From an uncultured Actinomycetes bacterium (GTDB taxonomy: Bacteria; Actinomycetota; Thermoleophilia; RBG-16-64-13), in contig CAWJDT010000001.1 of assembly GCA_963841735.1 (NCBI GenBank), positions 288,001 through 352,000 of the forward strand: a stretch of DNA of 64,000 nucleotides, read 5' to 3'. The notes beneath the pieces were generated by a model. That model was not told where the DNA came from, made no database searches, and saw nothing but the letters and a program-made list of their open reading frames with translations. Both the position numbers and the translations under genes were made by a program. This document shows, in pieces, positions 1 to 64,000 of the stretch (the first letter of the stretch is position 1; every line of letters begins with the position of its first letter).

Positions 1-225
1 AGGTGATCACCCAGCAGGCAGTCCAGCTGGTCGAAAGCGAGCGCGGGCAGTCTCCTTGCAGGCCCGCAGCACCTCGACCCAGTCGACCGGCGCCACCGAG
101 AAGGTGAGTTCGCCCCGGTATTCCGCCCGCTCGAGCAGCCGCGCCCCAAAGCGCGCCTCGAGCTGCGCGACCCCCTGGAGCAGGGTCGCGGCGAAAGGAC
201 TGTCTGCCGGGCTGCCGGCGCTCAC
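1..225 (-). CDS. nuoC: NADH-quinone oxidoreductase subunit C, N-terminal part (frameshift near 50; runs off the window)
   Basis: RGELTFSV...VEVLRACK. After a 1-nt shift the frame continues [16 protein letters not shown], which is NuoC-like. Directly downstream of nuoB. Confidence 0.8.
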
Positions 226-839
226 AGTCGCAGGCCGCCCGCGGCCGCTTCGAGGTCGGCGATGGCATCGCGGGCGGGGATGCGGCGCAGCCCGTCATAG
301 GCATGCCGGCTCTCTTTGATGCGGTCTCTGATCATCTCCAGGCCCTGCCACAAGGCCTCAGGACGAGGCGGGCAACCTGGTACGTAGACATCCACCGGGA
401 TCAGGCTGTCGATGCCCTGCACAACGTTGTACGTATCCCAGATATTCCCGGATATGGCGCAGGAGCCCATGGCGACCACCCACTTGGGATCGGGGATCTG
501 CTCATAGAGCCGCACCACTCGGGGAGCCATCTTGGCACTGCACCACCCGGCCACGATCATGCCGTCGGCCTGGCGCGGCGAGGCCCTCATGGCCTCCATG
601 CCAAAGCGGGACATGTCGAAACGCGACCCGCCCAGAGCCATCATCTCGATGGCGCAACAGGCTAGGCCGAAAAGGAGGGGCCAGAACGAGAAGCTCCGGC
701 CAAAGCCCAGCACCCGCTCGATCTGCACCGGCATAGCGATGCCGCCGGGCAGCAGCACGGGACCCCCCAAGGTCTCTTCCGCGTCAAGCGCATCCGGTGT
801 GTCCCCGGCACCCGGCGTCCACAATCCTCCCGACCTCAT
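222..839 (-). CDS. nuoB: NADH-quinone oxidoreductase subunit B
   Basis: [34 protein letters not shown] motifs (N2 cluster Cys ligands). The ATG overlaps the nuoA TGA (ATGA). Confidence 0.96.
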
Positions 840-1204
840 TCCCACTCGAACACGCCTTTCTTCCAGGCGTAGACGTACCCCACGAGAAGGATGGCCATGA
901 ACACGAACATCTCCACCAGGGCAGGGGTGCCAAGGGCGCGGAGAGAGATCGCCCAGGGATAGATAAACACCGCTTCAAGATCGAACAGCACGAACAGCAC
1001 GGCCACCAAGTAGTAGTGAACGTTGAAAGGGGCCCGGGCGTCGGCCTTCGGAAGCACGCCGCATTCATAGGGCAGACCTTTGTTGGGGTTGGTGCTCTTG
1101 GGAGAAAGCAGGTGCGAGATCGAAACGAACGCGACCGCCATCACTGCCCCGATGGCCAGCATGATGCCAAACTGTATGACCAAATCGATGGTCGGATTAA
1201 CCAA
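836..1204 (-). CDS. nuoA: NADH-quinone oxidoreductase subunit A
   Basis: [23 protein letters not shown] and WKKGVFEW motifs; three hydrophobic helices. Confidence 0.96.
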
Positions 1205-1427
1205 GCGAGCACCTCACAGCGGGAGCCAGCGGGAGCGAAGCATAGGTCGCCGGCCGCTCTGATGGCAGCCTCAACCACGCGTTTGACGATAACAAATCGT
1301 CCGCCTACGCGCAACGAGCCTGACCACCGCAGGTCAACGTTGTGCCCTAGGCTATACTTGCTCGCGCGCCGGGCTCATGAGCACGTCTTCTTGTGCGATA
1401 GGGTGGAACTGCAAGCCGAGGATATGA

Positions 1428-2276
1428 GTGAGTAAGAACCCTACCAAGGCGATGCCCCTGATGGGGCATCTTGGCGAAATCCGCAAACGCCTCACGTACG
1501 TCGGGATCATCGTCGTGATCTTCGTGATCGCGGCGTTCATCGAGAACAAGTACGTCTTCAAGGTGCTCATGCACCCTCTGCATGCCACCAGTGTCGACAA
1601 ACTCACAGTCCTGGGCCCCACTGAGGCCTTCATGCAGATTCTCAAGGTGTCTATCTATGCAGGGCTGATTTGCGCGTTGCCCGTCATTCTCTACCATTTC
1701 TGGGCCTTCGTGATGCCGGCGCTCTACGAGAACGAGCGACGCAACGTTATTCCTTACACCGCCGCCACCACCTTCCTCTTTCTGGGTGGAGTGGCATTCG
1801 CCTACTTCATCGTGCTGCCGGTGGGGCTCAAATTCCTCATCGGATACGGGGGCGATGCCTTCTACCACCTGCTCCAGGCCGATCGGTACACCACCTTCGT
1901 GGCGACCTTCCTTCTGGCCTTTGGCGTGGTGTTCCTGCTGCCCCTAGTGATGATGCTGCTTGCCTGGGCCGGCCTGGTCAACCACATCATCCTGCGCAAA
2001 GTGCGCAAGTACGCGGTCCTTGTCGAAGCGGTGGTCGCGATGGTCTTGACTCCCAGCCAAGACCCTCTGAGCATGATGCTCATGCTTCTGCCTCTCATAC
2101 TCTTGTACGAGGTCGGCATCTGGCTGGCCAAGATGGCCACCAAACGCAAGACCAAACACGCGGCGGCCGCGGAATCTGAGCGCGAAGCCGCCAAGGCCAC
2201 AGCTGCCGCCGCCGCTGCCGCGGCCGCAGCCGCGGCTGAAAGCGCCCCCGGCGCACCTGACGTCGACGGAGGCTGA
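1428..2276 (+). CDS. tatC: Twin-arginine translocase subunit TatC
   Basis: MPLMGHLGEIRKRL, FVMPALYENER, LTPSQDPLSM and LYEVGIW motifs; six TM segments; Ala-rich tail. Confidence 0.95.
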   Translation: MSKNPTKAMPLMGHLGEIRKRLTYVGIIVVIFVIAAFIENKYVFKVLMHPLHATSVDKLTVLGPTEAFMQILKVSIYAGLICALPVILYHFWAFVMPALYENERRNVIPYTAATTFLFLGGVAFAYFIVLPVGLKFLIGYGGDAFYHLLQADRYTTFVATFLLAFGVVFLLPLVMMLLAWAGLVNHIILRKVRKYAVLVEAVVAMVLTPSQDPLSMMLMLLPLILLYEVGIWLAKMATKRKTKHAAAAESEREAAKATAAAAAAAAAAAAESAPGAPDVDGG

Positions 2277-2340
2277 TCCCCCTCGTCCCCCGCAGTTCTA
2301 TCCTTGCACCGCACCCGCCCATGGTGTTACCATCCTACCT

Positions 2341-3963
2341 ATGACGGAGAAGAAACGGGTGCAACCTGCAGAGAGTACGTCCGGCCCGGCCGGGGTCAAG
2401 CTCCAGCCCGTCACTCCGCGCACGATTTCCGACCAAGTGGCCGAGCAGTTGCGTGGTCTCATCACGTCCGGTGAATACAGCGCCGGTGACCGCATCCCGG
2501 CCGAGCGCGACCTGGCCCTCAACCTAGGAGTCGGCCGCCCGGCGGTGCGCGAAGCGCTGAGAGAGCTCAAAGCCCAGGGGTATCTGGTATCCGGCCGGGG
2601 CGCCCAGGGCACTACGGTGGCCAACCTCCCCACGCCCAGTTTCTCCGCGCCCCTCTCGTCGCTCTTGGGCACAGGTGCAGAGCGCATCATCGAACTCATG
2701 GAGGTACGTAGCGCCGTAGAAATCGAGGCGGCGGGCCTTGCCGCCCGCAGGGCCAACCTCGAGGATCTCCACAAGCTGTCGATCCTCCTGACCACACCCG
2801 GCGAGGTGCTTTCGCCAGAAGAGGATATGGCCTTCCACACCGCCATAGCCGAAGCCACCCACAATGCCATGTTCGAACGGGTGATCCAGGAGCCGGTAGA
2901 TCTGCTGCACGACCACATGGCGGCGATCTTCGACGTGTACTATCGCGAGCCTGGCGGAGCCATCGCCCTCCAGCAGCAGCACGATGCCATCAGACGAGCC
3001 ATCCGCTCGGGCGATGAAGAGAAGGCCCGGCAGGTCATGCGCCATCACCTAGACTATGTTGCTCGGGGCCTGGCCCAGCTGGTGGGGGCCGGCCGCGTAA
3101 TACGGCTGGTCTTCATCGACCTCGACGGCACCCTCCTTTCCGGCCCGCGGCACATCTCCGAGAGAGCCAGGCGCACCATCGCCGACGTGCGCGAGGCCGG
3201 AGTGGAAGTGGTACTGGTATCTTCCCGTCCGCCGCGAGACGTCCGCCCCTTCCATCAGCAGCTCCGGCTGATGACTCCGGTCATAGCCTGCAACGGGGCC
3301 ATCTTGTGGAACGAGCCGGCGCGGGCCGGCCTCTCCCACGCTCCGGTCGCACCGGAACTGGCGGCCGAGGTGGTGGCGCTGGGTCGGAGCCTGGGCGCGG
3401 TGGCCAACCTGGAGAGCGACGACGAGTGGTTCACCGACCGAGTGGGCAATCTCGAGCGAGATGCGATCGTCGACTACGAGGTGTCCGATCCGCACGGGGT
3501 GGGGACCGTGGACGAGATGCTTCGCGCGGGCGAGCCCATCGACAAAGTCTTTCTCGATCTTCGCGAACTCGACGATGACTCGGCCAAGAGCGCCCTCACC
3601 ACCATCCAGCGCGTGTTCGGCCGGCAGGCCAACATCTACGAGACCACGCCGGGAGTGGTGGACGTCACTTCGGCCGACGCCTCCAAGGTGGCAATGGCTC
3701 AGCAGTTGGCCAGACGCATGCAGGTGCCGGCGGAGCAGACCCTGGCCATCGGCGACCACGACAGCGACGCAGCTCTGCTGCAATGGGCCGGCATCGGGGT
3801 GGCTATGGGAAACGCGAGCCCGGCGGCCAAGGCGGCGGCCGACGTGATCACCTCCTCCAACTTGCGCGATGGAGTGGCCGAGGCCCTGGAGCAGTATCTG
3901 CTGGGTCGCAAGTCCGGAGGGCCCAACGTGAGCGTGCCCAGACCAAGCCTGGTGGGCGAGTAG
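2341..3963 (+). CDS. GntR/FadR-family regulator (wHTH + FCD) fused to a Cof-type HAD-IIB phosphatase
   Basis: N-terminal IPAERDLA..GVGRPAVREAL and FCD DMAFHTAIAEATHN. C-terminal DLDGTLL, SSRP, NGA, SK and GDHDSD..MGNA HAD motifs. One continuous 540-aa frame. Confidence 0.88.
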   Translation: MTEKKRVQPAESTSGPAGVKLQPVTPRTISDQVAEQLRGLITSGEYSAGDRIPAERDLALNLGVGRPAVREALRELKAQGYLVSGRGAQGTTVANLPTPSFSAPLSSLLGTGAERIIELMEVRSAVEIEAAGLAARRANLEDLHKLSILLTTPGEVLSPEEDMAFHTAIAEATHNAMFERVIQEPVDLLHDHMAAIFDVYYREPGGAIALQQQHDAIRRAIRSGDEEKARQVMRHHLDYVARGLAQLVGAGRVIRLVFIDLDGTLLSGPRHISERARRTIADVREAGVEVVLVSSRPPRDVRPFHQQLRLMTPVIACNGAILWNEPARAGLSHAPVAPELAAEVVALGRSLGAVANLESDDEWFTDRVGNLERDAIVDYEVSDPHGVGTVDEMLRAGEPIDKVFLDLRELDDDSAKSALTTIQRVFGRQANIYETTPGVVDVTSADASKVAMAQQLARRMQVPAEQTLAIGDHDSDAALLQWAGIGVAMGNASPAAKAAADVITSSNLRDGVAEALEQYLLGRKSGGPNVSVPRPSLVGE

Positions 3964-4000
3964 GGACCATCCGGCAGGCCAGCAGCCTCTGACGCGGGGT

Positions 4001-6817
4001 TCAGGCGCTATACACCGAACCGAGAGACCGCTCCCGCCGTCTGAGCACCCATTTCTGGATCTCGATGACCCAGAAGATGACAGAACTAAGAGCGACCGCG
4101 ATCAGGACGTGCCCCACGTCGAGGGCCTGCGTTTTAAACAGACCCTGCATGAACGGCACGTAGATGAGCGCTACCTGCAAGGCCAGAGTGGCAAGCACAG
4201 CCCAGAAGAGGGCGCGGTTGGAGTAGGGCCCTTCTGTGAAGACCGATGCTCGGTCAGAGTGTATGGCCATCACGTGGAACATCTGCGAGATGGTCATCAC
4301 CGTGAACAACATGGTCTGCCAAGTGTCGTCTCCCGCCCGCCATAAGACAAAGCCGGTCAGCAGCGCGACAGCGCCCATCACAGGCCCGGCCCAAAGAATA
4401 TGAGTCCCCAGACCGCGGGCAAAGATGCTTTCGCCGGGCGGATGGGGGGGACGGCGCATAACGTCGCTCTCCGGTGGCTCAAAGCCCAGGGCAAGAGCGG
4501 GCAAGCCGTCGGTCACGAGGTTCATCCACAGGATCTGGAGAGGAAGCAGTGGCAACGGCATACCCAAGAAAGGAGCGGCCAGCATGACCGCCAGTTCGCC
4601 GACATTGGTGGCCATGAGGTACTTGATGAACTTTCGGATGTTGTCGTAGATGGCGCGGCCTTCCTTGACCGCTGCCACGATCGTGGCAAAGTTGTCGTCG
4701 AGCAACACGATATCCGCGGCCTCTTTGGCGACATCGGTGCCCGTGATCCCCATGGCCACGCCGATGTTCGCCTTGCGAAGAGCGGGAGCGTCGTTGACCC
4801 CATCCCCCGTCATGGCCACTATCTGCCCAGTATCTTGAAGGGCCTGGACGATCTTCAGCTTCTGCTCGGGAGCGACCCGGGCAAAGACCGAAATGTCGCC
4901 AACGATCTGCTCCAACTCGGGCAACGTGAGACGATCAAGGTCGGCGCTCGTAAGCACCCGAAAGCCCTCCGCTTCGGTCTCGGCCTGAGTGACGATGCCC
5001 ACCTGGACGGCGATGCTGGTAGCCGTGAGCGGATGGTCGCCGGTGATCATGACCGGGCGAATGCCGGCCGCCCTTGCGGTCATGACCGCGTCTCGAGCTT
5101 CGGCCCGCGCCGGATCGATCATGCCCACCAGGCCTACGAAGACCGCTCCCTCTTCCCATTCGCCTGGGTCTCCGGCTCGTTGCCGTTCGTCCAGAAGCCT
5201 GAACGCCAGCCCCAACACCCTCGTGCCCCGTTGGGCCATACGGGTGTTCGCCTCTTCGACCCGTGCTCTGACAGACTGGTCGAGCGGAACAGCTTTCTCC
5301 CCATCCCACACGGTAGTGGAGATAGCAAGAATGGAATCCATCGCCCCCTTGGTGAAACTGACGAACCCCAGATCCGGGTCGCTGTGAAGAGCGTCGCTCA
5401 AGCCCTCGAGACCTACCATCGGTTCCATCGGCAGAGCATGGACCGTCGTCATGAGCTTGCGCTCGGAATCGAAGGGGATCTCGGCGACCCTGGGAAAATG
5501 ATCCTCGAGATCGGCTTTGAGCAGACCCAACCGCGCTGCGGCCATGACCAGCGCGCCCTCGGTAGGGTCTCCGATGGACCGCAACTCGCTACCCGCGGCC
5601 CCGCCCTCTTGGCCGGCGCCCGCGGTCACCAGTAGCGAGTCGTTGCAGAGGGCCCCTCCGGCCACCAACAGGGCCACTGCGGGCTTGTCTCGGAGTAGAG
5701 GTGCGGACTGGCCGGCATCCGACGCGGCGAGCGGAGCAAGGCGCCCGCGCGAGACGGCTTCCACCAGGTCGACTTCGTGGCCCGCGGCGTCAAGGATGAC
5801 CACAGTCATGCGATTCTCGGTGAGAGTCCCGGTCTTGTCGGAGCAGATCACCGTGACCGATCCCAAGGTCTCCACGGCGGGCAGCTTGCGAATGAGTGCC
5901 TGTCTGCGCAACATCCGCTGGGCGCCCAGCGCCAGCGCGATGGTGACGATCGCCGGCAAGCCCTCCGGCACGGCGGCCACGGCCATGCTCACCGCCGTCA
6001 AGAGCATGATCCGCACGCCCTGCCCCTGGATGAGACCTTCCGCGAAGATGATCGCCACAAGCACCAGCGCCGCCAGCGCCAACCACCGGCCGAGTTGGCT
6101 AAGCCGTTTCTGCAGCGGAGTGGCCTCACGGGTAACGCTCTGGAGCATACCAGCGATCCGGCCCAACTCGGTATCCATACCGGTGGCTACGACGACCGCT
6201 TCAGCTCTCCCGTACGAGGCCGCGGTACCCATGAAGACCATGTTGAGCCGATCGGCCAAGGGAAGCTCGGGCTGAGGCAGAGGGGCGACGGTCTTCTCAA
6301 CCGGCTCGGACTCACCGGTGAGGGCCGATTCCTGCACGCGCAGGTTGGCCGACTCGATCAGCCGGCAGTCGGCCGGGATCAGATTACCGGCTTCCAGGAG
6401 GACGACATCGCCCACTACCAGCTCACGAGCCGGGATTTCCTCCACCTGACCCGCCCGCCTCACCCGCACCACGGGGGTGGCCAACTTGCGCAGGGCGAGC
6501 ATCGTCTTCTCGGCGCGGTACTCCTGACGAAAACCCAGAACGGCATTGAGGATGATGATGGCCACGATGGCGATCGCATCCTCGTAGTCACCCAGAGCGG
6601 CGGAGGCGATAGCCGCGACGACCAGGATGACGATGAGAAGCGAGGTGAACTGCTCGGCCAGGATGCGCCAGGGACTCTTGGCACCAGAATCAACCAGCTC
6701 GTTGGGGCCTTGCTCGGCCAGCCGCCGACCAGCATCGTCTCCGCTGAGACCACTTCGCGATGGAGTCCCCGCTTGAGACAGGGCCTCGGCAATCGTAATC
6801 CGATGCCAGTCGGTCAA
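4001..6817 (-). CDS. Cation-transporting P-type ATPase (P2A, Ca2+-type)
   Basis: [35 protein letters not shown] and [15 protein letters not shown] motifs. Confidence 0.95.
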
Positions 6818-7062
6818 ATTGCTTCCTACGGTCGAAGGGCGCTAGCCGCCGCAACCCGGGCGGGCTCGAGCAGTATACCAGGGGTCAATATAACACTGTG
6901 GCTTGCCAGATCTTGATTGTGGGGGACCACCAGAGGCTCCTCCCACCGTCCCGCCCGAGGCGAGTTGCCTTCAGTCTCGCGCACCGACCGCCGGTGCGGT
7001 ATTGTGGAAAAAACGACGCGAAACCGCCCAGGTCCTTGACGGCACAAAACGGGGGTGCTCCG

Positions 7063-8424
7063 ATGTTTTGCACTGCGTGTGGCAGCCATATCCCAGAAGA
7101 CAGTCGCTTCTGCGGCAACTGCGGCACTCCGGCCAACCAGGCATCCGCCGCGCCGGCGGGCCCGAAACCAGGCGCTCCAGCGGGTGGCGGGTTCTCCGCC
7201 CCGCCCCGGGCGCAATACCTACCTCCGGGAGCATCGTTTCCTCCGCCGCCCGCTAAACCGGACCGTACGATTCTGTGGATCGCCGTGTCCGCGGCGGTGG
7301 TCGTACTCGCCGCCGCCGGCATAATCATCCCGCTTGCCCTGAGAGACAAAGGCGGCGACACCAGCTCGACCACGGGAAGCGTCACCACCACGGTTGTCGC
7401 AAGCACCACCAGCTCCGAGCCACCAACTTCTACCGCGCCCGTCACCTCAACGGAGACCACCAGCACCACCGCGGCCGCCGCGGATGAATGGGTGGAAGTA
7501 GACATCCCGGGCGGTCCGTGGACCGCGAGCGATGTCGCGGTTTCCGACGAGGCCGTTCTGCTCAACACGTCTACCGACACCGAGTCACGACTCACCGCGG
7601 TCATGCTCGACTCCGGCGACGTGATCGAGCTGACAGCGGCCGAGGCCATGTGGGGCATGGACATCGATGGCGACGTCGCCGTGTGGTGGGAGGGAGCTGC
7701 TTTTGACGACGTTGCTGGGATGTGGACCGAGCAGCATATCTACTCGTTCCACCTTCCCGACGGCCCCCGCTCTGAGATCACGGCGGGAGCAGGAGTCCGC
7801 ATCGGTTCGCCCCAAGTGGCTTTGCCCTACGTAACCTGGGTGGAATCGGCTCCCTGGGCCGTCAGCCCCGATGAGTACTGGACTGAGCGCATATTGATGA
7901 CGCGGGTGAACGGCAGCGGAGCGCCCACCGGCGGCGTGACCGAGATGGTGCCCATGGCACTTGCCTTTGCGATGGGCGACTCCGGCTGGCAATACAGCCT
8001 CTCGCGCACATGCCTGGCCTGGGAGAATGGCGATGCAGCAGCCGGTGACGACCCGGGCACCAATGTGATCGAGATCGACACCGACAGCCACGGTTCGATA
8101 GGGGACAACGCATGGCAGCCGTCGCTTTGGCAGCACACGCTGGTGTACTCGGATGACGGCCTCAAAATCACCGACCTAAGCGTGGGAGGAGTACACGACT
8201 TCGCTCCCGGAGGCTATTTCCCCACCGCCGGGCCCGACTTTGCCACGTACTACCGAATGGTCGGCGCGGGCACCGAGATCGTAGCGCGCGCGTACAACGG
8301 CAGCTATGAGCAGGTCTTGGGCATCAATCCCGATCAGCCCTGGTTCTGCCCGCCCATCTCAGTGTCGCCCAGCTACATAGCCTTCGTGATCGGGGACGAG
8401 GTGCACCTGTTCAAGTGGAGCTAG
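7063..8424 (+). CDS. Zinc-ribbon membrane-anchored protein with a Thr-rich linker and an extracellular beta-rich domain
   Basis: MFCTACG..FCGNCG zinc ribbon, Pro-rich segment, one TM helix, T/S-rich stalk, then an acidic beta-strand repeat domain. Confidence 0.75.
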   Translation: MFCTACGSHIPEDSRFCGNCGTPANQASAAPAGPKPGAPAGGGFSAPPRAQYLPPGASFPPPPAKPDRTILWIAVSAAVVVLAAAGIIIPLALRDKGGDTSSTTGSVTTTVVASTTSSEPPTSTAPVTSTETTSTTAAAADEWVEVDIPGGPWTASDVAVSDEAVLLNTSTDTESRLTAVMLDSGDVIELTAAEAMWGMDIDGDVAVWWEGAAFDDVAGMWTEQHIYSFHLPDGPRSEITAGAGVRIGSPQVALPYVTWVESAPWAVSPDEYWTERILMTRVNGSGAPTGGVTEMVPMALAFAMGDSGWQYSLSRTCLAWENGDAAAGDDPGTNVIEIDTDSHGSIGDNAWQPSLWQHTLVYSDDGLKITDLSVGGVHDFAPGGYFPTAGPDFATYYRMVGAGTEIVARAYNGSYEQVLGINPDQPWFCPPISVSPSYIAFVIGDEVHLFKWS

Positions 8425-8473
8425 TCTGAGGGCTAAGTTGAGGCCGGCTCTCGCCGGCGCGCGGGACACCCTG

Positions 8474-10834
8474 CTAGGCGCCGCCGCTGTAGGAGCCCCA
8501 GGTCCAGTCTTTGACCAGGGGCATGTCATCGCCGTGCTCGCGGATGTACTGCCCGTGGTCCACGTGGATGTCGCGCACCATTTGGCGCACTCCAGCCACG
8601 CGTTGAGCCAAACCGGGCACCCGGTCGATCACGTCGCGGGCCAAACTGAAGCGGTCCAACTCGTTCAGCACCACCATGTCGAACGGGGTAGTGGTGGTCC
8701 CCTCCTCCTTGTAACCTCGCACATGCAGGTTGTCGTGGTTGGTGCGCCGATAGGTAAGCCGGTGGACGAGCCAGGGATAACCGTGATAGGCGAAGATCAC
8801 GGGTTTGTCCACAGTGAACAGGCTGTCGAAAGCCTCGTCGGAGAGCCCATCGGGATGTTCCTCCTGGGGCTGCAGGCACATGAGATCGACCACGTTGACC
8901 ACACGCACCTTGAGGTCGGGCACATGCTTCCGCAAGAAGTCGACCGCGGCCAGGGTCTCCATGGTGGGCACGTCACCCGCACAGGCCATCACCACGTCGG
9001 GCTCGCCGTCACAGTTGCCCGCCCACTCCCAGATGCCGATGCCGGCGCTGCAGTGCCGTATGGCCGAGGCCATGTCCAGCCACTGCGCTTCCGCCTGTTT
9101 GCCGGCCACGATCACATTGACCAGGCTCCGGCTACGCAGGCACTTGTCGGTGACACACAGCAGGGTGTTGGCATCGGGAGGCAAGTAGACCCGGGTAACC
9201 GACCCCTTCTTGGTGAGAACGTGGTCGATGAAACCCGGGTCCTGGTGGGAGAAGCCGTTGTGATCCTGACGCCACACGTGTGAAGTCAGCAGATAGTTGA
9301 GAGAGGCCACCGGGCGCCGCCAGGCGATCTCCTCGCACACGTCCAGCCACTTGGCATGCTGGTTGAACATGGACGAGACGATGTGGATGAAGGCTTCGTA
9401 GCAGGAGAAGAAGGCGTGCCGCCCCGTCAGGAGATAGCCCTCCACCCAGCCCTGGATGGTGTGCTCACTCAGTATCTCCATGACCCGGCCGGTCGGGGAG
9501 AGTCGGTCGTCGCCGGGGATCATTTCGGCCATCCAAGTGCGCGGGGTGACTTCCAGGACGGCTCCCAAGCGGTTGGATGCCGTCTCATCGGGGCCGAACA
9601 GACGGAAGTCCTTGGAGTCGAGGTTAAGGCGCATAACCTCAGCCAAGTAGGCACCCATGACCTTGGTGGCCTCGCCCACCACACCACCGGGCGCCGGCAC
9701 GTCCACCGCGAAAACGCGGTAGTCCGGCAGCTCCAGGTCGCGCAGCAACAGACCACCGTTGCTGTGGGGGTTGTCGCTCATGCGCCGGGTGCCGTGCGGT
9801 GCCAATTCCGCCAGCTCGGGAAGTAGCCTGCCGGTCTCATCGAAGAGTTCCTCGGGCTTGTAGCTGCGCATCCAGTCTTCGAGCAACTGGATGTGCGCGT
9901 CGGTCATATCCGAGAAGGGCACTTGGTGCGAGCGGAAAGTCCCCTCGGTCTTCAGGCCGTCCACGGTCTTCGGGCCGGTCCAGCCCTTGGGCGTCACCAG
10001 CACGATCGCCGGCCAGGCCGGGCGCTCGGTTACACCACCCTCCCGCGCGCACTTCTGGATGACCTTGATCTCATCCAACACCTGGTCCATAGTGGCGGCC
10101 ATCAACTCATGCATCGTGGCGGGATCGTCGCCTTCGACGAAGTAGGGCTTGTATCCACTGCCGCGCAGGTAGTCGGCCAGCTCCGCCCGGTCCACCCGGG
10201 CAAACACGGTGGGGTTGGCGATCTTGTAGCCATTGAGGTGGAGGATGGGCAACACGGCCCCGTCCACAGCCGGGTTGAGGAACTTGTTCGACTGCCAGGA
10301 GGCGGCCAAAGCGCCGGTCTCGGCTTCGCCGTCGCCCACGACACAGGCGACGATGAGCTCGGGGTTGTCAAAGGCGGCCCCGTAGGCGTGTGACAGGCAG
10401 TAGCCCAGTTCCCCGCCCTCGTTGATAGACCCCGGCGTCTCGGCGGCTACATGGCTGGGGATCCCCCCGGGGAAAGAGAACTGCTTGAACAGACGCTGCA
10501 TCCCCGTTTCGCTCTGCGATATATGGCTGTAGTACTCGCTGTAGGTGCCCTCCAAATACGCGTTGGCCACCATGGCCGGCCCCCCGTGACCCGGCCCGCA
10601 GATGTAGATCATGTCGAGGTCGCGGTCCTTGATTACCCTGTTCAAATGAGCGTAGACGAAGCTCAGACCGGGGCAAGTACCCCAGTGTCCGAGGAGACGG
10701 GCCTTGATGTCGTCGTGGCACAGGGGCCGGCGCAGGAGCGGATTCTCTTTGAGGTATATCTGTCCGACCGCTAGGTAGTTGGCTGCGCGCCAGTAGGCAT
10801 TGATCTTATCCAGGGAAGCGGAGTCGAGTGGCAT
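8474..10834 (-). CDS. xfp: Xylulose-5-phosphate/fructose-6-phosphate phosphoketolase
   Basis: [46 protein letters not shown] and [14 protein letters not shown] motifs. Confidence 0.97.
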
Positions 10835-12100
10835 CTATTCCTCCGGTCTACAGGTGTCAACCGCTTCGGCATCCTCGAAGGCATCGGGGCCGGATTTCTC
10901 CGGCAGCCCGCTGCCAAAAACCAGAGTGTAGGTGTGCCGGGCGATCATCAGGTCTTCGTTAGTAGGCACCACCATCACCCGACACCGGCTCTCGTCGGAG
11001 CTGATGGTCAGGGTCTGATCTTTGTTGCGCGCCGGGTCGAGCTCGACGCCGAGATGTTCGAGTCCCCGGCATATGAGGGCGCGGACAAGCGGAGCGTTCT
11101 CGCCAATGCCGGCCGTGAAGACCAGCAGATCAAGACCTCCCAAGACCGCGGCAAGGGAGCCGACGGTCTTGCGCGCCTGATAGCAGTACATCTCCACAGC
11201 CTGGGCCGCCGCCTCGTTGCAGGTGGCCCGTAGCCCCAGCAGAGTCTCCATGTCGGCCGTCTCGCCGGACACTCCCTTCAAGCCGCTCTCCTTGTCCAGC
11301 AGACGCTCCAGGGTCTCAGAATCGTAGCCCCATTCGCGCTGCAGATAGAGCAGCACCCCGGGATCCAAATCACCGCTGCGGGTGCCCATCATGAATCCCC
11401 CCATGGGGGTCATGCCCATGGTAGTGTCCATCGGCCGCCCGTTCAGACAAGCGACCATGCTCGCCCCATTGCCCAAGTGGGCAATTATCGCGCGGCCCCC
11501 GGCTCGGTTGCCCAATACGCTAAGAACATACTCGTACGAGAGCCCATGGAACCCGTACTTGTGCACTCCCTGCTCGAAGAACTGTCGGGGCAAGGCCAAC
11601 CGGCTGGCGACCTCTGGCATGCGCGCGTGGAAGCCGGTGTCGAAGCAGGCCACCTGAGGCAACCCCGGGCGCTGAGCACACAGGGCGTCGATCACACGTA
11701 GGCTCGCCGGCATATGCAGAGGCGCCCATGCCGTGTGCTCGCGCAGGTCCTCCAGCACATCCGGGACAAGCATGCGCGGTGTGAGGTAGTGAGGTCCCCC
11801 GTGCACCACGCGGTGCCCGACGGCCTCGATCGAAGGGACGCTCCTACCAGAGAGCGCGGCCAGAACCTGCTCGATGGCATCCTCATATTCCACATCGGGC
11901 AGCAGGCGATCAAGGAACAGGCTGCCCTGTCCGTCCGCGAACCATATGCGGCCCTTGCCCTGCCCGATCCCCTCAACCGCTCCTCGGGCCAGGAGTTCCT
12001 GGTCCAAGCCTTGACGTTCGCTCAAGCCCACCTCGTATAGATGAAACTTCAGCGACGAAGACCCGCTGTTGATGCACAGGATCGTCTGCGACTCGATCAT
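10835..12100 (-). CDS. ackA: Acetate kinase
   Basis: INSGSSSLK, GHRVVHGG, FDTGFH, YGFHGLS, HLGNGAS, TRSGDLDPG, FTAGIGEN and PTNED motifs. Confidence 0.96.
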   Translation of the reverse strand: MIESQTILCINSGSSSLKFHLYEVGLSERQGLDQELLARGAVEGIGQGKGRIWFADGQGSLFLDRLLPDVEYEDAIEQVLAALSGRSVPSIEAVGHRVVHGGPHYLTPRMLVPDVLEDLREHTAWAPLHMPASLRVIDALCAQRPGLPQVACFDTGFHARMPEVASRLALPRQFFEQGVHKYGFHGLSYEYVLSVLGNRAGGRAIIAHLGNGASMVACLNGRPMDTTMGMTPMGGFMMGTRSGDLDPGVLLYLQREWGYDSETLERLLDKESGLKGVSGETADMETLLGLRATCNEAAAQAVEMYCYQARKTVGSLAAVLGGLDLLVFTAGIGENAPLVRALICRGLEHLGVELDPARNKDQTLTISSDESRCRVMVVPTNEDLMIARHTYTLVFGSGLPEKSGPDAFEDAEAVDTCRPEE

Positions 12101-12708
12101 GAGGTCATCGCCTTTCGTCGCTCGCCCTGGGTGCTCGGACGCTTCAGTTCGCTCCAGCGGAAACAATCCACTGTGTGATCGTTTACCATGCCGGTTGCCT
12201 GCATATGCGCATACATGATAGTCGGTCCGACGAACCGGAACCCGCGCTTCTTTAGATCGACACTCAGGCGCTCAGCCGCTACCGTCTTGACCGGGATCTC
12301 CTCGATGCAACGCCAGTCGCCAGGCAGGGTCTCTCCGTCGACAAACTGCCAGACATATTCGTCGAAACTGCCGAACTCCCCTTGTATCTGCAAAAATGCC
12401 TGCGCGTTAACAATCGCCGCCTTGATCTTGAGCCGATTGCGCACGATCCCCGAGTCGCCCAGCAAACGCTCAACATCCGCCTCCCCAAAAGCAGCGACCT
12501 TCGACGGATCAAAGCCCGCGAATGCCCGCCGGTAGCCCTCCCGCTTCCGCAGGATCGTCAGCCAACTTAGACCGGCCTGCGCTCCCTCCAGAACCAGGAA
12601 CTCGAACAGAAGCCGGTCGTCGTGCACCGGCACTCCCCACTCCTCGTCGTGATAGGCGATGTAGAGGGGGTCCTCCCCGGCCCAGGCGCAGCGCGTCAGC
12701 GTACTCAT
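12097..12708 (-). CDS. tag: DNA-3-methyladenine glycosylase I
   Basis: RCAW..YHDEEWG, LEGAQAGLSW, GFRFVGPT and GMVNDH..C motifs. Confidence 0.95.
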   Translation of the reverse strand: MSTLTRCAWAGEDPLYIAYHDEEWGVPVHDDRLLFEFLVLEGAQAGLSWLTILRKREGYRRAFAGFDPSKVAAFGEADVERLLGDSGIVRNRLKIKAAIVNAQAFLQIQGEFGSFDEYVWQFVDGETLPGDWRCIEEIPVKTVAAERLSVDLKKRGFRFVGPTIMYAHMQATGMVNDHTVDCFRWSELKRPSTQGERRKAMTS

Positions 12709-12843
12709 TGTTCGAATGTAGCACAGCCCGGTCACCCGCCGAGAACCGCCGACACGCGCAGACGGTATGATGAGCGACGTGAGCAAGACCCCACAGCAGA
12801 GACACCTGGACCCCACACCGCATTCCAGCCCGACAGCGACGCC

Positions 12844-14103
12844 GTGCGGCTGACGCGCAGCCCCTCATACCGCTGGGTCATACTGGCCGTAGCCTTCTTG
12901 GGCATCTTCGGGGCGGCCGGCCTCAGCCGCTTTGGCTACAGCGCCGTGCTGCCCGATATGCAGAAGACCCTGGGGCTGAGCGGAGCCGAATCCGGATCGC
13001 TGGCGTCGTGGAATCTTGCCGGCTACACCATCATGGCCCTGGTGGGAGGCTTTCTGGCCTCGCGTTTCGGCGCCCGCAAAGTTGTGACCATCGGCATGGT
13101 GGTCACCGCGGCGGGCATGCTGCTGACCGGCCTCTCCGCAAACCTGGCCACGGCTTCGGCCGCGCGCCTGCTGACCGGCTTGGGCAACGGTGTGGTGATG
13201 GCCCCTTCGGTAATGCTCATATCATCCTGGTTTGACACCCGCCAGCTTGGACTGGCATCGGCGATCGCCTCCTCAGGGACGGGTCTCGGGCTGGTGGTAG
13301 CGGGACCGTTGGTACCCCGCATCATCGCGGACAGCGGCGAGGCGGGGTGGCGCATCTCCTGGTACGTCTTCGCCGCTGTGGCGCTCTTCATGGCGCTCTT
13401 GACGGTGATCCTCGGACGCGACCGGCCCTACCGCGCCCCCGGCGCAGACCCGCCGCAAGACGCTACCCGTCGAACCCAACGAAAGTCCATCCGCTCCGAT
13501 TTGCGCGAGGTGCTACGCTCACGCTATGCCTGGCACCTGGGGCTCATCTATGTGCTCTACGGTTTTGCCTATCTTATCTACTACACGTTCTTCCAGAAGC
13601 GCCTTACCACCGATCTCGGGCTGAGCGCGGGCACAGCCGGCACCCTCTTCCTGATAGCCGGCGCAGCCAGCCTGGTGTGCGGTTCGTTCTGGGGCGCCTT
13701 CTCCGACCGAGTGGGCCGTGGCCGGGCGCTGGCGGCCATCTTCGTCTCAGAGGCCGTGGCTGCCTGCCTCCTGGCTTTCCGGCCCGGGTCGGCCGGCCTG
13801 GTGATCTCAGCCGTGATCTTCGGTTCGGGAGTCTTTAGCGTGCCCGGCCTCATGGGTGCCGCCTGCGGTGAACACTTCGAAACAAGGCTCGCGTTCGCGT
13901 CCTTTGGCTTTGTCACCGTGTTCATCGGCATCGGGCAGACGCTCGGACCATATGTGGGAGGTCTGCTCGAAGACAAATCGGGCACGCTCAGCACCTCGTA
14001 CCTGCTTTCGGCCGGCGTCTTCGTCGTGGGCGCCGTCGTGGCCCTGTTGCTGCCGGACGCCCGAGTGGCTGAGGGGGCGCAGGGGCCCGTCTCCATAACT
14101 TAG
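12844..14103 (+). CDS. MFS transporter (YbfB/YjiJ-like); start uncertain
   Basis: About 12 TM segments; GLSRFGYSAVLPDM; MFS motif-A-like loops ASRFGAR and SDRVGR. Confidence 0.85.
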   Translation: MRLTRSPSYRWVILAVAFLGIFGAAGLSRFGYSAVLPDMQKTLGLSGAESGSLASWNLAGYTIMALVGGFLASRFGARKVVTIGMVVTAAGMLLTGLSANLATASAARLLTGLGNGVVMAPSVMLISSWFDTRQLGLASAIASSGTGLGLVVAGPLVPRIIADSGEAGWRISWYVFAAVALFMALLTVILGRDRPYRAPGADPPQDATRRTQRKSIRSDLREVLRSRYAWHLGLIYVLYGFAYLIYYTFFQKRLTTDLGLSAGTAGTLFLIAGAASLVCGSFWGAFSDRVGRGRALAAIFVSEAVAACLLAFRPGSAGLVISAVIFGSGVFSVPGLMGAACGEHFETRLAFASFGFVTVFIGIGQTLGPYVGGLLEDKSGTLSTSYLLSAGVFVVGAVVALLLPDARVAEGAQGPVSIT

Positions 14104-14185
14104 TAGCCGAGGGGCACAGGGTCCCCTTTCGTTCGCGCACCCTACCATGCGCGACTCACCCGGGGACCCTACGCCCCTCGGCCTT

Positions 14186-14893
14186 TCAGCCCGCTTCGTC
14201 GCCCCAGCTATGGCCTCGAAAGACCGCTGCCGCATTGCCGACGATGGCATCTCCGTGTGCGAAACAGGCCGTCTCGAAATCCTCTTGGCCCAGCCTACTC
14301 AGGCTCTTCAGGCCTTCGGCCAAGTCCTCGTAGATAGGCGAGAGAACCAGCCCATCGACGTTCTTGCCCGCGTCGCCCACAAAGAGCACCCCACCGTCCC
14401 CGGGCCAAAGAAACGACAGGTGTCCCAGTGCGTGGCCCGGAGTGCCCAGAACCGTGATGCCGCCCGCCACCGGGATGATCTCCCCGGGTTGGGCCTCTTG
14501 GTCTGCCTCCACGGGAGTGCACGTCTGGGGACTCGCCATGACGATATTGGTGGCAAAGTCAAGGTTCTTCTGTCCGGGGGCGGGCTTCCACGGACGATAC
14601 GTCCGCCCGGCGCGCACCATCGCCGCCTCGGCGGGGTGCATCCACAACCTCGCTCCCGTGGCCGCCTTGATCTCGGCCAGGCCGCAGGCGTGGTCGGGGT
14701 GGCAGTGCGTGCCGAGTATGTCGCGGATCTCATCGGTGCGCCGGCCCAGCGCGCGCACGGCCTCCTCTACAGCAGCCATGCTCCCCTCAAAGCCGGCGTC
14801 GATGAGCGTCAAGCCCTCCGGCAGCACGATCAAGAAGAGGCTGAGCGCACCCGCGTCCACCGCGTACACATGCTCGGTCACCTGGCTGTTCAC
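14186..14893 (-). CDS. MBL-fold metallo-hydrolase
   Basis: LIDAG, THCHPDH, TPGH, GD and AHG metal-ligand motifs. Confidence 0.9.
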   Translation of the reverse strand: MNSQVTEHVYAVDAGALSLFLIVLPEGLTLIDAGFEGSMAAVEEAVRALGRRTDEIRDILGTHCHPDHACGLAEIKAATGARLWMHPAEAAMVRAGRTYRPWKPAPGQKNLDFATNIVMASPQTCTPVEADQEAQPGEIIPVAGGITVLGTPGHALGHLSFLWPGDGGVLFVGDAGKNVDGLVLSPIYEDLAEGLKSLSRLGQEDFETACFAHGDAIVGNAAAVFRGHSWGDEAG

Positions 14894-15075
14894 CCGCGGG
14901 CCCGTCCTTTCGGTCTTGGTTGAAGCGATACTAGCAGGCACCGCCAAATAGCCGCATCGATGCCCGGTAGAATCTTCGCGCGCGCAACCCGACGGGCGGC
15001 GGCGCTTCTCCGGCCGAGACTCACTACCAGTGGCTTCTCAACACCCAGTCCCAACAGCACCAGGATTTGCCCGCC

Positions 15076-16101
15076 TTAGGCGAAGCCCAGTTCCGCCGCG
15101 TTGTCGTGGTAGAGCAGCTGCTTCTCCGGTGAGGTCATGCCCCGGCTTTCCAAGAAGGCGATGCTCTCGGTCATCTCCTCGTAGGGGTAGTCGGTGCCCA
15201 GCAGGATCTTCTCCATGCCCAAGGCGTCACGGGTACAGTTGAACGCCCCCGCGAAGTAGTTGCCGCTGGTGGTCACCACCATATTGTCGCGCAGGTATTC
15301 GCTGGGCACTTTCTTCAGATCGGGCACCGCGTCGGGATCGGCCGCTTTGATGTGCGGGCGCACGAAGGGGTGGTCGATGCGCTGGTTGAGGAAGGGCAGA
15401 CCCTCGCCGTAGTGGCCCAGCATGATCTTCAGCCCGGGAAACGCGTCGAAGGCGCCGCTGAGTACCAGCCGCATCATGGCCGTCGCCGTCTCCAGGCCGA
15501 AACCGAAAGCCGCGCCGGCCAGTGCCAGACCGTAGGTGCGCAGCTCGCTGATCATGGGAGCGGTGGGATGCAGGTAGATGGGCACCTTCAGCTCTTCGCA
15601 CTTGGCCAGAATAGGCCAGTAGCGCTTGTCGTCTATGAAGGAGTCGGCGAAGTTGGAGTGCGTCTTCCAGCCTTTGAGGCCCAGTTCCTTGACCGCCCGT
15701 TCCAGCTCCTTGACCGCCGCCTCAGAGTCCTTGGGCGCCAGAGCGGCAAAACCGGCAAGACGGTCGGGATACTTCTGGATGGCTTCCGCCAGAGCGTCGT
15801 TGACCCGCATGGCCAAGCGGGTGCCGGCTGCCGGCGCGAGGTGGTCCACGCCGGGCGCGGTGAGCGACAGCACTGCCAAATCGATGCCTGCCGCGTCCAT
15901 CTCCTTGATGCGGCCCTCGCCCAGGTCGAGCAGCCGGTCGAGCAGCTTGTCGCCAAACGGCTCGAATGCTTCGGGCCAATACCAGAGCCGGCGCTTGCCG
16001 GTAACGGGGTCTTCGGTCAACCGAGGATAGACGTCTTCGCCGTACAGGGAGTCCACCCATTCCGGAGTAGCGAAGTGGGTCTCGAGATCGATGATCTTCA
16101 T
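15076..16101 (-). CDS. Amidohydrolase-2 family protein, similar to non-oxidative aromatic acid decarboxylases
   Basis: IDLETHF, YLHP, GHYGEGLPF, TTSGN, GTDYPYE and NA..L motifs typical of the 2,3-dihydroxybenzoate/gamma-resorcylate decarboxylase group. Confidence 0.85.
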   Translation of the reverse strand: MKIIDLETHFATPEWVDSLYGEDVYPRLTEDPVTGKRRLWYWPEAFEPFGDKLLDRLLDLGEGRIKEMDAAGIDLAVLSLTAPGVDHLAPAAGTRLAMRVNDALAEAIQKYPDRLAGFAALAPKDSEAAVKELERAVKELGLKGWKTHSNFADSFIDDKRYWPILAKCEELKVPIYLHPTAPMISELRTYGLALAGAAFGFGLETATAMMRLVLSGAFDAFPGLKIMLGHYGEGLPFLNQRIDHPFVRPHIKAADPDAVPDLKKVPSEYLRDNMVVTTSGNYFAGAFNCTRDALGMEKILLGTDYPYEEMTESIAFLESRGMTSPEKQLLYHDNAAELGFA

Positions 16102-16156
16102 AGCCTGGCCTTTCGGGTAATGGCTGCGCGGCATGACGGCGCCTCTCTTGGCGCTC

Positions 16157-16447
16157 TCAGCCGCCAGCGATGGGTAGGAAGATGAGCACATCGTCACCTT
16201 TGACTAGGATGGTTTGCGGCGCCTGCTGCGCACTCAGATCGCGACCGTTGACCACAATACGGAGCGGAGCGTAAGGGCTGGTCGCCTGAGGATTACCCGC
16301 ATAGCGGGCGAAAGCCTCGCCCTTCTCCTCGGCGAGCATGTCGAGCAACCCGCCCACGGTGGTCCCGTCGGGCACCGACCTGGCCACCTCTGCCTGGCCC
16401 AGCAGTTGCCTGGTGAGGCCGACGCCCCTGACCTTGACTTCCACCAT
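16157..16447 (-). CDS. MoaD/ThiS-family sulfur carrier
   Basis: 96-aa beta-grasp protein with IVVNGR and C-terminal PIAGG. Its ATG overlaps the AOR stop (TAATG). Confidence 0.9.
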   Translation of the reverse strand: MVEVKVRGVGLTRQLLGQAEVARSVPDGTTVGGLLDMLAEEKGEAFARYAGNPQATSPYAPLRIVVNGRDLSAQQAPQTILVKGDDVLIFLPIAGG

Positions 16448-18321
16448 TAGAGACCCAGCCGCTCGGCCACGTAGCCCAGCCGCAACTCTTCCAACTTGGC
16501 GCGCGTGGGCGCTCCCTCGTGCGTCCAGCCCCGAGCCTCGTAATACTCGTCGAGCATGGCATCCAGGTCGGCCTGAGAGATCATCTCGCCCTTGGAGGCC
16601 CCTTCCTTTATGGGCTCGGTCTTGAGGCGCTCGGGCAGGTCGTCGTCGGCCCTGGTGAAGCCGGCCAGGATATTGAAGGCCCTGGCCACATTGTTGATGC
16701 GCTCGCCCACCTGGTGCACCTCTTCGGGTGTGAACTCGAGGCCTGTGAGCCCCCTCATGATGTCGGCGGTGTTCTCGAACATGAAGTCGGCCACAGCCAT
16801 GTCCATGAGAAACACACACATGGTCGACGAGTCGGCGATGGCCGTGCGGGCGTCTTGGTTCCACTTGGTGAGCTTGCCCTTGCCCTCGATCGCCAGCCGG
16901 TCTACCGCGTAGGGGATGGGGATGCCGAAGATCTCCTGGAAGGCATATCCCTTGTTGTGATCAGCTCCGGTGAACGCCGTGGCCAGGCTGAGGCCGTGAG
17001 CTTTGGCTCCCCGCACGTCATAGCCGGGTAGTTCCAGGCCCTTGATGTGCATGGCGTACTTCTCGCTGCCTTTGCCGATCTTGGCCGCGGCCGCCTTGGT
17101 GCCGTCGGCAAGGAGGTCGCCCAGCCCAGGCTGCCTCTCACCCATCATGTGCAGCAGCTTGACCATCGACTGGTCGTTGCCGAAATGGAGGTCCATGCCC
17201 CCGGTGTCTCCCAGCGTGAGGATGCCCTTCTCGAACAACTCCATGGCAAAGGCGATGGTCACCCCGGCCGAGATGGTGTCGATGCCCAGTTCGTCGGAGA
17301 GGCGGTCGGCGGCGATGATGGCGTCGGGATTGTCGACCCCGGTCACCCCGCCAAAAGAGTATAGAGTCTCGTACTCCGGCCCTTCGGCGAGGATGCCCGT
17401 GTAGGGCGGCTCTTTGGCCAAGCGCATCTGGCTGCAGGCCACCGGACATCCGGCGCAGGCGGTCTTGCCCGCACTCAGGGCCTCTATCGCGAAGCCACCG
17501 ATCTTGTCGGCGGGAGTGAAGACGCCTGTACCCGACCAGTTGACCGCCGGGTAGATGCCCAGCGCCTGGGTGAGGTCCAAGGTGGTGGAAGTGCCGTAGC
17601 GCGAGAACTCGGGATAGAGGATAGGGCTCTTCTTCATGCCCTCGCGCATGCGCTTGCGCGCGGCGTCGTACTTCTCTTTGTCGGCGATCTGCACCTGCTG
17701 GTCGCCCCGCAGGGCGATGGCTTTGAGATTCTTGGAGCCCATGACCGCGCCCAGGCCCTTGCGACCGGCCACCCGACGCTCGTTGACGATAGCGGCCATC
17801 TTGGACAGCTTCTCACCCGCCGGCCCGATGCAGCTCACCCGCACGTTCTGGTCGTGAAGCTCGTCCTTGATAGCCTGCTGGGTGTCGCTGCTCCACATGC
17901 CCCATATCTTGGCGGCCGAACGGAACTTGACCTCGCCTTTCTTGATGTATAGGTAGGTGGGCTCCGCCGCCTTGCCCTCGATGATGATCGCGTCATAACC
18001 GGCGCGCTTCATCTCCACGGGAAAATGCCCGCCGGTGGTGGCCACACCCATGGCTCCCGTCGCCGGCGACTTGGCGTTGATGGCCATCCGGCTGGCGCAG
18101 GGGATGGTGCTGCCGGTGAGGGGCCCCGGAGCGTAGACCAGCTTGTTCTCCGGGCCCAGCGGGTCGCAGTCGGGCGGCACCTCATCGAAGACGTACTTGA
18201 CGGTAAGGCCCGACCCGCCTATGAAATCCTGAGCCACTTCCACGGGCAGTGGCTCTTCTTTGAAGGTCTTGCTGGTGAGATCTACCCTCAGGACCTTGCC
18301 GGTGTAGCCGCCGCGATACAT
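16447..18321 (-). CDS. aor: Aldehyde:ferredoxin oxidoreductase (W/Mo-pterin AOR family)
   Basis: GYTGKVLRVDL, KSPATG, IGPAGE, GLGAVMGSKNLKA, CAGCPVAC, EYET, GIDTIS and LDEYYEARGW motifs. Confidence 0.93.
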   Translation of the reverse strand: MYRGGYTGKVLRVDLTSKTFKEEPLPVEVAQDFIGGSGLTVKYVFDEVPPDCDPLGPENKLVYAPGPLTGSTIPCASRMAINAKSPATGAMGVATTGGHFPVEMKRAGYDAIIIEGKAAEPTYLYIKKGEVKFRSAAKIWGMWSSDTQQAIKDELHDQNVRVSCIGPAGEKLSKMAAIVNERRVAGRKGLGAVMGSKNLKAIALRGDQQVQIADKEKYDAARKRMREGMKKSPILYPEFSRYGTSTTLDLTQALGIYPAVNWSGTGVFTPADKIGGFAIEALSAGKTACAGCPVACSQMRLAKEPPYTGILAEGPEYETLYSFGGVTGVDNPDAIIAADRLSDELGIDTISAGVTIAFAMELFEKGILTLGDTGGMDLHFGNDQSMVKLLHMMGERQPGLGDLLADGTKAAAAKIGKGSEKYAMHIKGLELPGYDVRGAKAHGLSLATAFTGADHNKGYAFQEIFGIPIPYAVDRLAIEGKGKLTKWNQDARTAIADSSTMCVFLMDMAVADFMFENTADIMRGLTGLEFTPEEVHQVGERINNVARAFNILAGFTRADDDLPERLKTEPIKEGASKGEMISQADLDAMLDEYYEARGWTHEGAPTRAKLEELRLGYVAERLGL

Positions 18322-18367
18322 GTCACACCTTTCCTAGTGAGGCGAAACCAGCGGGCTTCGTCTCCGC

Positions 18368-19519
18368 TTAGAAGTTCCGAGGCTCCGGCGCCAAGCCCGG
18401 CCGCCCCGGATACTTGGCAGCCACCTCTATCACCTTCGGATCGTCCAGCGCGGTGAGATGCCCCTTGTCGTGCACTAGTGTGTCCCCGACCCGGAAGGTC
18501 GGATTGCGAATGTCTCCCGTGATGTGCATCCAGTAAGGGTAGTCGACGGTGGCGGGTGGCGCACCGATGTGCACGTGGACGTTGCAGGTGTGGGAGTGTT
18601 CTATCAACCGGCGATGCAGCACGTTGGGGCACTGGTGCGGAGCGATCACTGCCTGCGGGTGGACACCGAAGTGCAGGGTGTTGAGAGAGTAGACCCCCTC
18701 GCCCAGGCGCCCGCGCATCATATCGAGGAACCTCTTGAGCGCTTCCGCCTCGCTACCCCCGACGATCTTAGTGATCTTGCCATCTTGCACAGTCAGGCTG
18801 ATAGGGCTTTCGAAGTAAGGCGAGATGCCTATGTAGCGAGACCACCAGCTGTGCATGCAGTCAAACACAAAGGTCCCGCTCAAGTTGCCCATGCTGACAG
18901 GAATACTCACCCACTCCGGCCAGGGCCGGTAGACACCGAACTCCTCCCTTCGCACCCAGTAGGTGGGGAAGGAGGGGTTGGTGGAGGGCAGTATCACGCC
19001 CTCCAGATGCGTCCCGTTGGGGTCGGACAACTCCCACGAAAGACCGGGCTGCATGCCCAGTGAAGCGCGATAGCGTATCTCGCTCACCAACTCGTTGGGC
19101 GTCTGCGCCCACGCGGAACAGAGAAGAGGCGCCGTTGTGGCGAAGTTGCGCACCATCGGCTTCTTGTTCTCGGTGCTCCACTTCCTGAACTCGGAGAGCT
19201 CTTCTCGGACGACGTTGAAGGAGTGATTGATCAGAACGTCGCAGCCGGCCATCGCGGCCTTCGCGATGGGCGGCAGCCGCCATTCGTGCGCCCGGGCAGG
19301 TTCGTCGATCCACAGCACCGACGCATTCGCGCCCCGAAACTTGATGCCCGACTCGATCCAGGAGATTGCCTCCCGGTCGACCATGTTGTCTCCCCCGTGG
19401 AGGCCATCGGTGTGAGCAAGAATCAGGACTTCCTGCCCAGGCTGGATCCTGGCACAGTTGTCCAGCAGGTCGCCGACGGCTATCGCCGCCTCCTTGGGAA
19501 TGCCACCCTGGTCACTCAT
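18368..19519 (-). CDS. Hypothetical metalloprotein, peptidase-M29/NicX-like fold
   Basis: N-terminal CARIQPGQEVLIL, DPNGTHL, V.DGKITKI.GG.EA, LHFGVHP, HVHIG and HITGDIRNPT match the M29/NicX architecture. Confidence 0.6.
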   Translation of the reverse strand: MSDQGGIPKEAAIAVGDLLDNCARIQPGQEVLILAHTDGLHGGDNMVDREAISWIESGIKFRGANASVLWIDEPARAHEWRLPPIAKAAMAGCDVLINHSFNVVREELSEFRKWSTENKKPMVRNFATTAPLLCSAWAQTPNELVSEIRYRASLGMQPGLSWELSDPNGTHLEGVILPSTNPSFPTYWVRREEFGVYRPWPEWVSIPVSMGNLSGTFVFDCMHSWWSRYIGISPYFESPISLTVQDGKITKIVGGSEAEALKRFLDMMRGRLGEGVYSLNTLHFGVHPQAVIAPHQCPNVLHRRLIEHSHTCNVHVHIGAPPATVDYPYWMHITGDIRNPTFRVGDTLVHDKGHLTALDDPKVIEVAAKYPGRPGLAPEPRNF

Positions 19520-19690
19520 GATGTCCCACTCCTACGCGGTCCGCTTACAGTCGCACCATCACGGTCTGCACTCTACAGGAGATACCACGCCGGGACGACG
19601 GTCATCAAGACACGCTCGTACAAAGGCTCGGGCAGCAACCGACCGGGGCTGTCCTGTGGAACACATCCCCAGCGCCCGAGCCCAATCGCG

Positions 19691-19720
19691 ACAAAGAAAA
19701 GGGGCGCCTTTCGGCGCCCC
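19691..19720 (-). terminator. Intrinsic terminator
   Basis: GGGGCGCC-TTTC-GGCGCCCC hairpin at 19701-19720, followed on the minus strand by TTTTCTTTGT. A second hairpin CGGCCCCT-CGA-AGGGGCCG lies at 19746-19764. Confidence 0.8.
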
Positions 19721-19765
19721 CCAGAGGAGGGAGACATGGCAAGAACGGCCCCTCGAAGGGGCCGG

Positions 19766-20755
19766 CTACTTCAGATACCGATCGACGAACGCAAAGACTC
19801 GGCTCAGGTTCTCCGGGGTTGCGAAGGCCGGATCAGCATGCCCCGCGCCCTGTAGGAGATCCAACTCGTACCGATGGCCGCCCACTCGCTCTTCAATGGC
19901 CCGGGCGAACTCCACCGACTGCTGGTACGGCACAGTGGAATCCAACGTCCCGTGCTGGATCAAGATGGGAGCCATGCCCTCATGGACGTAGGTCATCGGG
20001 TTGGCAGCCCGGACCTTATCCGGTACCTCGCGGATGATCCGGCCCAAGTACCTCGACTCGGGCGAGTCGGCCTCACTGTGGTCACAAGGCCCCAGACCAC
20101 TTGCGGCAAGCTGCTCATCCATCTTCAAGAAGTCGGTGGGCCCGAACCAATCGACTCCTACCGCCACTTCGGACGAGTACTCCGCGTTGCCCAGTGCCGG
20201 GTCATCGAACAGAGCGACGTGGGACGAGACGCAGATCATCGCGGCATAATTGGCGCCGGACGACCCACCGCACGCGCATATCCGGCTGGGGTCCAGCCCG
20301 TACTCTGTCCCATGAGCCCGCACCCAGCGGATGGCCGCCTTGGCATCCTGCAGACCCGCCGGAAAGATGGCTTCGCCGCTCAGACGGTAGTTCACGCTCA
20401 CAACAGCGTAGCCGCGCACCAGTCCTACCAGATGAGGGTAGAGATTGTCGTCGCGTTTGTCGCCGATCTCGAACGCGCCGCCGTGAGTGTAGAACAGCAC
20501 CGGGAACGGCCCGCCACCCTCTTCGGGCAGGTAGATATCAAGCTGCTGGACGGCGGAGGTGGGAGCGTAGGTGACGTCCAGCCACTTCCGACGGATGTGC
20601 GAGACATCAGCCGTCGGGATCTGGAATTCTTCACCCGGATGCTCCAGCATCCACAGCTCCCTCGGCGAGCCCGACTTCGCCGGGACGCCCGGCATCCCAG
20701 GAGCCCAGGTCGCTCCGGGCGTTCCACTATTGTGAGGTCCATTAGGAGTTTTCAT
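19766..20755 (-). CDS. Alpha/beta hydrolase (HSL/BD-FAE-like esterase)
   Basis: LDIYLP, HGGAF, VNYRLS, GSSGA nucleophile, HGTLD and GAGH motifs. Confidence 0.9.
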   Translation of the reverse strand: MKTPNGPHNSGTPGATWAPGMPGVPAKSGSPRELWMLEHPGEEFQIPTADVSHIRRKWLDVTYAPTSAVQQLDIYLPEEGGGPFPVLFYTHGGAFEIGDKRDDNLYPHLVGLVRGYAVVSVNYRLSGEAIFPAGLQDAKAAIRWVRAHGTEYGLDPSRICACGGSSGANYAAMICVSSHVALFDDPALGNAEYSSEVAVGVDWFGPTDFLKMDEQLAASGLGPCDHSEADSPESRYLGRIIREVPDKVRAANPMTYVHEGMAPILIQHGTLDSTVPYQQSVEFARAIEERVGGHRYELDLLQGAGHADPAFATPENLSRVFAFVDRYLK

Positions 20756-20812
20756 AAAGCCTTTCCTCGGTCAAAACAGAGTCAGGGCTGGTGCCGCAGT
20801 GCGCACGGCACA

Positions 20813-21800
20813 TCACCCTTTGACCCTCATCTTCAGGTTCTTCTGATATTCGTCGAAGGCCACCGCCGCCAGCAAGATGGCGCCCCTGACGATGAACTGG
20901 GCATAGGGATTCCACCCCGCCAGCTGCATCCCGTTTCCCAGAACGGCCAGAACGAAAACGCCGGCCACCAGCGCGGGAATGTTACCTTCACCGCCCAGAG
21001 AAACTCACGCCCCCAACGATAGCCGCTGTCAAGGCCGTGAATTCTGTCCCCGGTCCAAACGAGGATTGCGTAGAGTTGGACTTCGAGATCATGACCATCG
21101 TCGCCACAGCAGTGAGAAATCCACAAACCGTGTACACCAGGGCCTTGATGCGCCTGGTGTTGACTCCGGCCAATCTGAGCCCCTCTTCGTTGCCCCCCAA
21201 CGCGACCACGCGGATCCCCCAGACGGTCTTGTAGTAGATGAGGGCCACCACGATGACGATGAACAAGGTCAGGTAGACGTCGAAGGGGATGCCCCAAAGG
21301 CGGGCCTTGGTGATGAACTCGAAAGACGACGGATAGGCCCGGAAGGTACGGGCACCGGACACCATGTATGACACCCCCTGGAAGATCACCGACGTAGCCA
21401 GGGTGACAATGAGTGGGAACGTCCGTATCCGCGTGACTATGAGGCCGTTGATAAGACCAAGCACTGTGCCAAGTGACAGCCCTATGAGGACCGAGGCCCA
21501 CACCGGGAAGTTCCAACGCACCATCAACATGGCCGTCATCACTCCAACCAGCGACATCATGTAGCCGACGGACAGGTCGATGCCCCCGGAGATGAGCACA
21601 AAGGACATGCCAATGGCGACAATGATGAAGTAGGTGTTCTGGGTGACGATGTTGGTGAGGTTGCGGACCGTGAAGAAGCTGCCGCTCACAAGCGAGAACA
21701 GCAGCATGAGCAGGAGCAGCACAAGAACAACCGCATACTTCCTCATGAAACCGAGATTGACATGACGCCGGCTCACAATCGCGTCAGGTTGCTGAACCAT
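20813..21800 (-). CDS. Sugar-type ABC permease (RbsC-like), frameshift near 20997
   Basis: GGIDLSVG and GGNEEG motifs. After a 1-nt shift it reads GGEGNIPALVAGVF...KMRVKG* ending at 20813. Confidence 0.85.
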
Positions 21801-21808
21801 GCCGACCC

Positions 21809-22609
<801 letters not shown>

Positions 22610-22760
22610 TGAGTCCCCTAGACACGTCTCTTCAGTACCGGCAGACCAAGGGCTGGGGTAGAACCGCTCGGAGTTCTTCAACCCCAGCCCATCGGTCTCA
22701 CTCTGGATGGTCTAGTCGCCTAGTTTTCTCTCTACCACTTGCGCAGCTTCAGCGCTACCG

Positions 22761-23986
22761 CTACGGGGCGACTGTGACCACGCCCGTGGCGGCCATGGGT
22801 GTTATGACAAGCTCGCCGTTATCCCCGGTGGCGAGAGCCAGTTCGTCCCATGTGACTTCCGGATAGTCCTCGCCATTCAGTATCTTGGTGACGAGAGCTG
22901 CCGTCTTGCCCGGGAGGTCCGCACCGCCGAAGGCGATGACACCCCTCAAAGCTCCTTCGCCCGGAGACTGCCGCCTTGACCAAGTCCCCCTCGGGTCCGA
23001 ACATGCCCACGCCAAAGACGGCGACCTTGCTCAGATCGGGGATGGCGCCGCCGCGCGCCCTTGGCAACCTCGTCCATGATGGCCGTCGAGGCACCGTTAC
23101 CACCATCGGACCCATAGGCGAGCACCAGTTTCACATTCGGGTTGGTGGTCAGGATGTTCTGCATGGCCGGTTGAGCGGCCAAAGACATCTCCGCGATCGG
23201 CGTCTGGACGATCTTCACCGCCGGACAGTAGACGGGGTTTGCCACCCGGTCCGCCTCGGTCTTGCCGGCCAGATACTTGCCGTCCTTGTCCGATATGGGC
23301 ACGCCGGCAGCATCGATGTAGGCGCCTTCCCAGTCTTTGAGGAAGGGTTCACTGATCATCAGAAGGCCGTTGGTCCGCTGGACGGCTTCAGTGTTGGTGG
23401 TCGACTCCAGCACGGCTGTTTCAATCGATCCCGCGGCGGCACCCGGATAGGTCGCTTCCACCCAGTTCTTCGCCATCAAAGCGCAATACTCTCCGGCCAG
23501 GAACTGGTCCAACTTCATGATGGCGTCGCGGCCGGACTCCCCGGGCTCGGTGCCCACCGTCATGACGATGACACCGGCCTCCCGAGCTGCCTCCAACTTG
23601 GGCAACAAGCTGGTGGCCTCCACGGCCATCACAAAGATGAACTTCGCGCCCATGGTGGTGTAGTTCTCCACCTGCGTGGCCTGCGTGTTCGGGTTGCCCT
23701 CGGCACTGGACACTTCGACATTGTAGGTCTCGCCGAAGTTGGCCTCAAACATGTCCTTGAGCGCCAACATCAAGGGGTTATCCAAAGCGGGCAGACACAC
23801 CCCGATGGTCTGCTTCTCGCCCGTGGTTGCCTGGGTCGTGGGCGCTCCCGTTGTCGGAGCACCTGTTGTCACAGCCCCCGTGGCCGGCGGCGCGGTGGTC
23901 GTAGTGTCGCCGCCGCCGCACGCGGCCAACGGCAAGACACATGCGATAGCCACCATCACCAGCAAGATCATGAACCGCCTCATCAT
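22761..23986 (-). CDS. Sugar-type ABC substrate-binding lipoprotein (frameshifts near 23055 and 22960)
   Basis: Lipobox LAAC, TTGAP-repeat linker and a periplasmic-binding-protein fold. The sequence continues across three frames to ...GVVTVAP*. Confidence 0.8.
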
Positions 23987-24072
23987 CCCTGCCCTCCTTT
24001 TGGAACTCAATGCGTCAGCACCCCATTCGCTTGGTTGCCGGCTCAAGACGGGCGTCCGTCCCAACCGCGTTG

Positions 24073-24129
24073 TAAGAATATCGATTCTGTTATGAAAGCG
24101 CAAGCTATAAGAATCACGATTCTTTTATG
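24073..24129. promoter_or_regulatory. Tandem palindromic operators (probable TetR sites)
   Basis: TAAGAATATCGATTCTGTTATG (24073-24094) and TAAGAATCACGATTCTTTTATG (24108-24129) are 19/22 identical. Each has an AGAAT-N4-ATTCT dyad and they lie between divergent genes. Confidence 0.75.
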
Positions 24130-24156
24130 GGCCATTCAATCGTCTATAATCATCGT

Positions 24157-24807
24157 ATGGAGCTAGAGCAAGCCACATTCCGACCCCCCCGCCGCAAACC
24201 TGGACACGCGTCTCTTGAGAAGATCTTGGCTGCGGCCGAGGACCAGCTTCGAGAGGAAGAGCTGGACTTCTTTACCATCCAAAGTGTGCTCGAGCGCACC
24301 GGACTGTCCGTCGGGGCCTTCTACGCCCGCTTCCCCGGCAAGGCCGCGCTACTACAGACGGTGCAGGACCGCCTGCATTCCCGCATGCAACCGGTCATTC
24401 TTGCCGCCTTGGAGGCTCAGGCACAAGTTGAAGAGTCGCTTGAGGAGGCGGTCGACCACGGCTTCGGCATCCTCGTCGAGCACATCCTCGCCGAACGCCA
24501 GCTGTCGCGGGCTTTCATGATGCTATCGGCCTTCGATCCCGTGATGCGCCAGAAAGGTGAGCAGGTCAACCTGGAGCGGAGGAGTGCCCTCGCCACGGTT
24601 CTAGCCGCCCATCGGGACGAGATCGGTCAGCCGGCTCCGGACGCGGCCATCGAGATGGCATACGTCACATACATATCGGTGATGCATGGCCGGCTGGTGT
24701 TCTTCAGCCCATCGAGCGTGCTGCGCTTCGGCGTGACCGACGAGCAGGTGTTCGGTCAACTCAAGGCGTCTTTGGCTGCCTTCCTGCGAGGCAGCGCCAC
24801 TCTCTAG
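24157..24807 (+). CDS. TetR/AcrR-family regulator
   Basis: [27 protein letters not shown]; TATAAT ends 6 nt before the ATG. Confidence 0.9.
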
Positions 24808-25745
24808 CGCTCGCCCGGAGTCTCTCGGCGCTTGGGCGACTTGGCCAACAGCTGCTCCACCAGGCCGTCTATCGCCTGCCAATCCTTTGTCAGATCGACC
24901 CGGCCGTCGTAGGCGGCGCGCACGGCCAAGAACATGGCAAGCAGGTTGCGCATGATATCGGCTCTCGTGTACTTGTTGTCCCAGGAGGCCCGCATCTCCA
25001 TGCTTTCGAGCACCCCGATGAACCCAAACGCCACCAACTCGTCGTCGAAGAGCCCGACATTCGCGCCGGGCTTCCGGTCCGCGGCCAGTTCGTCCGCCGC
25101 GCCCCGCAGCATCCTTTCGTAGACTCCCCGCACCAAAGGACGGAGCGCGCTCTCCGGGTGGAACGCCTCTACCCGAGCCATGGCCTGCAGATCGGGGCTG
25201 AAGGCCTGGATGCCGTTTCCCCCGTAGAGCCGCCAAGCCATGCGAGCGGCGGAATCACGCGTATGTTGGACGGCCTCCCAGACTTCGGCGCTCATGTACT
25301 CGTAGTAGACCTCCCAGCAGGCGATGAACAGATGCCTCTTGCTGGGGAAATGGGCGTAGAGCAACTGGGCGGTAATGCCTACATCCTTGCAGATGTCACC
25401 CACGCGGGTCTTCTCATATCCGTGTTCAGCGAAACGGGCGGCCGCCGCGTGCAGGATGGCGCTGCGCATGGCCTCGCTCTGCCTAGCCACGAGATCCACG
25501 TCGTTCTCAGACGCTTTCTCGATACGCGTCGCGAGTTGCGAACGGATCTCCTTCAGGCTCAGTCCTTGAGCTTTGAGGTTGGTGATAGCGAGCAACAGAT
25601 CGATGTGAGACTGGTCGTAGACCGCGCGGGTGGCGCTGGCCTTCTGCGCAGACGGCAGCAAGCCATCGCTGATGTAGTAGTAGATAGTGCTACGACCTAC
25701 TCCGGTCTCCTGCTCCAATTCCGATATGCTGAGCGCCCTCATCAT
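24804..25745 (-). CDS. MerR-HTH/TetR hybrid regulator (paralog 1)
   Basis: [26 protein letters not shown] (MerR HTH), followed by [32 protein letters not shown] (TetR HTH). Confidence 0.88.
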
Positions 25746-25766
25746 CAGTAGGTCACATCGTCCTGC

Positions 25767-26600
25767 TCATCGCGTCGTGATGTAGCCCCGCCATTGCTGC
25801 AGGTGATCGGACTCGGGCCGGTCGAGGATAAAGACCCCCACAAAGTCCTTGAAGGGCTCGAAGAAGGGGAGCTTGTCCCACTTGGCCCAAGCCGGTTTGC
25901 TGTACTGTCCGGCCTTCTCGACGAAGGCCTTGCGCCAACCTTCGGAGTCGTCGAACCAGATCTCCACTATGCGCTGAAAAGGGTTGATGCGCGGATCGTC
26001 CAACTGGCGGCTGGAGATAAATCGGTTTACCTCGGGCTGAGCCGCCACCTCCGGCGCGAACACCTCCTTGAACCAGGTGTCACCCTCGTCGACGGAGATC
26101 TCGTCCGGGTACTTCAGCAAGAAGAGCCAGCGGAAGTTGGCACCCGCGTCGGTGAGTCGCCCTTCTCCCTTGAAATCGTCTTCCCAGAACACCGGCGCGA
26201 AGGAAAACACGACGGGACGATAGCCGTCCCGGCTCCCCTGCCAACCGGACTGTCGCAACACCTTGCTGGGCGGCTGGCAGGTCATCTCCATGAAATCGTC
26301 GGGATACTCCTCGCCAAAGGCGAGGCCGGCGGGCATGCCGGTCCCCTTGCTCTGAAAGATGTTGAAGAGCCAGTAATGCTCGGTCATCATGCCGTTGTAA
26401 GTGCCGAAATCGAGCGCGCCTTCAGGCAGGGGCAGCGCATGGTAGGTGCAGTACTTGGTGCAGTAAGGCATGAACTGCGAGATGCTCTCGGGCACGTGTT
26501 GCTTGTACAGCCAGCGCCAGATCTTGGGCCGGTCGTTGTCGGAGCGGAAGTTCTGAAGGATGAAGCTCCGCATAGGCTTGAATTCAGGAAAATAAGCCAT
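25767..26600 (-). CDS. chi: Bacterial chalcone isomerase-like protein (E. ramulus CHI family, two ferredoxin-like domains)
   Basis: Colinear with the recalled E. ramulus CHI: F.PMRS, RPK..RW.YK.H.P.SISQF.PY.TKY, TEH.W, W..D.KG.GR...GAN.R, EIWF, KP.WA and RGYIT.R at the C-terminus. Confidence 0.85.
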   Translation of the reverse strand: MAYFPEFKPMRSFILQNFRSDNDRPKIWRWLYKQHVPESISQFMPYCTKYCTYHALPLPEGALDFGTYNGMMTEHYWLFNIFQSKGTGMPAGLAFGEEYPDDFMEMTCQPPSKVLRQSGWQGSRDGYRPVVFSFAPVFWEDDFKGEGRLTDAGANFRWLFLLKYPDEISVDEGDTWFKEVFAPEVAAQPEVNRFISSRQLDDPRINPFQRIVEIWFDDSEGWRKAFVEKAGQYSKPAWAKWDKLPFFEPFKDFVGVFILDRPESDHLQQWRGYITTR

Positions 26601-26610
26601 GACGCCTCTC

Positions 26611-27600
26611 CTATTCGTCTCCCTCGACCGCGACCTGCGCACGCGGCGGCTTGGTGGCCTTCAGGTACTCCTTGTACTTTGCCGTCTTCGCAGGAAGGTC
26701 GCCCATGTTGGCCGGCGGCTTGAGCGAGACGTTGGCCAGCTCCTCCAAGTGCATGAACTTGCCCGAGAGGAGCACGTGCGAGTGCGGCCGCTCCTCGTCG
26801 GTGACCGTGAATGTCACCTGGCCGCCGTCGGTGCTGAGCGTGCCCCGCACGCCACAGATGCCGCAGACTGTGGGGTACGGCTCAGCGGCGTTCCGAATCT
26901 CGAACAGCTTTGAATGACACATGGGGCACAGGCCGGGGTCGCCGATGTACTCGGCCTGGTCGAGGGGTTTCATGAGACTCTCGGCCACATGGCGGCCCGA
27001 CTTGCGGGCCCGCTCCAGCAGGTCGTCACGCAGGGCGACGACCTTGGGCAGCGCCACCCAGTTGACCAGGTATTTGTCGACCACCTCGAATTGCATGGAG
27101 AGGGTGAAAAGGTGCATCAACGGCAGAGCGAGGGTGTCCCACTCGCTGCCACCCACGGCGATCAGCGAAGCAGCCCTAGGCTTGAAGGCCCGCTGGTCGG
27201 GTCCCTCACCGGTGGTGATGCCACGCTCGGCCCGCATCTTGGTGGCCGCCATACGGAAGGCCTGGTCGTGCGACGGGCCCATGCGGTCGTTAAGAGTCTT
27301 GAGAAGCCCGGGCGGGGACTTCTCGTAGATGGGCGCGCCCAGAATGAGGCCGTCACAGTCCATGATCTTGTCGTCGATGAAGGGGAAGTCATCGTTCTTG
27401 AGAATGCACCGCCCCGGGCCGCACCGCTCAAAGAGGTCTTCCACGCACGAATTGCACCCGGTGCAGGGCTTGATATGGAGGTCCTGGAGCCGGATCAACT
27501 CGACCTCAGCGCCGGCCTCCTCGGCCCCCATGAGGGCTTCTTTGACCATGATCTCGGTGTTGCTTGCGCGCCTTCCGCAGGATAGGCCGAGGACTTTCAT
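26611..27600 (-). CDS. flr: Flavodoxin-like FMN ene-reductase, flavone/flavonol reductase (FLR)-like
   Basis: MKVLGLS, EALMGA..GAEVE, CTGCNSC, PIYEK, DRMGP, VGGSEW, CPMCHS, CGICG and LSGKFMH all match the recalled Flavonifractor plautii FLR layout. Adjacent to chi. Confidence 0.78.
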   Translation of the reverse strand: MKVLGLSCGRRASNTEIMVKEALMGAEEAGAEVELIRLQDLHIKPCTGCNSCVEDLFERCGPGRCILKNDDFPFIDDKIMDCDGLILGAPIYEKSPPGLLKTLNDRMGPSHDQAFRMAATKMRAERGITTGEGPDQRAFKPRAASLIAVGGSEWDTLALPLMHLFTLSMQFEVVDKYLVNWVALPKVVALRDDLLERARKSGRHVAESLMKPLDQAEYIGDPGLCPMCHSKLFEIRNAAEPYPTVCGICGVRGTLSTDGGQVTFTVTDEERPHSHVLLSGKFMHLEELANVSLKPPANMGDLPAKTAKYKEYLKATKPPRAQVAVEGDE

Positions 27601-27685
27601 TCTTCTGCTCCCTTGCTGTGCTTTGCTGCGCCGGTGGGCCGTTCGCCGGCATTCAGCCCGGCGAACGACCCCCAAGCTGACTTCT

Positions 27686-28912
27686 CTAGTTAAGCGTCCG
27701 CACGAACTCGAACGCGCCGGCTTTGATCTGGTACTCGACCAAGAATCCCTTTACGCCTTCGGTGGTGTCCTCGGGCATGTAGTTCTGCAGACCCTCGAGG
27801 GTCTGGACATCCCTCAGATTGACCAGTGCCTCACGCACCGCTTCCTTGTCATCCGCACCACCGGCCTGCTTCATGGCCGCCTCCAGAACGATGAAGTAGT
27901 CGGCACCCATGGCCGCGAAGAAGTCCGGCGCAAAGCCGTAGTTCGCAACGTAGCGGTCATAGAAGTCCACCTGGAAAGCTTTGGTCGGCCAAGTGTCGGG
28001 CAGGGCCTGCGGATTCACCATGCCGCCGGAATCCAGAACATAGAGACCCTCCACCGCTTCCGCACCCCTAGACATGACCGCCGGGTGAGCCGCGGCCGGC
28101 GAGCCATGTACGGGCACCGTCACTCCCAGAGTCCGCAGACCTTGGTATAGCGCCGGCTGCGCCAAGGGGTTGGACAGCGTGAAGATGGCGTCCGGCTTGA
28201 CCGAGTTGTACGCCTCCATGATCTTGTTCAAGATCGCCTGGGGATCGGGTAGGCTGAGACCGAAGGTGTCCGGCAGAACCGTGAGGGTGAACCCCTCGGT
28301 CGCCGCCAGCTCAACCAGCTTGGTTAGGGTCTCTTGGTGGATCGACAGGGTGTCGGCGATGGCCACTATGTTCTTGTACCCATGGGCCTTGATCAGCTTG
28401 GCGAAGGCATCCGCCTGAGTCACGGGGCCCGCGCCCATCATAACGCTCCACTTGTACGGAGTCGCCGCCTCAATCTGCTCGAGACTCGGGGGTCCCGCTC
28501 CTATCATGGGCATCTCGGCATCTTCGCAGATAGCCCGAGCCGCTTCCTGGCCAAACCCGATGAACGGGCCCACGAAATACTCGATGCCATCCTGCTCAAT
28601 CAGCTTGTTCATGGCCGCGGTCATCGAGGTCACCTCAGACTTGTCGTCTTCGATGAGGAGTTCGATCAGCCGGCCGTTGATCCCGCCGTTTTCATTGATC
28701 CATTTCACCTGATACTCGGCGCCATTCTTGATAGAGACGCCAGGAGCCGCGCTGGCTCCGGTGAGGCTGGTGACCATGCCGATCTTGATCGGCTCGTTGG
28801 AAGCAGCCCCGGTGTCACTCGTGGTGACTTCACCGCCGCCGCAGGCCATCGCCATCAAGGTGACCACCAACAACACTGCCAAGAGACCTGCAAGCATGAA
28901 CCGCTTTCTCAT
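27686..28912 (-). CDS. LIV-type (Peripla_BP_6) ABC substrate-binding lipoprotein
   Basis: Lipobox AMAC, IKIG..SLTG and INENGGINGRLIELLIEDD motifs. Confidence 0.9.
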   Translation of the reverse strand: MRKRFMLAGLLAVLLVVTLMAMACGGGEVTTSDTGAASNEPIKIGMVTSLTGASAAPGVSIKNGAEYQVKWINENGGINGRLIELLIEDDKSEVTSMTAAMNKLIEQDGIEYFVGPFIGFGQEAARAICEDAEMPMIGAGPPSLEQIEAATPYKWSVMMGAGPVTQADAFAKLIKAHGYKNIVAIADTLSIHQETLTKLVELAATEGFTLTVLPDTFGLSLPDPQAILNKIMEAYNSVKPDAIFTLSNPLAQPALYQGLRTLGVTVPVHGSPAAAHPAVMSRGAEAVEGLYVLDSGGMVNPQALPDTWPTKAFQVDFYDRYVANYGFAPDFFAAMGADYFIVLEAAMKQAGGADDKEAVREALVNLRDVQTLEGLQNYMPEDTTEGVKGFLVEYQIKAGAFEFVRTLN

Positions 28913-28987
28913 CGTTCCTCCTCTTCTTCCCCTGGTGTGAGACGCTTCCATTTTGCCCTATCCGTGCCTGATGCCTGAGAGCGTGCG

Positions 28988-31747
28988 CTAGCCCCGGCTG
29001 GAACCGAGGTAGCCTGCGCGCACGCGATCATCCGTCTTCAGGTCCCGCGACAACCCGGCAACGACCACGCTGCCGGTCTGCAGAACAACCCCACGGTGAG
29101 CCAGCGAGAGCGCCATCTCCGCGCCCTGCTCCACCATCAACATGGTCAAACCCTGTTTGTTCAGCTCAGCCAGCGCCTCAAAAATGCGCTCTACCACCAG
29201 GGGAGCGAGGCCCATCGAGGGCTCGTCCAACACCAGCAAATCGGGCTTGCCCACCAGCGCCCGGCCGATGGCCAGCATCTGCCGCTCGCCTCCCGAGAGG
29301 GTACCCGCCGCCTGCCTACGCCGTTCTCCCAGCACCGGGAAGAGCTCGTAGACGTAGGCGATGTCGTCGGCCAGCGTGTCCCGCCAATCGCGTCGCCCGG
29401 AACTACCCACCACCAGGTTGTCCTCCACCGAAAGGTCGCGGAACAAGCGGCGCCCCTCAGGTACCTGGCGAAGCCCACGAGCCGCGATCTTCTCCGGAGC
29501 CAGCCGGGTGATGTCGGAATCCTTGTAGGTAACCAAGCCCCGGTTTGGCTTCAGCAATCCCGAAACCGTGTGAAGCAGCGTGGTCTTGCCCGCCCCATTC
29601 GCCCCCAGTATGGCCACTACCTCGCCCTTGGGCACCACGAAGGACACCCCATGCAATGCCTCTATCGAGCCGTAGGAGGTAGCGAGGTCCTCGATCACCA
29701 GAAGGTTCTCGGGCTCGGCACAGGTTCCGGCGGCAAGATCCCGGGTCTGGCAGAGATCCTGGCCCTGGTCGAGTTTCACTCCCAAGTAGGCCTCGATGAC
29801 CGCGGGATCCTTCTGCACGGACTCGGGCCTCCCCTCACAGATGAGGCGGCCGTAGTCGAGCACGAACACATAGTCCGAAATATCCATGACCAACTCGATG
29901 TCGTGTTCCACCAAGAGCACCGTGATCCCCGACTCCCGGATGCGGCCTATCTGCTCGACCAAATGCGCGCGCTCCGAAGCGTTCATGCCGGCCGCGGGCT
30001 CATCCAGCAACAGCAGGCGCGGTTCAGAGGCCAGCGCCCGAGCGATCTCCACCAAGCGCTGCGAGCCGTAGGGAAGGCCGGCGGCAGGAGCAGATGCCGT
30101 TGCCTCCAGCCCCACCATGGCCAAGGCCTGCATGGCTCGCTCGCGGGACGCCCGTTCCTCTCTTCTCTGATGTGGAAGGCCCAGACCTCCAGCCCAAAGT
30201 CCCGTCTTTTCGTGGCGATGACAACCCACGAGGACGTTCTCGAGAACGCTCATGTTGGGATATATGCGAAGGTTCTGGAAGGTGCGGGCCATGCCCAAGC
30301 GCGCCGTGTTGGCAGTGGACATTTTGGTCACGTCCTTGCCGGCGAACCGAATGGTGCCCGCGGACATCTTCTGCAACCGGCTGATTGCGTTGAAGAACGT
30401 AGTCTTGCCCGCGCCGTTAGGGCCTATCAGCGCCACGATCTGCCCCTCCGTCACCTGCAGTGAGACCTGATCCACCGCCTTCAAGCCACCGAAGTGCACC
30501 GAGACCCCCTCGACCTCCAGAAGCGAACCGACCGCGGCCCCCTCTGAGGCCGCCCGGTCGCCCACAGCCCGAGCGAGCGACGAAACGAGGACTTCTGCCT
30601 CAGCGACCGTCAAGGCGGCCGTGCCCGCGGCGGCGCCAACCACCTGCGGAAGTCCTACTGATGTTTCGCACTGCCCGAGCGGCTGGTCCTCCTCGGCCGC
30701 CGCCGAGCACTGCAACGACTCGCGCAGCTTCTCTTTCCGGAAGAGCGCCTTGAGACACGCCCGCTGGTCGGGTCGCAACAGCAGACCGGCGGGCAAGAAC
30801 ATGAGCAGCAACACCATGATGACTGAGTACAACACTCCGCTGTACTGCCCGATGCCTGGGACCTTGGTCGGTAGCCAGTCTTTGATATAGATCATGATGA
30901 CGGCCCCGATGACGGCGCCCCAAACCGACCCAGCCCCACCTATGAGCATCATGACGATGGGGAGAATGGCCAATGAGAAAGTGAAGTCCAAGGGACTGAA
31001 GGCTCCGTTCACAAAAGCAAACAGACCGCCGGCCATCCCGCAGATCACGGCGCTGGTCACAAAGCCGAGGAGCTTCCAGTTGGCCGTGCGCATCCCCAGC
31101 GACGACGAGGCGATCTCGCTGGTGGCAATGGCCCGGAAAGCCCGGCCCATACGGTACTTGAGCGCACGGGAGACAAAGATGAGCACGATGATCACGATGA
31201 CCCAGACCAAGTAGTACTTGCTCATGGCGCCCGCGAACTCAAACCCGAAGAGGCTGAGCTTGGGCACCGGCGCGACTCCCTTTTCGCCGCCGGTGATCGA
31301 GCGCATGGTGACGTTCACAAGGGTCAGAAATATCTGACCGAGTCCAATCGTGGCCAAGGCCAAGTAAAAGTAGCGCAGCTTGAGCACCGGCCGGCCGACG
31401 ATGAGAGCGACAATTCCGGCGGCCAACGCCCCGAGGATGAGACAGGCTATGGTCGGCATGTGGAGTTTCATCGCCATGAGCCCGGTCATATAGGCGCCTA
31501 TGCCGTAGAAGGCGGAGTGGCCGAAGGAGAGCTGCCCCGCTTGGCCCAGCACTATGACCACCCCGATGGTAAGAAGCGCGTACAGGCCGGCCGTCCTCAT
31601 GTACCCCATGTGGACCTTGTTGCCAAACACAAGTGGCCAGACCAACAAGGCGACTACCATGAGCACCTTGAGGATGGTGCCCCCGTGCCTGCTCCAGTAC
31701 GTTCTGAAGGCCGGGGCGCCATTCTTTAGCAGCCTGCCGGCCATCAT
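28988..31747 (-). CDS. Fused LivM permease + LivG + LivF ATPases
   Basis: GQLSFGH permease followed by two NBDs (GPNGAGKTT/LPYG/DEPAAG and GANGAGKTT/LSGGE/DEPSMG) in one 919-aa frame. Confidence 0.92.
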   Translation of the reverse strand: MMAGRLLKNGAPAFRTYWSRHGGTILKVLMVVALLVWPLVFGNKVHMGYMRTAGLYALLTIGVVIVLGQAGQLSFGHSAFYGIGAYMTGLMAMKLHMPTIACLILGALAAGIVALIVGRPVLKLRYFYLALATIGLGQIFLTLVNVTMRSITGGEKGVAPVPKLSLFGFEFAGAMSKYYLVWVIVIIVLIFVSRALKYRMGRAFRAIATSEIASSSLGMRTANWKLLGFVTSAVICGMAGGLFAFVNGAFSPLDFTFSLAILPIVMMLIGGAGSVWGAVIGAVIMIYIKDWLPTKVPGIGQYSGVLYSVIMVLLLMFLPAGLLLRPDQRACLKALFRKEKLRESLQCSAAAEEDQPLGQCETSVGLPQVVGAAAGTAALTVAEAEVLVSSLARAVGDRAASEGAAVGSLLEVEGVSVHFGGLKAVDQVSLQVTEGQIVALIGPNGAGKTTFFNAISRLQKMSAGTIRFAGKDVTKMSTANTARLGMARTFQNLRIYPNMSVLENVLVGCHRHEKTGLWAGGLGLPHQRREERASRERAMQALAMVGLEATASAPAAGLPYGSQRLVEIARALASEPRLLLLDEPAAGMNASERAHLVEQIGRIRESGITVLLVEHDIELVMDISDYVFVLDYGRLICEGRPESVQKDPAVIEAYLGVKLDQGQDLCQTRDLAAGTCAEPENLLVIEDLATSYGSIEALHGVSFVVPKGEVVAILGANGAGKTTLLHTVSGLLKPNRGLVTYKDSDITRLAPEKIAARGLRQVPEGRRLFRDLSVEDNLVVGSSGRRDWRDTLADDIAYVYELFPVLGERRRQAAGTLSGGERQMLAIGRALVGKPDLLVLDEPSMGLAPLVVERIFEALAELNKQGLTMLMVEQGAEMALSLAHRGVVLQTGSVVVAGLSRDLKTDDRVRAGYLGSSRG

Positions 31748-32622
31748 TCCTCGCCCTCGTTGGAGGGGATCCCGAGCAGCCCAGTGGGCCGGAAGTACAA
31801 GAACAGAATGAGAATGGCGTAGGCGATAGCGTCCTCGTTACCCGCGGGCACGAAACCCAGCGACAGGTTCTGGATGATGCCCAACGCGAGACCGCCAACC
31901 ACCGCACCGCTGCTGGAGCCCCAGCCACCCAGAATGGCAGCCACAAAACCGCTCAAGGCAAACATGCCACCCGACATGTACGTGGTCTGGCTGATGGGGT
32001 TGACGGCGATGCCCCCCAGAGCTCCGATGGCGGCCGATATAGCAAAGGCCAGAAGGATCATGCGCCCGGTATTGATTCCCGACAGACTGGCCGCGCCCGG
32101 GTCGGAGGCGGTGGCCGACATCTGCTTGCCGATGCGGGTGTAACTGGTGAGAAGATGCAGGGCCACCAGCACAACGATCATCAGCCCGATTACCCACAGG
32201 CTCTGCCTCGATACGTTCACCCCGCCAATGCGGATGACCTGCTCGCCGGTGAAGTACGGGATGCTCTTGCCGTAGCCCCCCCAGCGCAACAGACTGAAGT
32301 TCTCGAACAGGATGCTGAGCGCCAAGGTGGCCAGGATTATGGACACCAGCGAGATCTTGAGAAGAGGCTTGAGCACCAGCACATACATGATCAGACTCAA
32401 GATGACCACGCAGATGATGCCCAGGATGGTGGAAAGCCAATACGGGAGGCCCAGTTCGACCAGGAACGAAAAGGTGAAGAACGCCCCGAACATAACGAAG
32501 GCCCCTTGGGCCATGTTGACGATACGCGAAGTGCGATAGATGGTGACGTACCCAAGGGCTATGAGGGAGTAGATACTCCCCATGGTTATGCCGGTCACCA
32601 GTAGCTGGATCCACTTGACCAC
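31744..32622 (-). CDS. LivH-type ABC permease
   Basis: GSIYSLIALG, NMAQG and AAILGGWGS motifs. Confidence 0.92.
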   Translation of the reverse strand: MVKWIQLLVTGITMGSIYSLIALGYVTIYRTSRIVNMAQGAFVMFGAFFTFSFLVELGLPYWLSTILGIICVVILSLIMYVLVLKPLLKISLVSIILATLALSILFENFSLLRWGGYGKSIPYFTGEQVIRIGGVNVSRQSLWVIGLMIVVLVALHLLTSYTRIGKQMSATASDPGAASLSGINTGRMILLAFAISAAIGALGGIAVNPISQTTYMSGGMFALSGFVAAILGGWGSSSGAVVGGLALGIIQNLSLGFVPAGNEDAIAYAILILFLYFRPTGLLGIPSNEGEE

Positions 32623-32684
32623 AAGCACCTCGCGCAAAAGAGACGACGAAGCAGCCCGACCATCGACTGGCGGGTCGGCACATT

Positions 32685-32713
32685 ATGCTAGAGCCCGCGC
32701 GCGCTCTTGTCAA
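32685..32713 (-). promoter_or_regulatory. Sigma70-type promoter of the livH-flr-chi operon
   Basis: TTGACA-17 nt-TAGCAT on the minus strand. Confidence 0.7.
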
Positions 32714-32899
32714 GTATTTCCATCAGCGTTATGTATTGTCATGTCGTATTGCGCTCCGCCGATGCTCGGCCGCCCGGTGCGATTGCGGTGTATCTTGGCG
32801 GGAAGCGCCACCGAGGGCCGTTCACGGACAGCGGGAAGATGCTCCGGCCAGGTGATGTGGGAGCGCCGCGGGCCACACCGTCCAACGTATGGAGGTCAG

Positions 32900-33926
32900 A
32901 TGATCGTCGCAACCGGAGCCACCGGCCATGTGGGCAACGCACTGCTACGCGCCCTCTTGGAACGCCAAGCGGGCGGCGCGAAGGCCGGCCCCGCCGATGC
33001 TGCCGGGTTCACCGGCCCTTTGCGGGCGGTCGTGAGGCGTCAGAGCGACAGGTCCAGCCTGGCCGGCCTGAGACGTCGAGTTGGTCGAAGCCGACATGGG
33101 CGACGTCGAGTCCCTGGCCGCAGCCTTCCGGGGAGCGGACGCCGTCTTTCATGTAGCCGGGCTCATCAGCATCGGGGGCGAGAGACTCGAGAGCCTCCGC
33201 GCCACCAACGTGGAGGGCACCCGCAACGTGATCGAGGCCTGCCGGCTCGCGGGCGTCCGCCGACTGATCTACACCAGCTCGGTGCACGCTTTCGTCGAGC
33301 CGCCGCACGGCACTCCCACCGACGAGAACACCCCCATAGACCCAGAGCGGGCCCACGGTCCCTACGGCGTCACCAAGGCGGCGGCCACGCAGTTGGTGTT
33401 CGCCGCCGCCCGGGAGGGTCTCGACGCCGTGGTGGTATTCCCCTCGGGCATCATCGGGCCGTATGACTATCGGCCGTCGCATACGGGGTCGTTCATCAGG
33501 AGCGTCCTCCGGCGGAGGCTGGGGGCCTACGTCGACGGCGGATACAACTTTGTGGACGTGAGAGACGTGGCTGCCGGCCTCATCGCGGCGCTTGAAAGCG
33601 GCCGCTCAGGGGAGGGATACCTCCTGGCCGGGCAAGAGGTGACGGTGAGGCAACTGCTCAGCACCATCGAGGAACTTTCGGGTGTGCCCGCGCCCCGGCT
33701 CCGGCTCCCCTTCGGCTTCGTGCGCGCAGTCAGCTTCCTCACCCCCGCCTACTACAGGGTCACGAGGCAGAAGCGCGTATTCACCACCTACTCGCTCGAC
33801 GTCATCGCCTCGAACTGCTGCATGGACAGCAGCAAAGCCGCCCGGGAGCTGGGCTACTCGCCTCGGCCCCTGCGCGAGACCTTGGCAGACACCGTGCGCT
33901 GGTTCCGAGAGCAGGGGATGGTCTAG
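32900..33926 (+). CDS. Extended SDR / dihydroflavonol-4-reductase-like NAD(P) epimerase (frameshift near 33071)
   Basis: TGATGHVG Rossmann motif, HVAG, NVEGT, YTSS and YGVTK. There is an extra base in GGC CTG A GAC GTC. Confidence 0.85.
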
Positions 33927-34044
33927 GGGATGGCGAGCGTGACGTCGCACATAGTTGGCCTCCGCGCTAAAGCTTCGCCTTGAGAAAGACGACAAGACCG
34001 TAAGTGCTTCCGAACTTCGCGCCTAACCGAAAGTCCACGTCAGG

Positions 34045-36288
34045 GTGAGATTGTCAATACAATACTCGCGGATGTCCCTCCGCTGGAGGATTCTCGTCCC
34101 CTTTCTAGCGGTCTCCCTGATCGTGTCGTTCACGGGTGCGTGGGTGCTCGGGCGTTCGCTGGAAGACCAAGTGTACGATCAAGCCGACGAAGAGGTGCAG
34201 CAAGAGGCCGCATTCATCGCCTCCTATCTCGAACGCGAGGGGTCGTTCATCGTCTCGCAGCTGACCCTCGCGGTCGAAGAGGGCAGGATGCTGATAGGCA
34301 CCGAGACAAACCTCGCCGAGGCGATGTCTGAGCTGGATGTGGTGAGCATCATGCGGATGCTCGGATTCGGTGGCAATAGTCTGGTCAAGGTCGACCTCGT
34401 CAAGATCGTGGGCCCTCATGGAGAGACGGTGCTCGAGCTGCACCGAGATCTGCTCACGGGACGCCAGCTCGATGACGAAGCACTAGTCGCCAAAGGTCTC
34501 GATGGCATCAGCTGCGGGGACATCATCACGACGACCGATGGCAAGAGCGCATACCTCGTGGGCACCGCGGCACTCGCGGGCACCTCGACGCTAGAGGACG
34601 CGTCCTCGGGTGGACTTCTCATTCTGGGAAGCAAGATCGATCGGAAAGCGTTGTTGGGTACGGGGTTGTCAGAGCGCGTGCTCTTTGCCTTCACCGACGA
34701 CGGCATCGCGGCCTGCAGCGAGAACGGATACAACGATGCCGAGTGGACCGAGGCACTTGCCACGGCAAGCGGCGGGCGCCTCACAGTAGGCGGCGAGCAG
34801 TACGTGATGGCGAGCGCCCCGGTGAACATCAACGGCGCACCCAGCGCGGTGCGCGTGGCCACTGCCCTGCCCCTTGAGGCTCTGGCGGCCGAGGCCGCCG
34901 GCGACTGGACACGCACCTGGCTGATATTCGCGGCGGGGGCGGCGGTGCTACTCCTAGCCGGGCTCATCGTCGCCCGACGACTCGTCCATCCCGTGCGCCA
35001 ACTGACCGCCGCGACCGCGCGGTTGAAGAACGGCGATTTTGACACGCGCATCGAGATAAGGCGTGGCGACGAGATAGGCGAACTGGCCCGGGCTTTCAAT
35101 ACGATGGGCGAGGAGCTCAAGACACGAGATGCGCGTCTGGCCGAGAGTTTTAACGAGGTCAAGCGGCTCAGCGAGACCGACGCCCTTACCGGCCTACTCA
35201 ACCACCGCATGATCGCCGAGCACATAGGCCGAGAAGTGGCCAGAGCAATGCGCTATGGAGGCCGCTTCGGCTTGATCGTCATCGATCTGGACAACTTCAA
35301 ACTTCTAAACGACACCTACGGCCACCCCGTGGGCGACGAGGCTCTCCGGCGATTCGCCCGGATACTCATGGACCAGACCCGAGAGATAGACTCAGTCGGC
35401 CGGTGTGGCGGAGACGAATTCATGCTGGTTCTGCCGGAATGCGGCCCGCAGGAAATAGCAGGAGCTGTCGAGAAACTGCGGACAGTACTGGCCTCCAATG
35501 CATTCGAAGCCCCCGACGGCAGCCTCGTACCGATCAGGATGAGCCTGGGTGTGGCCTGCTATCCGGATGACGCCCAAGACGTGAACACGCTCATCGCGTT
35601 GGCCGACGCCAACCTATACCTGTCAAAGAGCCGCGGTGGCGAAACGGTCACAGGTGTACCGCTGGATGAGATCTCGTTGGAGGACATGACCGCCTTTGGC
35701 ATGTTGGGCTCACTCGTCACCCTCGTGGACAACAAAGACCGCTACACGCGCCACCATTCGGAAGAAGTGACAGCGCTGGCCATGATTATCGGCAAGGCTC
35801 TCGACCTCTCCGAGGAAAGCCAGCGGGTACTGCGTGTCGCCGGATTGCTGCACGATGTCGGCAAGATCGGCGTGCCTGATCGCATTCTGCGCAAGCCGGG
35901 GCGCCTCACCGATGAAGAGTACGAGATAGTCAGACAGCACTCCGCGGTGGGCGACGCGATCATTGCCGCCATACCCGACCTCGCCGAGATCCGCTCCATC
36001 GTCTTGTCGCACCACGAGCGTTACGACGGCAGCGGATATCCCAGTGAATTGTGTGGCGACAAGATCCCGCTCATGGCTCGCATTCTGGCCGTTGCCGATT
36101 CCTACTCGGCCATGGTGACCGACCGGCCGTACCGGAAGGCGCGGACCAAAGAGGCGGCGATTGCCGAGCTGCTGGCCTGCAGAGGCACCCAGTTCGATCC
36201 CGAATGCGTCGACGCGTTCATCGGCGTGCTGGAAGGCCAGAAAAGCACTCTCGGAGCCGAGAGAACGAACGTGGTCAGTCAGGACTAG
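34045..36288 (+). CDS. Membrane sensor HAMP-GGDEF-HD-GYP protein (c-di-GMP turnover)
   Basis: Two TM helices, HAMP DEIGELARAFN, RxxD I-site with GGDEF, HDVGKIG and HHERYDGSGYP. Confidence 0.93.
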   Translation: MRLSIQYSRMSLRWRILVPFLAVSLIVSFTGAWVLGRSLEDQVYDQADEEVQQEAAFIASYLEREGSFIVSQLTLAVEEGRMLIGTETNLAEAMSELDVVSIMRMLGFGGNSLVKVDLVKIVGPHGETVLELHRDLLTGRQLDDEALVAKGLDGISCGDIITTTDGKSAYLVGTAALAGTSTLEDASSGGLLILGSKIDRKALLGTGLSERVLFAFTDDGIAACSENGYNDAEWTEALATASGGRLTVGGEQYVMASAPVNINGAPSAVRVATALPLEALAAEAAGDWTRTWLIFAAGAAVLLLAGLIVARRLVHPVRQLTAATARLKNGDFDTRIEIRRGDEIGELARAFNTMGEELKTRDARLAESFNEVKRLSETDALTGLLNHRMIAEHIGREVARAMRYGGRFGLIVIDLDNFKLLNDTYGHPVGDEALRRFARILMDQTREIDSVGRCGGDEFMLVLPECGPQEIAGAVEKLRTVLASNAFEAPDGSLVPIRMSLGVACYPDDAQDVNTLIALADANLYLSKSRGGETVTGVPLDEISLEDMTAFGMLGSLVTLVDNKDRYTRHHSEEVTALAMIIGKALDLSEESQRVLRVAGLLHDVGKIGVPDRILRKPGRLTDEEYEIVRQHSAVGDAIIAAIPDLAEIRSIVLSHHERYDGSGYPSELCGDKIPLMARILAVADSYSAMVTDRPYRKARTKEAAIAELLACRGTQFDPECVDAFIGVLEGQKSTLGAERTNVVSQD

Positions 36289-36475
36289 AGAGTCGGGTGC
36301 GGACGAAGCCAACGTGACTCCGGGCTGCCCAAAACCCTAGTATCCGCTCGACCGCCACGGTGTCGTTACCCCCTAGACAATCGTCTGAACAACGACCAAT
36401 ATGTGGAGTACCGCTACGTCAGCAGCTAGCCGGTAGGCAACGTCACGGCAGACGTAGCAAAGAGGAGGTTCGACA

Positions 36476-37764
36476 ATGCCGTCGGAGATCGAGAGTCTAC
36501 ACAAGAAGTACCTGTTTCCCTGCGTAGCTACCTACTATGAGAAGCCCCTCACGCTGGTCCGGGGCAAGGGCATGCATCTCACCGACGCTGAGGGCAAGAA
36601 GTACCTTGACTTCTTCGGCGGCATCCTCACCGTCAGCGTGGGCCACTGCAACTACAACGTGAACCAGGCGGTCATCGACCAGTGCCAGACGCTGCAGCAC
36701 ACCTCCACGCTCTATGTTACCGAGCCCCAGGTGCGACTGGCCAAGAAGCTGGCGGACCTCACACCCGGGGCACTCAGCAAGAGCTTCTTCACTTCTTCGG
36801 GCACCGAAGCCAACGAGACGGCCGTGCTCTTTGCCGGCGTTCCACCGGCCGCTCCGACGTCGTCGCGCTTCGCCACGCCTACTCCGGCCGTAGCGAGGTG
36901 ACCCTCAACATCACCGCTCACTCCACCTGGCGCCCGATGCCCAGCAGCATCGCCTACATCAAGCACGCCCACAACCCGTACTGCTATCGCTGCGGCCTGG
37001 GTCTCTCCTATCCGTCCTGCGACCTGCGCTGCGCACGCGACGTGGAGGAGCTGATTCAGACGACCACGACCGGCGAGATCGCAGCCTTCATGGCTGAGCC
37101 CATCCAGGGAGTGGGCGGGTTCATCACGCCGCCCAAGGAGTACTTCCAAGTGGTCCTGGAGATCGTGCGCAAGTACGGCGGGCTGTTCATCTGCGACGAG
37201 GTGCAGACGGGATGCGGTCGCACGGGCAAGACGTTCTGCGGCATCGAGCACTGGGATGTGCAGCCCGACATCATGACCTTCGCCAAGGGCCTGGCCAACG
37301 GACTACCGATCGGAGCCACCATCGCCACGCCCGCCGTAGCCGACTGCCTCACGGGGCTCTCCATCGCCACTTTCGGCGGCAACCCGGTAAGCACCCGGGG
37401 TGCGCTGGCCACCATCGAGTTCATCGAGAGCCAGCGACTGGCCGACAACGCTCACCTGCAGGGGGGACGGCTCCGCGATGGCCTCGAGGCTCTCAAGGCC
37501 AAGTACCCCTGCATCGGCGACGTGCGCGGCATGGGCCTCATGCAGGGCATGGAGGTGGTCGATCCGGCCTCGCCCGGCGGCAAGGCGCCCGATGCCAAGA
37601 AGGTGCTGCGGGTGTTTGAAGAGACGCGCCACTTGGGGCTGCTGATCGGCAAGGGCGGACTCTACGGCAACGTCATACGCCTCACACCGCCGCTGATAGT
37701 GTCTTCGAGCGAAATCGACGAGGCGCTGGTCGTGCTCGACAAGGCCTTCGCCGCGGCAGGCTGA
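36476..37764 (+). CDS. Class-III PLP aminotransferase (frameshift near 36835)
   Basis: YLDFFGG, SGTEANE, EPIQGVGG, DEVQTG.GRTG, AKG and TFGGNP. The halves lie in two frames. Confidence 0.9.
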
Positions 37765-37815
37765 TCGCGCCGCAAACGGGGGCTCGCGCCCTCGTGGGCC
37801 GCGAGCGCTGCGCTG

Positions 37816-38776
37816 TCAGTCCAGCAGCCCCGCGGGCAGATCCGACCCACGCGGCGATAATCGCCTGGATCTGGTCCTCGTAGCGCGCCAGCCGCGAGTC
37901 TATGTCGACTTCGCCGCTCAGGGCGGCTTGGATGGCCAGAAACAGCCAGAGATGGGTCCGGAGAAGATCTCCGCGATCGTACTTGTCGTCCCAGGAGGCC
38001 CTCATGTAGCTGTTGTCCTGAGCGCCGAGCAGACTGTAGGCGATCAACTCGAAGGGAACAGGCTCCCCGGGTGACCCCTTCGGGCGCATGGCCTTCAGGT
38101 CCTCGATCATGGGACCGACGATGGCCCCAAACGCCTCCTCCACGAACTTGCGGATGTCGCTCTCCCCGTGAGTGCCCTCCGAGTGGATGAGACCTATCAC
38201 ATCCACACCCAGAGCACGTATCCGGAGGTCGCCGACCAAGTTGGCAAGCAGCCTCTCTCCAAAGTCGGTTGTCCTGGCCAGTTCGGGCTGCCGGTCGGCC
38301 ACGTTCCACTTGATGAAGGTGTTGTGACACTCGATCAGGAGCCGGCGCTTGCTCGGGAAGTGATCATAGAAGACGTGCGGAGTGACTCCGGCCTTCTTGA
38401 TGATGGTGGCCACGTGGGTCTGCCGGTACCCCTTGGTCATGAACTCCCTGGTGGCGACCAGGATGATGGCCCTGTGGGTCCGCACATTCTCCTGCTCCGC
38501 AAGATCGACACCGCTCTGGTTGGCCCGGTCGAGCGTGTGCTCAAGCTCGTCCTTGATCTCCGCCAGCGAGCGGCCGGCCTGCTTCAGCTCACCGATCTGC
38601 ATGAGCATCTGAACGTGGTCCTCGGAGTACAGTGAGCGGCTGGCCGCCGTCTTCGCGGGTTGGGGCAGCAGCCCTTCGCGGATGTAGTAGTGGATGGTGC
38701 TTCGCGCCACCCCGGTCGCCTGCTCAAGAGCGGAGATTGTCAGTGCCTTGCACGATGTGCGGTCTCCTCGACTCAC
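37816..38776 (-). CDS. MerR-HTH/TetR hybrid regulator (paralog 2); C-terminal frameshift likely
   Basis: LTISALEQATGVARSTIHYYIREGLL plus a TetR HTH; shares RASWD.KY.R.D with paralog 1. A shifted frame ends ...PAGLLD* at 37816. Confidence 0.85.
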
Positions 38777-38822
38777 CCGGTCGCGGATGCCGGGTATCTA
38801 GTAGCATCTTGGCAGATGTCGG

Positions 38823-39495
38823 TCAAAGCCGCATCCGCCTATCTGTGCCGTCCTCACTCTGAAATAGTCCCAGGAGTTCAGTGATCCCCCCCAACCTGAA
38901 GTCGGCTTCGCTGCTGCGCACTGCATCTCCGATCGCCGCCGCCAGCATCCCGGCCGCTTTCGCCGCCTTGATACCCGCCTCCGCGTCTTCGACCACGACG
39001 CACTCGTCCGGCCTTACCCCGAGCCGGCGGGCGGCGACCAGGAAGACGTCGGGGGCCGGTTTTGTCCGCTTTATGTCATTGCCATCCGCCAGCGCGTCGA
39101 AAGCGTCTTGCAGACCTATCTGCTCGTAGAATGCGCGGGGCGTTCCTGCTGGACGAGCCTACGGCGATCTTGATACCCGCGGCCTTCAGCGCGTCGAGAA
39201 CTGCCGTGACCTCCTTCGGCACGTCGTCCGGAGTAAGACTCCGCAGAGCCTCCACGTAGCGGGCGTTCTTGGTCTCCGCCAGCGCGAGCTTCTCCGCATC
39301 GCTGTACTGCCTCGGAGCCCCCTCCAGGATCATCTCCAGACTCTCCATCCGGGAGACGCCCCGCAGGCGGTTGTTGATGACTTCGTCGAAGTAGATGCCC
39401 TCGCTATCGGCGATAGACTTCCACGCCCGGTAGTGCAGGGCGTCGGTGCTGACTATCACCCCGTCCAAGTCGAATATCACCGCCCGGATGTTCAT
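38823..39495 (-). CDS. pgmB: Beta-phosphoglucomutase (frameshift near 39126)
   Basis: FDLDGV, HYRAWK, LRGVSRMESL and SSSRNA. After the shift it reads KPAPDVFL..VVEDAEAG. Confidence 0.88.
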
Positions 39496-39497
39496 CC

Positions 39498-41216
39498 CTA
39501 TAGCCTGGTGTCCCATTTGCCGCAGAACGGATCCACGGGGCTCGTGCCCTTGAACGGCGACCTGCCCATCAGCTTGTCCATCAACTTCTCCAGGACCGTG
39601 TCCGAGGAACCGTAGGTGTTGATGTAGGTCTTCACCCGCGGAACATCGAGTAGGTGGTAGGGATTCTCGAGCGAGATGAAGACGGTCGGGACGGAATTGA
39701 CGTAGATGGGGACATCGCTGCCCATGGGGGGCGCCCACTTGATTCTGACTGTGGTCTGATTGCTCCTGGTGCCCAGGTTGGCCACGTAGATCATGAGGTC
39801 ATAGCCGGCCACAAGTCGGCATAGGACCGCAGGCGGCCTTCCATACCTTCAGGGGCCGCAAAGACCTCGACGGTGAAGCCCTCCTTCTCCAGCAGCGACC
39901 TGGACTTGCTCCGTCAGCCCTGCGTCCGGGCGCCGCGGCCAAAGAAGTCCCCATCGCTTTCCAGTCGGTACAGCAACACCCGCTTCGTCCTGCTCGGGAC
40001 TCAAGGGGAGGACTCCCTTCTGCTGCTTCACAAGCGTTATCGACTCGTCCGCGCACTCTCCGGCCCAAGCGCGGTGCTCTGGGCAGTTCAGTATCTCCTT
40101 GGCGGTCTCCAACCGAGGAACAAGCGCGCCCTGTGCCTTCTTCTCGTGCAGCCGCAGACGCGGCCTTGAGCGCAAGCACGTTGCGCACTGCGTCCGTCAG
40201 CCTCTCCTCCGTCAGGATGCCGCTCGTCAAGCCGTCTCTCATGTAGCCGAAGTCTTCCGTCCAGATTCCTGGTGAACAAGAAGACGTCACAGCCCGCGGC
40301 TATGGTCTGCGGCACAGCCTTCGACCGTTCCATGGCCATGGCCATCCCCGCCATGGGGGTGGCGTCGCTGACCACCAAGCCGGCAAATCCGAGCTTCTCC
40401 CGAAGAAGAGTAGTGGTGATCTCGTACGACAGCGAGGCCGGCAGGATGTCCTCGTCCTTGATGCCGGGATGAAGCCTTCTCGAATACTCCGGCAGGGCGA
40501 TGTGCCCCACCATCACAGCCAGCGCGCCCGCGTCGATGCAGGCCTTGAACACCTGGCCGTAGCTGTCGTCCCATGCCTCACAGCTCAGAGTGTTGACCGT
40601 GGTGACCAGGTGGTGGTCTCGTTCGTCCACGCCGTCGCCCGGGAAGTGCTTCACCGTCGCGGCGACCCCGTTTTCCTGGAGCCCCTTCAGACAGGCCGTA
40701 GCCATGTCGATCACGCACCCCGGGTCAGATCCGAAGGTCCTCGTGTTGGTGATGGGGTTCCGGAAGTTGTAGTCGATGTCGACGACGGGCGCATAGGCCC
40801 AGTTGATCCCCACCGCGGAAGCCTCCCGGCCGCAGGCGACGCCCAGCTTGTAGGCCATGCTCCACGTCGCCGGTGGCGGCGACCGCCATCAGGCTGCCGA
40901 TGCGCGTGCCATCGGTAGACACACCATCCCCGCCCGCCTCGAGGTTGCCGGACATAAGCAGGGGCACCTCGCCGCTCTCTTGGAGCAATCTCACCGTGTC
41001 GATGACGTCTTCGGCCGAGCCGCTGCGGCACATCACCCCGCCGACCTTGAGGACGCCGGCCATATGCCGCAGGGCCTTCTCGTCGGCGCCGTAGGAGACC
41101 AGGCAGAACACCTGCCCGATCTTCTCCTCCACCGACATGGCGCCGAGCGTGCTCTCCACCCAGTCGACATCGGCGTCGCTGAGCAGAAACGGGGCCTGTT
41201 GCAGTCTGCTATTCAT
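39498..41216 (-). CDS. GH3 glycosidase / beta-glycoside phosphorylase-like (multiple frameshifts)
   Basis: EEKIGQ, NLEAGG, APVVD, TRTFG, KHFPGDGVDERDHH, VVSDA and SLENPY..SPVDPFC, spread over several frames. Confidence 0.85.
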
Positions 41217-42060
41217 CGGCGTCTCTGTAGATGATCGACGCTTTGCCGTGCGACGTTCTCCGCAGCTCCGCGGCGAAGGGTAGTTCGCGGCTCAGATACC
41301 AGTGGTTCAGCCGCGGAGCCACCTGCTGGCTGACCTTCGAGGATGGCCCTGTCGAGCTCGATGAAATCGTCGATGTGCGAACAGGCGATGGGGGCGCCAT
41401 TGTGCGCGGGGCAGATAGACGCGAACTCCGCCTGCCGGGCCTTCAGTCTCAGCATGTTGGCCAGGTGCTTGTCGACCATGGCCATCCAGCGCGGCCCGGT
41501 CGTTCGTATGGTAGTCGAACAGCAGGACCTGCCCCGCCTCGATCTCGTCACCCGCAAACAGCATCTTCGTCTGCCGATCCAACAGCGCGATGCTGCCCGA
41601 AGCGTGAGCGGGTATCTCGATTACTTCCACTTGTCGCCCGCCCAGCTCGAACACGAAGCCCTCGCCTACAAAGACCTTCGTGTAGTCGGGCCACGGAAGC
41701 TCGCGCCGCTCGCGGCAGCGGGGGCATGCCGGCGATGTCGGCCAGCCGCGTCGGCATGCATGTGCACTTCTTGCCACCAGCCGTTGCCGCCCACGTGGTC
41801 GAGATGGCCATGAGTGTTCACTACGATCAGCGGCTTGTCCGTGAGCCGCTCGACGTACTTCCTCAGCGGCCCGCATCCCCAGCCCGTGTCGATGAGGAGG
41901 GCCCGCTCGCTCCCCTCCAGGAGGTACATGTACTGCGTCCCACGCAGCATGGTGATGAATACGGTGGTGTCGTCGCCCGCCAGTGTTCATAACTTTCCCG
42001 CAGCATTCTCCACACGCTCTTCCCGCGACCGCTCTCGGTCGCCAACCTCGGCTTCACCAT
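41209..42060 (-). CDS. MBL-fold hydrolase (multiple frameshifts; start uncertain)
   Basis: LLIDTG, NTHGHLDH, PAHASGS, FAGD and PAHN across frames. Confidence 0.7.
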
Positions 42061-42115
42061 CGATCGTAGACGCTCTCGCGGCTGTGACCATAGCCGGAGG
42101 GCGCTTAGCTCCTGG

Positions 42116-42144
42116 ATAGTAGAGCTTGCCAAGCCGAGTGTCAA
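42116..42144 (-). promoter_or_regulatory. Sigma70-type promoter (MBL-GH3-pgmB operon)
   Basis: TTGACA-17 nt-TACTAT on the minus strand. Confidence 0.7.
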
Positions 42145-42261
42145 CAATACAGATTGTGGTTTCTAGTCGTGAAGTGCCATGGCCGGCGGCAGCGGCTTGA
42201 GCAACAGCCGGCGCCCGGCTATGGAACAGCACTTTGCGACCCGCATTGTTGAGCGCCGTTA

Positions 42262-42290
42262 TTGACAGCCCAACCACCAACCCCTACCAT
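42262..42290 (+). promoter_or_regulatory. Sigma70-type promoter (esterase array)
   Basis: TTGACA-17 nt-TACCAT. Confidence 0.7.
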
Positions 42291-42348
42291 CAGTACTCAG
42301 GTTGGGACAGGTAGGGGGCAACGTTGCTCTACGCTCGGAGGGAGTGTC

Positions 42349-44070
42349 ATGAGGAAACATCCAAGAACTTTGCTCATCGCCTTGTTGACAGTCGCGGCGA
42401 TACTGGGCCTCTTGGTCGCAAGTGCCTGCGGAGAAGAGAAACCCACCGGCACCATCACCCAGCTTCATGTAACGGGCGAGGCGGGCGGTACGGCGACCGT
42501 CTATGTGTACTCGCCCACGAATCCGGATTTCCCGGGCACCGTGATGCCCACCACCTTTGTCTATCCCGACAAGACGGTGGCCAGCGCCGACGAGGCGCTT
42601 GACTACCTCGTAAAGACGGGCGTCAAAGACATCCTCGAGATCAACCGGTCTTTCGGCATGGTCTTCACACCCATCGACGCCGAGGGTTACACCGAAGCCG
42701 ACCTGCAGATCATGAACTCCGCCAAGGGCCAGTTCAGCGATATCGGCTTCATCTATAAGGGAACGCGGGAAGCCGAAGGCGGCATGGTGACGAGCGACTC
42801 AGGCCTGCAGTACGCCGGTAGCCGCTTCAGGAACTACATCTACGCCGACGGCGCCGGCGCAGACTTCATCGCCAAATATGCGACCAAGAGCATGCCCTAC
42901 ATCTTGCGCTTCTCCGACGGCGGCATGATCACGTTCAACCATCTGGCTGCCGCGGTTGCGCTCTTCAACGTCTCCGAGCCGGCCGTTCCGGGCGACAAGC
43001 CGAATGCCATCCCCGCCTACCTCGCCAACGCCGGCGATACAGTGGTGGACTCTTTCAAGGCCATCAACGGGGTTGATTACCCCACAGTCACCGTCGACAA
43101 GAAGGACGGCATCACTCCAAAGCTGGCCCAAGAGGCCTGGCAAGTCATGTCCGAGTGGCAGAGGACCGAGTGCACCCCCGGCATCTTCCTGCTGACCAAG
43201 TACATCGTCGACTACCAGGCGGCCGGTCTGGACTACACCGAGCATCTCTGGACGCCTATCCCCGAGGTCGGCAACGGCTACGCGTATACCTACTTCACCT
43301 GGGCCCCAGCGGCGAAGGGTGACGCCAAAAGGCCCGCGATCTTGCTGTTCCACGGCGGCGACAATTCCGCCCTATATATAGCCCAGACCTCCGACTGGCT
43401 GCGCGTCGCGCTTGAGAACAACCTGGCGGTAGTCTCGGTGCAGCACTCCGGCGTCAAGGACGAAACAGGCGCCGACATCGCCGCTGCCACTCCCGCCGAC
43501 ATCAAGGCACTTCTGGACTACCTCCTTACGGACAGCAGCCTCAACATCGACCCCGCCAGGGTGTACGCTACGGGCTTCTCCATGGGCTCGCTGATGACGG
43601 CCGGCCTGGCCAAGGAATTCCCCACCAGCTTCGCCGGTTTCGGACCATGCAACCCTGCCGGTCCGATGGACACGGGCGGAGTCGTCGCTCCGGTGTTCGC
43701 CGTGGGCGGGCTCACTGATCCTTTGGCCAAGCCTTCGATCCCGCGATCCCTTGGAGCAGCCAACGTTCAGATATCGCTGACCAACAATGGCGGTACCCCC
43801 GACCCGGCGGTCATCCCTGAGGACAACAAGACGTGGAAGGACCCGGTGTTCGGCTATGCGCCCGATGACACCAAGGAGATATCCGCTTACAACGGCAACA
43901 ACGTCTACACCATCAACTACTACAAGAGCGCCGACGGTGTCGCCTACACAGCCTACTGCGCGGTGACAAACTTGTCCCACGAGACCATCGGCCAGACCTC
44001 CTGGATCCAATGGGATTTCTTGAAGCACTTCGCTCGGAATGCGGACGGCAGCATCACCTACACGCCGTAG
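42349..44070 (+). CDS. Secreted lipoprotein esterase (PHB-depolymerase/LpqC/CE1-like), two-domain
   Basis: Signal with ASAC lipobox; FHGG, IDPARVYATGFSMG, D and H, and WDFLKHF in the C-terminal domain. Confidence 0.8.
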   Translation: MRKHPRTLLIALLTVAAILGLLVASACGEEKPTGTITQLHVTGEAGGTATVYVYSPTNPDFPGTVMPTTFVYPDKTVASADEALDYLVKTGVKDILEINRSFGMVFTPIDAEGYTEADLQIMNSAKGQFSDIGFIYKGTREAEGGMVTSDSGLQYAGSRFRNYIYADGAGADFIAKYATKSMPYILRFSDGGMITFNHLAAAVALFNVSEPAVPGDKPNAIPAYLANAGDTVVDSFKAINGVDYPTVTVDKKDGITPKLAQEAWQVMSEWQRTECTPGIFLLTKYIVDYQAAGLDYTEHLWTPIPEVGNGYAYTYFTWAPAAKGDAKRPAILLFHGGDNSALYIAQTSDWLRVALENNLAVVSVQHSGVKDETGADIAAATPADIKALLDYLLTDSSLNIDPARVYATGFSMGSLMTAGLAKEFPTSFAGFGPCNPAGPMDTGGVVAPVFAVGGLTDPLAKPSIPRSLGAANVQISLTNNGGTPDPAVIPEDNKTWKDPVFGYAPDDTKEISAYNGNNVYTINYYKSADGVAYTAYCAVTNLSHETIGQTSWIQWDFLKHFARNADGSITYTP

Positions 44071-44128
44071 TGCCAAGCCCGGTGCCTGGTCAGAGACTAG
44101 CGCCAACGAAAGTCAGGGGTGAAGGAGC

Positions 44129-45410
44129 ATGAAAGGGTTGAGAAGTCTGACAGTGCTACTGGCCATCGGAATCCTGGTGCTGGGAACCGCGGCATGTGAC
44201 TCCTCCGAATCGGCCACGACCTCCGAGGCCGCCCAGACCACGGTCACTAGCGCAGCCGTGGTGGGCACGACCACTACGGTCGCCGTCCCGACTACGGTGG
44301 CCGAGAGAGACTATCCGGGCAAAGACAAATGGTTTGTGGAGCTGCCTGGCCAGCCGAACGCCTACTCCATCGTGGGCGTCAACGGCAGCGAGGGCTTTGA
44401 CATGGCCTCGTTCGTGAACTCCGTGATGGCGGAGAAGCTTATCGCGCTGCAGTACAACACACTCGTCCTCTACACGGACGACATGGACCCCGCGCTCGTG
44501 GCGTTCTGGGATGGCTTGGGGATCAAGAAGGAGCTCCACGACGCAGAGGACAAGAACAAAGCATGGGCCAGCTACACTCCGGTGGCGGCTCTCGAACCTG
44601 GGAACACCACCAAGTACCCGGTCGTGTTCTCGTTCCACGGCAACAAGAACACCATCCTGCACGCTGAGGGCTTTGGGTTCGCCAACCTGGGGGCCACCGC
44701 AGGGCTTCATCACCGTCATTCCCGACTGCAACAACAGCGACGGACCGACCGCGGCGGCGGCGATCCCGGTGATCCTCGACACTCTCGAAGCGGGAGGCTA
44801 TCCCATCGACAGAAGCCGCGTGTATCTCACCGGCATGTCAAAAGGCGGCATTTGCAGCGCTCAAGCGGCCCTCGCTCTCCCCGATGTGGTGACCGCGATC
44901 GCGATCCATGGTTCGGCCTTTGCGCTGAACACGCAACCCGCGGGGGAGGCAGGAGCCCAGCCATCAGCGGCGGCGATAGGCATCCCGCCGACGGCCTATG
45001 AGAAGGCCATGGCCTACGATATCCCCATGTATCTCGCGGTAGGGCAGTATGACTTTGGTCAACTCCCCCTCAAGACACAGCCGATCATCGACGGGCTCAA
45101 TCTGTGGCTGGAGATGGACGGCTGCCCCACGAGACTGACGCTGGACGCGTGCCTGGCGGCTGCGGCCAGCGGGACCGACCCAGCTGTGACCTTTCTTGGG
45201 GTCACTGCCGACAAGACCTACACTGACACGATCGACGGCTCCATGCACTACTTCGCTGAGTACAACAACACAGATGGCGTGACGATGATCAAACTCATCG
45301 GTGTGGCCAACCACCCGCACTGGACCACCGCCTCATATCCACAGATGGCCTGGGACTTCATGAGCAAGTTCTCCAAGGATGCCGAGGGCAATCTGATCGT
45401 CGCTCAGTAG
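44129..45410 (+). CDS. Lipoprotein esterase paralog (frameshift near 44700)
   Basis: TAAC lipobox, Thr-rich linker, FHG, IDRSRVYLTGMSKG and WDFMSKF. Confidence 0.8.
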
Positions 45411-45455
45411 TCACATGAGGACGCGAACCCTGAACGGCAAAGAAAGGGGTGCACA

Positions 45456-46716
45456 ATGAAAAGACCATTCTTGGCAGTCGCCAGCATGGTCCTGGTCGGC
45501 CAACTGACAGTGAGTCTGCTCACCGGCTGCGGCGGCGACTCGACCGCCGCTACCGCCGGCGCAGTCACGACAGACACCACCGCGGCGGCTCCGACGACCA
45601 CCCTCTCGGCCGGAGACACGGGCGTCGTTCTTCCCGACGCCGTCTACACCGACTTCAAGAACCTCGGCAAAGGGCAACTCGACGTCGAAGCCTGGAAGGC
45701 TACCGAAGCGGCCCAGAAGACCGTCGAGCACAAGAGGAACCCCTTCCTCTACAGGAACGAGATGGACCCGGCCGTAATAGCCTACTGGGACGCCTTGGGG
45801 ATCAAGAAGGAGATGCACGACGCGGATGAACCGGCCCTGAAATGGGCGAGCTACACTCCGCTGGCGGCGCTCGCGGACGGCAACACGGCCGTCTATCCGG
45901 TGGTGTTCGACTTCGTCGGGGCTGAGAAGCTCATATTCTACGCAGAGACCCACGGAATAGCATATCGTGGGGGCCACAGAGGGCTACATCACCATCTGCC
46001 CCTCCAATCCCGTAGCCATGAAGGCTATCGACCCCGCCGCCATGGGCGCCTACGAGGATCTCACCGCAGGGGGCCAGGTCGTCAGGATCCTGGACGCTCT
46101 TGAGGCACAGGGCTATCCGATCGACAGGAGCCGAGTCTACGTGACCGGCATGTCGACGGGCGGCGTCGCGACTGCGCTGGCGGGCCTCGAACATACCAGA
46201 TGTCGTCGCGGCGTGTCGCCATGCACAGTTCGGTCTCATGCGCTCTCAATACCGAGCAAGACGGCGTCGTTCACATTCTTCACTCCCGCGAGCGACTACG
46301 CGAAGGCCATGGACTACGGAGCATCCCCATGCTCGCGGTGGCTGGCGATCACGACATGGCGATGCTCCCGATCAACGACCGCGGGCGTCATCAGCGGGAC
46401 TGAACCTGTGGCTGCAGGTGAACGGCTGCCCCACCCAACTCGCCTTGGAGGATAGCCTCGCGGCCCAGGCGAGCAGCACCGATCCGGCGGTCAAGGCCAT
46501 AGGCGTGGTGGGCGACAAGATGTGGACCGAGACCATCGACGGACGTCGTGCACTACGGCGCTGAGTTCAACCGCGCCGATGGCGTGAAGATGGTCGAGCT
46601 CGTATGTGTGACCAACCTGCCGCACATGGCGAGACTCCGCCTTTCCGCAGATGGCCTGGGACTTCATGAGCAGGTTCTCCAGGGATGCCGAAGGCAATCT
46701 GATCGTGGCGGACTGA
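45456..46716 (+). CDS. Lipoprotein esterase paralog (multiple frameshifts)
   Basis: LTGC lipobox, MDPA..WDALGIKKE, IDRSRVYVTGMSTG, and a 3' end paralogous to the 44129 gene. Confidence 0.75.
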
Positions 46717-46740
46717 GCGCGAGCCACCACAGCTGCCAAG

Positions 46741-46772
46741 AGAGGAGGTCCACTTTCGAGTGGGCCTCCTCT
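46741..46772. terminator. Hairpin terminator between convergent genes
   Basis: AGAGGAGGTCCACT-TTCG-AGTGGGCCTCCTCT, followed by a pyrimidine run. Confidence 0.75.
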
Positions 46773-46791
46773 CCTTCTTCTGGGAATATCG

Positions 46792-49443
46792 TCAGCGCAG
46801 ATCGACGAAGACCTGGTGCTCTCCTCCACCCAGCGCGCGTGTCTCCCCGTCCAAGCGAAGTTCGGCGGTGGCCATCGCCGGCACGGTGAGATCCACCGAG
46901 ACCCTCTCCCCTCCCGCTTCCACGAGCAGGAAGCCTCCCCGTAGGGGGTCTGCACGCTGCAGTCAGCGTGCGCCAGCCCGCAGTGAAGGTCGGGGCTGAA
47001 TACTATGTGCCGGTACCCGGCTTCCCCTATCGTGATGCCGCCGATGTTCCGGTATATCCAGTCACCCACACTGCCCAACGCGTAGTGATTGAAGGACGAG
47101 TTGGTGACGGTGCCGTCGGGCGCGATCGCTTCCCAACTCTCCCAGATGGTCGTCGCGCCCCTCTCCACCATGTACAGCCACGACGGGCTCTCAGTCTGGA
47201 ACAGCAGCCGGTAGGCCACGTCCTTGTGGCCCGCTTCGGTGAGCACGTCCAGCAGATGCGGAGTGGACACGAAGCCGGTATCCAGCCGATATCCGTTCTC
47301 TTCGATCATGCGGACCAGACGCCCGGCCACCCGCTCCTTAAGCGCGCCTTCGACAACATCCGCGTACAGGGCCAGGACGTACATGCCCATCAGGTCGCCG
47401 CGGATCAGCCCGTCGTCGGAGATGAACTCCTCTCGGACCGCCTGTTTGATCTTGGGCAGCAGCGCTCCGTAGCGCGCCCGCTTCTCCAGAAGGTCCTCGC
47501 TGGGCTCCTCCTCCAGCAGCGCGTCCAGCACGGCCAGGAACGCCCGCACCGTGACAGCGTAATAGCAGGCCGCGATCACCTCTCGGGTGGCCGCCACGCC
47601 GTTCATCACACCCCCGGGCTCTTTGGCGAAGCTGGGGATGAGCCAATCGCCAAAGTGATGCCCCTTGGTCCAGAGGTAGGGGTTGCGCGCCTGTTGCGCC
47701 GGAGTCAGTGAGTCCCAGCCCTCGGGCTTCCGAGCGGCCGCGGCGGCGATGAAACCCAGCCAGCGCTCCATCATGGGGAGGTTGTCCCGCAGCACATGCT
47801 TGTCGCCGTAGCAGCGGTAGAGGTCGTACGGCACCAGCACGCAGGCGTCACCCCACGCCGCGGAGGAGTTGTCCCCCGCCTTCTCCCGCTCCATGCGGTC
47901 CTGCGCGGGATAGCACGGCACGACCATCGGGACCTCGCCGTCCTCTTTCTGCTCTGCCCGCATGTCGGCCAACCAGCTCACCAGAAAGTTGTGCAGGTCG
48001 AAATCGAAGCACCCCGTCTTGGCAAAGACCAAGATGTCCCCCGTCCAGCCCATCTTCTCCCGCTGGGGGCAGTCCGTCGGCACCGAGAACATGTTGCTGC
48101 GCTCGCTCTGCCGGATGTTGCGCTGCAGGGCGTTCAGGCGCTCGTCGGAGCACGAGAAGTGTCCGGTGCTTCTAAGCGCGGTCCCCAGGGCGAGAGCCTG
48201 CACCCGGACTATCTGATCGTGGGCGACGCCTGCGATACGCACGTAGCGGAACCCGTGATAGGTGAACCGGGGGCGGAACGTGGTCACCCCCGCCGGGCAG
48301 ACAAATACGTCGCGCTGGTCCTTGTTGCGGCCCATGATGTTGCGGATGAATCCGCCGTCCTTGCCCAAGACCTCCGAGAAGTCGAGCACTACCTCAGTCT
48401 GCTCGGCGGCCCGCACCGTCAACTCGGCGACACCGGCCAAGCACTTGCCGAAATCGACCACCAAGTCCCCTTCGGGCGTGGTGAAGACTGTCTGCGGGTC
48501 CAGCCGTTCCCACTCGACCACGGGCGGCTTCGGCTGTGCGATCAGATTGCCGGTGCCGTAGGCCGCCGGCGTCACGGGCTCCCAAGCGCGCGGGGAGTGC
48601 CACATAGTCATGACGCTCACCTATGAACAGGTCGGCATAGTCGATGTACGAGCGACGACTCTCAAAGGAAGTGTCGGAGCAGACCTGGTGCGTCGCCCCG
48701 TCCTCATCGATCCACTCCAGCTGCATCAGGAATCCCAGCCTGTCGCCGTACTGGCAGCTGTCGCCCGACAGCCCGATGCGCCCTATCCACCAGCCGTCCG
48801 CCAGCGTCACGGTGATCTCGTTCTCGCCCTCCCGGAGAAGGGCCGCCACATCGTAGGTCTGATAGAAGAGGCGGTCGTGGTAGGCCGAAGTCTCCGGGGC
48901 CAGCAGGTTCTTGCCCGCCGGCTGTCCGTTGACGAGCAACTCGTATACGCCGTGTGCGGTGGCGTATAGCCTGGCCTTTCGCGTGCGTCCGGCGCAGGTC
49001 AACGTCTTCTTCAGTTCTCGACACGGTCGCAGGCGGTCCTGCCCACCGAAGTCGTCGTCGTGGGGCGTAAAAAGGTAGTGCATCTGCACTTCCTTTTCCC
49101 GGATAGCCGGGTCCTGCAGGGGCTCGATCCACTCAGCAGCCCAGGGGGTACCCATGAAACCCGTCTCGAACGCGGCACCGCACTCGCCCGCGACCTCGCC
49201 CTGCAGATAGGAGACAGCCTTCGCGGTGAAGACGGTCTTGGGGGACAGCGCCGCCCCGCCATACCGGAAGTGCGGACTCGCGAACGCCGATACGCCCGTG
49301 TCCCACAGCACCTCGCCGCCCGGGCCCGTCACGACCAGGCGCACCGCGTCGAAGCGCTCGATGCTCCGCAGCTGGAGCGAGAAGGTCGGCCCGCCGTCGT
49401 CGGTCACGACGTGGCCCGCGAGACCGTTGACGAACAGTTCCAT
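46792..49443 (-). CDS. Alpha-L-rhamnosidase GH78 (frameshifts near 48590 and 46910)
   Basis: ARLYATAHGVYE, YQTYDV, FTYHGFRY, PTDCPQREKMGWTGD, ATTIWESW and SFNHYALGSV. Confidence 0.92.
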
Positions 49444-50384
49444 TACAGCTTCGCCCAATCCTCGAAGTGCAATTTGATGAACTCCATGGTGCGCGCTGTC
49501 TGTTCCGCCAACGTTCCATCGGCCGCGGCCGCCAAGATCGCGGGCGGGCACCAGTCCTCCAGCTCACCGCGATGGGCGAATTCGAAGAACCCGTGGGCCA
49601 TGCCTTTCGCCACCATGCTGTCCACCTGCACACCCGCTTGCCGCAGCATGTCCGCGTACTTTTCGCCCTCGTCAAACAGGCCGTCCGCCTCGGCCAGCAC
49701 GAACACCGCGCGTGGAAGCCCAATCAGATCGTCCGTCGAAGCGCAGATAGGGGAGAGCAACGGATCCGCCGGGTCTTCCTTGCCGATGTGGGCTTGGTTG
49801 AAGTACGTGTACATCGCCAGTTCCATCGGATCGAGGCGCTTCGCCTGCGGCGGTGTCACGGAGTCCACGAACGGATACACCAGGATCTGCAGACCGATGG
49901 AGTATTCCTTCTTCCTGTTGGCCATGATGCACACCGTCGCCGACTCGGTCGCACCCGCGCTGTTGCCCATCACCGCGACCCTACCGCGGTCGAAGTCGTG
50001 GGCGCCGCTGTCCAGGTAGTACTTGATGACGTCGTACGCGTCGTAGAGAGGGGCCGGGAAGGGGTTCTCCTCTCCCTTGCGATAGTCGATGGAGACCACG
50101 TTCGCCCCCAAAGCCTGCCGCACCGCATGCCAGAGGATGTCGTCCAGCGCGCTGCCGCCGAACATGAAGCCGCCGCCATGGAAGGCGAACACCACCGGCG
50201 CTCCCGCCTGGTCGACCGGGTAGAACACGGTATCCAGCGTCCTACCGGGGAGCGAGATGGACTCGCGTATGCCGCGGACGGGCACGATCTTGTTGAGTTC
50301 TTTCATCAGCTTGACGCCAGCGGCCACTTCCAGCTTTGCGGCTGCCATCGCCTCAGGCGAGGGGGCATCGGTCACAACGATCAC
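49443..50384 (-). CDS. HSL-family alpha/beta hydrolase (esterase)
   Basis: HGGGF, GNSAG, D and HGF motifs; stop overlaps the GH78 start. Confidence 0.9.
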   Translation of the reverse strand: MIVVTDAPSPEAMAAAKLEVAAGVKLMKELNKIVPVRGIRESISLPGRTLDTVFYPVDQAGAPVVFAFHGGGFMFGGSALDDILWHAVRQALGANVVSIDYRKGEENPFPAPLYDAYDVIKYYLDSGAHDFDRGRVAVMGNSAGATESATVCIMANRKKEYSIGLQILVYPFVDSVTPPQAKRLDPMELAMYTYFNQAHIGKEDPADPLLSPICASTDDLIGLPRAVFVLAEADGLFDEGEKYADMLRQAGVQVDSMVAKGMAHGFFEFAHRGELEDWCPPAILAAAADGTLAEQTARTMEFIKLHFEDWAKL

Positions 50385-51265
50385 CTCTTGAATCCGTCGT
50401 CGGTTTCTATCAACTCGATGAGCGTCGGGCGCTCTTGGCCGCTCGAATTCGGGGCGTGCAGCGCCAGCAGCAGCCGTCCCTCCCTCGACCTGAAGACCAT
50501 GCCGTGGCCGCCGTCCTCGGCGAAGAGCGGCTGCGCCTCATGTACCCAGGGCCCGAGGATGCCACCAGCCGCGGAACGGGCGATGCCCGTCGCGTACCCC
50601 GATGGCCCGAAGCTCGACCACAGGAGCAACAACTGCCCCGACCGGGTCTGGTACGCAAACGGCCCGTCGGAGAGATACACCTCCCCTTCGATTCCAAAAT
50701 CCTTCGCAAAGGGGAACGGCCGCGCCCACGGCGCGTCGACCGCGTTGAAGATCACGTGGATGTCCCCCACCGTGGTCTTGAGGTCCCGAGCCAGTTCCAC
50801 GACGCACATCTGGCCCTCGGCAGCCTGCTTGAACGATCCGCTGAAGACAAGGTAGGGGGCACCACCGGCGTCCACGTAAAGCGTTCCGTCCAGGTAATCC
50901 CCACCGGCCGGCGTCACCGGTCCGTCGCTGTGCAGTTCGAAAGGCCCCAACGCAGAATCCGCTTTCAAGATCTGGATCCCAACTCCCCTATCGTCCGCGC
51001 CGAATGTCGCGATCAGGTAGTAGGAACCTTCATAGAAGAAGCACTCCGGCGCCCAGTAGGACCTGTCCGCCCAGAAGTCCTGAGGCTTGTGGAATATCTC
51101 AAAGGGACCTCGCCAAGAGACCAGATCGTCGCTGGTGTAGCAGTCGAACCCGTCGGCCTGGGTCCACACAGTCGGGCCTCTGGTCCCGTAGAGATGGTAG
51201 CGATCGTCGCTCAAGAGGACGAACGGATCCCGGAGATGGATATCCTTCAGTTCCAGGCTGCGCAT
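50381..51265 (-). CDS. GH43 glycoside hydrolase
   Basis: RDPF, WAPE, LDG, DGPF and GHG motifs. Confidence 0.88.
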   Translation of the reverse strand: MRSLELKDIHLRDPFVLLSDDRYHLYGTRGPTVWTQADGFDCYTSDDLVSWRGPFEIFHKPQDFWADRSYWAPECFFYEGSYYLIATFGADDRGVGIQILKADSALGPFELHSDGPVTPAGGDYLDGTLYVDAGGAPYLVFSGSFKQAAEGQMCVVELARDLKTTVGDIHVIFNAVDAPWARPFPFAKDFGIEGEVYLSDGPFAYQTRSGQLLLLWSSFGPSGYATGIARSAAGGILGPWVHEAQPLFAEDGGHGMVFRSREGRLLLALHAPNSSGQERPTLIELIETDDGFKR

Positions 51266-51386
51266 ACCGGCGTCCTTCCAGTTAGGGTCTGCAGCGTTCC
51301 AATGATGACTTCCGGGCGCAGCCCCCTCAGCGCAAGCCCGTTGGTAAGAACTGTGATGCCGGCAGCGCCGATCAAACCAGCATGGA

Positions 51387-52406
51387 TCAGTCGGTGCCCG
51401 ACCTGTCATCAAAGGCGGCCTGCTTCTTGAGCTTGAACATCTTATACAGGCCGATCTTGTGGCTGTTGGAGAGGTAGACCAGGAACACAAGCACGATGGC
51501 GCCGGTGAGTGCTTGCTGAACGGATATGGAGAACCCCAGCTTGATAAAGGCCTGATAGATAGAGGCTTGGATGAAAGCCCCAATGATCGTGCCGATGTTC
51601 TTGTCGGAGTACTTAGCCAGCGAAACGCCTATGAACATGGGCAGGAAGGCATCCATGATGAACGGTAGGCTACCCAGACCGGTCTTCGGCTGCATGATCC
51701 CGAAGTTCGAGAAGTAGACCGCGCCCGCCATTGCCAGCAGAGCGCCGGCTATGACGTAGCAGGCGACGGTGTTGCGCTTCTCGTTGACGCCCACGTCCAC
51801 CGCGTTTTTCTGCCCCGTGCGCAGCGAATTGGTGTTGTATCCGAACTTGGTGAAGTTCAGTAGGTATACCAAGACGACCAAGACGCAGGCCAGGAGGATC
51901 ACGTTGTTGGGCCACTTCGCGAAGATGAGCAGGTCGTCCCTACCGATGAGGCGGATGCCCTTGGAGTCGTTCAGTCCATACGCGATGGCCTCGTATAGCA
52001 TCGCTATGCCCAGAGAGACCACCATGGCAGGCAGTCTGAGCCACACATAGATCAGACCACCGATGGAGCCTAGCACCATCCCGGCGAGAACCATCAGCAG
52101 CAACATCGAGAAAGGACCCCCACCCAACTTGCCGGCCAAGGTCCCACCGACTATCACGGAGAGAATGATCACCGAACCCACGGAGAAGTCGAACCTGCCC
52201 GAGGTCAGGTTGTAGGACACCGCCAGAGCGATCAGACCGTAGTAGACGGTGTTGTAGGCAAGCGTCTTCCACTCCTGTGCCGATAGGAAATCGGGAGACT
52301 GCCCAGCAGCGGCGATGATGCCTTTGAGCAGCAAGTAGACGGCCAGCGGCACGCCGATGGTCACCAGCGTGTTCAGACCTATCTTCTTTAACCTCGTTGC
52401 TGTCAT
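51387..52406 (-). CDS. Sugar ABC permease
   Basis: GRFDFSVG motif; multiple TM segments. Confidence 0.88.
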   Translation of the reverse strand: MTATRLKKIGLNTLVTIGVPLAVYLLLKGIIAAAGQSPDFLSAQEWKTLAYNTVYYGLIALAVSYNLTSGRFDFSVGSVIILSVIVGGTLAGKLGGGPFSMLLLMVLAGMVLGSIGGLIYVWLRLPAMVVSLGIAMLYEAIAYGLNDSKGIRLIGRDDLLIFAKWPNNVILLACVLVVLVYLLNFTKFGYNTNSLRTGQKNAVDVGVNEKRNTVACYVIAGALLAMAGAVYFSNFGIMQPKTGLGSLPFIMDAFLPMFIGVSLAKYSDKNIGTIIGAFIQASIYQAFIKLGFSISVQQALTGAIVLVFLVYLSNSHKIGLYKMFKLKKQAAFDDRSGTD

Positions 52407-52481
52407 GGCCTCACCTGTTCCGCGGTCTGGCCGCAACGGGTCCGCTGGACCCGTTGCGGCCGCCTCGTGCCGCTTTCTCTA

Positions 52482-53657
52482 CTACTTGGCCGCGGCCGCC
52501 TGCGCCGCGCGCCTTGCCTCCACGTCTGAGATCGAGTTCGCCGCATACAGCGCAGCGACATCTGCGAACGTCGCATCGGCGTTGACACCCTTCACTACCG
52601 ACAGGATGTCCTCGGCGTTCCAGCACCAGATGCCACCGGTCTCGATATCCGAATAGGCTGCATACTCTTCAGCCGACTTGATCACCCACCAGCTGACCTC
52701 GACCCGCGGTGCGAGACCATTGTCTCGGTACGCGTCTTCGGCCCCGTCCAGAGCGTTCAGAAGGAGTGGGACTCCCATGCCGAAAGCGCTGGTAGTCTCG
52801 ATAGGCGTACATACCATCTGGCCGCTCTCCCACGCGCTCTTGGTCAGATCGCTGAAGGCGTCGATGGCCGCGATCTTGACACTGTCGGTCATACCCGCGT
52901 TCGAGAGCGCCTGGTACCAGGTGGCCGCGCCGAATGAGCAACCCAAGCCGTCGAAACCCTGCTGTATGGCATCGTCCTGAGCCGGTTTGTACGTTCCGAG
53001 CTCCGGCCAGCCGCCCACGTCAGCAACGAGCTCGACATCCTTGCCGGCCTGCTTGGCTTCGTCGATCGCGGCCATGAAACCCTTGGAGCGATCGATGAAC
53101 ATCTGCACGCCGTAGTCCCTGCCGCCGGAGACGTAAACGAGCCTCTTGCAGCCGGCGTCGATCAGAGCCTGCGCCATGTCGTGGCCGGCGTCGTAGTTTT
53201 GGGTCTCGTTGTACCAGCCGCCCAGATACATCGGGTTGTCCTTGAAGGCGTCATAGACCGTAGGCTCTTCGGCGACGCCGAAGTAGTACATCCCCTTGTC
53301 GATGCAGAGCTGCACCGACGCCACCCTCGCGACGTTGAAGTAGCCGATGATGGCTTTGCATCCCGCTGCAGCGCACGATTCGATGAAGGCCAGCTCGCCT
53401 TCGGCGTTACCGATGGCTTCAGAGTAGATGACATCGATGTTGATCTTCGTTTTCAGGTAGTCGAAATACCCCTTGACAGCCAAGAACTGTTCAGCCGTCG
53501 GGTCGAAGGTGACAACGCCTATCTTCACCGTCTCGGCCGGATACTTCTCCCCTTCCGGAAGGACTCCCGTGCTGCCGGAGCCACCGCCGCAGGCCGCGAG
53601 GCTCACTGTCAAGACAAAGGCCAACAAACACGCCGACACTATCAGTGATTTCTTCAT
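52482..53657 (-). CDS. ABC substrate-binding lipoprotein
   Basis: LAAC lipobox, type-I periplasmic-binding features, located within an ABC operon. Confidence 0.82.
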   Translation of the reverse strand: MKKSLIVSACLLAFVLTVSLAACGGGSGSTGVLPEGEKYPAETVKIGVVTFDPTAEQFLAVKGYFDYLKTKINIDVIYSEAIGNAEGELAFIESCAAAGCKAIIGYFNVARVASVQLCIDKGMYYFGVAEEPTVYDAFKDNPMYLGGWYNETQNYDAGHDMAQALIDAGCKRLVYVSGGRDYGVQMFIDRSKGFMAAIDEAKQAGKDVELVADVGGWPELGTYKPAQDDAIQQGFDGLGCSFGAATWYQALSNAGMTDSVKIAAIDAFSDLTKSAWESGQMVCTPIETTSAFGMGVPLLLNALDGAEDAYRDNGLAPRVEVSWWVIKSAEEYAAYSDIETGGIWCWNAEDILSVVKGVNADATFADVAALYAANSISDVEARRAAQAAAAK

Positions 53658-53762
53658 GAATACTTCCCTCCTGTTGGTCACGTTTTTCGCACCGCCCACT
53701 GGAGCCCCGTCAGTCCTTCCCGTCGTCCTCCTCGTTCAAGCCTGCCCATCGAGCTTCGTCGA

Positions 53763-54734
53763 TCACCTTGGCAACAACTTAGTGCGATAGCTCATGCTCG
53801 CGATGAACACCACCGCTATAAAGACGACTCCCCTACATGTCTGGATGATTTCCAGGGGAAGCCCCATCATAGTGAGACCGTTAGTCAACACCGTGATGCT
53901 GGCTGCCCCTATCAGGCCCGCATATATGCTGGACCGTGGACCGCCAGTGAGTGGCATGCCGCCCAACACCAGCGCGACAAGCACGTCCGTGCCCAGCGAC
54001 CCCCCGGTGCTGGCCCCCACGGTCCTCGTACGGATGAGAAGCACGAAAGCGGCAAGACCGATGCCTAGCGCACCTAGGAGATAGGAGAGGATGACGGTTC
54101 TCTTGATCGGCAGACCGGTCTGTCGGGCGACGACGCCGCTACCCCCCGTGATCTTGGCGCTCTTGCCAAGGGTGCCGAAGGAAAAGAGCACCCAGCAAAG
54201 GATGAAGAAGCTCCCTAAGGTGGCCACATTGACCACGGTCATCTGCCTGAAGCTGAACAACTGTATCGTGCTGGGTTCGGTGCCCGGGCTGGGGAGCAGC
54301 AGGTTGGCACTGTCGCCCATCACGACAAGAACGATCGCCGTTATGACCATACCCATCACAATGGTGACAATGAAGCTCGGCGCCGACACGTAAGCGGCGA
54401 ACAGACCCTTCAGCAGGCCAAGAGCCAGCGCCGAGCCCACGCAGACCAGGAGCGCCAACCCGATGCTGCCGGTGTTTATTGCCACCGTCCCCCCAAGCAC
54501 GGCACTCAACGACACACATGCGCCCATGGACATATCGATGCTGCCGCTACCGAATACGAAGACGGCCCCGGTAGCGACGAGAGCGGTCACGATCACCTGG
54601 TTCAGGAGACTCTGCAAGTTGGAGATGCCGAGACTGTCCCCGTTGGTGAGCCCAGCGAATAGCGCGAACAGCAAGACGAGGCCGCCGAACGGGGCGAGGG
54701 TCCTTAGTAGCGGGAGTCTCTTCTGGAAATCCAT
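53763..54734 (-). CDS. Sugar ABC permease
   Basis: GSIDMSMG and LVLGGMPLTGG motifs. Confidence 0.9.
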   Translation of the reverse strand: MDFQKRLPLLRTLAPFGGLVLLFALFAGLTNGDSLGISNLQSLLNQVIVTALVATGAVFVFGSGSIDMSMGACVSLSAVLGGTVAINTGSIGLALLVCVGSALALGLLKGLFAAYVSAPSFIVTIVMGMVITAIVLVVMGDSANLLLPSPGTEPSTIQLFSFRQMTVVNVATLGSFFILCWVLFSFGTLGKSAKITGGSGVVARQTGLPIKRTVILSYLLGALGIGLAAFVLLIRTRTVGASTGGSLGTDVLVALVLGGMPLTGGPRSSIYAGLIGAASITVLTNGLTMMGLPLEIIQTCRGVVFIAVVFIASMSYRTKLLPR

Positions 54735-54737
54735 CGT

Positions 54738-56300
54738 CTACACCATGACCTCGATGACGCGGTTCTCACTGAGGTCTCTGCTGCGTTCGAACTCGCCGGC
54801 CAGCTTGCCTTCCTTGAGCACCAGCAGGCGGTCGCTCATGCCTATCAACTCCGTCAGCTCCTCGGAGATCATGACGATGGTCTTGCCCTGCTTCTTCATC
54901 TCCGCCATGAGTTGGTACATAGCCGCCTTAACACCTATGTCCACGCCACGGGTGGGACAGTCGAGTATCAGGACCTCGCAGTCACGCCCGACCCACTTGC
55001 CGAACGCCACCTTCTGCTTGTTACCGCCCGAAAGATACTGAACATTCTGATCCATCGACGAGCACTTGATGCTGAGGCTGTCGATCTGCCGGTTCACGTA
55101 TTCCTTCTCCGGTTTCGGCCAGATGAGGCCAAGTGCGTTCCTCAACTTGTCCAGAGCAGCAGAGGCTATGTTGTCTCGGATACTGGCGGTGAGAACCAAC
55201 GCTTCCCGGTCCCGGTCCTTCGACACATAGCCCAGCCCACACTTCACCGCCACCTGCGGATCGTCGATCTTGGTACCGCTGGGAAGATGCCGCACCTCAC
55301 CCGTAAGTAGCCTCTCTTCGCCGAACAACACCTTGCCCAGCTCGTGCATGCCACAGTGAGACAGACCGCCGATGCCAAGGATCTCGCCCTTGTACACCTT
55401 CATCGAGAAGTTCATCAGTAGACCTGAGCCGGATGTGACCTCGATGGCTTCAAGTACGACCTCTGCTCCGCGACTCGCCTCGTAGTCGTCGCGGTAGTAT
55501 TCACCCTTCATCTCCCGACCCACCATGAGGCGCTTGATGTCGTCCTCTATCATCTGCGCCTTGTCCAGAGTGGCGATGAGCTTGCCGTCCCTGAGCACGG
55601 TCAGAGAGTCGCAAAGCCCGATGAGTTCTTCGAGGTCGTGAGAGATGAAGACGACGGCCTTGTTGTCGTCGCGCATCCTCTTCATGATGCCGTAGATGAT
55701 CTCGCGGCCCTTTTGCGACAGGGCAGTCGTGGTCTCGTCCACGATCAGGAGTTCGGGATCGTCGTGCATCACCCGAGCGATCTCCACGAGTTTCCTGTCC
55801 TGCAGGTCCAGCGAATCGATGGTGGCCGCAGGGTCAACGCCCTCCAGACCGATATCCTCCAAAGCCTGCTTTGCCGCCCTGTTCATCGCCCCGGCACTGA
55901 TGAAGACAGGCAAGCGCCCTAGTGACTTGCGAAACTTGTCCTCTTCGCCAAGAAAGATGTTCTGCGCGACAGAGATGCCCGGTACGTAGCCCTGCTCCTG
56001 GACAATCATGCCGATGCCGCTCTTGGCCGCTTCGATCATGGTCGCGGGCTTGTGGCGCTGGCCCTTGAAGAACATCTCACCCCGCGTGGGAGGCTGCATT
56101 CCCGCGATGATCGATCCGATAGTGGACTTGCCCGAGCCGTTCTCGCCCACCAGGCCCATGATCTGACCCCGGTAAAAGCGCATGTCGACCTCGTCCACCG
56201 CTACTGTGGGCCCGAAAGTCTTGACCAGCCCTTTCGTCTCCACTATTAGTCTGTCGTCTATGTCGCCCGGTGTTCCTATGTCACGACCTTCGGTTTCCAC
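54738..56300 (-). CDS. Sugar ABC ATP-binding protein (RbsA/AraG-like, two NBDs)
   Basis: GENGSGKST, LSGGNKQK and PTRGVDIG motifs. Confidence 0.93.
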   Translation of the reverse strand: METEGRDIGTPGDIDDRLIVETKGLVKTFGPTVAVDEVDMRFYRGQIMGLVGENGSGKSTIGSIIAGMQPPTRGEMFFKGQRHKPATMIEAAKSGIGMIVQEQGYVPGISVAQNIFLGEEDKFRKSLGRLPVFISAGAMNRAAKQALEDIGLEGVDPAATIDSLDLQDRKLVEIARVMHDDPELLIVDETTTALSQKGREIIYGIMKRMRDDNKAVVFISHDLEELIGLCDSLTVLRDGKLIATLDKAQMIEDDIKRLMVGREMKGEYYRDDYEASRGAEVVLEAIEVTSGSGLLMNFSMKVYKGEILGIGGLSHCGMHELGKVLFGEERLLTGEVRHLPSGTKIDDPQVAVKCGLGYVSKDRDREALVLTASIRDNIASAALDKLRNALGLIWPKPEKEYVNRQIDSLSIKCSSMDQNVQYLSGGNKQKVAFGKWVGRDCEVLILDCPTRGVDIGVKAAMYQLMAEMKKQGKTIVMISEELTELIGMSDRLLVLKEGKLAGEFERSRDLSENRVIEVMV

Positions 56301-56339
56301 GTCCCGAGATTGTGCCCGCGCCTGCTCTTCGTTTGCCGG

Positions 56340-56368
56340 ATACTAGAGGCTGAAACCTCGCTTGTCAA
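56340..56368 (-). promoter_or_regulatory. Sigma70-type promoter of the ABC-GH43-esterase-GH78 operon
   Basis: TTGACA-17 nt-TAGTAT on the minus strand. Confidence 0.7.
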
Positions 56369-56454
56369 CAAGGACACTTCTCATTTCTAATTGTGAAGTG
56401 CAATGTCATATGTTGTACTGTATTCCTTTGTGCGCTCAGGTCTTCTGTTGGCCA

Positions 56455-56470
56455 ATGTGCGCGTTAACAT
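56455..56470. promoter_or_regulatory. LacI-type operator
   Basis: ATGTGCGCGTTAACAT matches 13/16 positions of the palindrome ATGTTAGCGCTAACAT inferred from the ara sites. Confidence 0.55.
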
Positions 56471-56488
56471 GCCTAATGCATTTGCAAG

Positions 56489-58948
56489 CTAGACCACTTC
56501 CCCCGAAATGTCAACCTTGTAGACCAAACCTTGTTCCTCTCCGGTCCAGATCACGCAGGCGGAGGCCGTCAGCCCCCCGGCGCTCGCCTTCACTCGGATC
56601 TCTCCAGCCTCGCCGGCGCTGCGGATTATCGCCAGAAGACGTCCCTGGAACGCCCGACCGCGCTCGGCGTTATGTGGACCTTCAAAGACCGGGTCTGCGG
56701 TCCCCAGAGCTATCAGTTCGCCCACCCCGTCCACCTCCACGGTGACCTCCTCCGACCGGTCGGACTTCACCACCGCTCCCTCGCTGTCGACGATCTCCAC
56801 CGTGACGTACACCAAATCGCCATGACTCGCCCTGATGGTCGTTCGATCAGGAGTCAGGCGCAAGGCACACGGCGCGCCGGCAGTCTTCAGCTCTGTTCTA
56901 CCCGTCTCCCGGCCGCCCGCGAATGCGACTGCCGTGATCGTCCCCGGTTGATAGGTGACCTCAAACACGGACTTGTTCTCGGAACTCGCGCCCGCCGGGC
57001 GACGGCCTACCGAGACACCGTTCAAGATGAGCTCCACTTCGTCGTCGGCGGAGTAGACCTCCACCCGAGTAGGCTTGCCTTCCCACCCTGGGAAGGTCCA
57101 GTTGTCGCTCACCGGCTCCCATCCCCACGGGGTGAAGCTGAGCTTCTTGCCGTGGAGCCGCGGATCGAAGACGCCGATGTAGGGGGCCTGCCGCACACCC
57201 CACAGGATGTCGCGGAAGTACGACTGCGGACGTTTGAAGCCGCAGATGTCCAAGTCGCCGCAGTTGGCCAGGTAATAGGGCCAGGGATCCTGAGCGAAGA
57301 ACAGACCCGCGGGCGCATCGACGTACACCTTGCCGACGCCCGATTCACCCCGGTAGTCGATGGCGGTCCACACGAAATCGCCAATCACGTTGGGCTGGCG
57401 GACGGTGTCGTTCCAAGTGGCGTAGGCCCTGAGGGGAAAGGTCTCGGTACCGCATATCACTCGGTCGGGGAAATGCGCCTGGTCGAATTCGTAGCGACTG
57501 TTCATGTAGTTGTAGCCGGCGACATCAAGCGGAGCAAGGAAGGCCGAAGTGAGCTTGCCCCAGCGGTCGCTCTGAGGGTCGGCCGGCGGACGGTTGTGAC
57601 TCTCGAAGAAGTCTTCCGTATCGCCCGGCTCGGCTTCCCCGGTGGCGAGAGTCTCCTCGAAGAGAGTCGCGAGCGCCACCGTGACCGGGCGGGTGCTGTC
57701 CAAGGCGCGGACGTAGTCGGCCTGTTTGCGGCACCACGTGTAGCCGTCCGAGATACCGGTACGCTCGGGCACTTCGTTGCCTACCGACCACATGATCACC
57801 GACGGGTGGTTGCGGTCGCGCTTGACCATCGACTCGGTGTCGCGCTGCCACCAGTCTTCGAAGTGCAGGTGATAGTCGTTGGGGTTCTTCCCCATGCGCC
57901 AGCAATCAAAGGTCTCGTCGATCACCAGCATGCCCAGCCGGTCACAGGCATCCAGCAGCGCCGGCGCGGGCGGATTGTGTGCCGAACGAAGGGCGTTGAA
58001 CCCAGCCGCCTTCAGCAGCTCCACCTTGCGCTCTTCGGCTCGGTCGTAGCTGGCCGCTCCAAGCAGACCATGATCGTGATGGACGCAGCCGCCGCGCAGC
58101 TTCATGGGTACGCCGTTCAGGCGAAACCCATTCTCCGCGTCCACGGCGATAGAGCGGATGCCAAAGCTGGTCGTCTCTGCATCTAACACCTCGGAGCCAT
58201 CCAAGACTTCGCTGGTCAAGGAATACAGTTGAGGATCATCGACCGACCACAATCTGGCATCCGTCACTTCCAGAGCCTGCTCAACAGTCGCCGTCGAATG
58301 CGCGGGGATTTCAGCCGACGCCTCTGTCAGCCCCACCCGCTTACCTGTGGAGTCCTTCACGGTCGTGCGCAGAACGATCTTGGCCGAGGCACCCGTGTCG
58401 TTGGCGATCTCTGTCGAAACAGCCACTGACGAGACCGCAGGGCCCACCTGCGGGGTGGTCACGCACACCCCCCAGGGCTGGATGCGGACCTCAGCACCGC
58501 TCCGCAGCCAGACGTGCCGGTAAATGCCGGTGCCGCTATACCAGCGCGAATTGGGTTGCGCGCTGTTGTTGGCCACCACCGTGATCTCGTTCTCTGCCCC
58601 GTAGAGCAGATATGGCTTGATATCGACCAGGAAGCTCGTGTATCCGTAGGGATGAAACGCAGCCAGATGCCCATTCACAAGAACTTGGGCATTCATGTAG
58701 ACGCCTTCAAACTCCAGGTAGACGCTACGATCCCTCCAAGCCGCGGGAACCTGCAGTGTCTTGCGGTAGGCGACTACTCCGCTCCAGGCGAAACCCCCAC
58801 TCGACCCAGTCGGGTTTTGATGCTCACGTGACCTCGAGATAGACGCATCATGGGGAAGAGCAACCGGACGCCAGTTTCTGGACGGACGGGGGAACGTACC
58901 CACCTCATCGGTGTACTCCCACCCGAAATCGAACAGCTGTCTCTCCAT
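56489..58948 (-). CDS. GH2 glycoside hydrolase (beta-galactosidase-like)
   Basis: LPHD, FEGVY, RWYSGTGIYR, HHDHG, RSAHNP, WSVGNE and GTE motifs. Confidence 0.93.
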   Translation of the reverse strand: MERQLFDFGWEYTDEVGTFPRPSRNWRPVALPHDASISRSREHQNPTGSSGGFAWSGVVAYRKTLQVPAAWRDRSVYLEFEGVYMNAQVLVNGHLAAFHPYGYTSFLVDIKPYLLYGAENEITVVANNSAQPNSRWYSGTGIYRHVWLRSGAEVRIQPWGVCVTTPQVGPAVSSVAVSTEIANDTGASAKIVLRTTVKDSTGKRVGLTEASAEIPAHSTATVEQALEVTDARLWSVDDPQLYSLTSEVLDGSEVLDAETTSFGIRSIAVDAENGFRLNGVPMKLRGGCVHHDHGLLGAASYDRAEERKVELLKAAGFNALRSAHNPPAPALLDACDRLGMLVIDETFDCWRMGKNPNDYHLHFEDWWQRDTESMVKRDRNHPSVIMWSVGNEVPERTGISDGYTWCRKQADYVRALDSTRPVTVALATLFEETLATGEAEPGDTEDFFESHNRPPADPQSDRWGKLTSAFLAPLDVAGYNYMNSRYEFDQAHFPDRVICGTETFPLRAYATWNDTVRQPNVIGDFVWTAIDYRGESGVGKVYVDAPAGLFFAQDPWPYYLANCGDLDICGFKRPQSYFRDILWGVRQAPYIGVFDPRLHGKKLSFTPWGWEPVSDNWTFPGWEGKPTRVEVYSADDEVELILNGVSVGRRPAGASSENKSVFEVTYQPGTITAVAFAGGRETGRTELKTAGAPCALRLTPDRTTIRASHGDLVYVTVEIVDSEGAVVKSDRSEEVTVEVDGVGELIALGTADPVFEGPHNAERGRAFQGRLLAIIRSAGEAGEIRVKASAGGLTASACVIWTGEEQGLVYKVDISGEVV

Positions 58949-58963
58949 GTCCTGTGCCGCCTC

Positions 58964-59650
58964 CTATTGCCCGTAGTAGGCGCCTGCGCCATGTTTGCGC
59001 AGGTAGTGCTTGTCAAGCAATGTCTGCTGCATCGGCGGAGTCTGAGTGTCCAACGCCAGTGTGTGCCAGGCCATAAAAGCTATTTCTTCCATCATGGCGG
59101 CGATCTCAACGGCCTCCGCTGGCGATGCCCCCCAGCAGAACGCGCCGTGACTGTGAACAAGTGCGGCCGGGATCCTTCTGTGATCGATGTCCTGGAAGCG
59201 CTCCGCTATGACCTTGCCCGTATTCAGCTCATAGCCTTCGCGGATCTCTTCGTCCTTCATCGGCCGCGTGCACGGTATCTCGCCGTAGAAGTAATCGGCA
59301 TGAGTCGTACCAAGCGCGGGGATGCCCGTCCCGGCCTGCGCAAACACCGTCGCCCAACGGGAATGCGTGTGCACGATGGCACCGATATCGGGGAACGCCT
59401 TGTAGAGCACGAGATGACTGGGCGTGTCCGAGGACGGCTTGAGCTTGCCCTCGATAGTGCCACCATCGAGATCGACGAGCACGATGTCTTCCTCCGTCAG
59501 CTCGTCATACTCCACGCCCGATGGCTTGATCGCCACAAGACCGCGCTCCCTGTCGATGCCCGACACATTGCCCCAAGTGAACGTGACCAACCCATGCTTG
59601 GGCAGCGCCAGATTTGCCTCCAGGACCTGCTTCTTGAGCTCTTCCGGCAC
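58964..59650 (-). CDS. araD: L-ribulose-5-phosphate 4-epimerase
   Basis: TWGNVS, KPSSD, HTHS, THADYF and [12 protein letters not shown] motifs. Confidence 0.96.
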
Positions 59651-61125
59651 TAGAGATCCCTCAGCTTCCATAACGTGTCCGAAACCGCGAGACGAGTCTT
59701 CAGCTCATCAGCGCGCGTTTCCGCCGTCAAGTGCACGAACTCTACACCCATGATATCGGCCCAGTCCTCCAGCGTCTGTGCGCCGGCCGCGTATGTCAAC
59801 ACTGTGTGGTGCGCGCCGCCTGCCTGGATCCAATGGCGGATACCTTCGACAAGCCCGGCCTTCGGACGCCACATGACCCGCGCCACCGGCAGATTGGGCA
59901 TCTCGAAGAGGGGCTTCACGCACTCGACGTCTTGCACGATCAGTCGCAGTCTGCCGCCCATGTCGATCAGCGAGATGTTGATCGCGTCGCCCGCCTGTCC
60001 TTCGAACACCATCCTCGCGGGGGCATCCTTGCCTCCTATGCCCAGCGCATGCACCTCGATGCGTGGCTTGGCCGCGGCGATAGTGGGACAGACCTCCAGC
60101 ATGTGCGCGCCGAGGACATACTCGTTGCCCTGCTCGAAGTGATAGGTGTAGTCCTCCATGAAGCTGGTGCCACCCTCGAGCCCCTGAGCCATCGCCTTGA
60201 CGAGGTAGGTCATCGCCGCGGTCTTCCAGTCGCCTTCGCCACCGTAGCCGTAGCCCTTCTCCATCAGGCGCTGCGAAGCCAGACCGGGAAGCTGTTCCAT
60301 GCCCCACAGATCCTGGAACGAGTTGGAGTAGGCGCTCGCGCCTTCGCGCACGAGGATGCGCTCCATGGCGATCTCTTCTTTGGCCTGGTAGCGCACCGCG
60401 GCTAGATCGTCGGTGGCGACGACGTACTTGTCCCGGTACTCATCAAGCAAGGCCTCGACTTCTGCTTCGGTCACCCTGCCGATCTCGTCCGCCAACTCGC
60501 CCACCGGCCAGGTGTTCACCTGCCAGCCCAGCTTGATCTGAGCCTCCACCTTGTCGCCCTCGGTGACCGCCACCTCGCGCATGTTGTCGCCAAAGCGCAC
60601 CACACGGAGGTCGCGGCTCATCTTGCAGCCCACCGCCGCGCGCATCCACTCGCCCAACTCCTTGAGCGGTTCTTCGTCCTGCCAGTAGCCTACGACCACC
60701 TTGCGTGGCAACCGCATCCGCGAGCCTATGAACCCGTGTTCGCGATCCCCGTGCGCCGCCTGATTGAGGTTCATGAAGTCCATGTCGATCTGTTGGTCGG
60801 GGATCGACCGGTTGTATTGCGTGGCGAAGTGGCACCACGGTTTCTGCAGGAGGGCGAGACCGTTGATCCACATCTTGCTGGGAGAGAAGGTGTGCGCCCA
60901 GGTCACGACCCCGCAGCAGTTGTCGTCATAGTTCGCCTCTTTGACGACTTTCGTGACTTCCTGCGCGGACTTGATCGTTCCCTTGTATACAAACTTGCAG
61001 GGAATAGGCGGGGATTCGTTGATGAACGCCGCCATCTCCGCTCCCCGTGCCGCTACTGTCTCGAGCACCTCAGCGCCGTACATGAGCTGCGAGCCCACGA
61101 CGAACCAGACTTCTTGTGCCTTCAT
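59650..61125 (-). CDS. araA: L-arabinose isomerase
   Basis: [38 protein letters not shown] and GGAHH motifs. Confidence 0.97.
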
Positions 61126-61154
61126 GCCCCGCCTACCATTGTTCGCATTGACGT

Positions 61155-61213
61155 ATGTTCACGCTAACATAACTCCACTGGATTTTGTAGCGATTGGATG
61201 TTAGCGTTAATAT
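61155..61213. promoter_or_regulatory. Two LacI-type operators between araA and lacI-araB
   Basis: ATGTTCACGCTAACAT (61155-61170) and ATGTTAGCGTTAATAT (61198-61213), each 14/16 to ATGTTAGCGCTAACAT with a central CG. Confidence 0.8.
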
Positions 61214-61262
61214 CGTTCGTCGGCAGTAGATCCTGCACCGAGTCGCGTACCTAGGAGTCAAC

Positions 61263-62306
61263 ATGCCTCAGAGTGAGCGCCGCCGGCCGACTATGGTGGA
61301 TGTCGCTCGTCTGGCCGGGCTATCCCACCAGACCGTCTCGCGAGTACTTAACGATCAACCGGGGGTAGTACCGGAGACACGCGAACGCGTCCTTGCGGCG
61401 ATAGAGGAGCTCGGATATCGCCGTAACGCTTTTGCCCGCGCGCTGGTCACCAGCAAGACTCGGCTGCTGGGCGTCATAGTCTTCGGGACCTCGTGGTATG
61501 GACCTTCGGGCACACTCCACGGCATCCAGCTGGCGGCACGCGAGGCCAAGTACTTCGTCACGGTAGTGGACCTCGACAAGCTGACCAACGCGACAGTGAA
61601 ACGGGCTCTCCACGTTCTTACCGAGTACTCGCCCGATGGCATCGTAGTCATCACTCTCAAGCGCACTGTAAGCGATGCGCTCAGAGAGATGGCGCTGGGC
61701 ATCCCGACGGTAGCCGTCGAAGGTGGGGAGGGGACACCCGACATACCCGTGGTCTGTGTCGGCCAAGAAGAGGGCGCGCGTCTCGCGACGGAGCACCTGC
61801 TTGCCCTCGGACACTCCACGGTGCATCACCTCGCGGGCCCTGTCGACTGGCTCGAGGCCGAAGCACGCATTAGAGGCTGGCGATCTTGCCTTGAGACAGC
61901 TGGGGTATTGCCCCCTCCGATAGTGCGAGGCGATTGGAGTTCACGCTCCGGCTACGAGGCCGGCTTGAAACTACTCAAACAGCCGGATGTCACCGCGGTG
62001 TTCGCGGCGAACGACCAAATGGCTCTGGGCCTGCTGATGGCTTGTCGAGAGACCGGCGTCCGGGTGCCGGAAGACATCAGCGTGGTCGGGTTCGACTGCA
62101 TGCCCGAGTCAGAGTTCTTCGCACCTCCCCTGACGACGGTGGTACAGGACTTTCAGGAGGTCGGCCGCACGAGCATCCAACTGCTGCTTAGCATGATCGA
62201 CCGTGAGGGCGCCCCCGTCTCGCGCTCGGTGATCGCCCCGACGCTTGTCGTCCGCGCCAGCACAAGCCGGCCCCGAGAGACCGGGGCGGGCCCGAACACG
62301 GCATAA
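61263..62306 (+). CDS. araR: LacI-family repressor (AraR-like)
   Basis: TMVDVARLAGLSHQTVSRVLN, NDQMALG and SVVGFD motifs; lies within the ara cluster. Confidence 0.85.
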   Translation: MPQSERRRPTMVDVARLAGLSHQTVSRVLNDQPGVVPETRERVLAAIEELGYRRNAFARALVTSKTRLLGVIVFGTSWYGPSGTLHGIQLAAREAKYFVTVVDLDKLTNATVKRALHVLTEYSPDGIVVITLKRTVSDALREMALGIPTVAVEGGEGTPDIPVVCVGQEEGARLATEHLLALGHSTVHHLAGPVDWLEAEARIRGWRSCLETAGVLPPPIVRGDWSSRSGYEAGLKLLKQPDVTAVFAANDQMALGLLMACRETGVRVPEDISVVGFDCMPESEFFAPPLTTVVQDFQEVGRTSIQLLLSMIDREGAPVSRSVIAPTLVVRASTSRPRETGAGPNTA

Positions 62307-62321
62307 GGGAGACGAGAGACC

Positions 62322-63992
62322 ATGCGCCCCCATGCATCTGAACCCACCTACACCGTCGGGATAGACTTCGGGACGCTGTCGGCCCGCGCTCTGGTCGCCC
62401 GAGTCCAAGATGGGGCCGAGATGGGCAGCGCCGTTTGGGAGTACCGGCACGGAGTCGTCGACGAGGTGCTCCCCACCACCGGCGAACGCCTGCCTCCTGA
62501 CTGGGCGCTACAAATTCCGGAGGACTGGCGGCAGGCGCTGCGCATGGCCGTTCCGGCGGCCCTGCTTGACGCCGGAGTCGATCCGCGCGATGTCGTCGGC
62601 GTTGGCACGGACTTCACGGCCTGCACGGTCATGCCCACACTTCGTGACGGCACGCCCTTGTGTGAGCTGGACGAGCTCCGCGAGCGGCCGCACGCCTACC
62701 CGAAACTCTGGAAGCATCACGCCGCGCAGCCTTGGGCGGACCTGATCAATGAGGTCGCCCACAAACGCGGCGAACCGTGGATCGCACGTTACGGCGGCCG
62801 GATCTCCTCGGAATGGGAGTTCGCCAAGGCGCTCCAGATCCTCAATGAGGACCCGCCGCTCTACCATCGTATCGAGCGATGGATCGAGGCGGCCGATTGG
62901 ATCATCTGGCAGCTCTGCGGCGTAGAGACGCGCAACATCTGCACCGCCGGATACAAGGGCATCTACCAGGATGGAACGTGGCCCTCGCGCGACTACCTGG
63001 CGGCACTGTCGCCGGACTTCGTCGACTTCGTCGACGACAAGCTGGCCCACCCCCTGTCGCCCCTTGGCGGGCGAGCGGGTTCGCTCACAGCCCAGGCGGC
63101 CGCATGGACGGGCCTCCCTGAGGGCATCGCGGTAGCCGTCGGCAACGTCGACGCCCACGTGACCGCCCCAGCCGCTCAAGCTGTGCAGCCGGGCCAGATG
63201 CTGGCCGTCATGGGCACGTCCACCTGCCACGTCATGAACAGCGACGTACTCGCGGAAGTGCCTGGCATGTGCGGCGTCGTCAAGGACGGCATCGTCCCCG
63301 GGCTCTGGGGCTACGAAGCCGGCCAGAGCGCGGTGGGCGACATCTTCGCTTGGTTCCTGGAGACAAGCGTACCCGGCTCTTACGCTGAAGCCGCGGAAGC
63401 GAACGGCGTCAGCCTGCACGATCACCTGACGGGCCTAGCCGCCGGCCAGGCGATCGGTGCGCATGGACTGGTCGCCCTCGACTGGCACAATGGCAACCGC
63501 TCTATCCTGGTGGATCACCACCTGAGCGGAGTCATCGCGGGCCTGACTTTGGCCACCCAGCCCGAAGATGTCTACCGCGCGTTGCTGGAATCCACCGCCT
63601 TCGGAACGCGCACGATCATCGAAGCCTTCGAACAGCACGGGGTCACAGTCGAAGAGCTTGTGGTAGCCGGCGGACTGGTCAAGAACGAACTCCTGATGCA
63701 GATCTACGCCGACGTGACCCGCCGCCCCCTCAGTGTCGTCCGCTCCGACCAAGGCCCGGCGCTTGGTTCGGCCATCCACGCCGCGGTCGCCGCCGGCGCA
63801 TACCCCGACGTGTTTGCGGCCTCGGCGGCCATGGGCAAAGTAGAGAAGGGCGTGTTCGTCCCGGTCGAGTCTAGGGCGAATGCCTACGACGCGCTCTACG
63901 AGCAGTACGCGCGTTTGCACGACTACTTCGGGCGCGACTCCGAGGTGCTGCACCGGCTTCGAGAGATCCGCGATCAGACCGTGGGCAGGTGA
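62322..63992 (+). CDS. araB: Ribulokinase
   Basis: GIDFGTLS, DFTACT, LWKHH, YGGRISSEW, MGTSTCH, EAGQS and NGNRS motifs. Confidence 0.95.
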   Translation: MRPHASEPTYTVGIDFGTLSARALVARVQDGAEMGSAVWEYRHGVVDEVLPTTGERLPPDWALQIPEDWRQALRMAVPAALLDAGVDPRDVVGVGTDFTACTVMPTLRDGTPLCELDELRERPHAYPKLWKHHAAQPWADLINEVAHKRGEPWIARYGGRISSEWEFAKALQILNEDPPLYHRIERWIEAADWIIWQLCGVETRNICTAGYKGIYQDGTWPSRDYLAALSPDFVDFVDDKLAHPLSPLGGRAGSLTAQAAAWTGLPEGIAVAVGNVDAHVTAPAAQAVQPGQMLAVMGTSTCHVMNSDVLAEVPGMCGVVKDGIVPGLWGYEAGQSAVGDIFAWFLETSVPGSYAEAAEANGVSLHDHLTGLAAGQAIGAHGLVALDWHNGNRSILVDHHLSGVIAGLTLATQPEDVYRALLESTAFGTRTIIEAFEQHGVTVEELVVAGGLVKNELLMQIYADVTRRPLSVVRSDQGPALGSAIHAAVAAGAYPDVFAASAAMGKVEKGVFVPVESRANAYDALYEQYARLHDYFGRDSEVLHRLREIRDQTVGR

Positions 63993-64000
63993 GCGGTTGG

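Follow-up and report, generated by a model that had tools for sequence, protein, structure and literature searches.

Described systems and the layout of the locus

The closest described systems are the flavone/flavonol reductase (FLR) and chalcone isomerase (CHI) of Flavonifractor plautii and the CHI, ring-cleaving reductase (Fcr) and phloretin hydrolase (Phy) of Eubacterium ramulus, both gut Firmicutes. The flr gene of F. plautii lies directly upstream of chi with a gap of about 30 nt (locus L051). The flr-chi neighbourhood has already been published, as has the wide occurrence of both enzymes in the environment and outside gut Firmicutes (PMC7862272, PMC8361940). In C. butyricum and C. ljungdahlii, genes for flavonoid degradation form operon-like flr-fcr-phy clusters, in a bacterium not restricted to the gut; the available text of that report describes Fcr and Phy in the clusters and mentions no CHI, importer or regulator there (PMC11868195). 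A precedent for the import of plant aromatics by systems of the 'branched-chain amino acid' type is CouPSTU of Rhodopseudomonas palustris, an ABC importer of the HAAT family for lignin-derived phenylpropanoids (PMC3610893; PDB 4JB0).

The locus analysed here is part of a window of 64,000 nucleotides (the whole stretch of DNA under analysis). It shares the two enzyme families and their catalytic residues with the F. plautii and E. ramulus systems, and flr again lies directly upstream of chi. However, the host is an uncultured environmental actinobacterium of soil or digesters, and the 36 loci of the characterised type all lack the LIV transporter and the MerR-TetR regulator of the window. The genes are arranged in an operon-like manner, as in the C. 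butyricum and C. ljungdahlii clusters, but CHI, an importer and a regulator are present and Fcr and Phy are absent. All six genes are co-oriented on the minus strand (24804-32713), in the 5' to 3' order livH, livM-livG-livF fusion, substrate-binding protein (SBP), flr, chi and MerR/TetR gene. The features are as follows.

32685..32713, minus strand: sigma-70-like promoter TTGACA-17-TAGCAT, the best match in the scan, with conserved hexamers
31744..32637, minus strand: livH-type permease (BPD_transp_2; Pfam PF02653, E 1.7e-35)
28988..31747, minus strand: LivM-LivG-LivF fusion, a single polypeptide of 919 aa (BPD_transp_2 and two ABC_tran)
27686..28951, minus strand: SBP, extracellular substrate-binding protein (Peripla_BP_6; PF13458, E 8.1e-44)
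26611..27600, minus strand: flr, FMN ene-reductase of the FLR family (flavone/flavonol reductase homologue), 329 aa (match to PDB 7D38)
25767..26600, minus strand: chi, bacterial chalcone isomerase homologue of the short-lid clade, 277 aa (PF18232, PDB 4D06)
24804..25745, minus strand: regulator, an N-terminal MerR-type winged HTH fused to a complete TetR-family repressor (MerR_1, TetR_N)

The coordinates give a 4-nt overlap between livH and the fusion gene, followed by gaps of 36, 85, 10 and 21 nt. The true start of livH is likely the GTG at 32622, which is conserved in relatives. A promoter scan of positions 24000-34100 returned five sigma-70-like sites compared with 1.6 ± 1.2 in shuffled sequences, and the top site, TTGACA-17-TAGCAT, matches at 10 of 12 positions. 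When the regions upstream of livH were aligned for the window and for 10 related loci, TTGACA was seen to be kept in 8 of the 11 regions and both hexamers in 6. The promoter match exceeds chance, because the hexamers are conserved in relatives while the flanks diverge. Thus, the coordinates and the conserved promoter bear out the sequence-only reading, which had placed six co-oriented genes behind this site. The promoter spacer is filled by an 18-nt imperfect palindrome (32690-32707), a candidate operator. Its sequence differs among the aligned relatives, so that a conserved operator was rejected and a role as operator is a guess. The scan found no terminator-like site 3' of the regulator gene, on which a separate TetR gene (24127-24807, plus strand) converges with a 4-nt overlap. 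The wider window also encodes a GH78 rhamnosidase, a GH3 fragment and esterases, as well as an aldehyde:ferredoxin oxidoreductase and a phosphoketolase with an acetate kinase.

The FLR and CHI homologues

The flr reading frame reaches 27675, and its homologues and PDB 7D38, the F. plautii flavone reductase, align from the Met at 27600. A phmmer comparison of the reading frame with 7D38 gave an E value of 6.8e-68, with query residues 26-345 aligned to chain residues 1-309 of 310. This full-length homology includes the C-terminal extension that is missing from WrbA-type flavodoxins. Mutation of G106, W149, H271 or I275 of FLR is reported to reduce the activity strongly, and the C-terminal tail to be essential, in the available text of PMC7862272. 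In the window FLR, G106, W149, H271, T305 and P307 are identical, and I275 is replaced by Leu, a residue shared at this site by 21 of the 58 FLR homologues in the alignment (57 rows and the window, from hits with at least 90% query cover starting no later than query residue 3). Further differences from F. plautii FLR are W72F and K282L, and the overall identity is 38%. However, the characterised FLRs are themselves very divergent; an FLR with 70% identity to that of C. ljungdahlii is reported to share just 28% with the F. plautii enzyme (PMC11868195, in the text available). The full-length similarity and the retained functional residues agree with the earlier assignment of this gene to FLR.

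The chi reading frame reaches 26642, and homologues of 277 aa begin at 26600. The protein scores 90.1 bits against Pfam PF18232 (Chalcone_N; cut-off 25) and matches PDB 4D06, the E. ramulus CHI, over its full length (E 7.5e-51; 34-40% identity to E. ramulus CHI). Structural comparisons of the AF2 model (pLDDT 92.8) with 8B7U, 4C9S and 3ZPH in Foldseek gave a TMq of 0.88, a TMt of 0.93 and an E value of 4.5e-31, and the model superposes on E. ramulus CHI with an r.m.s.d. of 2.1-2.7 Å. The next-best fold has a TM below 0.5, which supports the two-domain ferredoxin-like fold. The catalytic residue of E. ramulus CHI is His33 and the polarising acid is Asp36, in addition to Tyr48, His73 and Glu91 (available text of PMC9694015 and PMC8361940); the A-ring pocket of bacterial CHI includes Gln69, Thr71 and Gln101, and a lid of 25 residues spans 106-130. 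Equivalents of His33, Tyr48, His73 and Glu91 are kept in the window CHI and Asp36 is replaced by Glu, a pattern found in 44 of the 44 rows of its clade (the window and 43 loci). An Arg aligns with Arg125. In the pocket, Thr71 is kept, Gln69 is replaced by Met and the alignment of Gln101 is ambiguous, and Asp79 has no clear equivalent. The fold, the catalytic residues and the full-length similarity uphold the earlier assignment of chi to the E. ramulus type of CHI.

The lid segment has 21 residues in the window CHI vs. 27-38 residues in the 36 loci of the characterised type. A quick IQ-TREE tree separated the characterised type from the clade of the window with 100% support; the tree and the residue table were built from plus-strand hits with at least 85% query cover and no X, in which L028, L030, L035 and L042 are missing. 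Judging by the tree and the lid, the window CHI belongs to a separate short-lid clade. Members of the clade include proteins of Vibrio sp. HA2012, Halotalea, Fusibacter and Caloramator, and none of their accessions equals the two named in the main text of PMC8361940. More distant group III paralogues are 26-29% identical and have a lid segment of six residues.

The lid, 6-17 residues shorter than in the characterised type, bears on whether the protein is a chalcone isomerase at all or has some other role as a partner of FLR. Meinert et al. reported a divergent branch B of CHI-like proteins without CHI activity, for which the data are not shown in the main text (PMC8361940). However, branch B has extra residues in the solvent-exposed domain (PMC8361940), a feature that fits the group III paralogues and not the clade of the window, in which His33 and the other core residues are kept. 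Moreover, lid-deleted E. ramulus CHI is described as keeping one fifth of the activity, indicating that the lid is non-essential (available text of PMC9694015). We therefore regard a short-lid protein inactive on chalcones, like those of branch B, as very unlikely and retain the assignment to CHI. As the sequence-only reading had expected of standard annotation, the source records label the two enzymes 'multimeric flavodoxin WrbA', 'flavodoxin family protein', 'hypothetical protein' or 'acetyl-CoA hydrolase', and NCBIfam holds no model for FLR or CHI.

The importer, the regulator and their linkage to flr-chi

The importer genes encode a complete LIV/HAAT domain set, with two BPD_transp_2 domains, two ABC ATPases with a BCA_ABC_TP_C tail and a Peripla_BP_6 protein. 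BPD_transp_2 of the fusion spans residues 49-315, followed by ABC_tran twice. In 12 of 28 related loci, the fusion is retained as a single HSP. It was considered as an unusual trait and rejected as such, since 68 of the 150 best cluster representatives have the size of an M-G-F fusion (790-970 aa). The signal peptide of the SBP begins at the Met at 28912 and ends in a Cys. The nearest solved relatives of the SBP, R. palustris CouP among them (4JB0, E 2.8e-13), match it weakly (E 2e-15 to 1e-12); such matches say nothing specific on flavonoids. The window importer shares with CouPSTU the transporter family and the Peripla_BP_6 type of binding protein. However, the ligands of CouP are C6-C3 acids, as opposed to the C15 flavonoid proposed for the window SBP, and LivM, LivG and LivF form one chain in the window, unlike in CouPSTU.

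Comparison with the NCBIfam models bears on whether the transporter is an ordinary amino-acid or amide importer merely adjoining flr-chi, with flavonoids concerning the two enzymes only. The LivG-type ATPase (fusion residues 408-656) scores 394.5 bits against NF008449, above the LivG equivalog cut-off of 362, and many LIV-type systems are present in the host genome. However, this ATPase is the sole component to pass. The SBP (48.7 vs. 477 bits), LivH (110 vs. 379) and LivF (fusion residues 681-915; 360 vs. 441) fall far below their cut-offs, so that orthology to the E. coli branched-chain amino-acid system does not hold. The single promoter for all six genes and the short junctions also argue against a merely adjoining transporter.

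The linkage in relatives was surveyed in 80 loci grouped by chi identity, 28 at 75% or above and 52 others. The former group includes L028 and L042, which are titled as non-actinobacterial MAGs. The flr gene is present in 25 of the 28 loci. Orthologous livMGF (at least 60%) was found in 14 of the 28 and in none of the 52 others, and the MerR-TetR gene in 13 and none, respectively. Of the 14 clade loci that lack liv, ten are contigs of less than 13 kb. The gene order differs among the loci, and the linkage persists despite these rearrangements. Among the 80 loci, the linkage of the transporter and the regulator to flr-chi is confined to the clade of the window. At the level of genomes, an SBP orthologue (at least 50%) occurs in 17 of the 18 family genomes that have a chi orthologue, and flr in 20 of the 22 that have an SBP orthologue. 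An SBP orthologue also occurs in five genomes without a chi orthologue, as would suit an ordinary importer; however, in G094 and G130, which have no chi orthologue, the SBP gene and flr share a contig and are no more than about 5 kb apart. Weighing these points, we consider an importer unrelated to the two enzymes highly unlikely. An importer dedicated to flavonoids may be proposed from this association. The nearest 23 loci are labelled Actinomycetota, Thermoleophilia or Gaiellales (uncultured MAGs), in agreement with the actinobacterial host proposed from the sequence; the synteny search suggested at the same time recovered, in actinobacterial relatives, a conserved association of flr-chi with the LIV-type importer and with the MerR/TetR fusion.

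In the regulator, MerR_1 covers residues 6-69 and TetR_N residues 97-143 (E 1.3e-18). In the AF2 model (pLDDT 86.2), the two HTH modules are connected by a long helix (64-112), and further helices extend from 115 to 301, in line with a helical ligand-binding domain after the TetR HTH. The top structure match is Mce3R, which has two TetR modules per chain (PDB 9B7Y). The all-helical ligand-binding domain behind a TetR HTH, and the location of the gene in an operon probably controlled by its product, are shared with TetR-family regulators; the N-terminal MerR-type winged HTH is additional. Known flavonoid-responsive repressors of the TetR family are TtgR, QdoR/LmrA and FrrA. MerR-family activators have a dimerisation coiled coil and a C-terminal effector site, and act on promoters with a spacer of 19-20 nt. 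No MerR effector domain was found in the regulator, in which only the HTH at residues 6-69 matches. Because this domain is absent and the promoter spacer is 17 nt, the protein, although it has a MerR-type head, is by its predicted domains not a MerR-family regulator in function. Both domains are present in 120 of the 120 homologues listed, of 192 found. In the family of the host, 24 of 35 genomes have this architecture, as do 3 of 35 in one other family; it was not found in the other 10 searched families of the class. A literature search found no paper on the MerR-head/TetR architecture, nor one on FLR-CHI with an importer and a regulator, consistent with the earlier statement that the combination is undescribed. 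Thus, the enzymes are familiar; their packaging with an importer and a regulator, and the host, are new.

Downstream steps and the proposed role of the operon

The operon contains neither Fcr nor Phy. The best enoate reductase of the host genome is 35-36% identical to the cluster-linked reductases of relatives, and the three DAPG-hydrolase genes of this genome share about 30% identity with cluster-linked Phy. A supply of canonical Fcr and Phy by the host genome was rejected on these distant paralogues. The operon was therefore wrongly described as 'self-contained' from the sequence, since it lacks Fcr and Phy and the genome has distant paralogues only; full catabolism is thus not evident, and FLR and CHI alone give no carbon or energy. 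Close relatives have larger clusters that include Fcr and Phy. The L044 cluster contains the same genes together with a corrinoid protein, a URO-D-type methyltransferase, an OYE and Pyr_redox_2 enoate reductase and a strong DAPG-hydrolase/Phy match (E 5.7e-66), and the added genes make up the remainder of the published pathway.

The substrates could instead be neighbouring plant phenolics, such as isoflavones, aurones, methoxylated flavonoids or other aryl enones, or the operon could serve mainly as a detoxification route or electron sink, with the transporter importing the compound concerned. The window FLR and CHI belong to clades without assayed members and are 34-40% identical to characterised enzymes, and the B-ring and A-ring pocket residues differ, including Gln69 and Asp79. 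The lack of close Fcr and Phy orthologues in the host genome and the O-demethylase-like genes added in the clusters of relatives point the same way. However, 11 of the 11 FLR homologues selected by Yang et al. at 30% identity or above converted apigenin, in the available text of PMC7862272, and Meinert et al. found activity on chalcones for all 13 of the branch-A CHIs that they assayed (PMC8361940). In addition, FLR, CHI, Phy and the reductase occur together in the clusters of relatives. Other phenolics as the substrates, or a role mainly in detoxification or as an electron sink, are thus rather unlikely.

The preferred reading, which we hold to be probable, is a six-gene operon for flavonoid uptake and entry in an uncultured, probably fermentative, anaerobic actinobacterium. 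The substrates, the cargo of the transporter, the action of the regulator and the anaerobic life style are what we infer from genes and models. The membrane-anchored SBP would capture a flavonoid aglycone outside the cell and hand it to the LIV/HAAT-type ABC importer formed by LivH and the LivM-LivG-LivF fusion. With reduced FMN, the FLR homologue would reduce the C2=C3 bond, converting flavones to flavanones and flavonols to flavanonols. The CHI homologue would then open the C ring of flavanones to give chalcones, or contract flavanonols to auronols. The regulator, a putative TetR-type ligand-sensing repressor with a MerR-type DNA-binding head, probably shuts the promoter until a flavonoid binds. 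Ring cleavage by Fcr and hydrolysis by Phy would have to come from elsewhere, either from the distant paralogues of the genome or from other members of the community.

Anaerobic flavonoid breakdown bears on the gut metabolism of dietary polyphenols and on the 'enzyme latch' question, which concerns the persistence of polyphenols in anoxic soils. The enzymes themselves have been characterised, whereas bacterial uptake and sensing of flavonoids are largely undescribed, and the locus offers a concrete, testable candidate for an importer and a sensor. In addition, it adds an actinobacterial lineage of which little is known to the hosts of the pathway, and points to a short-lid CHI clade and a second type of FLR. 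If confirmed, the transporter and the regulator would provide markers for metagenome annotation and parts for flavonoid biosensors and cell factories. More tentatively, and with somewhat less than even confidence, the SBP and the fused LIV-type transporter may be specific for flavonoid aglycones, as the first ABC importer with an SBP to be so, and the MerR-head/TetR hybrid may be a flavonoid sensor of a new type; this uncultured Thermoleophilia-related family would then be a group of dedicated anaerobic flavonoid consumers in soils and digesters.

Operon layout and promoter

The sequence-only reading placed six co-oriented genes behind a single promoter. All six are present on the minus strand, with confirmed coordinates, in the following transcription order.

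31744-32637, minus strand: livH, first gene transcribed; a GTG start at 32622 is kept among relatives
28988-31747, minus strand: livM-livG-livF fusion (livMGF), 919 aa; LivM-type permease with LivG-type and LivF-type ATPases
27686-28951, minus strand: SBP, a Peripla_BP_6 binding protein with a signal peptide ending in Cys
26611-27600, minus strand: flr, fourth gene
25767-26600, minus strand: chi, fifth gene
24804-25745, minus strand: MerR_1 + TetR_N fusion regulator, last gene

The first junction is a 4-nt overlap, and the following ones are gaps of 36, 85, 10 and 21 nt. The claimed promoter, TTGACA-17-TAGCAT (32713-32685, minus strand), is the top promoter-like match in a scan of 24000-34100 (10/12), a region that holds five such sites versus 1.6 ± 1.2 in shuffles. 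When the sequences upstream of livH in the window and in ten related loci were aligned, TTGACA proved to be kept in 8 of 11 and both hexamers in 6 of 11, with diverged flanks. Since the hexamers are conserved while the flanks have diverged, and the site is the best match in the scan, the promoter is taken as real. An 18-nt imperfect palindrome occupies its spacer, showing no sequence conservation among the aligned livH upstream regions of relatives. Divergent from the promoter, a gene for an NAD-dependent epimerase/dehydratase (extended SDR; 32900-33926, plus strand) is broken across two frames near 33080-33100, with the Epimerase Pfam match in the second piece (33081-33926); the split is either a frameshift error or the mark of a pseudogene.

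Predicted reductase and isomerase

The flr product aligns with the crystallised flavone reductase of F. plautii (PDB 7D38-7D3B) over residues 1-309 of 310 (E 6.8e-68), and it is 38% identical over 308 columns to the product of the F. plautii gene at locus L051. The window FLR retains E91, K92, D103, G106, V144, G146, S147, W149, a four-Cys motif, H271, T305 and P307; I275 is replaced by L, W72 by F and K282 by L. Yang et al. (PMC7862272) report that FLR activity requires the C-terminal tail and is reduced or abolished by G106A, W149A, H271A and I275A. Two FLR types are exchanged at the same position in the host's family. The type of the window and of the related locus L001 is 64-75% identical to the FLRs of the family's other genera. 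The other type adjoins chi in the nine other same-genus genomes that have a match (G058, G070, G112, G124, G136, G148, G153, G163 and G173), being 37-39% identical to the window FLR and 47-49% to that of F. plautii.

The chi product scores 90.1 bits against Pfam Chalcone_N (cut-off 25) and matches E. ramulus CHI over the full length (E 7.5e-51). Its AlphaFold model (71 sequences, pLDDT 92.8) superimposes on 8B7U, 4C9S and 3ZPH with TM scores of 0.88/0.93 and an r.m.s.d. of 2.1-2.7 Å, the next folds having TM < 0.5. Both enzyme assignments of the sequence-only reading are borne out at the sequence level. With residue roles as described in PMC9694015 and PMC8361940, the window CHI has equivalents of the catalytic His33, Tyr48, His73 and Glu91, a Glu at the Asp36 position and an Arg aligned with Arg125. 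Its short lid is no disqualification, because E. ramulus CHI is reported to keep one fifth of its activity after lid deletion (PMC9694015).

A contig scan for chi relatives matched 268 stretches, 188 of them encoding a relative; the best 80 loci were used, and 76 of these contributed 80 rows to the CHI comparison alongside the window. The 36 rows of group I, the characterised type, are 38-42% identical to the window CHI and have a lid segment of 27-38 residues. The window CHI itself falls in group II, which numbers 44 rows with it and has a segment of 21 residues throughout. Group III comprises four distant paralogues (26-29% identity) whose segment has 6 residues and whose C-terminal domain carries an additional loop. 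They are proteins of 252-260 aa, each encoded < 10 kb from a true chi:

L013:19636-20373, group III CHI-like paralogue
L027:7094-7858, group III CHI-like paralogue
L034:2340-3095, group III CHI-like paralogue
L036:9197-9973, group III CHI-like paralogue

A quick IQ-TREE search separated group I with 100% SH-aLRT support and united the 25 actinobacterial rows in one clade (97%), whose sister is formed by four Bacillota rows from Fusibacter and Acidaminobacter (99%). CHI-like proteins are known from environmental anaerobes (PMC8361940). Meinert et al. distinguished a branch A of 67 CHI-like proteins, all with His33, in which 13 of 13 wild-type members tested were active, and a branch B with extra residues in the solvent-exposed domain and no CHI activity (data not shown there; PMC8361940). 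Judging by its published description, the inactive branch B is probably represented here by the group III paralogues and not by the window's clade. None of the accessions checked for members of the window's clade is among those named in the main text of PMC8361940. Weak matches resembling group III also occur in host-family genomes. Group II homologues of Halotalea, Brenneria, Vibrio salinus and an Orbaceae bacterium (P0023, P0027, P0032 and P0048) carry N-terminal hydrophobic extensions of ~30-40 residues that resemble signal peptides, a hint that these proteins may be periplasmic.

Linkage, transporter and regulator in the host lineage

The window's genome (2.82 Mb, 8 contigs, 63% G+C) is 89.7% complete. 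The loci nearest to the window's are on MAGs titled as uncultured Actinomycetota, Actinomycetes, Thermoleophilia or Gaiellales, in agreement with the proposed actinobacterial host. The chi genes of L028 and L042, on MAGs titled Gammaproteobacteria and Thermodesulfovibrionales, are 83-85% identical to the window's, reflecting either mis-binning or recent transfer.

Linkage of operon genes in the best 80 loci (tblastn; livMGF orthologue, at least 60%; SBP, at least 40%)
Loci with chi at least 75% identical (n = 28): flr in the locus, 25; flr at most 300 nt from chi, 22; livMGF orthologue, 14 (fused in one HSP, 12); SBP, 12; MerR-TetR, 13
Other group II loci (n = 16): flr in the locus, 5; flr at most 300 nt from chi, 2; livMGF, fusion, SBP and MerR-TetR, all 0
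Group I loci (n = 36): flr in the locus, 27; flr at most 300 nt from chi, 20; livMGF, fusion, SBP and MerR-TetR, all 0

The counts across all three locus groups indicate that the flr-chi pairing is general, F. plautii included. The pairing is implicit in the discovery route of FLR as described in PMC7862272, where candidates were taken from STRING partners (gene neighbourhood, co-occurrence and co-expression) of chi and phy. Only in the actinobacterial clade are the transporter and the regulator added to the pair. The synteny expected in Actinomycetota MAGs was found, linkage of importer and MerR-TetR gene to flr-chi being kept in 14 and 13 of the 28 clade loci, respectively; 10 of the 14 loci without liv genes are contigs < 13 kb.

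Whole-genome searches covered 201 genomes of the class, and the counts are given without statistics because these genomes are related to one another. Orthologues of chi (at least 76% identity) occur in 18 of the 35 other host-family genomes, and none was found among 165 genomes of 11 other families. An SBP orthologue (at least 50%) is present in 17 of the 18 chi-bearing family genomes, in 8 of them on the same contig < 10 kb from chi, and flr was found in 20 of the 22 genomes with an SBP orthologue. The SBP occurs without a chi orthologue in five genomes, lying ~5 kb or less from flr on the same contig in two of these (G094 and G130).

The SBP, LivH and LivF parts score far under the NCBIfam cut-offs for the E. 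coli LIV proteins, and the LivG-type ATPase alone passes. The closest solved relatives of the SBP are weak matches (E 2e-15 to 1e-12), among them R. palustris CouP (4JB0), described as binding ferulate (PMC3610893), and 7YLT, cited in a paper on a Variovorax auxin-degradation operon. Because of these two relatives, plant aromatics have precedent as substrates of this transporter type; the precedent is not specific to flavonoids. The livMGF fusion was ruled out as an unusual trait, as 68 of the best 150 cluster representatives have the fusion size.

The regulator consists of a MerR-type winged HTH (6-69), a TetR HTH (97-143) and a helical TetR-like ligand domain. In its model (pLDDT 86.2) a single long helix, residues 64-112, connects both heads. 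Both domains are present in all 120 listed of 192 homologues. Members of the family, 1-6 per genome, occur in 24 of 35 host-family genomes and in 3 of 35 from one other family. A literature search on MerR-TetR fusions gave nothing relevant. MerR-activated promoters have a long spacer. The operon promoter is unlike them in its 17-nt spacer; we therefore favour TetR-style repression, which ligand would relieve. Two further genes of the window encode fusion proteins with an HTH:

37682-38776, minus strand: another MerR_1 + TetR_N fusion, with ~36% identity to the operon's regulator
2341-3963, plus strand: 540-aa protein in which a GntR HTH is fused to an FCD ligand domain and to a domain of Hydrolase_3 (HAD phosphatase) type, another unusual regulator-enzyme fusion

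Later pathway steps and expanded clusters

The operon had been described as self-contained. It is not: neither Fcr, the ring-cleaving reductase, nor Phy, the phloretin hydrolase, is present in it, and the genome's candidates are only distant paralogues.

Contig 5, 46011-50185: tandem array of three DAPG-hydrolase-family genes with mutual identities of 58-68%

A GATase1-like gene and a BD-FAE esterase fragment are interspersed among these genes, and the flanking genes encode another esterase, a lactonase and an MFS transporter. The genome also has two OYE-type enoate reductases; the neighbours of one are a UbiD decarboxylase, a TetR gene and a second LIV system, this one unfused. Cluster-linked Phy proteins share 40-50% identity with one another and ~30% with the three DAPG-hydrolase-family proteins. 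Enoate reductases linked to flr-chi clusters of relatives and Firmicutes are 38-43% identical among themselves; with the best one of this genome, those of actinobacteria share 35-36% identity and those of Firmicutes 28-30%. These identities dismiss both gene sets as close Phy or Fcr counterparts.

Close relatives carry an expanded cluster (L044:1937-20675; also L001 and L006). In L044 its order is livH, livMGF, SBP, corrinoid protein, URO-D-type methyltransferase, flr, chi, FAD flavoprotein, Phy (E 5.7e-66), second FAD flavoprotein, MerR-TetR, OYE-type enoate reductase, FMN reductase and TRAP binding protein. Both flavoproteins are FAD_binding_2 members, and the corrinoid protein and methyltransferase look O-demethylase-like. 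L044 thus brings together all four published pathway enzymes, and no other feature of the context supports the flavonoid assignment as strongly. The window operon is a reduced form of this larger cluster.

Several glycoside-related genes at 39076-49551 are apparently broken across frames, through either assembly frameshifts or gene decay:

46491-48620 and 48394-49551: GH78 alpha-L-rhamnosidase, two overlapping ORFs
40088-40858: GH3 gene, fragment only

A rhamnosidase and a beta-glucosidase would be suited to freeing flavonoid aglycones from rutinosides.

FLR homologues are reported as widespread, including a few in Actinobacteria and in flavonoid-rich environments (PMC7862272). Holophaga and Sporomusales MAGs from anoxic wetland soil are described as expressing CHI, FCR and PHY (PMC8084988), and polyphenol transformations as abundant in Actinobacteriota MAGs (PMC11153144). 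As the sequence-only reading had supposed, no published description of importer and regulator combined with flr-chi was found in the literature on FLR, CHI and F. plautii, polyphenols in anoxic MAGs and bacterial flavonoid import, although supplementary sequence lists may hold relatives; the best-matching papers did not link Thermoleophilia or Gaiellales with the pathway enzymes. Sequence, fold and conserved linkage support the proposed entry module for flavonoid uptake and attack, its self-containment excepted, with substrates, transport specificity and regulation as predictions. The pathway itself is known, and the system is not of a new kind; what is new is its host lineage, the clades of both enzymes and their association with the transporter and the regulator.
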